Source of the DNA: Nemertoderma westbladi
Lineage: Eukaryota; Animalia; Xenacoelomorpha
Length of the DNA: 64,000 nt
NCBI GenBank assembly: GCA_032718475.1
Contig: JAUCBJ010000852.1
Coordinates: 18,907 to 82,906, forward strand
Direction of reading: 5' to 3'
Shown: piece after piece, positions 1 through 64,000 of the stretch
Layout: every line of letters starts with the position of its first letter
Numbering within the stretch: position 1 is the stretch's first letter
Notes under the pieces: model-generated
The model's input: the letters and a program-made list of their open reading frames with translations, nothing else
Databases searched by the model: none
What the model was told of the DNA's origin: nothing
Position numbers and translations under genes: made by a program

Positions 1-507
1 GATGGACTTGAAATTCGGCATGGGATCAAGTCTCTCAGCGCCAGTTGTGACTGAGATCCAAGTGTATGTAGCCAATAACTTAGAGTATGATTAACAGTGT
101 AACAATGTAACCCATAATTTAGAATATAATTAATATTATTATTGTGAAAATTTATGAAACGCGAGAAAGCTGATGTCTGTGCCGCGCCCCCCCCCCCCCC
201 CCCCCCCTGTCTCCAAGTGTGAGAGGAAGAAAATACGTTACATACTGTATTTTTAGACTAAATAATTGGTTTGGGCAGTGGCGTACCCAGGGGGGTCTGA
301 AACTGAAAAACGGGTTTATTCGAACTGAAACAGAAACCTAAGTGTCCTCAGCAGTTGATAGCATATTATTAGCAAATATTAGATCTGTTAGAGATATATG
401 GAAGAAGATATTTTTTAAATAAAAAAAAAGTAATACAAAATAATATGAACAATTTGTTTTTATATTACATACTAACTAAATGTGTTTACACTTAACAATA
501 TATTGTT

Positions 508-2488
508 TTAACAATCATCCAGATGGGCAATAGCACGTCTGCAGTCTATATAATATTGAAGTCCATAATCCCTACAGACTATTGTAGGATCTGGAACAGT
601 ATTACTCAATATTGTGAGCAAAGCACTGTCCCCTGCGGTGTCTATGGCATCATCTACATCAACATAAGAAACATCTTCGTCTGTGACTGGTCCCTCCCAA
701 TCTATACCGTAACTATGTATTTCATGCACGTTAAGCGATTCGTTAATGGGCCCTGTTGATCGAATATTGTCTCGAATACAACTGTTTGTAAAAATTCGAT
801 TTGGTGACCAATTATTCTCTGTGCGAATTGGATGGGCATTCCATCCGCAAGAAAATTCATATAGTGATCTGTTCAGTCGCGGTATAAATATATAATGTAG
901 TATAACTAAATCAGAGTGGTTATCAAAATTAAGTAATGAGTTTTGCTCTAAGAAGTAAAATAAATTGTAGTATAAATGACATACTACTCTAAATACATCA
1001 CGCCATAGCCGCTCTATACGCTGGTTATGGGTGCTCCGGCCAGCAATATAGCTTCCTCTATCTGTTCCTTGGTATTCGATCATCCAATAAGCGACTCGGC
1101 GATTTTCGCCACCTTTGTCACCACGAACTCTTGATGGAACTCCAAACAAATTGATTGCTTCGATGAAGGACGTAAACACAGTCTCTGCACGGTTATTTGA
1201 ACTGGCTCGTAGATATACTATCGACCGAGAGTATCCATCAACTCCTCCATGAATAATAATACCCCATCTGTATAACAATTAAAATATAAAATAAATATAA
1301 TCTAAGACCAATATAAATAAATACTGTATGTATAGTTATGAACAGTAAAACACTACTGTATATATAATACAGTAATATACCGGTAGCTTAATTGGTGGAT
1401 GTCTATTAAGTGAAGTTCCGTGTTCAAATCCCACTCGCCACCATTTTGCAAAGGGATTTTCACTATCCAAACTGAAAATCTGTATCATCAATAATTATTG
1501 TTTATTGTATAAGATATTTAGGATTGGGCCTAATTTAAATGCTTACAAAAAAGCAAACCAACCTTATCAAACTGTGATGTCCATCTATGTGCCACAGAGA
1601 ATTTGCCCCAGGAACAAAGTATTTCCTTCGGGTGACAAGGGCGCCCCATCGTTGAGAAGATAAAACAGGGTCAAGTTCAGTTAGAATTCTGTGAACTCTA
1701 TTCATCTGTACTTTAATTCCCTTCGCCTTTAGGATTCCATACACCAACTTACAACCGGCGTGTGTATATTGTCCATGTATTTCAACAATTACTGATTTTA
1801 ATTCCTCATCTGTCATATCTGTGTACTCCCCGGCAGCTTGTATATCAAATTCGGTGACCCTCCTTGTTATAGTAGACCTACTCACCCCAAAGATATTTGA
1901 AATATCCACCCAAGTAAAGCCCATTTCTCGCAGGTTTACTAATAATTCTTTAGATATATCATAAGACGGCCGCCCAGAACTTCTACTCGAAACACTGCCA
2001 CCTGATGGCGAACTCAAGGTATTTACAGTTACCGCTACTGGTACACTAAGTCTCATAGGAGATGTGCAGCACGGGGATAAATTCATATCATCCGGAGCAA
2101 TGGCAAGAAACCAACGCTTCCAACTCAGTAAGTCTGTTAGGAGTTGTGGTAAACATCTGAATGGGTTGATACCGGTATCACTAAAATTACGTAATATAAT
2201 TTCTATTGTAGTAATGAAGTGTTCCAATGATCGCACAAGAAAATCGTATTGGAAGTCGTCTTGTGATAGTGAATTGTCCCTCGCAAAGCGTAAACATGAC
2301 TCAAGAACTTTCTCTAAATCTCGCAGAAAGAGCTCAGATCCACTAACTACAGACGCCGGCAGGTCATCCATATCATATGTCATATATCTCTGTATCTTTC
2401 TAACAGTCTGTTCACGGTCAGACAGTAGGCCTAATTTAGTTATAGTAATACTGCTGTACACTGGTACAACATCCCACTTTATATCCAA
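508..2488 (-). CDS. Two-exon DDE integrase-core transposase (IS3EU/IS481-like eukaryotic family); exons 2488-1563 and 1267-508, phase-2 intron 1562-1268
   Basis: Joining AG|GTTGGT (1563/1562) to TACAG|A (1268/1267) gives ...LWHIDGHHSLIRWGIIIHGGVDGYSR...RGDKGGEN...STHNQRIERLWRDV, the typical integrase-core motif set; N-terminal HTH (GFTWVDISNIFGVSRSTITRR). Start codon uncertain. Confidence 0.85.
1380..1460 (+). mobile_element. tRNA-derived SINE head fragment inside the transposase intron
   Basis: A-box-like TAGCTTAATTGG (1384) and B-box-like GTTCAAATCC (1422), without a complete cloverleaf. Confidence 0.5.
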
Positions 2489-2539
2489 TCAAAGGGGATG
2501 TGCGTGGGGTAGAGGGAAATTTGAATTTCCATTTCATAT

Positions 2540-3001
2540 TGTGTCAATATTTAAACTGTACTGTGTCAATATTTAAACTGTACTGTGTCAATATTTAAAC
2601 TGTACTGTGTCAATATTATACTGTACTGTGTCAATATTTAAACTGTACTGTGTCAATATTTAAACTGTACTGTGTCAATATTATACTGTACTGTGTCAAT
2701 ATTTAAACTGTACTGTGTCAATATTATACTGTACTGTGTCAATATTATACTGTACTGTGTCAATATTATACTGTACTGTGTCAATATTATACTGTACTGT
2801 GTCAATATTTAAACTGTACTGTGTCAATATTTAAACTGTACTGTGTTAATATCATACTGTACTGTGTCAATATTTAAACTGTACTGCGTCAATATTATAC
2901 TGTACTGTGTCAATATAATACTGTACTGTGTCAATATTATATTGTACTGTGTCAATATTATATTGTACTGTGTCAATATTTAAACTGAACTGTGTCAATA
3001 T
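2540..3001. repeat. 21/22-bp minisatellite (TGTGTCAATATTTAAACTGTAC / TGTGTCAATATTATACTGTAC), ~21 copies
   Basis: Direct tandem periodicity. Confidence 0.95.
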
Positions 3002-4230
3002 TTTGTAATTTTTTTAAATATTGCAACCCCACTTCAAATATTGAATTTTGAGCCAGATATGATGCCATAGCTGTTGTCCTGTGGTTGCATGTGTTTCCAC
3101 GTTTCATGGCTCGAAATGGGCTTGCGTTGCAGGTGGATTTTGAAGAGAGAAGGGTGGCGTTGAATGCAGAGATGGACTCGTGGTTGTGTCGGACATCCAC
3201 TGCCTCCGCTATCGTCCTGCAAGGATGTTTGAACGTGCCGACCCGGGGTGCCCTGGATCATCTGAGTGATATGGGGCAGTGGAAGCTGTACCATGCCGTC
3301 ATGAATGCGCTTCTTACTGCAGTGTGGCGCCTGCAGTAAGATAGCAAACAGGGCCCTCGGGCATTGCATTGCCCCATTATTGGGGCATTACTCCTGCCTG
3401 CCTGCCTCCCTTTGTTACTTTGAAATGGCCTGAATGTGAGGCCTTTCGAAGGATTAATGCAGTATGGTAATTGTACTGTAAAGGGTTATGATTTTGTTTA
3501 CTTGTTAAGTATTTCTTAATATTGCTTAAAAACAAGTAAACATGTGTAAACAAATAAATCAAACATAATATTAGGCATATACAATTCTTATTGTAGCCAA
3601 CATTTCACATTTTTATTGGGGTATTTACACTAAGAATACATGCTTGCAATTACTGGCTACACCGGACTGCTTCTAGCTCTACAGTATGCATATGATCGTT
3701 GAATCTGAAGATGTTGATCTCAGTTAAATAGGATTTACCTCAATATTAGTTTATTGTTTTGTTGTATCTCAACAAGACTCTTTAACCCGATTTTTTTACT
3801 AATCCATTAATATACAGGCGTACAGGTACACGTAGGTGGCGGTGTGAAATTAACACACATTTAACTCAGACCCCCCCCCCCCCCCCCCCACCGCCCGTTT
3901 TCTTGACTTCTGGACGTACTGTAATAGAGATTTTTTCCGTACCGGATATGTGTAATTGATTAATGAAACAATAATTGATTAATTTCCCTAAGTTTGAACT
4001 ATTCTGTTATTTCCTTTTTAGATTGTTGCATTAGCTACCCAATAGCTTATCTTCCAACAATTACACTGACTTGTTTCCATGGCTAACTATAATCATTTTC
4101 AGATTCATCAACATACATTTGATATTTTTAAATTCAATGCTGGTAAGTGATACCGGTTAGCTAACAGTAACTAATCAGAATAAATTAATGTCAGTTTAAA
4201 TATCTCTGTCTGTTTTATGCTATTATAGTA

Positions 4231-5693
4231 CAGTCCCAATCCCAATAAACTTTAACTTGGTCGTTTTGGCGGCCAAAATGACCAAAATCACCAAAAAAAT
4301 GCAGTGTATTCCTATGGGCTACTTGGTCGTTTTGGCGAAGCGATTTAACTCGAATCAGCTAAGTCCAGACATTCAGTCTCCTTGGCCATCCATTTGGTGG
4401 ATCTGACTAAATGTTGGCTCGCTTTCATTTTTATTATTGACAGATTGTTAACTTACCTGGCGCTGAGCCTTGCAGTACTGGAGTCCGCCCACTGAGGCAT
4501 TGATAGAGTAGACATTCTTATAAAAGGAGTTGAATGGGGCTTTGTTAAAGGAGGAGTATGTATAATAATCTGAACGTCCCGAAATTAATTTATGGACGTC
4601 CCGAAATTAACTTATGGACGTCCTGAAATTAATTTATGGACGTCCCAAAATTAATCTATCAACCAATCAGAATCGTAATGAAATAACTAATTAATGGACG
4701 TCCATAAATTAATTTCGGGATGGTAATTTCGGAAATTAATTTCAATAATATTTTTTTTAATAATAAAATTTTTTTTTAATATTTTTTTACAATGTATAAT
4801 TCGCGGACACTGCGGGGTGACTACAAAACAAAGACCCAATTATAACGACCTACATAATCTTGTTACATGTGTTAACTTTCGTTAATTGTTTTGAATCCCC
4901 CGTCACGCCTCTGTAACTTGCTCCTTTACTAACCTGCTCCTTTAAATAGCAATGGTACATAACGCTCATTGTGACCTGTACAAAACAAAGAGGTAAAGTC
5001 GCATTACGTCCCAAAGAGCGTTAGGTTCCAAAGAGCTTTAGGTCCCATTGCCAGAGAGAGTGAGGTCACATTGCCATTTAAAGGAGCAGGTTAGTAAAGA
5101 AGCAGGTTACAGAGGCGTGTTGGGGAACCAAAACAATAAACGAAAGTTAACACATGTGTTTTGTATTTGTACAGGTCTTTATTATTTGGGTCGTTGGTCT
5201 TTGTTTTGTAGTCACCCGACACTGCGGTGTTGCGTGGGGGCCACCAATCCACCCACCCACACTCAACTCCCAACTTCCTGGACACTAGGATACTGAGTAA
5301 AAGCGTCTAAAACTACTACAGGAACTCCATGACAGACTATGGGCTAGCGAGGGACTGGCGCCCTTGAACATGTAAACTGTAGTACCTACTGTACCACCTA
5401 CCTTAAAGTGACCTGTGGGACCAGCCCATTATTAGTGAGGTCGGCATTTCTCTTTATCCTGCCGCTCTCTTTGTATTACAATAGCATACAGCTAACCAAT
5501 GGCAATGGTCTACCCCCAGTGCGGATTTATATCTGCCATCATCCTGGGCTTTACTTACACTCAGCCTATATTCACTGGCTGTGATTGACAAGCCAACTTG
5601 CCTCAGAAGTTGAATGCCGCAATTTATATTTGGCCATTTTGGTCGTTTTGGCCGCCAAAATGACCAAGTTTATGTTTATTGGGATTGGGACTG
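4231..5693. mobile_element. Non-autonomous Tc1/mariner-pogo-type element with ~55-bp TIRs and TA target duplication
   Basis: TA|CAGTCCCAATCCCAATAAAC...TTGGTCGTTTTGGCGGCCAAAATGACC at left; ...GTTTATTGGGATTGGGACTG|TA at right. Confidence 0.85.
4815..5217. mobile_element. Fold-back MULE-like MITE nested in the 4231-5693 element, 9-bp TSD GACACTGCG
   Basis: GGGTGACTACAAAACAAAGACC...GGTCTTTGTTTTGTAGTCACCC with long imperfect arms; GACACTGCG at 4806-4814 and 5218-5226. Confidence 0.85.
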
Positions 5694-6209
5694 TACTCAT
5701 ATAATTTGAGATTTTTAGCACTGTCGCCTACATTTTAAATGGTTTTCTCAGTAACGTGGTATGTATGTTTCCTCAATTGGTAGCGGGATTGTATTGTATA
5801 TTGGTTTGGTTAGAAAAACGGGCATCTGTAACCTGCTTCCTTCCCTCAATTGTTTTGGTTGAAAAATACCTCCTTTGTAACCTGCACCTTTCCCTCAATT
5901 GTTAACAAGATTGTTTTTATTGTTTTGGTTAGAGTAGCTCGTCTCTGTAACCTGCCCCCCCCCCCCCCCCCCCCGTACATTTCCCATTGTAATATAAAGT
6001 AACGGTAAATACATTACATACAACAGCATTAGTGGGTGAATTTGGAAGATTGATTTGCCACGACAGTGTTAAGGAATACTGGGAATCTCTATTTCCAACA
6101 GGTAATGAAGCTGTTTTTATATTATGGAACAGTAAACGTGGTATATCAACTTCTATCAAATCTGATGCACCACCAAGCATTGTGAAAATGGGTGATGGAA
6201 GTGATTGGC

Positions 6210-6588
6210 ACGCGAACTTAAATCCTATAAGCGAACTTAGATCCTATACGCGAACCTGATCCTATACGCGAACTTAGATCCTATATGCGAACTTAGATCC
6301 TAGACGCGAACTTAGATCCTAGACGCGAAATTAGATCCTATACGCGAACTTAGATCCAGTACGCGAACTTAGATCCTAGAGGCGAACTTAGATCCTAGAG
6401 GCGAACTTAGATCCTATACGCAAACTTAGATCCTAGACGCGAACTTAGATCCTATAGGCGAACTTAGATCCTATATGCGAAATTAGATCCTAGATGCAAA
6501 CTTAGATCCTATAGGCAAACTTAGATCCTATACACGATCTTAGATCCAATACGCGAACTTAGATCCTAGATGCGAACTTAGATCCTAC
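6210..6588. repeat. 19-bp minisatellite (CGCGAACTTAGATCCTATA), ~20 copies
   Basis: Direct tandem periodicity. Confidence 0.95.
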
Positions 6589-6643
6589 AGTTTAATTTAT
6601 TTTATAACCTTATATATCGCATCATATATTAAAGAATATCCTT

Positions 6644-7350
6644 GTGCCATCCAGACTGAGGTGTACAAGGGAACTTTCACCTTGTGATTTTCTAGGAGTT
6701 CATAAATGTGACAGAGCGGCATGTGTACCCTGTAAAGTATTATTACCTTTAAAATATGTCAGCTCAACAACTAACAAAAGCCACAGGGTTTATATAAAGA
6801 ATGATTTATCTTGCAATGCTAAAAATGTTATTTATGTGGTGACTTGCCTTAAATGTAACTTATTTGGTATCGGTTCAACAAAGGACTTAAAGCCTAGGAT
6901 AGCCAACTACAAGACAAAGATAATTAATGACAAACCATCGACTGCCATCGACAGACATTTTACTACCTCGGGTCATTCTTACAATGCACACTTCAGAATT
7001 ACACCATTTGATTGTCTACCGATCTCAGCAAACAAAAAACTGAACCGAGGGAGAATTAAAGAGGGAGAATGGCAGTGCCGGTTGGAAACTTTACAACCAA
7101 TGGGTTTGAATGTTCTCAACGAGGCAGTGATCAATAACTTTGGACTTGATGTTTTCAATCCTAAAGAATTATAAAGATTAAAGATTCACAGATTTAAAAA
7201 ACTCATTAGTTGCTAGGGTAGTATTATTATTTGTAGTGCATTAATTCTAGAATATCGTTTATTTGAAAACGATAGAGAGAGCTATCGAAAGCTAATAATA
7301 AAAAAATAAATTTTTAGTGATTGATCATATAAGTTGTCACTTTTTGAAAT
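6644..7350 (+). mobile_element. 5'-truncated Penelope-like retroelement: GIY-YIG endonuclease C-terminus (6644-7174) and 3' pLTR region
   Basis: CxxC linker, NVIYVVTCLKCNLFGIGSTKDLKPRI...LETLQPMGLN; followed by a hammerhead-like motif and a (TA)n run. Confidence 0.8.
7259..7298 (+). ncRNA. Degenerate minimal hammerhead ribozyme-like motif
   Basis: TTAT-TTGAAAA-CGATAG agagag CTATCG-AAAGCTA-ATAA: stem II and GAAA intact; the CUGANGA box is altered to UUGAAAA. Confidence 0.4.
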
Positions 7351-7489
7351 CTTAAAATATTATTATATATATATATATATATATACGTATATGTATTGTA
7401 TTTTGTATATACAAAAATATGTACAAGCATTTTAAATGTTTTACAATGTAATGAGTTATTGTACAATATCATGGTATAATACAGTAGGC

Positions 7490-8530
7490 CTACATGTAAT
7501 ACATATCAGAAAAAAACCAGTATATTTGATGTGCTATATACAGTCTGTATCTACAGATGGCAGTCATGTGCGTGTGTGGTAACCCATAAAACATTTCACA
7601 TGTATGGGTGGGTACCTGACATTTCCCGCAGATCATTCGCGTATATTTCTTGCAGTGTTTGCACACTCGGATGAGTCCCGCATTACTAACAAGATCGTGA
7701 CCAACACCATCATAGCGAATGTCTGGTATCACAGACCTAACTGGGCAGGGTTCCAACCTCTGATCTCAGCATTGCCTGCACCACAACTCGATAGAAATCT
7801 ATTTGCTTCACCTTAGAATCGGCATGACTGATTTGGAACAATCGCCAGGATGCTACCATCACCACATTGAAGGCATGTATAAGAAGAGGAAAATACCACT
7901 TCTTCCCATGTATGGATGGGCGAACGTTGGATAATGCCCTGTCTACCAAGTCCACCCCTCCCATATGTTTATTGTACAGCTTGACAGCCAATGGCTGACT
8001 TATGGCAGTCTTGCTCCAGCGGTTTACATGCTGGATAGGTTCTACACCAACAGCGTTACTCCCCATCGTTACGACCGAGTTGTCATTCCACCGAATAAAC
8101 TCAATACCATCACCTGTACGATAGTCGAAAGTACCACGTTCTCTCTTCTTCATAACATCGACAGCTAGGAGGGGACAGCCCCCAATCCTATTTACTCGAA
8201 CTGTGCCTGTAGCACTAAAACCAATTGTTGACAACTTTTGAAGTAGGTCAACAGACGTAAAAAAGTTGTCGAAGAAAACATGGTGCCTGCTGGGGTTCTC
8301 ACAAACCTTCAGACCACCTAGCACTACCTGCATTCCCAGTGGATATTCATTCCGGTTTGACCACTGGAGATCTTCCTTCATATTATATGTGGACACAGTA
8401 TGGATATGGAGCTGCCTGTCATCCAGCATTTAAACCCAAACCTTACAGGTTTATTACGAATGAATTGCTTGCATGAATGATGGCCATAATATGGGACCAT
8501 ACATTCATCGACACTAAGGTTGGTATGCAC
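7490..8530 (-). pseudogene. piggyBac transposase fragment (catalytic core plus Cys-rich C-terminus), frameshifted
   Basis: LSVDECMVPYYGHHSCKQFIRNKPVRFGFK (8520-8430), FFDNFFTS, YNKHMGGVDLVD, KKWY, then CKHC...CGKC in a different frame. Confidence 0.85.
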
Positions 8531-9208
8531 GCACAACCCCATTAGCTAAAGTTTAGGAAAAGTCATAAAATTTCAGATTCCCAACTGCGTTTGTTTCAGA
8601 ATTATAATAAAAAAACCACGGGGGGGGGGGGGGGGGGTCATATTGACCCCCCCCCCCCCCCCGGGTTTAATAGAGTGAAAATATTGTAGAAGGAGGTAGC
8701 ATTACCATATGTATGCGGTTCGCAGATCGCTGACAACACTGCAATGCATGCAGTTATTCTTTCTGTTAGCTATGGGCCAGCAGGGAAGAAAAAGGCAGCT
8801 GGAGCACCAACTGCCAAAAAACAGCGCACTTCATATCACACGCTGTTGTTCGCCCTGTAATTTAATAAAATATTTAATAATTAAATTGAATATTGAAATT
8901 GAAATTAATACCTTTTTTGAAATAATATGTTACCCACTTAATATACATTTAACAGACGTGAAACACAGGATTCGATTTTCAGGAATTATAAAAATACCAT
9001 AGCATCATTTAAACTGTTAAATTTTTTTTTTTAGTTACAATTACGTACGTCAAATTTTTAGCAGTTTATATTCATTATCAAATTACAAATTTTCATTAAG
9101 TATTATAGTCAAACAGGTATTAAGTTAATCCAATGCAGCTGCCTAAAGTTAGTTATTCTAATAATGCCTGAAATGGCGGTTAGACTATGTAGTACAGTAG
9201 AGTTTAAT

Positions 9209-9331
9209 CTACCACCCGTCTATACGTGCCTCCACCACCGCTGCGCTGATGCCGGTCTCCCTCAAGCTACGCGAGTTCAACTTTGCCCTTGAACTCCGTG
9301 CGCCTCTCAAGCACATTATTGATGCCCGTAG
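9209..9331 (-). mobile_element. Extreme 3' fragment of a CRE-like (RLE) non-LTR retrotransposon ORF
   Basis: Manual translation LRASIMCLRGARSSRAKL...EARIDGW* resembles the LRS(A)xxCLRGSR C-terminal motif recalled for CRE-type elements. Confidence 0.45.
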
Positions 9332-9600
9332 TATAAATGTATAAATATAATGAGTTTACCTCATTATTCTTCGATAAAGCGCACCTAGAAGTGAGTAATA
9401 AATAAATAGGAAATGTACCTTATGTGTAAAGTAAAGCACCAGTGTCTATTGTAACGGAAAACAAGTTGACTTTCAGTGTGATGAAAGATCTAGACATATA
9501 AAGTAGTTGACTTTCAGTGTGATGAAAGAGTCTAGACATATAAAGTATCTTTTCTATTCTTCCCTATATTGATTTTACAGAGCTCTAATGTTAAAGTTTA

Positions 9601-10570
9601 TTAGATAAAATATATTACGTCCCCCTTGTCGGCAATGGACGACTTTGCCCTTTCAAGAGCCTTCTGGTATCTAGGTTTCCTTCTGACTGCCTGGATAGCA
9701 TTAAGGGTTTGACCTGTTCCCTCGGTCTTACTCCAAAGGCGTGGTGCAATTGAGGGCGCCTTGAAGTCTACTCTCATAGCTGCTTCCCGCTTTGTGAGTT
9801 CATTGATCTCTGATTTAGTCCAGCGAGATTTCCTTCCTTTTCTGGTTGCTCCTGTTTGGTCAGTGTCCACATCCTGCGGATTTGTGGATGACAACTCTGG
9901 ACTACATACTTTTTCGACTAGCTTAAGAGGACAGCTAGATGATATAACCGGTTCCCTGGGTGGAATTGTCTTGTGACAGGATTCGCTTCGCTCTTCCTCA
10001 GAGTCTGAACTGTTAGAGGGCCGCTTAGTTCGGCCCTTACGGCTTCGACTGATCGATCCTACTGGTTCGGGTAACATCACCAGTTTTCCTTTCACGTCCC
10101 CCTGAATCCACTTCATAATCCTGTTTATCCCGAAATGGAGGGGGGGTCCTAGGGGGGACTCTTTCATCGTCTGTCTCTTTACGTTCACTGAGGATGTCAT
10201 TCAGAGTGTCTCTGTACCTCTTGAGCTTACGACAAGCTCTTATGGCATCTTGAGTTCTGCCAGGCACCACTTTGAGTTCGAGTAGTTCCATATTTTTGAA
10301 TTTGCACCTAGGTGATAGGTTACTCTCCGCATTGGCTAGTCTCCAAATCTCCTCTTCATTCCACCTGACATTGACTCCTGGAGCCATGTTATCCTCGCAA
10401 TATTCATTAGGGTGGCGCCTGCGGGTGTGGAGGCTGGCTGCTGCCTTGGACCCCCAGGAAGTGCTGCACCATTTACAGTAAATTCGATTTGGTGTGCCAG
10501 TGTGTTCCCTTGTCAAAGGTGAGGGTGGTGGTTGCTCGTCCGAGCCTTCCTCACTGCTCTTGTATGACAT
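9601..10570 (-). pseudogene. N-terminal region of an R2/NeSL-like non-LTR retrotransposon ORF (C2H2 finger plus two Myb-like repeats), frameshifted, no RT
   Basis: CKWC...HTRRRH; RWNEEEIWRLANAE...GRTQDAIRACRK; second RWTKSEINELTKREA...QTLNAIQAVRRKPRY in the overlapping frame. Confidence 0.7.
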
Positions 10571-11141
10571 GTCACATTATTTCAGCGTCGTCTGCAGTAA
10601 TGTGTTTAAGGGTCACCTTGCAGAGGCAAGGTTTACACGCGTTATGGTTGGGTATATCCCCTTAAATAGACCTTTCGGGTTTCTAGCTTTTCTGGCTAGT
10701 CAGTTCTCTGTGTTCAACCAGAGGTCCGTGAATCGCACACATAAAGTATGAGTTTCGGGTTTAGTCTTTCAGTATTATCTAATACTAATTCTCCGAGGAG
10801 TTTCTGACTATGGATGTCAGTCCCTTTGTCTTCGAATATTATTTCTTTATATCGCTGTGTCACTAATCATTAAACACCAATGTAAGTCGGGCTGTTGCCT
10901 AATCTTAGAAGGTAATCCTTTGCGCTGTTCCTTAATATTTGAATGGTCAGTGCACAAATTAGCCCAAAGGCGGCCCGAAGGCTCCCTAAGGTTAACAGCC
11001 TGAGGGTGGATATCCCAGGAGAATATCCGGACCCTTTGTGCACCTAGCGACAGCCAAAAAGTTTCAATACTTGAAACACCGGATCGCGGCAAAACAATTT
11101 ATCTACACTTTTCAATAACAGCTGTAGCCATCAGGCCAATA

Positions 11142-11480
11142 CGGTTACTGAAATTAGTAACTGGTTACTGAAATTAGTAACTGGGTACTGAAATTAGTAA
11201 CTGGGTACTGAAATTAGTAACTGGTTACTGAAATTAGTAACTGGGTACTGAAATTAGTAACTGGGTACTGAAATTAGTAACTGGGTACTGAAATTAGTAA
11301 CTGGTTACTGAAATTAGTAACTGAGGCCTACTAAAATTAGTATCCGGGTACTGAAATTAGTAACTGGTACTAAAATTAGTAACTGGGTACTAAAATTAGT
11401 AACTGGTTACTGAAATTAGTAACCGGATACTGAAATTAGTAACTGGTACTAAAATTAGTAACTGGGTACTAAACTGGGTA
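11142..11480. repeat. 20-bp near-palindromic minisatellite (GGTTACTGAAATTAGTAACT), ~16 copies
   Basis: Direct periodicity; GTTACT/AGTAAC arms within each unit. Confidence 0.95.
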
Positions 11481-12372
11481 CTGGGTGCTTTGAGGGCCTT
11501 TGTGAGTATATTGAGGGGGTTGGGGTCTATCAGGCAGGTTGTTGTCATTGAGGTCACGTAATACACTATAGTAATTCCTGTCAGCTAGCTCAATTGTTTC
11601 TTTTGATGAGCGGACATTAGCATTGGTGGGGTTGCAATGGGCCTTGTCCTTGGATTGGCGGTGGTTAGTAGGGTTGCAGTGCGTCACATCTTCTGATGGA
11701 TGGTTGCTGTTGGAGTTACTGTGTCTCTGTCCCCACATTGTATGAGTTTGGGGTTTGGGTACATTCGTCTATTACTAGCCAAGTATTACTGAGTTCGTTG
11801 TCGTCTAGGAAGGGAGTTGTGGTCACTGTCGATTTGTTGCTGACATCTTTCACTGTGGTCTGATATTGCTGCATTTTGCGTTCGATCACGAGACGTGCAT
11901 GCCGCTCGTGCTGTAATTCGTCCGCTAGATTTTGGAAGCGTGTAGTTAGGTTGGCATAGTTAGCCTCAGATTTGCAAAGTCTTGTCTGTAAAACAGATAT
12001 AGTATTTATCATATCATTCCTGAGGTGGTCAAAGTCTGCTTTAAGGTCAGTGGTAGTGTGTGGTGTATTGTCGTGTTTTAGCCTTTTTTTGCAGTTTTCC
12101 GTAAAGTTGTTTTCATATTTGCATTTGTAGAGCTCAATAATGTCGTGTGCCATTTCAAGTGATGATGATCGTGACCTGAGATGCAGAGAGGCGCTGTTCA
12201 CGGGAGACATAAGAAATTTAGTGCTGTCAAACAGGTGTTCTCTTAGTTTATGTTGAATATCTATTGCAAACTTTGCTACTATGGCCCCAACATCCTTTCT
12301 TGGTCGCATAGCAGCGTCATGCAGGATAGAGTAGGGCTTAATAAGGGACAGTGGTGTGTTGTCTTCATCCAC
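11469..12372 (-). pseudogene. Probable LINE ORF1-like coiled-coil protein fragment, frameshifted
   Basis: 218-aa ORF with a heptad-rich stretch (DFDHLRNDMINTISVLQTRL...KMQQYQ), continuing into a low-complexity frame with NYYSVL; no diagnostic domain. Confidence 0.35.
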
Positions 12373-13351
12373 ATTCGCTACACTGTGTGTATTGTATGGG
12401 GGGGATAATGTCTGATTATATATCTGAGGGATATCACTGGGTGCTGTATTATGGAATTCATCTATTATTTTTACCGATTTCAGAGTACTTTCCAGCCATG
12501 AGCGTAGTTTTACACTATTAGTGTGTACTGATTGTAATCATGTAGAATCGGTAGTCTTGGCAAGGGCAAAAGTCTTCATCATTTATCAAATGTTTGTTAA
12601 CGAAATTAATCAATAATAGATTGAACAACGTTTCAATTGTAACAAATTTTTCTATATTATGGGAAATTGTGTCAAAATTTAGTTCCCAAAATATTAACTG
12701 GGGAGGTTTTCTTCTAAGTTTCTCCATTACATTTCTAATTTCGTCTCTAGCCGTTTTATTTAGACAACTACCAGAAACCGATGTTATTCAATTAACCTCA
12801 CGTCGTGATATTAAATTTAGATAGAACTCTTTCTAGATAAAATATATAGAAAATTCTAGAAAAAATAGAAATATCTATCATTTTTTTTTCAAAAAATACT
12901 AGCTATTAAAAAAACACACTAGCTACCATAAAAAAATATCTATTAAGGTTCTAGAACATTCACCAATATCCAAAAAAACACTATAAAGCAATATTATATT
13001 TTTTAATTTTCAAAAAATAGTAGCTAGTAAAAAAAACGAGCTACCATTAAAAAATTTATACTAAGGTTCTAGAACAATCACCAATGTTCTACAACATAAT
13101 AAAATGGCATAAAACACAATAAATTTACACAAATGTGCTGTATACATACATACTGTACTAGTACTGGTTATACATAATACTTGTACCAATATCACAAAAT
13201 TACTAGCTACCATCTTGCTGTCAAAAGGTCAAAAGGTCAAATATTTATTTCTAGAACATAAAACCACTTGGCACAGTAATAACTACTGAAATAATACAAT
13301 AGTATTCAAGTGCATGGTGGTGTTCTTATTTGATAAATAATAAACATTGTT

Positions 13352-15594
13352 AGCAATAGCAAGAGGTTCAGATACAATGTTTTCCAAACTAGCCAATAAG
13401 GCCTTAGGTCCAATAGTTAATAACCTGTACGCTTATGTAGGCGCACCTCCTGTTCGAACCGGGACCTGTACGCGGTATGTTTTAAATACCGCGGTGCGAA
13501 CTCTAAAATATCATGGGACCAGCAACGATTCCCCTTATACCAGGACGACGGACTGGAAAGAGTTAAATCTCAATCACAACCTTATCAATTCTAAGGTAGA
13601 CCTAGACATTGTCCAGGGATGCGCCGCACTGTACCGAGAGGGACTAAAAACAGACCCCGACTCCCTGCTTGCGACCTGGGTGGATAAGTTAAGTATTCGG
13701 CGTGCTGATGAGCTCCAAAAGGGAAGAATGACATACTCCCCATTCTTAGACGTAAACATACCCGCTGCTGACGCATATCTTGAGACACATCAATTCCTCG
13801 AAAAGAACCTGGGGTACCCCATCGGTCCTAGCTATTTTGACCATATGCGTGCGACCTTAGCCGTATTATCGCTTCCCGTTGTATACTACCGAGTTAATAC
13901 AATCGGAGGATTTGTCCAGAAAGAATTCTCTCAAGAGCAATTGTGGAACCGTATTACAACACTATCTACCTTTATAAAGCAACTTGAAAGAGGTCAAAAA
14001 GACGCACGCTCTATCGCGTTGCCATGCATAATATTTCGCTTCTTCCAGTACGCAATTGAAGAACTGTCAAAGATTACCTTAGAAAAGCACGAGGGAAGTG
14101 CGTTGAAGGCCGGGACTGTCGACAAGGTGTCTAAAATCTATGGCAAAGTCACTGAGATCTCTGACAATCTATGCATGGTCATCACAGGTGATAACTCCAA
14201 GTGGAACGAGTGCGTCTCAATTCCCGCTTTAGTCCGGATTCTAATGACAATTTTTAAGAATTGCGACACACATAATTACCAGACACTAACAACTATCTGC
14301 TTGATGCTCGAAAATCTGTTTGAATCCAAGAGCCTGAGATTGGGGAAGGGGTTATCGGTAAAGGACAAAAATGGGGTGTTAACCAATGGCGCAATTACCA
14401 GGGAATTAATCAGGCTTTGTCCGGATGTACACAATATCGTAGATGGCTACCAGGACTTCATAAACGAAGAAGAGCAAACAATTTGGGTCCCCCCAGGGAT
14501 GGTGATGGGGATGCTCAATACTGGGTCTACGCTAGTGGGAATGGTCTGTTCACTTCCTGAATACCTTATGAAGATCCAAAGTAGTGACGACTTCGTTTCA
14601 ATATTGAAAGCAGAGTTAGTCGTAAAGGAGTACGCCAGGGAATGGATTAAAGCAAACCAACCGGACGATTGGCAAGAAATCTTGGAGAACCACCGGAAAG
14701 TTAAGTTCTTTTCAATGTGTCTAGCTGCTACTGCTACAAGCCTTTTTGAAAGAGCCTTAAGACCAATGATTCAATACCCAAAACCTACAGTATCGAGAAA
14801 GGGGATTACTGGGAATATAATTCTGTCCATAATTTAGGTAAATACCTGGGAAACTTCTCGACAGAGTTACCAACTCTACTCCCATTGGGTAAAAACCCAT
14901 CTGTGGATTTGGAATGCCTCGCTAAATCACTAAGAGAGAGTTGTCAGAAGGGGGCATTGGACCCTTGTTTGGTCCCAATCGCACTAGGTATTGTCGAGCG
15001 TAACTACAAACTAGATTACTTTGCCAATCCCAACCCGAGGGGCGTTGCTCACATGCGCGGCCCGGTTCTGAGTAAGCTATACGAAGAGACACCCAATCTG
15101 AGTGTTAATTCTACTCATCCTTGCCACGGTGGTCCCTTATTATGGTCCACTAGTACTCTTACTTGCAATCACTGGGCCTAGGATGGCATCTAGGCATATA
15201 CCCCGACTTATATATACAAAGGGTTATGAACCCCATCAATCCCACCAATTTTACTTCGGATAATAAAGACCTAGTATTGTTTTCGAGCAGTAAACGCAGC
15301 GAGGTTGAAGCTGAATTCTCTCCAGGATGCATGTCAATAGCTTTCAGGGACAATCGTAAATGTTTGAACACTACCCAAGGAAACCTTAGGATCAACCGTG
15401 CACGCAAATATAGAAGGTTCAACACCGGACTGGGGAAATGCGCAAGGGACGTAGCTATGTTTAACATGCAAAGTACAGCTTCAGTAGCCAAGACACTGTA
15501 TAATAGATACAGCGCTGTAAATGAACTGTCTGAGTTGACACCCGATGAGGGGAACGCATTAAATGAGTTAAAACAGATTTGTGATACATTGTGA
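13352..15594 (+). pseudogene. PB1: Endogenous viral element: orthomyxovirus-like (Articulavirales) PB1 RNA-dependent RNA polymerase, near full length, frameshifts at ~14765 and ~15175
   Basis: ATG at 13377. YVGAPPVRTGT (cf. influenza YTGDPPYSHGT), KGRMTY, motif F KQLERGQKDARSIALP, A TGDNSKWNE, B PGMVMGMLN, C IQSSDDF; after the frameshift KTY...EYNS...GNFSTELP (cf. KSY...EFTS...ANFSMELP), HGGP, RVMNPINP, RDNRKCLNT. Confidence 0.93.
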
Positions 15595-15602
15595 ATATAT
15601 AT

Positions 15603-18600
15603 TAGGGTGCATCATTTGCCCCACGATTTTCAAAACTTTTATAGATTGTCTTGTACCTCGGCAAAATAGTTCCTTTTAATGAAAAAATCAAGTATGTGAA
15701 ATATTACCTCAAAATATTTATGTCTACCTGGTCCACCAACTTCATTAATAATGCCCCCTGTAGCGACACTTCGATGCGATTATAAGCTATAAGCAATTTT
15801 TGAGATAGCGAATATTTGGCACCCCTGTGTTAATGACTGAATGATATTAACTCAATAGATCCACAATTGTCGACTTAGTGGGGGTAGACACATTCAATTT
15901 AAGGATCGAGTGATCAGTTCTTGAGATATTACATAAGATGAATAGACTCTCACTCTCACAATGCAACATAACTACAGCAATGAAATGGGTATTCATTAAA
16001 AGTAAAATGTAACATACTTATAATAGATCAAACAATCAAGAATTATGCTCTTTCAAACCACAATGGACCATTTAGATCCTTGAGTCCTAATCAATCAATT
16101 TTTACTTCATCTATTTATTGTGATACTTTAAAAATTTGAGTCAACTTGCTATATAATAATATAGTATTATATAATCAATGTTATGTTCATCATACTATTT
16201 CGATTATGATAAAAGTAAACTCAAAATTTCGGTTACAGAGACTACATTACTAAATCAACAACTGAATCAACAACTAGCTAATATATTCACTAATATATAG
16301 AAGCTGACAATAAAATGTTCATAATAATTGGATGAGTTCATGACAGTCCGTCTCTGAATCATTTCTTTCCATACTGCTTCTTCCGCTTTCTTAAGTTCGG
16401 CATGGATTTACGATCCCTCTCCACTACTTGTAGTACATTCTGGAAATGTTCTTCTTTCTTTGCAGCCTCCAAAAAGTCGGAACTCAATTTGACACCCCTC
16501 TCTGAAATATCATTTAAATTATTGATGGCCTTTATATTTTCTAATGAGTTTTTATATACCTCCAGGGTCGACCAGTCATTCACATTGGTATTCAAGAAAG
16601 AGCTGTCTAGTTTCAAGAGATGAAATGTATACCATGAGTCTGGACCAACAAGATCTGGTAGTGTGGTTGATGGAGAAATGTCTGGAAATTTGGGTTTCCC
16701 ATAACTTGTTCCAAATCTATTCTGTGGAGCATTGGGTAGCTCTTTAGGTTTGATGTTCAACAGTGCATCAGCAAGCGCACGTTTCTCATGATTAGTCAGT
16801 TTGCTACTGAACAGAGCCAATGGTATATATTCTTCAGTGAGATACCAGAGGTGTCTATTCAGTGCTTTCAATGCACTACTTGACACCTGTGGGTTAAGTT
16901 CTGCATAAGAAACAATATTGCGATAAAGAATGAGATCATTGATAGGAGCATCAATCGTATGTCCACAGGAAAACCACCAGCTGCTATAAATCAAAGTGAC
17001 AAAGTTAGTAAATTCACGAAGCTTAGTCATCTGGTATTTGGATGCAATGGTTCCCTTTGGTAGAAGATTGATCTGTTTTTCCATCAAACACATCTTCAGA
17101 GCATACAGTAACTTGCTCATCCATCTAGCTTTGTGCATTGCACCAGGATATTTGAACTTGTATGGGTGTTCCTGATCCTTTCCAAGAAAAACTTCACAAA
17201 GTTTAGCAAATTCAGCATAGTCTTCCCTACAATACTCTGCTGTTGATTGTGATTGTAAGAGGACATCATTTTTCCAGTTATTAACAATAGTTGTGGTTTC
17301 TAAATTCTCAGACACAGAAAGACCAGACAATTGGTGAACATCATAATCACTTTCAAGCATCTGGAAATGTTTTTGAAATCGAACAAAAATCATGATCTCA
17401 GGAGATTGGGATACCTCAATGTATAAATCAGTGAACACCTGTGTTAATATGATCTCCCCTATGTGGTGGCGACACCCCGACCATAGAAGAGCTCGATCTA
17501 GTCTTTGCTGAACTGATATACAAGCTGCAGAAATGTGGCCAGTGTTACTTGATGTTGTATCAAAAACGAGGTTGACAATGGATTCCGTACACCCCCATTT
17601 ATCTAACAGTTCACCTGTTTTCTCAGATATGATAGAACCAGTGGTTTTATCTGACCCTGGTTTGTATGCTGGTACACCAAGCAGTTTTGTATCTGTACTT
17701 GTACCAACATAGACAGCAAGTCGCTCTTCTGCATCATACTTGTTTTGTAATGTTGGTAGGAGCTTGTTATCCCAATGAAGAGAAGCAAATTTCGGAGGAA
17801 CCCACTCACAACGTGTTGTTGTAGCAATCTCTTCATTCACTGTCCTACGGGCTTTATCAGCTGTCGCATATGATGTTGAGATTTTTGTCTTATCACCCCC
17901 TGAAACTTCAACAATAGCTTCAGTAAATGCAGCCTGCTGAGCTGGAGTCATTTTGATCCTTGTGGCTAAGGACACAATTTGTGGCGATTTCAGAATATCA
18001 TGAGGGATAAAAGCTTGTGTTCCAGTGAATTTGGTCCTGTGATGACTGCAATAAGTGGTAGTACTACTGCTTGGTTGGTCCGTGGCAGTACATCCCTCAT
18101 TGCTGCTTTCATCTGTGGAAGTGTCAATGTCTAGTAATGCACTCTGAGGATTATCTGCAATAGCCTGTGCATTTTTTAACCTTTTTTCACATATTTGATG
18201 GCGATCTTTAATTCGTTTCACTTTCGCAGCAAGGAGCTTATCAAAACTTCCCATGGTTGCCTGCCTGTCACCCATCATTGACTTCAGAAACTCTAAATCA
18301 TCTTTATTTTTAATTGTTTCTAAGGCATCTGTTGTCCACAGTTGGAAAGTTTTATCAAGTGTAAATTGTGCTGCCTGCAATCTTTCAATTATGGTTGTAT
18401 TGTTTCGACGTGATAATGGTATTTGCCGAAGTTTGGCATTTTCATCCATTAGTTTTATTATTTTCTGAGCCGCTTTCTTCTGGGTCATCATTGGAATATT
18501 AGCTTTGGAATAAAATACATTTATTTGACTTAAAACTGCCATAGCTGAATCCCACTTAAATGGTGTTGTTATTTTTTTTGACATGCCTTCTTGAATATGA

Positions 18601-19593
18601 TAGAGCATGCACCGCAATACTTGACGACATGTTGGTAAACGGCATCCTGTAATAACCTTGTCATTTATTGTTATCCCCTCTCCTAGACCATATATTTTAT
18701 TTGATTCGCGTGTCTGTGTAGTTGATTTCGAGCTTGTTGCCATGTTTTAAAAACTAAATACTAAATATATAAGGCATAATTATAGTGTCCCAATATAATT
18801 TATTATCAAATTATACTTATGAGAATAATCAAAGTTTACATAGCCTATATCATTAGACACTGCTGGTACTGTCTGACTGTATTTTTAAAGTTTAATAAGC
18901 CAAATAAGACATACATAGACAAGGTAAGTGTGTACTGGAAACCAGTAAAATACTTATATCTTCTATACACTATTAGTTACCAAATAGGCCTAATATGTGA
19001 TCGTGACTGCCAGTGCAGCCAGAATTAGTCTACCAGGTGGACTGGACTGGACTGGATAGGTACTCATACATACATCAAGACAGAGTGACAAATTCAACAA
19101 AGCGATATTACCTCAAACTGCATTAATAATAGGCTCATTCAAACTGCAATGTGCAAGATGGTGGGTATAGGCGCCTTTAAAACAACATTAAAGTGATTAG
19201 ATCTTGATATATTGCATGCGCAGCTACTATATTGCTTTTGCACGAAGCAATGCCCTTATGTGAAGGTATGCTGGTATACCCATTTCAACAATATATCGAG
19301 AACTAGACATACTCTTGTTTTGAATGTTTTTACCCCCACTAAATCGACCATTGCTGTTCTAATAAGTTACTATCACTAATGCAAGGATACCAAAAGTTGG
19401 TTATATCGAAAATTGCTAATTTGTAATGTCGCGTCAAATGTCGCTGAAGCGGTAATTACAAATGAAGTTGGTGGACCAGGTAAATATTATTTATTTGCCA
19501 AAATACTTCACATGCATTATTTTCCCATCAAAATGAACTATTTATGAGAGGTACAAGACAATCCATGATGTAAGGGGCAAATGATGCACCCTA
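15603..19593 (-). mobile_element. hATm-like DNA transposon, apparently complete, with long imperfect TIRs
   Basis: TAGGGTGCATCATTTGCCCC...GGGGCAAATGATGCACCCTA termini; subterminal homology continues for ~300 bp (e.g. ACCTGGTCCACCAACTTCATT / AATGAAGTTGGTGGACCAGGT); flanks ATATATAT / ATAATTAT form an imperfect TSD. Confidence 0.85.
16359..18743 (-). CDS. Intact 794-aa hATm-type transposase
   Basis: Uninterrupted ORF with LHWDNK, EERLAV, FDTTSSNTG, CRHH (CxxH), ARWMSK and NDISERGVK motifs. Confidence 0.85.
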   Translation of the reverse strand: MATSSKSTTQTRESNKIYGLGEGITINDKVITGCRLPTCRQVLRCMLYHIQEGMSKKITTPFKWDSAMAVLSQINVFYSKANIPMMTQKKAAQKIIKLMDENAKLRQIPLSRRNNTTIIERLQAAQFTLDKTFQLWTTDALETIKNKDDLEFLKSMMGDRQATMGSFDKLLAAKVKRIKDRHQICEKRLKNAQAIADNPQSALLDIDTSTDESSNEGCTATDQPSSSTTTYCSHHRTKFTGTQAFIPHDILKSPQIVSLATRIKMTPAQQAAFTEAIVEVSGGDKTKISTSYATADKARRTVNEEIATTTRCEWVPPKFASLHWDNKLLPTLQNKYDAEERLAVYVGTSTDTKLLGVPAYKPGSDKTTGSIISEKTGELLDKWGCTESIVNLVFDTTSSNTGHISAACISVQQRLDRALLWSGCRHHIGEIILTQVFTDLYIEVSQSPEIMIFVRFQKHFQMLESDYDVHQLSGLSVSENLETTTIVNNWKNDVLLQSQSTAEYCREDYAEFAKLCEVFLGKDQEHPYKFKYPGAMHKARWMSKLLYALKMCLMEKQINLLPKGTIASKYQMTKLREFTNFVTLIYSSWWFSCGHTIDAPINDLILYRNIVSYAELNPQVSSSALKALNRHLWYLTEEYIPLALFSSKLTNHEKRALADALLNIKPKELPNAPQNRFGTSYGKPKFPDISPSTTLPDLVGPDSWYTFHLLKLDSSFLNTNVNDWSTLEVYKNSLENIKAINNLNDISERGVKLSSDFLEAAKKEEHFQNVLQVVERDRKSMPNLRKRKKQYGKK

Positions 19594-22500
19594 ATAATTA
19601 TATGTGTACATAATTATATGTGTATATCGTTATATGTGTACATCGTTCTATGTGTACATCGTTCTATGTGTACATCGTTCTATGTGTACATCGTTCTATG
19701 TGTATATCGTTCTATGTGTATGTCAATCTATGTGTATATCGTTCTATGTGTACATCGTTATGTGTACATAATTATATGTGTATATCGTTATATGTGTACA
19801 TCGTTCTATGTGTACATCGTTCTATGTGTACATCGTTCTATGTGTATATCGTTCTATGTGTAAGTCATTCTATGTGTACATCGTTCTATGTGTATATCGT
19901 TCTATGTGTATGTCATTACATGTGTATATCGTTCTATGTGTATGTCGTTCTATGTGTATGTCATTCTATGTGTATATCGTTCTATGTGTATGTCATTATA
20001 TGTGTATATCATTCTATGTGTACATCGTTATGTGTACATCGTTCTATGTGTACATCGTCATATGTGTATGTCGTTCTATGTGTACATCATTATATGTGTA
20101 CATCGTTCTATGTGTACATCGTTCTATGTGTACATCGTTCTATGTGTACATCGTCATATGTGTATGTCGTTCTATGTGTACATCGTACTATGTGTATGTC
20201 ATTCTATATGTAAATCGTTCTATGTGTACATCGTTCTATGTGTACATCGTTATGTGTACATCGTTCTATGTGCATGTCGTTCTATGTGTACATTGTTCTA
20301 TGAGTACATCGTTGTGTACATCGTTCTATGTGTATGTCATTATATGTGTATATCGTTCTATGTGTACATCGTCCTATGTGAACATCGCTATGTGTACATC
20401 GTTCTATGTGTACATCGTTCTATGTGTACATCGTTCTATGTGTACATCGTCATGTGTACATCGTTCTATGTGTATGTCATTATATGTGTACATCGTTCTA
20501 TGTGTACATCGTCCTATGTGAACATCGCTATGTGTACATCATTATGTGTACATCATTCTATGTGTACATCGTTCTATGTGTACATCGTTCTATGTGTACA
20601 TCGTTCTATGTGTACATTGTCATATGTGTATGTCGTTCTATGTGCACATCGTTCTATGTGTATGTCGTTCTATGTGTACATCGTTCTATGTGTACATCGT
20701 TATGTGTACATCATTCTATGTGTACATCGTTCTATGTGTACATCGTTCTATGTGTACATCGTCATATGTGTATGTCGTTCTATGTGTACATCGTTCTATG
20801 TGTACATCGTTCTATGTGAACATCGCTATGTGTACATCGTTCTATGTGTACATCGTTATGTGTACATCGTTCTATGTGTACATCGTTATGTGTACATCGT
20901 TCTATGTGCACATCGTTCTATGTGTACATCGTCATATGTGTATGTCGTTCTATGTGTACATCGTCATATGTGTACATCGTTCTATGTGTACATCGTACTA
21001 TGTGTATGTCGTTCTATGTGTACATCGTTCTATGTGTACATCGCTATGTGTACATCGTTATGTGTGTACATCGTTATGTCTACATCGTTCTATGTGTACA
21101 TCGTTCTATGTGTACATCGTTATGTGTACATCGTTCTATGTGTACATCGTTATGTGTACATCATTCTATGTGTACATCGTTCTATGTGTACATTGTTCTA
21201 TGTGTACATCGTTCTATGTGTAAGTCATTCTATGTGTACATCGTTCTATGTGTATATCGTTCTATGTGTATGTCATTACATGTGTATATCGTTCTATGTG
21301 TATGTCGTTCTATGTGTATGTCATTCTATGTGTATATCGTTCTATGTGTATGTCATTATATGTGTATATCATTCTATGTGTACATCGTTATGTGTACATC
21401 GTTCTATGTGTACATCGTCATATGTGTATGTCGTTCTATGTGTACATCATTATATGTGTACATCGTTCTATGTGTACATCGTTCTATGTGTACATCGTTC
21501 TATGTGTACATCGTTCTATGTGTACATCGTCATATGTGTATGTCGTTCTATGTGTACATCGTACTATGTGTATGTCATTCTATGTGTAAATCATTCTATG
21601 TGTACATCGTTATGTGTACATCGTTCTATGTGTACATCGTTATGTGTACATCATTCTATGTGCATGTCGTTCTATGTGTACATCGTTCTATGTGTACATC
21701 GTTGTGTACATCGTTCTATGTGTATGTCATTATATGTGTATATCGTTCTATGTGTACATCGTCCTATGTGAACATCGCTATGTGTACATCGTGCTATGTG
21801 TACATCGTTCTATGTGTACATCATTCTATGTGTACATCGTTCTATGTGTACATCGTCATGTGTACATCGTTCTATGTGTATGTCATTATATGTGTACATC
21901 GTTCTATGTGTACATCGTCCTATGTGAACATCGCTATGTGTACATCGTTATGTGTACATCATTCTATGTGTACATCGTTCTATGTGTACATCGTTCTATG
22001 TGTACATCGTTCTATGTGTACATCGTCATATGTGTATGTCGTTCTATGTGTACATCGTTCTATGTGTATGTCGTTCTATGTGTACATCGTTCTATGTGTA
22101 CATCGTTATGTGTACATCATTCTATGTGTACATCGTTATATGTGTACATCGTTCTATGTGTACATCGTCATATGTGTATGTCGTTCTATGTGTACATCGT
22201 TCTATGTGTACATCGTTCTATGTGAACGTCGCTATGTGTACATCGTTCTATGTGTACATCGTTATGTGTACATCGTTCTATGTGTACATCGTTATGTGTA
22301 CATCGTTCTATGTGCACATCGTTCTATGTGTACATCGTCATATGTGTATGTCGTTCTATGTGTACATCGTCATATGTGTACATCGTTCTATGTGTACATC
22401 GTACTATGTGTATGTTGTTCTATGTGTACATCGTTCTATGTGTACATCCCTATGTGTACATCGTTATGTGTGTACATCGTTATGTGTACATCATTCTATG

Positions 22501-25500
22501 TGTACATCGTTCTATGTGTACATCGTTATGTGTACATCGTTCTATGTGTACATCGTTATGTGTACATCATTCTATGTGTACATCGTTCTATGTGTACATC
22601 GTTCTATGTGTACATCGTCATATGTGTATGTCGTTCTATGTGTACATCGTTCTATGTATACATCGTTCTATGTGAACATCGCTATGTGTACATCGTTCTA
22701 TGTGTACATCGTTATGTGTACATCGTTCTATGTGTACATCGTTATGTGTACATCGTTCTATGTGTACATCGTTATGTGTACATCGTTCTATGTGTACATC
22801 GTTCTATGTGTACATCGTCATATGTGTATGTCATTATATGTGTACATCGTTCTATGTGTACATCGTCCTATGTGTACATCGTTCTATGTGTATATCATTC
22901 TATGTGTAAGTCATTCTATGTGTACATCGTTCTATGTGTATGTCATTATATGTGTATATCGTTCTATGTGTACATCGTCCTATGTGAACATCGTTCTATG
23001 TGTACATCGTTCTATGTGTACATCGTTCTATGTGTACATCGTTCTATGTGTATATCATTCTATGTGTATGTCAGTATATGTGTATATCGTTCTATGTGAA
23101 TGTCAATCTATGTGTATATCGTTCTATGTGTACATCGTTATGTGTACATAATTATATGTGTATATCGTTATATGTGTACATCGTTCTATGTGTACATCGT
23201 TCTATGTGTACATCGTTCTATGTGTATATCGTTCTATGTGTAAGTCATTCTATGTGTACATCGTTCTATGTGTATATCATTATGTGTACATCATTCTATG
23301 TGTACATCGTTATGTGTACATCGTTCTATGTGTACATCGTTCTATGTGTACATCGTTCTATCGTTCTATGTGTATATTGTTCTATGTGTATGTCAGTATA
23401 TGTGTATATCGTTCTATGTGTACATCGTTATGTGTACATAATTATATGTGTACATAATTATATGTGTATATCGTTATATGTGTACATCGTTCTATGTGTA
23501 CATCGTTCTATGTGTACATCGTTCTATGTGTACATCGTTCTATGTGTATATCGTTCTATGTGTATGTCAATCTATGTGTATATCGTTCTATGTGTACATC
23601 GTTATGTGTACATAATTATATGTGTATATCGTTATATGTGTACATCGTTCTATGTGTACATCGTTCTATGTGTACATCGTTCTATGTGTATATCGTTCTA
23701 TGTGTAAGTCATTCTATGTGTACATCGTTCTATGTGTATATCGTTCTATGTGTATGTCATTACATGTGTATATCGTTCTATGTGTATGTCGTTCTATGTG
23801 TATGTCATTCTATGTGTATATCGTTCTATGTGTATGTCATTATATGTGTATATCATTCTATGTGTACATCGTTATGTGTACATCGTTCTATGTGTACATC
23901 GTCATATGTGTATGTCGTTCTATGTGTACATCATTATATGTGTACATCGTTCTATGTGTACATCGTTCTATGTGTACATCGTTCTATGTGTACATCGTCA
24001 TATGTGTATGTCGTTCTATGTGTACATCGTACTATGTGTATGTCATTCTATATGTAAATCGTTCTATGTGTACATCGTTCTATGTGTACATCGTTATGTG
24101 TACATCGTTCTATGTGCATGTCGTTCTATGTGTACATTGTTCTATGAGTACATCGTTGTGTACATCGTTCTATGTGTATGTCATTATATGTGTATATCGT
24201 TCTATGTGTACATCGTCCTATGTGAACATCGCTATGTGTACATCGTTCTATGTGTACATCGTTCTATGTGTACATCGTTCTATGTGTACATCGTCATGTG
24301 TACATCGTTCTATGTGTATGTCATTATATGTGTACATCGTTCTATGTGTACATCGTCCTATGTGAACATCGCTATGTGTACATCATTATGTGTACATCAT
24401 TCTATGTGTACATCGTTCTATGTGTACATCGTTCTATGTGTACATCGTTCTATGTGTACATCGTCATATGTGTATGTCGTTCTATGTGCACATCGTTCTA
24501 TGTGTATGTCGTTCTATGTGTACATCGTTCTATGTGTACATCGTTATGTGTACATCATTCTATGTGTACATCGTTCTATGTGTACATCGTTCTATGTGTA
24601 CATCGTCATATGTGTATGTCGTTCTATGTGTACATCGTTCTATGTGTACATCGTTCTATGTGAACATCGCTATGTGTACATCGTTCTATGTGTACATCGT
24701 TATGTGTACATCGTTCTATGTGTACATCGTTATGTGTACATCGTTCTATGTGCACATCGTTCTATGTGTACATCGTCATATGTGTATGTCGTTCTATGTG
24801 TACATCGTCATATGTGTACATCGTTCTATGTGTACATCGTACTATGTGTATGTCGTTCTATGTGTACATCGTTCTATGTGTACATCGCTATGTGTACATC
24901 GTTATGTGTGTACATCGTTATGTCTACATCGTTCTATGTGTACATCGTTCTATGTGTACATCGTTATGTGTACATCGTTCTATGTGTACATCGTTATGTG
25001 TACATCATTCTATGTGTACATCGTTCTATGTGTACATCGTTCTATATGTACATCGTCATATGTGTATGTCGTTCTATGTGTACATCGTTCTATGTGTACA
25101 TCGTTCTATGTGAACATCGCTATGTGTACATCGTTCTATGTGTACATCGTTCTATGTGTACATCGTTATGTGTACATCGTTCTATGTGTACATCGTTATG
25201 TGTACATCGTTCTATGTGTACATCGTTCTATGTGTACATCGTCATATGTGTATGTCGTTCTATGTGTACATCGTCATATGTGTACATCGTTCTATGTGTA
25301 CATCGTACTATGTGTATGTCGTTCTATGTGTACATCGTTCTATGTGTACATCGCTATGTGTACATCGTTATGTGTGTACATGTTCTATGTGTACATCGTT
25401 ATGTGTACATCGTTCTATGTGTACATCGTTCTATGTGTATGTCATTATATGTGTACATCGTTCTATGTGTACATCGTTATGTGTACATCGTTCTATGTGT

Positions 25501-26743
25501 ACATCGTTATGTGTACATCGTTCTATGTGTACATCGTTCTATGTGTACATCGTTATGTGTACATCGTTCTATGTGTACATCGTTATGTGTACATCGTTCT
25601 ATGTGTACATCGTTCTATGTGTATGTCGTTCTATGTGTACATCGTTCTATGTGTACATCGTTATGTGTACATCATTCTATGTGTACATCGTTCTATGTGT
25701 ACATCGTTCTATGTGTACATGGTCATATGTGTATGTCGTTCTATGTGTACATCGTTCTATGTGTACATCGTTCTATGTGAACATCGCTATGTGTACATCG
25801 TTCTATGTGTACATCGTTATGTGTACATCGTTCTATGTGTACATCGTTATGTGTACATCGTTCTATGTGTACATCGTTCTATGTGTACATCGTCATATGT
25901 GTATGTCGTTCTATCTGTACATCGTCATATGTGTACATCGTTCTATGTGTACATCGTACTATGTGTATGTCGTTCTATGTGTACATCGTTCTATGTGTAC
26001 ATCGCTATGTGTACATCGTTATGTGTGTACATGTTCTATGTGTACATCGTTATGTGTACATCGTTTTATGTGTACATCGTTCTATGTGTATGTCATTATA
26101 TGTGTACATCGTTCTATGTGTACATCGTTATGTGTACATCGTTCTATGTGTACATCGTTATGTGTACATCGTTCTATGTGTACATCGTTCTATGTGTATG
26201 TCATTATATGTGTACATCGTTCTATGTGTACATCGCTATGTGTACATCGTTATGTGTGTACATGTTCTATGTGTACATCGTTATGTGTACATCGTTCTAT
26301 GTGTACATCGTTCTATGTGTACATCGTTATGTGTACATCGTTCTATGTGTACATCGTTATGTGTACATCGTTATGTGTACATCGTTCTATGTGTACATCG
26401 TTATGTGTACATCGTTCTATGTGTATGTCATTATATGTGTACATCGTTCTATGTGTACATCGCTATGTGTACATCGTTATGTGTGTACATGTTCTATGTG
26501 TACATCGTTATGTGTACATCGTTATGTGTACATCGTTCTATGTGTACATCGTTATGTGTACATCGTTCTATGTGTACATCGTTCTATGTGTATGTCATTA
26601 TATGTGTATATCGTTATATGTGTATATCGTTATATGTGTATATCGTTATATGTGTATATCGTTATATGTGTATATCGTTATATGTGTATATCGTTCTATT
26701 TGTACATCGTTATGTGTACATCGTTCTATGTACATCGTTATGC
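19594..26743. repeat. ~7.1-kb satellite of 16-bp (TATGTGTACATCGTTC) and 14-bp variant units with higher-order duplications
   Basis: Direct periodicity; identical translated blocks recur at a 3844-bp offset. Confidence 0.97.
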
Positions 26744-27067
26744 ATAGGGGGAGGGGGGGGGGGGTACTTAAGAAAGAAAAGAGATTATACTCTACTAGAG
26801 GTACTAAAGATTATACAAACTCAGCATCTAATAAGGAGCACAAAGTATGGTGTAAGACAAAAATTCAACCATTAAATCAGATCCATTGATACAGACCATC
26901 AAGTAGGTAAGGCATTGCTTAGTTAACCTAATGATAGGGCAGATGAGTTAGTAGAGAGGAACAATTAATTAATTAATAATAAATACATATGCAATAAATA
27001 CAATATGGTACAGCATACCATGACCTACTATAGATACATTAGAAAAGATATAAACATAATATCACAA

Positions 27068-27108
27068 TCACAACGCGTTTCGAACTTATTAAATTCGTCA
27101 TCAGGTGA
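27068..27108 (-). ncRNA. Minimal type I hammerhead ribozyme (Penelope pLTR)
   Basis: Minus strand TCAC-C-TGATGA-CGAATTTAATAAGTTCG-AAACGCGTT-GTGA: CUGAUGA and GAAA core, stem II, palindromic stem III, stem I TCAC/GTGA. Confidence 0.8.
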
Positions 27109-27729
27109 GAACAATAATAAAACACAATCAGCAGTATTATTGTAGTACCAACGACAAGATAAACTTTAAAGTGTATCGGTACAGTAGAAAACTGCATAAT
27201 ATTTCAATTTGAATGTCCCTCCCAAATAATCCCAATTTGCATAATATTTCAATTTGAATGTCCCTCCCAAATAATCCCAATCCTTCAATCATTGTCTACA
27301 ACTCTGGTGACCCGTGGGTACCACCAGAGTTGTAGAGAGACTCCTAGCTCCGTTGCTACCTTGGAATGATACCGTGAGCTGCATCTGTATACTACTCTAA
27401 AATCTTCCACGGCTGGGCGTCCTTGGCTACATAAAGGCCAATGTTCAGATACAGTAGTGTTTCCAGCCGGTCGCCTATATTCACCAATCCGCTCATGATA
27501 AAGGCGCACTGTGTGGCCAATGTAATCCTTGTTACAGGATTGACAGTGGTATGAATATACCAAATTTGACCAGAGTGGTTGGGGAACACGGTCCTTATTG
27601 GGAAACAATTTGTGGATTTTATTCGACCTGAAACCGAACAAAAAACGATAACCCACAGGATATTAGAGAATATTATCCAGTTTCCTACTGTAGACTTTAC
27701 AGTTTATCTTGTCGTTGGTACTACAATAC

Positions 27730-27954
27730 GGGTCAGAGTAAAACGCGGATCCGGATCCGGATCCGGATTCTACACATTAACATTGTCCCTATGGAAGTCG
27801 ATTTTTTTTACATTTTTATAACTCCCAAAAATAAAACTATAAACTGTTCTATTGACTTTAGTTTATTGTTTTGGTTAAAATAACGTGCCACTGTAACCTG
27901 CTCCTTTCCCTAAGTGATAATTTTGGAATACGGATCCGCGTTTTACACCTACCC
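27730..27954. mobile_element. MULE-like MITE with 9-bp TSD CTACAATAC, inserted in the Penelope pLTR
   Basis: GGGTCAGAGTAAAACGCGGATCCG...CGGATCCGCGTTTTACACCTACCC; CTACAATAC at 27721-27729 and 27955-27963. Confidence 0.85.
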
Positions 27955-27974
27955 CTACAATACTGCTGATTGTC

Positions 27975-28015
27975 TCACCTGATGACGAATTTAATAAATT
28001 TGAAACGCGTTATGA
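27975..28015 (+). ncRNA. Minimal type I hammerhead ribozyme, second (inverted) copy
   Basis: TCACCTGATGACGAATTTAATAAATTTGAAACGCGTTATGA. Confidence 0.7.
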
Positions 28016-28219
28016 TTGTGATATATTATGTTTATATCTTTTCTAATGTTGTCACTTGCTTCTCTTGCATTTATCTACTATAGATACAGTTGTAGTAGGT
28101 GAACATAGAACGTCAATGACACTCAACAATGGAAATAATGAACGCATAAATAAACTACAATACTATATAGTACTCACCTCGTATGTGATTGGCTGGATAT
28201 ATACAACTATAGAACTTAC

Positions 28220-28398
28220 CTTGTCTCCTGATTGGGTAACGGAAATAGGAACTCCCTATCGAATCTACCGGGACGTCTGAGAGCGGGATCAATAGCGTCC
28301 AACCGATTTGTTGCTCCTATGACAACCACTTCACCACGGGAATCCAATCCATCCATGAGGGCTAACAGAGTACTCACAATGCTAGAGTGAATTTGATC
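28220..28398 (-). CDS. ATAD2: ATAD2-like AAA+ ATPase exon (sensor 1 / SRH / Arg finger)
   Basis: TTAG|GAT...AG|GTAAGT; [55 protein letters not shown]; phase 0 to 2. Confidence 0.93.
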
Positions 28399-28473
28399 CT
28401 AATAAAGAATAAATAATTTACATTTAATTATAACCCGAGCCGAACCCCAGTCGTCATGGAACTCGGCTCACAA

Positions 28474-31181
28474 CCATCGATTTGGAAGTGCGACAAGGTG
28501 CCCAGCCATCGATATAAACACACCTGTTTGGAACTGCGACAAGGTGCCCAGCCATCGATATAAACTCACCTGTTTGGAACTGCGACAAGGCGCCCAGCCA
28601 TCGATATAAACTCACCTGTTTGGAACTGCGACAAGGTGCCAAACCATCGATATAAACTCACCTGTTTGGAACTGCGACAAGGTGCGCAGCCATCGATATA
28701 AACTCACCTGTTTGGAACTGCGACAAGGTGCCCAGCCATCGATATAAACTCACCTGTTTGGAACTGCGACAAGGTGCCCAGCCATCGATATAAACTCACC
28801 TGTTTGGAACTGCGACAAGGTGCCCAGCCATCGATATAAACTCACCTGTTTGGAACTGCGACAAGGTGCGCAGCCATCGATATAAACTCACCTGTTTGGA
28901 ACTGCGACAAGGTGCCCAGCCATCGATATAAACTCACCTGTTTGGAACTGCGACAAGGTGCCCAGCCATCGATATAAACTCACCTGTTTGGAACTGCGAC
29001 AAGGTGCCCAGCCATCGATATAAACTCACCTGTTTGGAACTGCGACAAGGTGCCCAGCCATCGATATAAACTCACCTGTTTGGAACTGCGACAAGGTGCC
29101 CAGCCATTGATATAAACTCACCTGTTTGGAACTGCGACAAGGTGCCCAGCCATCGATATAAACTCACCTGTTTGGAACTGCGACAAGGTGCCCAGCCATC
29201 GATATAAACTCACCTGTTTGGAACTGCGACAATGTGCCCAGCCATCGATATAAACTCACCTGTTTGGAACTGCGACAAGGTGCGCAGCCATCGATATAAA
29301 CTCACCTGTTTGGAACTGCGACAAGGTGCCCAGCCATCGATATAAACTCACCTGTTTGGAACTGCGACAAGGTGCCCAGCCATCGATATAAACTCACCTG
29401 TTTGGAACTGCGACAAGGTGCCCAGCCATCGATATAAACTCACCTGTTTGGAACTGCGACAAGGTGCCCAGCCATCGATATAAACTCACCTGTTTGGAAC
29501 TGCGACAAGGCGCCCAGCCATCGATATAAACTCACCTGTTTGGAACTGCGACAAGGTGCCCAGCCATCGATATAAACTCAGCTGTTTGGAACTGCGACAA
29601 GGCGCCCAGCCATCGATATAAACTCACCTGTTTGGAACTGCGACAAGGCGCCCAGCCATCGATATAAACTCACCTGTTTGGAACTGCGACAAGGTGCCCA
29701 GCCATCGATATAAACTCACCTGTTTGGAACTGCGACAAGGCGCCCAGCCATCGATATAAACTCACCTGTTTGGAACTGCGACAAGGTGCGCAGCCATCGA
29801 TATAAACTCACCTGTTTGGAACTGCGACAAGGTGCCAAACCATCGATATAAACTCACCTGTTTGGAACTGCGACAAGGTGCGCAGCCATCGATATAAACT
29901 CACCTGTTTGGAACTGCGACAAGGTGCCCAGCCATCCATATAAACTCACCTGTTTGGAACTGCGACAAGGTGCCCAGCCATCAATATAAACTCACCTGTT
30001 TGGAACTGCGACAAGGCGCCCAGCCATCGATATAAACTCACCTGTTTGGAACTGCGACAAGGTGCCAAACCATCGATATAAACTCACCTGTTTGGAACTG
30101 CGACAAGGTGCGCAGCCATCGATATAAACTCACCTGTTTGGAACTGCGACAAGGTGCCCAGCCATCGATATAAACTCACCTGTTTGGAACTGCGACAAGG
30201 TGCCCAGCCATCGATATAAACTCACCTGTTTGGAACTGCGACATGGTGCCCAGCCATCGATATAAACTCACCTGTTTGGAACTGCGACAAGGTGCCCAGC
30301 CATCGATATAAACTCACCTGTTTGGAACTGCGACAAGGTGCCCAGCCATCGATATAAACTCACCTGTTTGGAACTGCGACAAGGTGCCCAGCCATCGATA
30401 TAAGGTCACCTGTTTGGAACTGCGACAAGGTGCCCAGCCATCGATATAAACTCACCTGTTTGGAACTGCGACAAGGTGCCCAGCCATCGATATAAACTCA
30501 CCTGTTTGGAACTGCGACAAGGTGCCCAGCCATCGATATAAACTCACCTGTTTGGAACTGCGACAAGGTGCCCAGCCATCGATATAAGCTCACCTGTTTG
30601 GAACTGCGACAAGGTGCCCAGCCATCGATATAAACTCACCTGTTTGGAACTGCGACAAGGCGCCCAGCCATCGATATAAACTTACCTGTTTGGAACTGCG
30701 ACAAGGTGCACAGCCATCGATATAAACTAACCTGTTTGGAACTGCGACAAGGTGCCAAACCATCGATATAAACTCACCTGTTTGGAACTGCGACAAGGTG
30801 CCCAGCCATCGATATAAACTCACCTGTTTGGAACTGCGACAAGGTGCCCAGCCATCGATATAAACTCACCTGTTTGGAACTGCGACATGGTGCCCAGCCA
30901 TCGATATAAACTCACCTGATTGGAACTGCGACAAGGTGCCCAGCCATCGATATAAACTCACCTGTTTGGAACTGCGACAAGGTGCCCAGCCATCGATATA
31001 AACTCACCTGTTTGGAACTGCGACATGGTGCCCAGCCATCGATATAAACTCACCTGATTGGAACTGCGACAAGGTGCCCAGCCATCGATATAAACTCACC
31101 TGTTTGGAACTGCGACAAGGTGCCCAGCCATCGATATAAACTCACCTGTTTGGAACTGCGACAAGGTGCCAAACCATCGAT
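28474..31181 (-). repeat. 46-bp tandem array (~59 copies): last 36 nt of the ATAD2 Walker B exon plus donor GTGAGTTTAT
   Basis: Minus-strand unit ATCGATGGCTGGGCACCTTGTCGCAGTTCCAAACAG|GTGAGTTTAT. Confidence 0.97.
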
Positions 31182-31311
31182 TTCATCAAAGAATATAATA
31201 CTGGGCCTCATAGTGTAAGCTTGGTCGAACAATAACCGTAGCTGACGTTCACTTTCTCCGACCCATTTACTCAACGTATCCGCTCCTTTTCGCATAAAAA
31301 ACGCAACTTTC
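31146..31311 (-). CDS. ATAD2: ATAD2-like exon (pore loop, Walker B)
   Basis: ACAG|G...CAG|GTGAGT; KVAFFMRKGADTLSKWVGESERQLRLLFDQAYTMRPSIIFFDEIDGLAPCRSSKQ; phase 2 to 0. Confidence 0.93.
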
Positions 31312-31629
31312 CTGTTGACAGAGTAACAAATACAACAAATAACAACAAAGTACAACTAAGTACAACAAGTGCAACAAATACACAAAGTAACAATTAAATT
31401 CAGTTAAATGGCTGTGAAACAATAACGGAACACCGTTAAGTACTACTACTACAAATAGGTCGAGTGAGCTCAATGGTCAAACATTCCGTAGACACACAGA
31501 ATAGGAATTTTATATAACGTTGATGAAAATATTGATAAAAGCAAATGAAAGTAGAACAATAAATAATGTAATTAACACGGCCAGATAGATGTATCTCAAC
31601 GTATTATATCTATCTGCCTCACATAATTA

Positions 31630-35095
<3,466 letters not shown>

Positions 35096-35175
35096 AAATT
35101 ACAAAAATATCCATTGTGTCAATTTCTCTGGATAATACAAACAGATTGTTCTAGAAGGTTTTTTCCCTTGCCTAC

Positions 35176-35735
35176 CTCCGGGTACACCAACGGGAACACG
35201 ACCATCTCCTTGAGGGACCGGATGTGTTCCTCGAGGCCGCCGACTGAATCGGCGAAGTTTATCGACCTGTCGACGTGCATGGGGTCTACGTCGGCGAGCG
35301 AGGTCCCGATCCGAGCGCGGTCTCGTTGCACCATACCCAGGTCCCCCGCCCGGTAGTTCATCGGGAGCAGTCGCTCCCTCGCCAGTTGCATGCTCTTCGC
35401 CTTTCGCCGCTGGAAGTCGCGCTCGTCCTCCTGCGTATCGTCCGCGTCGCTGTCGGTCGAGGTCGAGCTGCCCCGGCCCGCCGAGTGTTGACGGAGACCG
35501 CGGCCAGCGGATCGGCCCAGCGGCGGACGTTTACGGAAAGCCGGCGATCGAGGCGAGTGTTTCCTTAGCAACCGGGTGTGGCGACGGTCGCTACGCGGCT
35601 CGGAGCTCTCGTAGACCAGCCTCAGGGGGGCGTCTCTCCGCTCTCGGAGGTTGTACGTCCGACTCTCCTCCTCCTCGGAACAGCTCGACGATTCCGAAGA
35701 GGTTTCCTCGGCGTCCGACTCGCTCGGAACCGCAT
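35176..35735 (-). CDS. ATAD2: ATAD2-like exon (acidic/Ser-rich N-terminal region to start of AAA domain)
   Basis: TTTAG|AT...GAG|GTAGGC; RTYNLRERR...DERDFQRRKAKSMQLARERLLPMN...SLADVDPM...SVGGLEEHIRSLKEMVVFPLVYPE; phase 1 to 0. Confidence 0.92.
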
Positions 35736-36497
35736 CTAAAGAGAAACATCGAGACGATTAATTTAATAGTAACAGTTTTTTTTAATTTTAAAATAGCTAG
35801 CTAATTAAAAAAAATATATTTCTAAATAAATTTCTGAATACATTTAAATTAATACCCGGTATTGATTATAGAGTTTTTGTATAACGATGTAACTAATTAG
35901 TTTATTTATCCATTGGGTTACTTAATCTATTGGGTATTGGCTTTTTTTTCCTTTGGCACTTTGGATACGACATGGGTATCTACATTTTCAAGTTTCTTTT
36001 AACCCTGTGTATTTTATGTAAAACGTATGCATTGTACATTATTAATAATATATTATGATATATTTTACTTATAAATATGTTTTGTTCTAGAACAAATAAT
36101 GTTACTAGAGATGTTTTACATCAAACAGTTACGTTTTGGAGACATGGTAGCTAGTATTTTTGTACTAGCTAGTTTGTTAATTATATTTTGCATTGCCATT
36201 ATTAAATATGAATTATTAATTATTGTTACTTTTTAAATATACCTAATATGGAAAAACACATAATAGGGTTGAAAAAAAAATTCCATAAACACGTTAACAA
36301 ATTGTAAAAAGGTGTGCTGATCACGAATCTGAAAACCGTTTTTAAATTCATCGAGTTCCGGCTGAGATTGAGGGGTTTATACACGAGCGCGGGAAAATCT
36401 TAGTTTAAACGCTCTGATTTATTGTTCCATTTTCTGTTCCACTTTGTCGATAGGCAACGCTAACAACATTAATTAGCTAACAGCATACAGTTTACTA

Positions 36498-36780
36498 GGC
36501 TAGAGTTCCGTACGTCCCCCCATTTTTAAAATGACTTGAATTGCCCGTGTATTGTCATTTAATGTTATGGAATTGATTTTTTATACCTATAATATATACT
36601 ATATATACTAAATATATATATATATTATATATATTATATAGTATATATATATATACTATCTATATATATACTATCTATATATACTATATACTAATATTTG
36701 ATTAGTGTCGCTCAAGAAACATGGTGTTATGGTATAGTAAAAAAATCTCGCAAAATGGGGGGACGTACGGAACTGTTCCC
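36498..36780. mobile_element. MITE with GG termini and 8-bp TSD GTTTACTA (Merlin-like)
   Basis: GGCTAGAGTTCCGTACGTCCCCCCATTTT...AAAATGGGGGGACGTACGGAACTGTTCCC; TSD at 36490-36497 and 36781-36788. Confidence 0.75.
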
Positions 36781-37083
36781 GTTTACTATTGTTTGATGTA
36801 GGCTAATTTTAGTTATAAAGATTAAGATATTTAGGGAACAGTTCCGTATGTGCCAACATTTTCATTGTTTTTTTTTCAACAAATTGTCATGCTTTTTTGT
36901 CAAGTTTTTCTCTTGATAAATGTTCTAGAACGTATATTGAGTGTTCTAGAACTTAAAAAAAATGTTCTAGAACATTTTAATTATGAATTTTCGAGAAAAT
37001 AAATCACTTACTCTTAAAAGGAAAATTATTAAAAAAATTGTTCAATTTTAAAATTGTTTATGCTATTTTTCCTGCTTTTATTA

Positions 37084-38518
37084 CTAGAAAGGCATTTCCT
37101 AAAGGAAATGCAACAACGAAGTTAAGGAAAATTAGACACTCTTTGACTCATCAGTTCATTGATTTACCGAGTTAAAAGAACTCCCGGTATTGCCAAGGTA
37201 ACTGGACTTTTCTAGAAATGCTGAGTTTTACATTAAGATCTAGTTTGTGGTTCCAGGTTACACATCGACTTCAAGGAAGCTTCATTGAGTAGTTTATGTG
37301 CAAAATTAATTATTAATTTGTTAAAAAGTCTGTTTGCAGTGGTTGTCAAGGTAACTGGCAAATAGAACAACGTAGATTGGATGCAGAATAAGTGATATTA
37401 TGGTGGTAGGGGTTGGTCCCAAGTCATAATGCCTTTAACTTGTGTTTCTAATTATAATTTTTTAAATTATAACATCTGTTTAGCCTGTAACTGGATTTTC
37501 TAATTAACCACAATTGGCTCCTCTAAGGACCTTCCTTATAGTTGAGTTGGGAAACCCAATATTTATATCTAATACAGTTTTCCTACAAACAAGAGTTAAA
37601 AATATAGACTAATTTCTGATTATGTGTTTCTAATTATAATTTTTTAAATTATAACATCTGTTTAGCCTGGTTACCAAGGTAACTGGATTTTCTAATTAAC
37701 CACAATTGGCTCCTCTAAGGACCTTCCTTATAGTTGAGTTGGGAAACCCAATATTTATATCTAATACAGTTTTCCTACAAACAAGAGTTAAAAATATAGA
37801 CTTGAATGATATTGACTTTAATAAGCTCCAGTTACCATGGTAACTAGATATTTCTGGAATGTTTTGAGTTTCACTAAAAGTTCCAACTAGTGGTCCAGAT
37901 AACACATACCCAGTTTTGTAAAATTTTATCGTGAAGTCTATGTCCAAATGAATAATTGTTGTATAAAAACATCTGTTTTCAGCGGTTGTCATGGTAACTG
38001 CAAAATAGAACAATCAAATTCGGACGCAGAATAAGTTATATAGTGGGGGTAGGGATTGGTCCCAAGTCATCACACCTTAACCTTAGGCTTCAAATTAACA
38101 TTTTAAAAATTTTAACATCTGTTTAGCCCGGTTGCCAAGGTAACTGGATTTTCTATTTAACCTCAATCGGCTCTGCTATGGACCTTATAGTTGTGTTGAG
38201 AAACCCCAAGTTTATATGTATTATAGTTTTCCTACAAATAGAGTTACAAATATTGACTTGAAATACATAGACTTTTTTCTAAGTCCGTTGCCATGGAAAC
38301 CAGATTTTTCCTGGATATGAGACCCATCCCACACGACGCGCCTTGATGAGTTGTATATACATGCAAAATTTCAGGGTACTTTTAAAGGCTAGTTTTTTCA
38401 CCTATCAAAAAACACTAAATCTGCTCCATACAAGTAAAACAGCCCACTATGAATAGACCATCTCAGCTAAGGAAAATCTTTCTTAGCGAAAGTAGTTGAT
38501 TTTCCTTAGCTTCGTGGA
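37084..38518 (-). mobile_element. Non-autonomous Helitron, copy 1
   Basis: Minus strand A|TCCACGAAG...hairpin GCATTTCCTTTAGGAAATGC-CTTTCTAG|T; subterminal inverted repeats; internal diverged ~300-bp subrepeats. Confidence 0.8.
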
Positions 38519-38624
38519 TATTGACAAGAGATACAGACCATTTATTCAATGTTCTAGAACATGTACCAAATGTTCTAGAACATTTTTATTATAAATTTTG
38601 GAGAAAAAAGAATATTCTAGAATA

Positions 38625-39892
38625 CGAGAAAGGCATTTCCTAAAGGAAATGCAACCACGAAGCTAAGGAAAATTAAACAAACGGCCACAATTTGGTTCGT
38701 TGCTTAGCCTAGTTTAGTAGCATTTGCCAATAAATAACTTCTATTCCCATGGAAACTAGAGTTCTCTGGAACTGTTGGTTTTACCTTTGAAAAAAGATTC
38801 AGTCCAGATTGTTTTTCAGATAACACATCGAGTTTCAGAAAATATTGTAGTTTATGTCCAAATTACAGATTTTCTATCAAAATGCATCTGTTTGCAGTGG
38901 TTGTCATGGAAACTGAAAAATAGAACAATGTAATTCGGATGCAGAATAAGTCATATAGTGGGGGTAGGTGTTGGTCCCAAGTCATAATACTATTAAATTG
39001 TGCTTCAAATTATCATTTTATTAATTTTAACATCTGTTTACTCTTGTTGCTATGGTAAATGGATTTTCTAATTAACTTCGAACGGCTTGTATATGGACCT
39101 TATAGATGAGTTGCAAAACCCCAAGTTTATATATATTACAGTTTTTCTCCAAATAGAGTTATGATTATAGACTTGAATGATATATAACTTTAAAAAAACT
39201 ACAGTTACCATGGTAACTAGATATTTCTGGAATGTTTTGAGTTTCACTAAAAGTTCCAACTAGTGGTCCAGATAACACATACCTAGTTTCGTAAAATTTT
39301 ATCGTGAAGTCTATGTACAAATGAATAATTTTCGTATAAAAACATCTGTTTTCAGCGGTTGTCAAGGTAACTGCAAAATAGAACAATCAAATTCGGACGC
39401 AGAATAAGTTATATAGTGGGGGTAGGGATTGGTCCCAAGTCATCACACCTTAACCTTAGGCTTCAAATTAACATTTTAAAAATTTTAACATCTGTTTAGC
39501 CCGGTTGCCAAGGTAACTGGATTTTCTATTTAACCTCAATCGGCTCTGCTATGGACCTTATAGTTGTGTTGAGAAACCCCAAGTTTATATGTATTATAGT
39601 TTTCCTACAAATAGAGTTACAAATATTGACTTGAAATACATAGACTTTTTTCTAAGTCCGTTGCCATGGAAACCAGATTTTTCCTGGATATGAGACCCAT
39701 CCCACACGACGCGCCTTGATGAGTAGTATATACATGCAAAATTTCAGGGTACTTTTAAAGGCTAGTTTTTTCCCCGACCAAAAAACCCCAAATCTGCCTC
39801 CATACAAGTAAAATAGCCCACTATGAATAGACCATCTCAGCTAAGGAAAATCTTTCTTAGCGAAAGTAGTTGATTTTCCTTAGCTTCGTGGA
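38625..39892 (-). mobile_element. Non-autonomous Helitron, copy 2
   Basis: Same termini (3' CTAG mutated to CTCG) and the same internal sequence family. Confidence 0.8.
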
Positions 39893-39942
39893 TCTTAAGA
39901 ATATTATGATTGTTTATAGAACCAATGGAATCGACTATTATA

Positions 39943-41205
39943 CTAGAAAGGCATTTCCTAAAGGAAATGCAACCACGAAGCTAAGGAAAATTAAACAAAC
40001 GGCCACAATTTGGTTCGTTGCTTAGCCTAGTTTAGTAGCATTTGCCAATAAATAACTTCTATTCCCATGGAAACTAGAGTTCTCTGGAACTGTTGGTTTT
40101 ACCTTTGAAAAAAGATTCAGTCCAGATTGTTTTTCAGATAACACATCGAGTTTCAGAAAATATTGTAGTTTATGTCCAAATTACAGATTTTCTATCAAAA
40201 TGCATCTGTTTGCAGTGGTTGTCATGGAAACTGAAAAATAGAACAATGTAATTCGGATGCAGAATAAGTCATATAGTGGGGGTAGGTGTTGGTCCCAAGT
40301 CATAATACTATTAAATTGTGCTTCAAATTATCATTTTATTAATTTTAACATCTGTTTACTCTTGTTGCTATGGTAAATGGATTTTCTAATTAACTTCGAA
40401 CGGCTTGTATATGGACCTTATAGATGAGTTACAAAACCCCAAGTTTATATATATTACAGTTTTGCTAGAAATAGAGTTATCAATATAGACTTGAATGATA
40501 TAGAGTTTAATAAACTACAGTTACCATGGTAACTAAATTTCTGGAATGATTTAAGTTTCACTAAAAGTTCCAACTAGTGGTGCAGATAACACATACCCAG
40601 TTTTGTAAAATTTTATCGCGAAGTCTATGTCCAAATGAATAATTTTTGTATAAAAACATCTGTTTTCGGCTGTTGTCATGGTAACTGAAAAATAGAACAA
40701 TGTAATTCGGATGCAGAATAAGTTATATAGTGGGGGTAGGGGTTGGTCTCAAGTCATAACACCTTGCCCTTAGGCCTCAAATTATCATTTTATAAATTTT
40801 AACATCTGTTTATCCCGGTTGCCAACGTAACTGGATTTTCTATTTAGCCTCAATCGGATCTGCTATGGACCTTATAGTTGTGTTGCAAAACCCCAAGTTT
40901 AAATCTATTATAGTTTTCCTACAAATAGAGTTATAAATATTGACTTGAAATACATAGACTTTTTTTGAAGTCCGTTGCCATGGAAACCAGATTTTTCCTG
41001 GATATGAGACCCGGCCCAAAAGATGCGCCTCGCCGAGTAGTATATACATGCAAAATTCCAGGGTACTTTTAAAGGCTAGTTTTTTCGCCTATCAAAAAAC
41101 CCCAAATCTGCCTCACACAAGTAAAATAGCCCACTATGAATAGACCATCTCAGCTAAGGAAAATCTTTCTTAGCGAAAGTAGTTGATTTTCCTTAGCTTC
41201 GTGGA
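39943..41205 (-). mobile_element. Non-autonomous Helitron, copy 3
   Basis: Same 5' TC, 3' hairpin and CTAG, inserted between A and T. Confidence 0.8.
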
Positions 41206-41916
41206 TATTAGTATGGCCTGTGACCCCACTTTTTGATGAAAAAAACGAACTAGATAGTCTATTTAGATAGAGTCTAACTAAACTGAAAAAAACTAACTAG
41301 ATAGAACGATCTATTGCGATGTTCCAGAATGTTATTTGACAGTTGCCATGGTTACCATTTTGGTTGGAATCACTAATAAAATATTCCCTTGGAGTTGCAA
41401 AGACGAAAGTGGAACGTATTCGCACATCAGTGTAAAACACTGTACAAAGGGTAAAGGAAGATTCGTGAACCCTGTAAATGGCGCTCATACCCAGAGGATA
41501 GAAGGGATGTGGGGACATGCCAAGCTAGGCTTGATGAGGAACAAGAGAGGAATCAATAAGAACCTGTTACAGAATCATCTCGCTGAATTTTGGTGGCGAA
41601 ATTACAACAGGGAGGCCCCATTCAGCAAACTAATAACACTAATAAACAATAGCGAATTATAGAAATCTGTTTAATTCAGTTCAAAAACAAAAGACTAATC
41701 AATTTACATTGTTATATTCATTAAATAACATATTAGATTAACCTTCAATAAATCATTATTTACAACACTTGGTTACCATAGCAACACAAGAAAAATGTTC
41801 CAGAATGTAGAACTTGAGTGGGGCAAACATAATACCAACATATGTAGCTAGTATATCATAAATTACTAGCTAGTTTTTTTCATCAAAAAGTGAGGTCACA
41901 GGCCATACTAATACCA
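41206..41916 (+). mobile_element. Internally deleted Merlin (IS1595/ISXO2-like) element with transposase C-terminal fragment (41336-41662)
   Basis: TIRs TATTAGTATGGCCTGTGACCCCACTTTTTGATG / CATCAAAAAGTGAGGTCACAGGCCATACTAATACC; FVNPVNGAHTQRIEGMWGHAK...HLAEFWWR. Confidence 0.85.
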
Positions 41917-42947
41917 TACAGAACAACTAACTATAACGATAGCATTCCAAAACATTTTTTAAAATGTTAGCTAGGGCTATAGCTATAGATATAACTAGGC
42001 CTATAGGCTATAGACTATAGGCGGCTATAGCTATAGATATAAATCACTAGCTATAATTGTAAATTATTACTTGAGTACATAAAATTACTAGATATATGTT
42101 AATTATACAAAAAAGTGTTAAAAAAAACAAAACAATACAATTTTTTTTTAAATGTTCTAGAATAAAAAATGATATGTTCTAGAACATTATTTAACAAAAA
42201 AATAATTCGAAATATCCTAGAATACTTCACACTAACATTAAAAAGTAGTAGCTAGTAAACTAAACACATTTTAGAGCAAACTGAAAATGTGGCCGTACGG
42301 AACTCTAGCCGATATTTATATTATTAGTTATAGACACAACAATGTAATGTTAATTGTTTGAGATTATTTGTATTCGTTTGTAGCGGCACTGTAGGGGTTG
42401 TCTTACCTCGTATTATCGGCCTACTGTATTTACGAATGTTATTAGGGCTACAAGTTTTGGACCTTATTCTGTTTAAACCCAATTCTGGGCTAGATTTAGC
42501 GATTATTGGGTGAAATTAGCTATTTATAACCCATGTTCTGGAACATTACTAGAAATTTTTTTATGGTAGCAAGTGTTTTTTTTATTAGCTAGTATTTTTT
42601 GAAATTATAATAAAATTTATTTTTATCGGATTTTTGATATGGCGAAGTAGTACCGTAGGTACCCATGTCGTATAAGTGCATAATAATGGTACCCTGGCCT
42701 TTAATATCTCATGGAATCCGTATATTTTTACTTTTCTCCTATTCTGTCAGTTTTTCGGATAATTTATCTTCACAGTTAATGCACTCCTCACACAATGCTC
42801 TCTCTGGCGTCGTATAATTATCTTATTTTTCTCCGTAACTGTCTTTCTTTTCATTGCCTTAATTTGACTTTTGTGCATTTCGCACCTCTAATTTTTTTAT
42901 AATTTTTTTAATTACTAGCAATTTTAAATTTGAAAAATAATTAGCGG

Positions 42948-43380
42948 AATTAGTGTGGCCTGTGTGCCCAGTTTTTGATCAATTTATTTCATGTGAAAAT
43001 TACTATTATCGTAAAGTTTTTTTGTTCTAGAACAAAAATTTGACCTTTTTTGTTAGTTTTATAACATTTATAAAAAATGTTGAAAAAACTAGCTAGTATA
43101 AAAAATAAATAAAATATGTGTTCTAGAACAAAGAAAGTGTTCTAGAAAAAAATATTTTTCTAAATTGATAACTAACACGTGTTCTATAACAATTATAAAA
43201 AAAGTTGAAAGAACTATAGCTAGTATAAAAAATAAAAAATGTTTTCTAGAGTGTTCTAGAACAAAAATATTTATCAAAATTGATAACTAACAAGAGTGTT
43301 CTATAACATTTATAAAAACAATTAGCTATTAGGGCCTAATGCTTATGCTACAACAATGGGCACCCAGGCCACACTAATGC
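42948..43380. mobile_element. MITE with Merlin-related TIRs
   Basis: ATTAGTGTGGCCTGTGTGCCCA...TGGGCACCCAGGCCACACTAAT; no clear TSD. Confidence 0.55.
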
Positions 43381-44155
43381 GTAGGCCTAATTAGCTACAT
43401 GTTCTAGAACATTATATTTTTTATTTTATTTATGTTCTAGAATAGTTTTTAATATTTATATTTTGTTCTAGAACTCTACAATGTTGCCATGGTAAAAATG
43501 ATTTATGTTATAAAAATGTAGTGCTATACGGAGCTGTTACACAAATTACAAAAACAAGATTTATTAATTATTTCTATTGGGAGAATTCAATAAACTAATA
43601 TAAACTAAAATAAACTAAAATAAATTTTTTTAAAAGCCTTTTTCATATGAAAAAAAAAACTGTCAAAATGTGGTACTACTTTGGCTGAATTTAAACGTTA
43701 TTTGTTGAAATCTAATATCAATTAATAGCTGCGTTCTAGAACACAGCGTTGTAGAACACAGCGTTCTAGAACACAGCGTTCTAGAACACAGCGTTCTAGA
43801 ACAAACCTTCTTGTTTTAAAAATTTACTTTTAGGGCACAATCAAACGTGAAATAATTTCATAAAAACACATTTAACATTTAAAATAAAAAAGTACGATGA
43901 AAATGGTGACCGAAGGTAACTAATGCCCCTTAGATTACTGGTCGTATGATCGTCCTCCTAATATTTTATCATAGCTACTACGGCTAGATGTGTTACTATT
44001 GTATGACAAGTGTTCAGGGATATATTATAGCTAGTAATTAAAAAAAGGCTATAAGGCAAATATTTATAAAGAATTTGGATTTATACAAATTTGGGATGGT
44101 TAAAAGCAGTTAACACAAACAGATGTTGGTATTATTTAACACTGAAATTACATAC

Positions 44156-44257
44156 AATTGGGTTTCTCTGTGGATTTGCGAGGATTTTGCTTGAGTCTTT
44201 CCGCGATAGATAGACACTGAATGGCCCTAGAAGGTCTTCGGACTACCAGATTATTTA
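44156..44257 (-). CDS. Candidate internal exon of the ATAD2-like gene (phase 1 to 1; alternative in-frame acceptor at 44284)
   Basis: CAACAG|TA...T|GTATGT, open frame NNLVVRRPSRAIQCLSIAERLKQNPRKSTEKPN; supported by phase compatibility only, no homology. Confidence 0.4.
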
Positions 44258-44301
44258 CTGTTGAATTCGACATTATGTTACGTTCTTATAATCAAATCAA
44301 T

Positions 44302-44420
44302 TGCTTTAATACTATAACGGTAGAGGATTATGCTTTAATACTATAACGGTAGAGGATTATGCTTTAATACTATAACGGTAGAGGATTATGCTTTAATACT
44401 ATAACGGTAGATGATTATGA
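44302..44420. repeat. 29-bp tandem repeat, ~4 copies
   Basis: TGCTTTAATACTATAACGGTAGAGGATTA repeated. Confidence 0.9.
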
Positions 44421-44874
44421 TAAATACCGCAGTAGAATAATTTACCCTACAAATTATTAGAAATTACTTCCAACGCTACAATCTAAATCAAATTATATAT
44501 TCCAGAACATTAACTTTCCAAGGCAACTAACTATTTATTACAACTAGCCCTTTGGGATAGTAAACTAAGATTTATAATTAATTCCGGCCCATTTAATATT
44601 AAATACGGTTTAAATATTAAAATTACTTAAGTGTCGCAGTGCCCGAGTGAATACGGCGCCTGAACTGCAGAACTAAAACTTACAAGGACTGATTTACGAA
44701 AAATGTGGGGGGGGGGGGGGGGGGGCTACATCCAGAACACATCCTGCGTCTTTGTTGTCTACCGCTAGAGGGAGAAAATGGTCCGAAAGTAATAACATTC
44801 TCAATTTCGGTGATCTTAACCTGTTTAAGCTGAAATTTGGCATATGTGTACTAGAAAACTTTGCGTCTTTGTCG

Positions 44875-47800
44875 GACGGAACTCTATCTACACTTAGTAC
44901 AGTTTGCTGCTCGAAGGAGACGGAACTCTATCTACACTTAGTACAGTTTGCTGCTCGAAGGAGACGGAACTCTATCTACACTTAGTACAGTTTGCTGCTC
45001 GAAGGAGACGGAACTCTATCTACACTTAGTACAGTTTGCTACTCGATGGAGACGGAACTCTATCTACACTTAGTACAGTTTGCTGCTCGAAGGAGACGGA
45101 ACTCTATCTACACTTAGTACAGTTTGCTGCTCGAAGGAGACGGAACTCTATCTACACTTAGTACAGTTTGCTACTCGAAGGAGACGGAACTCTATCTACA
45201 CTTAGTACAGTTTGCTACTCGATGGAGACGGAACTCTATCTACACTTAGTACAGTTTGCTGCTCGAAGGAGACGGAACTCTATCTACACTTAGTACAGTT
45301 TGCTGCTCGATGGAGACGGAACTCTATCTACACTTAGTACAGTTTGCTGCTCGATGGAGACGGAACTCTATCTACACTTAGTACAGTTTGCTGCTCGATG
45401 GAGACGGAACTCTATCTACACTTAGTACAGTTTGCTGCTCGATGGAGACGGAACTCTATCTACACTTAGTACAGTTTGCTACTCGATGGAGACGGAACTC
45501 TATCTACACTTAGTACAGTTTGCTACTCGATGGAGACGGAACTCTATCTACACTTAGTACAGTTTGCTGCTCGATGGAGACGGAACTCTATCTACACTTA
45601 GTACAGTTTGCTACTCGATGGAGACGGAACTCTATCTACACTTAGTACAGTTTGCTGCTCGATGGAGACGGAACTCTATCTACACTTAGTACAGTTTGCT
45701 GCTCGATGGAGACGGAACTCTATCTACACTTAGTACAGTTTGCTACTCGATGGAGACGGAACTCTATCTACACTTAGTACAGTTTGCTGCTCGATGGAGA
45801 CGGAACTCTATCTACACTTAGTACAGTTTGCTGCTCGATGGAGACGGAACTCTATCTACACTTAGTACAGTTTGCTACTCGATGGAGACGGAACTCTATC
45901 TACACTTAGTACAGTTTGCTGCTCGATGGAGACGGAACTCTATCTACACTTAGTACAGTTTGCTACTCGATGGAGACGGAACTCTATCTACACTTAGTAC
46001 AGTTTGCTGCTCGATGGAGACGGAACTCTATCTACACTTAGTACAGTTTGCTACTCGATGGAGACGGAACTCTATCTACACTTAGTACAGTTTGCTGCTC
46101 GATGGAGACGGAACTCTATCTACACTTAGTACAGTTTGCTGCTCGATGGAGACGGAACTCTATCTACACTTAGTACAGTTTGCTGCTCGATGGAGACGGA
46201 ACTCTATCTACACTTAGTACAGTTTGCTGCTCGATGGAGACGGAACTCTATCTACACTTAGTACAGTTTGCTACTCGATGGAGACGGAACTCTATCTACA
46301 CTTAGTACAGTTTGCTGCTCGATGGAGACGGAACTCTATCTACACTTAGTACAGTTTGCTGCTCGATGGAGACGGAACTCTATCTACACTTAGTACAGTT
46401 TGCTGCTCGATGGAGACGGAACTCTATCTACACTTAGTACAGTTTGCTGCTCGATGGAGACGGAACTCTATCTACACTTAGTACAGTTTGCTGCTCGATG
46501 GAGACGGAACTCTATCTACACTTAGTACAGTTTGCTGCTCGATGGAGACGGAACTCTATCTACACTTAGTACAGTTTGCTGCTCGATGGAGACGGAACTC
46601 TATCTACACTTAGTACAGTTTGCTACTCGATGGAGACGGAACTCTATCTACACTTAGTACAGTTTGCTGCTCGATGGAGACGGAACTCTATCTACACTTA
46701 GTACAGTTTGCTGCTCGATGGAGACGGAACTCTATCTACACTTAGTACAGTTTGCTGCTCGATGGAGACGGAACTCTATCTACACTTAGTACAGTTTGCT
46801 ACTCGATGGAGACGGAACTCTATCTACACTTAGTACAGTTTGCTGCTCGATGGAGACGGAACTCTATCTACACTTAGTACAGTTTGCTGCTCGATGGAGA
46901 CGGAACTCTATCTACACTTAGTACAGTTTGCTGCTCGATGGAGACGGAACTCTATCTACACTTAGTACAGTTTGCTGCTCGATGGAGACGGAACTCTATC
47001 TACACTTAGTACAGTTTGCTGCTCGATGGAGACGGAACTCTATCTACACTTAGTACAGTTTGCTGCTCGATGGAGACGGAACTCTATCTACACTTAGTAC
47101 AGTTTGCTGCTCGATGGAGACGGAACTCTATCTACACTTAGTACAGTTTGCTACTCGATGGAGACGGAACTCTATCTACACTTAGTACAGTTTGCTGCTC
47201 GAAGGAGACGGAACTCTATCTACACTTAGTACAGTTTGCTGCTCGATGGAGACGGAACTCTATCTACACTTAGTACAGTTTGCTGCTCGATGGAGACGGA
47301 ACTCTATCTACACTTAGTACAGTTTGCTGCTCGATGGAGACGGAACTCTATCTACACTTAGTACAGTTTGCTACTCGATGGAGACGGAACTCTATCTACA
47401 CTTAGTACAGTTTGCTGCTCGATGGAGACGGAACTCTATCTACACTTAGTACAGTTTGCTACTCGATGGAGACGGAACTCTATCTACACTTAGTACAGTT
47501 TGCTGCTCGAAGGAGACGGAACTCTATCTACACTTAGTACAGTTTGCTGCTCGATGGAGACGGAACTCTATCTACACTTAGTACAGTTTGCTGCTCGATG
47601 GAGACGGAACTCTATCTACACTTAGTACAGTTTGCTACTCGATGGAGACGGAACTCTATCTACACTTAGTACAGTTTGCTGCTCGATGGAGACGGAACTC
47701 TATCTACACTTAGTACAGTTTGCTGCTCGATGGAGACGGAACTCTATCTACACTTAGTACAGTTTGCTGCTCGATGGAGACGGAACTCTATCTACACTTA

Positions 47801-50800
47801 GTACAGTTTGCTGCTCGATGGAGACGGAACTCTATCTACACTTAGTACAGTTTGCTGCTCGATGGAGACGGAACTCTATCTACACTTAGTACAGTTTGCT
47901 GCTCGATGGAGACGGAACTCTATCTACACTTAGTACAGTTTGCTGCTCGATGGAGACGGAACTCTATCTACACTTAGTACAGTTTGCTACTCGATGGAGA
48001 CGGAACTCTATCTACACTTAGTACAGTTTGCTGCTCGAAGGAGACGGAACTCTATCTACACTTAGTACAGTTTGCTGCTCGATGGAGACGGAACTCTATC
48101 TACACTTAGTACAGTTTGCTACTCGATGGAGACGGAACTCTATCTACACTTAGTACAGTTTGCTGCTCGATGGAGACGGAACTCTATCTACACTTAGTAC
48201 AGTTTGCTACTCGATGGAGACGGAACTCTATCTACACTTAGTACAGTTTGCTGCTCGATGGAGACGGAACTCTATCTACACTTAGTACAGTTTGCTGCTC
48301 GAAGGAGACGGAACTCTATCTACACTTAGTACAGTTTGCTGCTCGATGGAGACGGAACTCTATCTACACTTAGTACAGTTTGCTACTCGATGGAGACGGA
48401 ACTCTATCTACACTTAGTACAGTTTGCTGCTCGATGGAGACGGAACTCTATCTACACTTAGTACAGTTTGCTGCTCGATGGAGACGGAACTCTATCTACA
48501 CTTAGTACAGTTTGCTGCTCGATGGAGACGGAACTCTATCTACACTTAGTACAGTTTGCTGCTCGAAGGAGACGGAACTCTATCTACACTTAGTACAGTT
48601 TGCTGCTCGATGGAGACGGAACTCTATCTACACTTAGTACAGTTTGCTACTCGATGGAGACGGAACTCTATCTACACTTAGTACAGTTTGCTGCTCGATG
48701 GAGACGGAACTCTATCTACACTTAGTACAGTTTGCTGCTCGATGGAGACGGAACTCTATCTACACTTAGTACAGTTTGCTACTCGATGGAGACGGAACTC
48801 TATCTACACTTAGTACAGTTTGCTGCTCGAAGGAGACGGAACTCTATCTACACTTAGTACAGTTTGCTACTCGATGGAGACGGAACTCTATCTACACTTA
48901 GTACAGTTTGCTGCTCGAAGGAGACGGAACTCTATCTACACTTAGTACAGTTTGCTGCTCGATGGAGACGGAACTCTATCTACACTTAGTACAGTTTGCT
49001 ACTCGATGGAGACGGAACTCTATCTACACTTAGTACAGTTTGCTGCTCGATGGAGACGGAACTCTATCTACACTTAGTACAGTTTGCTGCTCGATGGAGA
49101 CGGAACTCTATCTACACTTAGTACAGTTTGCTGCTCGATGGAGACGGAACTCTATCTACACTTAGTACAGTTTGCTACTCGATGGAGACGGAACTCTATC
49201 TACACTTAGTACAGTTTGCTACTCGATGGAGACGGAACTCTATCTACACTTAGTACAGTTTGCTGCTCGAAGGAGACGGAACTCTATCTACACTTAGTAC
49301 AGTTTGCTGCTCGATGGAGACGGAACTCTATCTACACTTAGTACAGTTTGCTACTCGATGGAGACGGAACTCTATCTACACTTAGTACAGTTTGCTACTC
49401 GATGGAGACGGAACTCTATCTACACTTAGTACAGTTTGCTGCTCGAAGGAGACGGAACTCTATCTACACTTAGTACAGTTTGCTGCTCGATGGAGACGGA
49501 ACTCTATCTACACTTAGTACAGTTTGCTGCTCGAAGGAGACGGAACTCTATCTACACTTAGTACAGTTTGCTGCTCGATGGAGACGGAACTCTATCTACA
49601 CTTAGTACAGTTTGCTGCTCGAAGGAGACGGAACTCTATCTACACTTAGTACAGTTTGCTGCTCGATGGAGACGGAACTCTATCTACACTTAGTACAGTT
49701 TGCTACTCGATGGAGACGGAACTCTATCTACACTTAGTACAGTTTGCTGCTCGATGGAGACGGAACTCTATCTACACTTAGTACAGTTTGCTACTCGATG
49801 GAGACGGAACTCTATCTACACTTAGTACAGTTTGCTACTCGATGGAGACGGAACTCTATCTACACTTAGTACAGTTTGCTACTCGATGGAGACGGAACTC
49901 TATCTACACTTAGTACAGTTTGCTGCTCGAAGGAGACGGAACTCTATCTACACTTAGTACAGTTTGCTGCTCGAAGGAGACGGAACTCTATCTACACTTA
50001 GTACAGTTTGCTGCTCGATGGAGACGGAACTCTATCTACACTTAGTACAGTTTGCTGCTCGAAGGAGACGGAACTCTATCTACACTTAGTACAGTTTGCT
50101 GCTCGATGGAGACGGAACTCTATCTACACTTAGTACAGTTTGCTGCTCGATGGAGACGGAACTCTATCTACACTTAGTACAGTTTGCTACTCGATGGAGA
50201 CGGAACTCTATCTACACTTAGTACAGTTTGCTACTCGATGGAGACGGAACTCTATCTACACTTAGTACAGTTTGCTGCTCGAAGGAGACGGAACTCTATC
50301 TACACTTAGTACAGTTTGCTGCTCGAAGGAGACGGAACTCTATCTACACTTAGTACAGTTTGCTGCTCGAAGGAGACGGAACTCTATCTACACTTAGTAC
50401 AGTTTGCTGCTCGAAGGAGACGGAACTCTATCTACACTTAGTACAGTTTGCTGCTCGATGGAGACGGAACTCTATCTACACTTAGTACAGTTTGCTGCTC
50501 GAAGGAGACGGAACTCTATCTACACTTAGTACAGTTTGCTGCTCGATGGAGACGGAACTCTATCTACACTTAGTACAGTTTGCTGCTCGATGGAGACGGA
50601 ACTCTATCTACACTTAGTACAGTTTGCTACTCGATGGAGACGGAACTCTATCTACACTTAGTACAGTTTGCTGCTCGATGGAGACGGAACTCTATCTACA
50701 CTTAGTACAGTTTGCTGCTCGAAGGAGACGGAACTCTATCTACACTTAGTACAGTTTGCTGCTCGATGGAGACGGAACTCTATCTACACTTAGTACAGTT

Positions 50801-51027
50801 TGCTACTCGATGGAGACGGAACTCTATCTACACTTAGTACAGTTTGCTACTCGAAGGAGACGGAACTCTATCTACACTTAGTACAGTTTGCTACTCGATG
50901 GAGACGGAACTCTATCTACACTTAGTACAGTTTGCTACTCGAAGGAGACGGAACTCTATCTACACTTAGTACAGTTTGCTACTCGATGGAGACGGAACTC
51001 TATCTACACTTAGTACAGTTTGCTACT
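44875..51027. repeat. 44-bp satellite (GACGGAACTCTATCTACACTTAGTACAGTTTGCTRCTCGAWGGA), ~140 copies
   Basis: Direct periodicity with two biallelic positions. Confidence 0.97.
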
Positions 51028-51444
51028 GTATCATCTACCTCTATCTATCTAGTTTCGCTACTCGAAGTGTCAGAAAGTGAAAACCTTCTGACCTCCTCTC
51101 ATTGACACTTTACATAAGTTTATGTCACGTGCTGCGGGAAGGCCCCACTTCATGTTTTCTTATTAGTGAAATACTTTCAATATTACTTATTTTGCTATTA
51201 ATTATATATTATTTAAGCGCCTTGAACTCTTGTATCTGGAATGGTTACAATTATTCATATTCTAATTTGAAGCATGAAGTGACTACAGCGCGCATGTTGT
51301 ACAGATGTTCATTTTACTATCACACTATCTTTTATCCAAAGACGCATATTTTTACTCCAATAAATTGCATTAATTCAGCATAATCATATGTCAGTACAGT
51401 ACGTACAGCATACCAGTACCACTTTGCCCAAACTCTCTGATTTT

Positions 51445-53802
51445 CTTTCCTCCGTTTACGAACCATCTGAAACTCGACCCGCCTCAGTAGATATGACACC
51501 CCGGTAGATATCTCGGTCTACTTTCCTCCGTTTACTAACCATCTGAAACTCGACCCGCCTCAGTAGATATGACACCCCTGTAGATATCTCGGTCTACTTT
51601 CCTCCGTTTACTAACCATCTGAAACTCGACCCGCCTCAGTAGATATGACACCCCGGTAGATATATCGGTCTACTTTCCTCCGTTTACTAACCATCTGAAA
51701 CTCGACCCGCCTCAGTAGATATGACACCCCGGTAGATATCTCGGTCTACTTTCCTCCGTTTACTAACCATCTGAAACTCGACCCGCCTCAGTAGATATGA
51801 CACCCCGGTAGATATCTCGGTCTACTTTCCTCCGTTTACTAACCATCTGAAACTCGACCCGCCTCAGTAGATATGACACCCCGGTAGATATCTCGGTCTA
51901 CTTTCCTCCGTTTACTAACCATCTGAAACTCGACCCGCCTCAGTAGATATGACACCCCGGTAGATATCTCGGTCTACTTTCCTCCGTTTACTAACCATCT
52001 GAAACTCGACCCGCCTCAGTAGATATGACACCCCGGTAGATATCTCGGTCTACTTTCCTCCGTTTACTAACCATCTGAAACTCGACCCGCCTCAGTAGAT
52101 ATGACACCCCTGTAGATATCTCGGTCTACTTTCCTCCGTTTACTAACCATCTGAAACTCGACCCGCCTCAGTAGATATGACACCCCGGTAGATATCTCGG
52201 TCTACTTTCATCCGTTTACTAACCATCTGAAACTCGACCCGCCTCAGTAGATATGACACCCCGGAAGATATCTCGGTCTACTTTCCTCCGTTTACGAACC
52301 ATCTGAAACTCGACCCGCCTCAGTAGATATGACACCCCGGTAGATATCTCGGTCTACTTTCATCCGTTTACTAACCATCTGAAACTCGACCCGCCTCAGT
52401 AGATATGACACCCCAGTAGATATCTCGTTCTACTTTCCTCCGTTAACTAACCATCTGAAACTCGACCCGCCTCAGTAGATATGACACCCCGGTAGATATA
52501 TCGGTCTACTTTCCTCCGTTTACTAACCATCTGAAACTCGACCCGCCTCAGTAGATATGACACCCCGGTAGATATCTCGGTCTACTTTCCTCCGTTTACT
52601 AACCATCTGAAACTCGACCCGCCTCAGTAGATATGACACCCCGGTAGATATCTCGGTCTACTTTCCTCCGTTTACTAACCATCTGAAACTCGACCCGCCT
52701 CAGTAGATATGACACCCCGGTAGATATCTCGGTCTACTTTCCTCCGTTTACTAACCATCTGAAACTCGACCCGCCTCAGTAGATATGACACCCCGGTAGA
52801 TATATCGGTCTACTTTCCTCCGTTTACTAACCATCTGAAACTCGACCCGCCTCAGTAGATATGACATCCCGGTAGATATCTCGGTCTACTTTCCTCCGTT
52901 TACTAACCATCTGAAACTCGACCCGCCTCAGTAGATATGACACCCCGGTAGATATCTCGGTCTACTTTCCTCCGTTTACTAACCATCTGAAACTCGACCC
53001 GCCTCAGTAGATATGACACCCCGGTAGATATCTCGGTCAACTTTCCTCCGTTTACTAACCATCTGAAACTCGACCCGCCTCAGTAGATATGACACCCCGG
53101 TAGATATCTCGGTCTACTTTCCTCCGTTTACTAACCATCTGAAACTCGACCCGCCTCAGTAGATGACACCCCGGTAGATATATCGGTCTACTTTCCTCCG
53201 TTTACTAACCATCTGAAACTCGACCCGCCTCAGTAGATATGACACCCCGGTAGATATCTCGGTCTACTTTCCTCCGTTTACTAACCATCTGAAACTCGAC
53301 CCGCCTCAGTAGATATGACACCCCGGTAGATATCTCGGTCTACTTTCCTCCGTTTACTAACCATCTGAAACTCGACCCGCCTCAGTAGATATGACACCCC
53401 GGTAGATATCTCGGTCTACTTTCCTCCGTTTACTAACCATCTGAAACTCGACCCGCCTCAGTAGATATGACACCCCGGTAGATATCTCGGTCTACTTTCC
53501 TCCGTTTACTAACCATCTGAAACTCGACCCGCCTCAGTAGATATGACACCCCGGTAGATATCTCGGTCTACTTTCCTCCGTTTACTAACCATCTGAAACT
53601 CGACCCGCCTCAGTAGATATGACACCCCGGTAGATATATCGGTCTACTTTCCTCCGTTTACTAACCATCTGAAACTCGACCCGCCTCAGTAGATATGACA
53701 CCCCGGTAGATATCTCGGTCTACTTTCCTCCGTTTACTAACCATCTGAAACTCGACCCGCCTCAGTAGATATGACACCCCGGTAGATATCTCGGTCTACT
53801 TT
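51445..53802 (-). repeat. 76-bp tandem array (~31 copies): ~61 nt of exon end plus donor GTTAGTAAACGGAGG
   Basis: Minus-strand unit AAAGTAGACCGAGATATCTACCGGGGTGTCATATCTACTGAGGCGGGTCGAGTTTCAGATG|GTTAGTAAACGGAGG. Confidence 0.95.
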
Positions 53803-53936
53803 TCTCTGTTTAACTTCTATAGGTGTAGGTCGGGCGTACTCTACAGGTGCCGCTAAGATATCATCGACAACCCCACCACCTTCGCCAATCCCATTTAGTA
53901 CAACTCCGTCTTGAATGTTAACCGTGGGCTTCTTTT
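53742..53936 (-). CDS. Probable N-terminal exon of the ATAD2-like gene (195 nt, phase 1 to 1)
   Basis: TTTCAG|AA...GATG|GTTAGT; EKKPTVNIQDGVVLNGIGEGGGVVDDILAAPVEYARPTPIEVKQRKVDRDIYRGVISTEAGRVSD; phase fits both the 54077 donor and the 35735 acceptor. Confidence 0.65.
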
Positions 53937-54076
53937 CTGAAACACCAAATATAAACAGCAGTCTAAACCTTACCTAAAGTTAAAAATGTGAGAACTATTA
54001 TAGTTACTATACTTGACCAGTATGTTGAACTGAACTCCTTACATAAACTACTGTCCTTGGTAACTGAACACCTTAC

Positions 54077-54225
54077 CTGGACTACTGTCCTTTGAACTTG
54101 ACGCCCCAGTGTTGGTATTTTCTTTACATGTTTTCCGAGAACTAACTGCATAGCACTGTTCGTATTCGTCATCTAGGGGGCGTACCTCTTTGTATCGGCG
54201 TTGAGGATGGCGTCGATCCCGTAAC
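54077..54225 (-). CDS. Probable N-terminal exon of the ATAD2-like gene (ends phase 1)
   Basis: CCTAG|G...CCAG|GTAAGG; RLRDRRHPQRRYKEVRPLDDEYEQCYAVSSRK...SSSKDSSP; the 5' boundary is uncertain. Confidence 0.55.
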
Positions 54226-55410
54226 CTAGGTAACGTATAATATACAATCTTGCATGCGGGAACAAGTAAACGCCTAGCAGTGGGTGAATTTGAGACAAAA
54301 GTACCAATCACGCCAAAACATTTTGAAGCACCTTTGTGTAAATAGATCCAAATATCGCCATGGTCCAAAAAATCCAAACTTTCCGTTTCATTCCTTAGCA
54401 GGTTTGTTGACCCCAAAAAATTGATTCGTAAATTAAAACAAATAAATTTATTGCCATAAAATGTTTTATTTTTGCCACCACAAGGTTGTTAGTGTTACCA
54501 TAAAATCAGTAGAGCAATCACTATTCAATTATGTGAAATATCTCCACTAACATTTGTTACCTTACAGTGCAATTGTATAAATTGATCCGTTAAAAGGTTA
54601 TTACTTATAAATATTAATCATATTGAAGGGAGACACGCGACCATTATATTCGGTTCTAATGGAACAATATGGATAAGAACATGTGAAAAACTAACTTAGG
54701 GACTGAGATTAGAACAAGGAACCTATGGAAATCTCTTCCACTGCGTCCCATATTCAAGGAGAGCCCCACTACTATAGTTGGCTTTGGATTCCTCTGCGAT
54801 TAAAAAAACGGCCAACCAGAAATAAAAGATGTGTTAAAACGGGGGATTCTAATATCTACTGAAACATATTGTGGTCACTATACTGGTGGAATTTAACTGA
54901 CAATTATTTCAGTGGCAATTAGAGAATTACATTACAATGTAGTTTTAGATGAATTCTGGTAAAACTATGGTGAAACTAAATTTGCCAGGAACAGGATATA
55001 TAGCAAATATAAAATGGATAGATAGCATCCGTAGATAGTATAATGCCCAAAAACTGATAAACCGTAAATAATATAAATTTTAGGTTAAATTAGCTTAGTG
55101 CACTACCGATTTATAATTACTACCCACTTTATTTATTACTACCCATTTTGAATCAAATATAAAGTATCTAAAGAAAGGGAAAATTTTATTAGCTGAAATT
55201 ATTCACTGTTCTAGAAGGTTAAAATCATATTATTCCGTGGCTTCTTCTAAATATAAGGTCGCATATAATAATATAATTAAGAAACGTTTTTGTTTCAAGT
55301 ATGACTGCAGTGTCTCACTGATGTGTGGAATTATCAGCCTCCCCTAAGTCGTTCATAACCATCACGATATGCGTTAAATCCTTGTACCATGGTGTGTAGG
55401 AGACTTACTA

Positions 55411-58400
55411 TATACTACGCATCGGGCTACTACTAATCAACTACAAACGCTATACTACGCATCGGGCTACTACTAATCAACTACAAACGATATACTACGC
55501 ATCGGGCTACTACCAATCAACTACAAACGCTATACTACGCATCGGGCTACTACTAATCAACTACAAACGCTATACTACGCATCGGGCTACTACTAATCAA
55601 CTACAAACGCTATACTACGCATCGGGCTACTACTAATCAACTACAAACGCTATACTACGCATCGGGCTACTACTAATCAACTACAAACGCTATACTACGC
55701 ATCGGGCTACTACTAATCAACTACAAACGATATACTACGCATCGGGCTACTACTAATCAACTACAAACGCTATACTACGCATCGGGCTACTACTAATCAA
55801 CTACAAACGCTATACTACGCATCGGGCTACTACTAATCAACTACAAACGCTATACTACGCATCGGGCTACTACTAATCAACTACAAACGCTAGACTACGC
55901 ATCGGGCTACTACTAATCAACTACAAACGCTATACTACGCATCGGGCTACTACTAATCAACTACAAACGCTAGACTACGCATCGGGCTACTACTAATCAA
56001 CTACAAACGCTAGACTACGCATCGGGCTACTACCAATCAACTACAAACGCTATACTACGCATCGGGCTACTACTAATCAACTACAAACGCTATACTACGC
56101 ATCGGGCTACTACCAATCAACTACAAACGCTATACTACGCATCGGGCTACTACTAATCAACTACAAACGCTAGACTACGCATCGGGCTACTACCAATCAA
56201 CTACAAACGCTATACTACGCATCGGGCTACTACTAATCAACTACAAACGCTATACTACGCATCGGGCTACTACCAATCAACTACAAACGCTATACTACGC
56301 ATCGGGCTACTACTAATCAACTACAAACGCTATACTACGCATCGGGCTACTACTAATCAACTACAAACGCTATACTACGCATCGGGCTACTACTAATCAA
56401 CTACAAACGATATACTACGCACCGGGCTACTACTAATCAACTACAAACGCTATACTACGCATCGGGCTACTACTAATCAACTACAAACGCTATACTACGC
56501 ATCGGGCTACTACTAATCAACTACAAACGCTATACTACGCATCGGGCTACTACTAATCAACTACAAACGCTAGACTACGCATCGGGCTACTACTAATCAA
56601 CTACAAACGCTAGACTACGCATCGGGCTACTACTAATCAACTACAAACGATATACTACGCATCGGGCTACTACTAATCAACTACAAACGATATACTACGC
56701 ATCGGGCTACTACCAATCAACTACAAACGCTATACTACGCATCGGGCTACTACTAATCAACTACAAACGCTATACTACGCATCGGGCTACTACTAATCAA
56801 CTACAAACGCTATACTACGCATCGGGCTACTACTAATCAACTACAAACGCTATACTACGCATCGGGCTACTACTAATCAACTACAAACGCTATACTACGC
56901 ATCGGGCTACTACTAATCAACTACAAACGCTATACTACGCATCGGGCTACTACTAATCAACTACAAACGCTATACTACGCATCGGGCTACTACTAATCAA
57001 CTACAAACGCTATACTACGCATCGGGCTACTACTAATCAACTACAAACGCTATACTACGCATCGGGCTACTACTAATCAACTACAAACGCTATACTACGC
57101 ATCGGGCTACTACTAATCAACTACAAACGCTATACTACGCATCGGGCTACTACTAATCAACTACAAACGCTATACTACGCATCGGGCTACTACTAATCAA
57201 CTACAAACGCTATACTACGCATCGGGCTACTACTAATCAACTACAAACGCTATACTACGCATCGGGCTACTACTAATCAACTACAAACGCTATACTACGC
57301 ATCGGGCTACTACTAATCAACTACAAACGCTATACTACGCATCGGGCTACTACTAATCAACTACAAACGCTATACTACGCATCGGGCTACTACTAATCAA
57401 CTACAAACGCTATACTACGCATCGGGCTACTACTAATCAACTACAAACGCTATACTACGCATCGGGCTACTACTAATCAACTACAAACGCTATACTACGC
57501 ATCGGGCTACTACTAATCAACTACAAACGCTATACTACGCATCGGGCTACTACTAATCAACTACAAACGCTATACTACGCATCGGGCTACTACTAATCAA
57601 CTACAAACGCTATACTACGCATCGGGCTACTACTAATCAACTACAAACGCTATACTACGCATCGGGCTACTACTAATCAACTACAAACGCTATACTACGC
57701 ATCGGGCTACTACTAATCAACTACAAACGCTATACTACGCATCGGGCTACTACTAATCAACTACAAACGCTATACTACGCATCGGGCTACTACTAATCAA
57801 CTACAAACGCTATACTACGCATCGGGCTACTACTAATCAACTACAAACGCTATACTACGCATCGGGCTACTACTAATCAACTACAAACGCTATACTACGC
57901 ATCGGGCTACTACTAATCAACTACAAACGCTATACTACGCATCGGGCTACTACTAATCAACTACAAACGCTATACTACGCATCGGGCTACTACTAATCAA
58001 CTACAAACGCTATACTACGCATCGGGCTACTACTAATCAACTACAAACGCTATACTACGCATCGGGCTACTACTAATCAACTACAAACGCTATACTACGC
58101 ATCGGGCTACTACTAATCAACTACAAACGCTATACTACGCATCGGGCTACTACTAATCAACTACAAACGCTATACTACGCATCGGGCTACTACTAATCAA
58201 CTACAAACGCTATACTACGCATCGGGCTACTACTAATCAACTACAAACGCTATACTACGCATCGGGCTACTACTAATCAACTACAAACGCTATACTACGC
58301 ATCGGGCTACTACTAATCAACTACAAACGCTATACTACGCATCGGGCTACTACTAATCAACTACAAACGCTATACTACGCATCGGGCTACTACTAATCAA

Positions 58401-61400
58401 CTACAAACGCTATACTACGCATCGGGCTACTACTAATCAACTACAAACGCTATACTACGCATCGGGCTACTACTAATCAACTACAAACGCTATACTACGC
58501 ATCGGGCTACTACTAATCAACTACAAACGCTATACTACGCATCGGGCTACTACTAATCAACTACAAACGCTATACTACGCATCGGGCTACTACTAATCAA
58601 CTACAAACGCTATACTACGCATCGGGCTACTACTAATCAACTACAAACGCTATACTACGCATCGGGCTACTACTAATCAACTACAAACGCTATACTACGC
58701 ATCGGGCTACTACTAATCAACTACAAACGCTATACTACGCATCGGGCTACTACTAATCAACTACAAACGCTATACTACGCATCGGGCTACTACTAATCAA
58801 CTACAAACGCTATACTACGCATCGGGCTACTACTAATCAACTACAAACGCTATACTACGCATCGGGCTACTACTAATCAACTACAAACGCTATACTACGC
58901 ATCGGGCTACTACTAATCAACTACAAACGCTATACTACGCATCGGGCTACTACTAATCAACTACAAACGCTATACTACGCATCGGGCTACTACTAATCAA
59001 CTACAAACGCTATACTACGCATCGGGCTACTACTAATCAACTACAAACGCTATACTACGCATCGGGCTACTACTAATCAACTACAAACGCTATACTACGC
59101 ATCGGGCTACTACTAATCAACTACAAACGCTATACTACGCATCGGGCTACTACTAATCAACTACAAACGCTATACTACGCATCGGGCTACTACTAATCAA
59201 CTACAAACGCTATACTACGCATCGGGCTACTACTAATCAACTACAAACGCTATACTACGCATCGGGCTACTACTAATCAACTACAAACGCTATACTACGC
59301 ATCGGGCTACTACTAATCAACTACAAACGCTATACTACGCATCGGGCTACTACTAATCAACTACAAACGCTATACTACGCATCGGGCTACTACTAATCAA
59401 CTACAAACGCTATACTACGCATCGGGCTACTACTAATCAACTACAAACGCTATACTACGCATCGGGCTACTACTAATCAACTACAAACGCTATACTACGC
59501 ATCGGGCTACTACTAATCAACTACAAACGCTATACTACGCATCGGGCTACTACTAATCAACTACAAACGCTATACTACGCATCGGGCTACTACTAATCAA
59601 CTACAAACGCTATACTACGCATCGGGCTACTACTAATCAACTACAAACGCTATACTACGCATCGGGCTACTACTAATCAACTACAAACGCTATACTACGC
59701 ATCGGGCTACTACTAATCAACTACAAACGCTATACTACGCATCGGGCTACTACTAATCAACTACAAACGCTATACTACGCATCGGGCTACTACTAATCAA
59801 CTACAAACGCTATACTACGCATCGGGCTACTACTAATCAACTACAAACGCTATACTACGCATCGGGCTACTACTAATCAACTACAAACGCTATACTACGC
59901 ATCGGGCTACTACTAATCAACTACAAACGCTATACTACGCATCGGGCTACTACTAATCAACTACAAACGCTATACTACGCATCGGGCTACTACTAATCAA
60001 CTACAAACGCTATACTACGCATCGGGCTACTACTAATCAACTACAAACGCTATACTACGCATCGGGCTACTACTAATCAACTACAAACGCTATACTACGC
60101 ATCGGGCTACTACTAATCAACTACAAACGCTATACTACGCATCGGGCTACTACTAATCAACTACAAACGCTATACTACGCATCGGGCTACTACTAATCAA
60201 CTACAAACGCTATACTACGCATCGGGCTACTACTAATCAACTACAAACGCTATACTACGCATCGGGCTACTACTAATCAACTACAAACGCTATACTACGC
60301 ATCGGGCTACTACTAATCAACTACAAACGCTATACTACGCATCGGGCTACTACTAATCAACTACAAACGCTATACTACGCATCGGGCTACTACTAATCAA
60401 CTACAAACGCTATACTACGCATCGGGCTACTACTAATCAACTACAAACGCTATACTACGCATCGGGCTACTACTAATCAACTACAAACGCTATACTACGC
60501 ATCGGGCTACTACTAATCAACTACAAACGCTATACTACGCATCGGGCTACTACTAATCAACTACAAACGCTATACTACGCATCGGGCTACTACTAATCAA
60601 CTACAAACGCTATACTACGCATCGGGCTACTACTAATCAACTACAAACGCTATACTACGCATCGGGCTACTACTAATCAACTACAAACGCTATACTACGC
60701 ATCGGGCTACTACTAATCAACTACAAACGCTATACTACGCATCGGGCTACTACTAATCAACTACAAACGCTATACTACGCATCGGGCTACTACTAATCAA
60801 CTACAAACGCTATACTACGCATCGGGCTACTACTAATCAACTACAAACGCTATACTACGCATCGGGCTACTACTAATCAACTACAAACGCTATACTACGC
60901 ATCGGGCTACTACTAATCAACTACAAACGCTATACTACGCATCGGGCTACTACTAATCAACTACAAACGCTATACTACGCATCGGGCTACTACTAATCAA
61001 CTACAAACGCTATACTACGCATCGGGCTACTACTAATCAACTACAAACGCTATACTACGCATCGGGCTACTACTAATCAACTACAAACGCTATACTACGC
61101 ATCGGGCTACTACTAATCAACTACAAACGCTATACTACGCATCGGGCTACTACTAATCAACTACAAACGCTATACTACGCATCGGGCTACTACTAATCAA
61201 CTACAAACGCTATACTACGCATCGGGCTACTACTAATCAACTACAAACGCTATACTACGCATCGGGCTACTACTAATCAACTACAAACGCTATACTACGC
61301 ATCGGGCTACTACTAATCAACTACAAACGCTATACTACGCATCGGGCTACTACTAATCAACTACAAACGCTATACTACGCATCGGGCTACTACTAATCAA

Positions 61401-64000
61401 CTACAAACGCTATACTACGCATCGGGCTACTACTAATCAACTACAAACGCTATACTACGCATCGGGCTACTACTAATCAACTACAAACGCTATACTACGC
61501 ATCGGGCTACTACTAATCAACTACAAACGCTATACTACGCATCGGGCTACTACTAATCAACTACAAACGCTATACTACGCATCGGGCTACTACTAATCAA
61601 CTACAAACGCTATACTACGCATCGGGCTACTACTAATCAACTACAAACGCTATACTACGCATCGGGCTACTACTAATCAACTACAAACGATATACTACGC
61701 ATCGGGCTACTACTAATCAACTACAAACGCTATACTACGCATCGGGCTACTACTAATCAACTACAAACGCTATACTACGCATCGGGCTACTACTAATCAA
61801 CTACAAACGCTATACTACGCATCGGGCTACTACTAATCAACTACAAACGCTATACTACGCATCGGGCTACTACTAATCAACTACAAACGCTATACTACGC
61901 ATCGGGCTACTACTAATCAACTACAAACGCTATACTACGCATCGGGCTACTACTAATCAACTACAAACGCTATACTACGCATCGGGCTACTACTAATCAA
62001 CTACAAACGCTATACTACGCATCGGGCTACTACTAATCAACTACAAACGCTATACTACGCATCGGGCTACTACTAATCAACTACAAACGCTATACTACGC
62101 ATCGGGCTACTACTAATCAACTACAAACGCTATACTACGCATCGGGCTACTACTAATCAACTACAAACGCTATACTACGCATCGGGCTACTACTAATCAA
62201 CTACAAACGCTATACTACGCATCGGGCTACTACTAATCAACTACAAACGCTATACTACGCATCGGGCTACTACTAATCAACTACAAACGCTATACTACGC
62301 ATCGGGCTACTACTAATCAACTACAAACGCTATACTACGCATCGGGCTACTACTAATCAACTACAAACGCTATACTACGCATCGGGCTACTACTAATCAA
62401 CTACAAACGCTATACTACGCATCGGGCTACTACTAATCAACTACAAACGCTATACTACGCATCGGGCTACTACTAATCAACTACAAACGCTATACTACGC
62501 ATCGGGCTACTACTAATCAACTACAAACGCTATACTACGCATCGGGCTACTACTAATCAACTACAAACGCTATACTACGCATCGGGCTACTACTAATCAA
62601 CTACAAACGCTATACTACGCATCGGGCTACTACTAATCAACTACAAACGCTATACTACGCATCGGGCTACTACTAATCAACTACAAACGCTATACTACGC
62701 ATCGGGCTACTACTAATCAACTACAAACGCTATACTACGCATCGGGCTACTACTAATCAACTACAAACGCTATACTACGCATCGGGCTACTACTAATCAA
62801 CTACAAACGCTATACTACGCATCGGGCTACTACTAATCAACTACAAACGCTATACTACGCATCGGGCTACTACTAATCAACTACAAACGCTATACTACGC
62901 ATCGGGCTACTACTAATCAACTACAAACGCTATACTACGCATCGGGCTACTACTAATCAACTACAAACGCTATACTACGCATCGGGCTACTACTAATCAA
63001 CTACAAACGCTATACTACGCATCGGGCTACTACTAATCAACTACAAACGCTATACTACGCATCGGGCTACTACTAATCAACTACAAACGCTATACTACGC
63101 ATCGGGCTACTACTAATCAACTACAAACGCTATACTACGCATCGGGCTACTACTAATCAACTACAAACGCTATACTACGCATCGGGCTACTACTAATCAA
63201 CTACAAACGCTATACTACGCATCGGGCTACTACTAATCAACTACAAACGCTATACTACGCATCGGGCTACTACTAATCAACTACAAACGCTATACTACGC
63301 ATCGGGCTACTACTAATCAACTACAAACGCTATACTACGCATCGGGCTACTACTAATCAACTACAAACGCTATACTACGCATCGGGCTACTACTAATCAA
63401 CTACAAACGCTATACTACGCATCGGGCTACTACCAATCAACTACAAACGCTATACTACGCATCGGGCTACTACTAATCAACTACAAACGCTATACTACGC
63501 ATCGGGCTACTACCAATCAACTACAAACGCTATACTACGCATCGGGCTACTACTAATCAACTACAAACGCTATACTACGCATCGGGCTACTACTAATCAA
63601 CTACAAACGCTATACTACGCATCGGGCTACTACTAATCAACTACAAACGCTATACTACGCATCGGGCTACTACTAATCAACTACAAACGCTATACTACGC
63701 ATCGGGCTACTACTAATCAACTACAAACGCTATACTACGCATCGGGCTACTACTAATCAACTACAAACGCTATACTACGCATCGGGCTACTACTAATCAA
63801 CTACAAACGCTATACTACGCATCGGGCTACTACTAATCAACTACAAACGCTATACTACGCATCGGGCTACTACTAATCAACTACAAACGCTATACTACGC
63901 ATCGGGCTACTACTAATCAACTACAAACGCTATACTACGCATCGGGCTACTACTAATCAACTACAAACGCTATACTACGCATCGGGCTACTACTAATCAA
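55411..64000. repeat. 40-bp satellite (TATACTACGCATCGGGCTACTACTAATCAACTACAAACGC), >214 copies, runs off the window
   Basis: Direct periodicity; near-perfect interior, variants mostly near the left edge. Confidence 0.98.

Follow-up and report, generated by a model that had tools for sequence, protein, structure and literature searches.

Analysis of a 64,000-nucleotide window of Nemertoderma westbladi DNA (the whole stretch studied here) reveals a near-complete PB1 segment at positions 13352-15594 on the forward strand, spread over three successive reading frames. In our reading, to which we assign a probability of about 0.88, this element derives from the PB1 segment of an articulavirus akin to Wenling orthomyxo-like virus 1 and is a near-complete but interrupted DNA copy, which was likely made by a host retroelement, likely sits in the germ line and is now likely drifting with no function as a protein. 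Elements of this sort have been described before; the present member and the lineage behind it are new.

The open frames of the element span 13344-14837 (frame +3), 14750-15181 (frame +2) and 15154-15594 (frame +1). The first piece (coding part 13377-14750), which comprises the N-terminus, motifs F, A, B and C and a long insert between motifs C and D, matches positions 17-449 of the Pfam Flu_PB1 profile (E = 8e-51). The second piece (14750-15181), with motifs D and E and the thumb region, matches positions 470-599 (E = 6.5e-12), and the third (15154-15594), the C-terminal part up to the stop, matches positions 613-714 with an E-value of 4e-5 that taken alone lies under the curated cut-off. The three pieces are colinear and together account for 665 of the 732 profile positions, and tblastn with the closest named relative returns the identical three pieces in the same order. 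The frame changes from +3 to +2 at a first break (14740-14765) and from +2 to +1 at a second (15160-15175); these are the only interruptions of the window copy, which has no internal stops. Motifs F, A, B, C, D and E of the polymerase are all present and in order: PPVRTG lies at 13446, motif F at 13971, A at 14187, B at about 14496 and the SDD of motif C at 14583, followed by motif D (NDSIPK) at 14765, motif E (EYNS) at 14813, NPINP at 15229 and RDNRKCL at 15346. All of this bears out an earlier note on the same DNA, which had described a near-complete PB1 with only two frameshifts and landmarks colinear from the PP..GT motif to the C-terminal motifs. Because the alignment of the third piece reaches residue 712 of the 718-residue relative P0003, the stop at 15594 can be taken as the expected natural end of the protein.

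Among sequences of solved structures, the best matches are PB1 chains of 710 residues from the 8z85/8p0b series, whose entries bear the title Thogoto virus polymerase, followed by influenza C. The predicted structure of the first piece, obtained from a 36-row alignment, has a pLDDT of 78 and resembles influenza B PB1 (TM 0.76, E = 3e-25), and the top viral model in a fold search with this prediction is that of Wenling orthomyxo-like virus 1. As the model was itself built on an alignment of PB1 relatives, the fold match confirms the assignment and adds nothing independent to it.

Spacing between the polymerase motifs departs from that of influenza viruses in the way the earlier note had claimed. 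The B-C spacer is 29 residues long in the element, as against 38-39 in four of four influenza-clade rows, and the C-D spacer (14592-14764, from the motif alignment; pLDDT below 50 in the model) is enlarged to about 60 residues, as against 32-33 in the influenza, isa-, quaranja- and thogoto-like rows measured. In the clade that includes Xinjiang sediment orthomyxo-like virus 1 as well as Wenling orthomyxo-like virus 1, the B-C spacer is 27-30 residues and the C-D spacer 32-46, a range below the roughly 60 of the element itself. The D/E motif, which had been called unusual, is indeed present. However, it is not peculiar to the element, since the Wenling virus has NDSINK..EYNS and the Xinjiang virus NDSHDK..EYNA in its place, and it is better regarded as a mark of the clade, whose members share the motifs RTG, FIKQxERGQ and NDS..K/EYN. 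Seven of the nine differences listed for the C-D insert in a diverged copy (82% identical, described below) fall at third codon positions, which indicates that the insert was viral coding sequence. A motif C-D spacer of 32 residues in the established genera could thus be about 60 in a living virus.

An exhaustive protein search returned 66 representatives at E <= 0.001, three of them at 1e-30; names were looked up for 30 of them, and one match, P0037, was dropped as a repeat-rich false match. The best matches are the Xinjiang virus (UMO75720.1, 33% identity) and the Wenling virus (AVM87616.1), the latter 29% identical over the first piece and 44% over the second. These two PB1 proteins came out on top in every search, fall in one clade with the element and share its short B-C spacer and D/E motifs. 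They differ from it in being just 29-33% identical over the first piece and 44-46% over the second, in having C-D spacers of 38 and 32 residues and in being derived from RNA, whereas the element is broken and lies in chromosomal DNA. IMG/VR gave no more than two segments of influenza C/D type and a single distant piece, none of 343 pattern matches in JGI metagenomes was confirmed, and a profile search of a 5.8-billion set, which added P0016 only and missed the Wenling virus, is insensitive here.

Trees were built on the first piece only, from rows that include no amnoonvirus and no known cnidenomovirus. In the first (LG+G4, 33 rows) the query, the Wenling and Xinjiang viruses and five unnamed rows occupy one side of a branch with 94/98 support, and in the second (C20 mixture, 19 rows, after removal of 14 long, partial or redundant rows) support for the clade is 98/98. 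In the latter tree the clade lies between the isaviruses and the influenza/thogoto/quaranja group, with its inner order unresolved. The influenza viruses, Thogotovirus, Quaranjavirus and Isavirus each form a branch of their own with the element outside, and the end branch of the element measures 1.1-1.3 changes per site. A PB1 tree of the kind proposed in the earlier note, run here on the first piece, places the element with the Wenling and Xinjiang viruses; to call its lineage undescribed, as that note did, overstates the case for a member of a 98/98 clade with two named viruses, though the identity to them is only about 33%.

The Wenling/Xinjiang clade likely equals the provisional genus 'Metamyxovirus' of Petrone et al. 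2023 (PMC10636315), an aquatic-host clade of uncertain position near the isa- and amnoonviruses; the membership of the Wenling virus is drawn from host lists and BLAST tables. The element's clade likewise falls between isaviruses and influenza/thogotoviruses, as does the PB1 of a whelk virus placed there by Waldron et al. (PMC6085071, in the part available; correction PMC7051039). It is possible, but in our judgement doubtful, that the element represents a separate genus-level lineage of articulaviruses outside 'Metamyxovirus'. The 33% identity to the nearest named proteins, the end branch of 1.1-1.3, its unresolved position within the clade and a C-D spacer length unique to the element would all fit such a separation, and the tree was computed without the defining 'Metamyxovirus' members (whelk, goby, hydra, squid and acoel sequences). 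Against this, the published clade members are mutually just 32-34% identical: in the available portion of Olendraite et al. 2023 (PMC10101049, Table S8), salmon louse and marine flatworm (acoel) sequences have Wenling virus 1 as their best match, the best match of the latter is the whelk virus, and Wenling virus 1 shows 32-34% identity to the salmon louse, acoel and whelk sequences. The shared RTG, FIKQxERGQ and NDS..K/EYN motifs also speak for membership. Two members of the provisional 'Cnidenomoviridae' rank lower by predicted fold (E = 1e-16 versus 1e-28); both closest relatives of the element are in the dataset of the 'Cnidenomoviridae' paper and are absent from its Fig. S2 list. A 50% relative of Wenling virus 1 has been reported from an Antarctic fish library (PMC12770441, PMC11282168, PMC12277240 and bioRxiv 10.1101/2024.12.15.628590, each as excerpted).

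Several further proteins were observed in these searches. Partial PB1 frames of the Wenling clade lie on ENA contigs of 14-172 kb (P0007/P0068/P0069, P0009, P0034 and P0040), and these four unnamed clade members are likely endogenous viral elements (EVEs), because the contigs are far longer than a segment. A thogoto-like PB1 on a 12 kb contig (P0005/P0067) may be another EVE. L003 (IMG/VR, 1370 bases), P0035, P0043 and P0065 are further unnamed PB1 proteins, which sit on very long branches and belong to none of the named genera.

The element was found in three of the six listed sequencing runs, from two studies, the runs being classed as DNA by guess; no RNA run was listed as carrying it, which says nothing either way about expression. 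In X1 one contig is identical to the window over 13313-15632. In X2 a contig covers 13304-15500 with 8 substitutions and 1 gap, and in X3, which bears the same sample code as X2 (S2), a contig covers 13402-15602 with 6 substitutions and 1 gap. Two other runs, X4 (tiny) and X5 (3 of 30 bins covered, flanks included), gave no alignment to the element but are too thin to bear on its presence. The left flank (12880-13351) is a high-copy, AT-rich host repeat with a summed contig depth of 1,300-35,000 in X1-X3, and it occurs a second time at 42533-42626. GC content is 44% in the element and 27% in this flank, while the CpG ratio is uninformative (0.80 in the element, 0.39-0.79 in the flanks). Contigs of X1 and X2, from two studies, run across the junction into the repeat for 39 and 48 letters, respectively, although X1 is possibly the window's own source, in which case the crossing comes from one independent sample. 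On the right, X1 enters the neighbouring transposon by 30 letters only, one letter below the threshold for counting a junction as bridged, while sample S2 has different DNA beyond 15602 and X2 additionally forks at 15500. The X3 contig was also seen to depart from the window before 13402, with an apparent short tandem expansion, and sample S2 carries more than one near-identical form of the element.

A chimeric assembly, or contamination with a copy of a live RNA virus, appears most improbable as the origin of the element. No listed contig runs across the whole 5 kb, and both flanks are repeats, which are prone to mis-joins. However, DNA contigs from two studies cross the identical left host-repeat junction, which argues that the element is not an assembly artefact, with the reservation that the runs were taken as DNA by guess, and the two breaks and a premature stop (see below) would not persist in a replicating virus. 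The endogenous nature claimed by the earlier note is thus upheld, and from the junction common to two samples we infer inheritance through the germ line.

Near-identical copies of the element differ by 0.27-0.36%. Both near-full S2 contigs show a length difference at the first break, so this break is not fixed in the species; no gap is listed at the second break in X1, X2 or X3, and that break is thus common to all three near-full contigs. The low divergence together with the single shared break suggests a young insertion. Of the description "fairly recent germline integration" in the earlier note, youth is thereby supported, while its age and germ-line passage stay at the level of probable readings. 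A premature stop lies within motif A of one S2 copy. With the first-break site excluded, the near-identical copies have 10 changed codons (3 synonymous, 6 missense, 1 stop), and the synonymous share of 3/10 agrees with a neutral expectation of 22% (P = 0.47), a comparison that rests on 10 codons. To judge from these codons, the pattern fits copies that are drifting neutrally, with no upkeep of the protein.

By analogy with non-retroviral EVEs of insects, the element might instead be kept for a job, namely feeding antiviral piRNA-like small RNAs from a transposon-rich locus, but we regard this as improbable. The surroundings would suit such a role, as transposon remains (integrase, piggyBac-type, GIY-YIG and TIR element) lie around the element and the same left junction has been retained in two studies; moreover, a dog whelk virus of a neighbouring clade has been reported to yield small RNAs of 26-30 nt (PMC6085071, in the part available). 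Upkeep at the protein level is nevertheless unlikely, given the second break in all three near-full copies, the one stop and the neutral substitutions, with which a role as RNA would be compatible. Drift without a protein function is the reading we retain.

The element preserves what appears to be one terminus of the viral segment. Position 13352, chosen as the start in the earlier note, is the exact first base of a segment-end motif whose 15 bases match the genomic 5' end of L001 and L002 at 14 of 15 positions. L001 is an influenza C PB1 segment (99.7% to P0006) and L002, 72% identical to influenza C, is likely influenza D. The chance of such a match is about 7e-6, allowing for 240 tries, and the motif is unique, since the rest of the window reaches at most 11/15 on either strand. 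The motif and leader occupy 13352-13376 (+), the ATG following 25 bases after the segment end, and the leader of L002 is equally long. Positions 13352-13366 resemble the plus-sense start of influenza C/D segments more weakly, at 8-9/15 ungapped (9/15 for L001). The two ends of influenza-type segments are reported to be quasi-complementary (bioRxiv 10.1101/2023.08.14.553164, as excerpted), and the virus perhaps had more symmetrical segment ends. The element thus resembles the PB1 segment of influenza C/D in its end motif, in its 25-base leader, as in L002, and in fold, and differs from it in a protein identity of 26%, a separate clade and other spacer lengths. It supplies a record of a segment-end motif for its clade.

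At the other end, the PB1 stop is followed by 8 AT-rich bases and then by a transposon, and a partner of the end motif was not found within 15300-16400. Neither a poly(A) tract nor a target-site duplication was found in the window, the longest word common to both flanks being 5 bases. As all these marks are lacking, an mRNA and a genome or antigenome are both admissible as templates. LINE-type marks, which are typical but not obligatory for non-retroviral EVEs, are absent from the window, and the right end abuts the transposon.

Further, diverged pieces of the element were detected in sample S2. X2 holds an 82% identical piece covering 14446-14714 (269 bases, no gap) and an 84% piece covering 13352-13540 at a depth of only 4.4, and both X2 and X3 hold an 89% piece covering 13350-13414. 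The alignments of the 84% and 89% pieces start at the end motif (13352 and 13350) and have other DNA in front. For the 82% piece 29 of 48 differences are listed, and the statistics rest on those: 25 of the 29 are at third positions, and synonymous changes account for 23 of 26 altered codons (P = 6e-9; contrast with the near-identical copies, P = 0.001). The divergence of the 82% piece would accordingly have arisen under selection in living viruses, and therefore related viruses likely integrated separately. It is very unlikely that the 82-89% pieces are old duplicates of a single insertion. The pieces are short (65-269 aligned bases), one has a depth of 4.4 and their loci were not seen, all of which leaves some room for duplication, but 25 of 29 listed third-position differences in a gapless 269 bases need selection in a living virus. 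Related but distinct viruses have thus likely entered the genome of the same species on other occasions, as far as these alignments can tell.

A plausible course of events would begin with the virus infecting germ-line or early embryonic cells, where the reverse transcriptase of a host retroelement may have copied segment-length RNA through to its first base. The cDNA would then have joined the AT-rich repeat in a region rich in transposons and satellites. The second break may have arisen early and the first later, on one lineage of copies, and in the haplotype of the window the DNA transposon would have come to lie 8 bases behind the stop, while related viruses may have entered on separate occasions as the 82-89% pieces. 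Retroelements and non-homologous joining are the established routes for integration of non-retroviral RNA viruses (PMC2987831, in the part available). The retroelement route is one we infer, since the 75 window frames scanned against Pfam include no reverse transcriptase; they include no other viral segment (PB2, PA or NP) either.

Orthomyxovirus EVEs have been reported in Ixodes (PMC2987831), Aedes (PMC10956553), the firefly Photinus (PMC6191289) and Chilo (PMC12810003), in the portions of these papers available. Like the present element, these arthropod EVEs are non-retroviral, consist of single segments and are often frameshifted. Unlike it, they are mostly quaranja-like and mostly derived from NP or GP, whereas the element is a near-full PB1 with an end motif from another clade. 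The view that such EVEs are uncommon and usually fragmentary, taken in the earlier note, holds in part: according to the available part of the Aedes study, there are 223 orthomyxovirus matches, 12 of them full-length (NP, GP or hypothetical protein 3), but only 6 of the 223 are PB1 and none of these is listed as full-length (PMC10956553). Our search, which was thin on subscription journals, found no literature on EVEs of the Wenling/'Metamyxovirus' clade; the name 'Metamyxovirus' itself turned up in a single paper, and PMC11521997 does not mention orthomyxoviruses.

Only a few metatranscriptomic contigs document the aquatic clade that lies between isaviruses and influenza/thogotoviruses; according to Petrone et al., who reported no EVE among their candidates, true hosts are unverifiable from such metagenomes (PMC10636315). 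With a copy in chromosomal DNA, infection of the carrier's lineage is proven, and these little-known viruses would be tied to a real host. We put at even odds the broader proposition that this species repeatedly captured PB1 of a genus-level articulavirus lineage with a C-D insert almost twice as long as the spacer of influenza, thogoto-, quaranja- and isaviruses and that, together with the unnamed pieces on 14-172 kb contigs, these copies form an unrecognised fossil record fixing the hosts of the 'Metamyxovirus' clade. If true, such a record would bear on a clade near the split between isaviruses and influenza viruses. The element also contributes a very long branch to the tree of the order, in a region where resolution is poor, and it calls for caution in virus discovery, because transcripts of such elements could pass for live viruses.

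Decayed transposons and satellites make up the remainder of the window. An rva_4 integrase element has left integrase-type frames at 508-2488 (-), the trace of a GIY-YIG frame lies at 6608-7174 (+) and a piece of a piggyBac-type transposase at 7737-8429 (-). A weak IS1595/Merlin-like transposase remnant was noticed at 41297-41662 (+). A coiled-coil frame of 273 codons at 11716-12537 (-) is multi-copy by depth and has no significant family; it may once have been the opening frame of a non-LTR element that has since decayed. Scans of 1-45000 for Rfam families and of the window for tRNAs were negative. Tandem arrays extend over much of 19601-64000. Six large and highly homogeneous satellite arrays stand out, at 19601-26739, 28481-31181, 31741-35095, 44875-51024, 51445-53812 and 55411-64000, with unrelated units of 16, 46, 32, 44, 76 and 40 bases, respectively, and matches of 85-100%.

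The right neighbour of the element is a TIR DNA transposon (15603-19593, -), whose termini presumably mark it as similar to hATm-type elements. Its uninterrupted frame of 795 codons has no significant Pfam match (best E = 0.09), yet the protein has 203 relatives at E <= 1e-50, the best of which are 52-53% identical. Those relatives that bear names come from fish, and look-alikes in the Atlas are mostly arthropod, a pattern in keeping with an animal host. A clean insertion of this transposon behind 15602 is not supported, since the S2 flank is absent from the window and the 8-mers flanking the transposon match at only 6 of 8 positions. A diverged sister family of the same transposon was found in all three runs.
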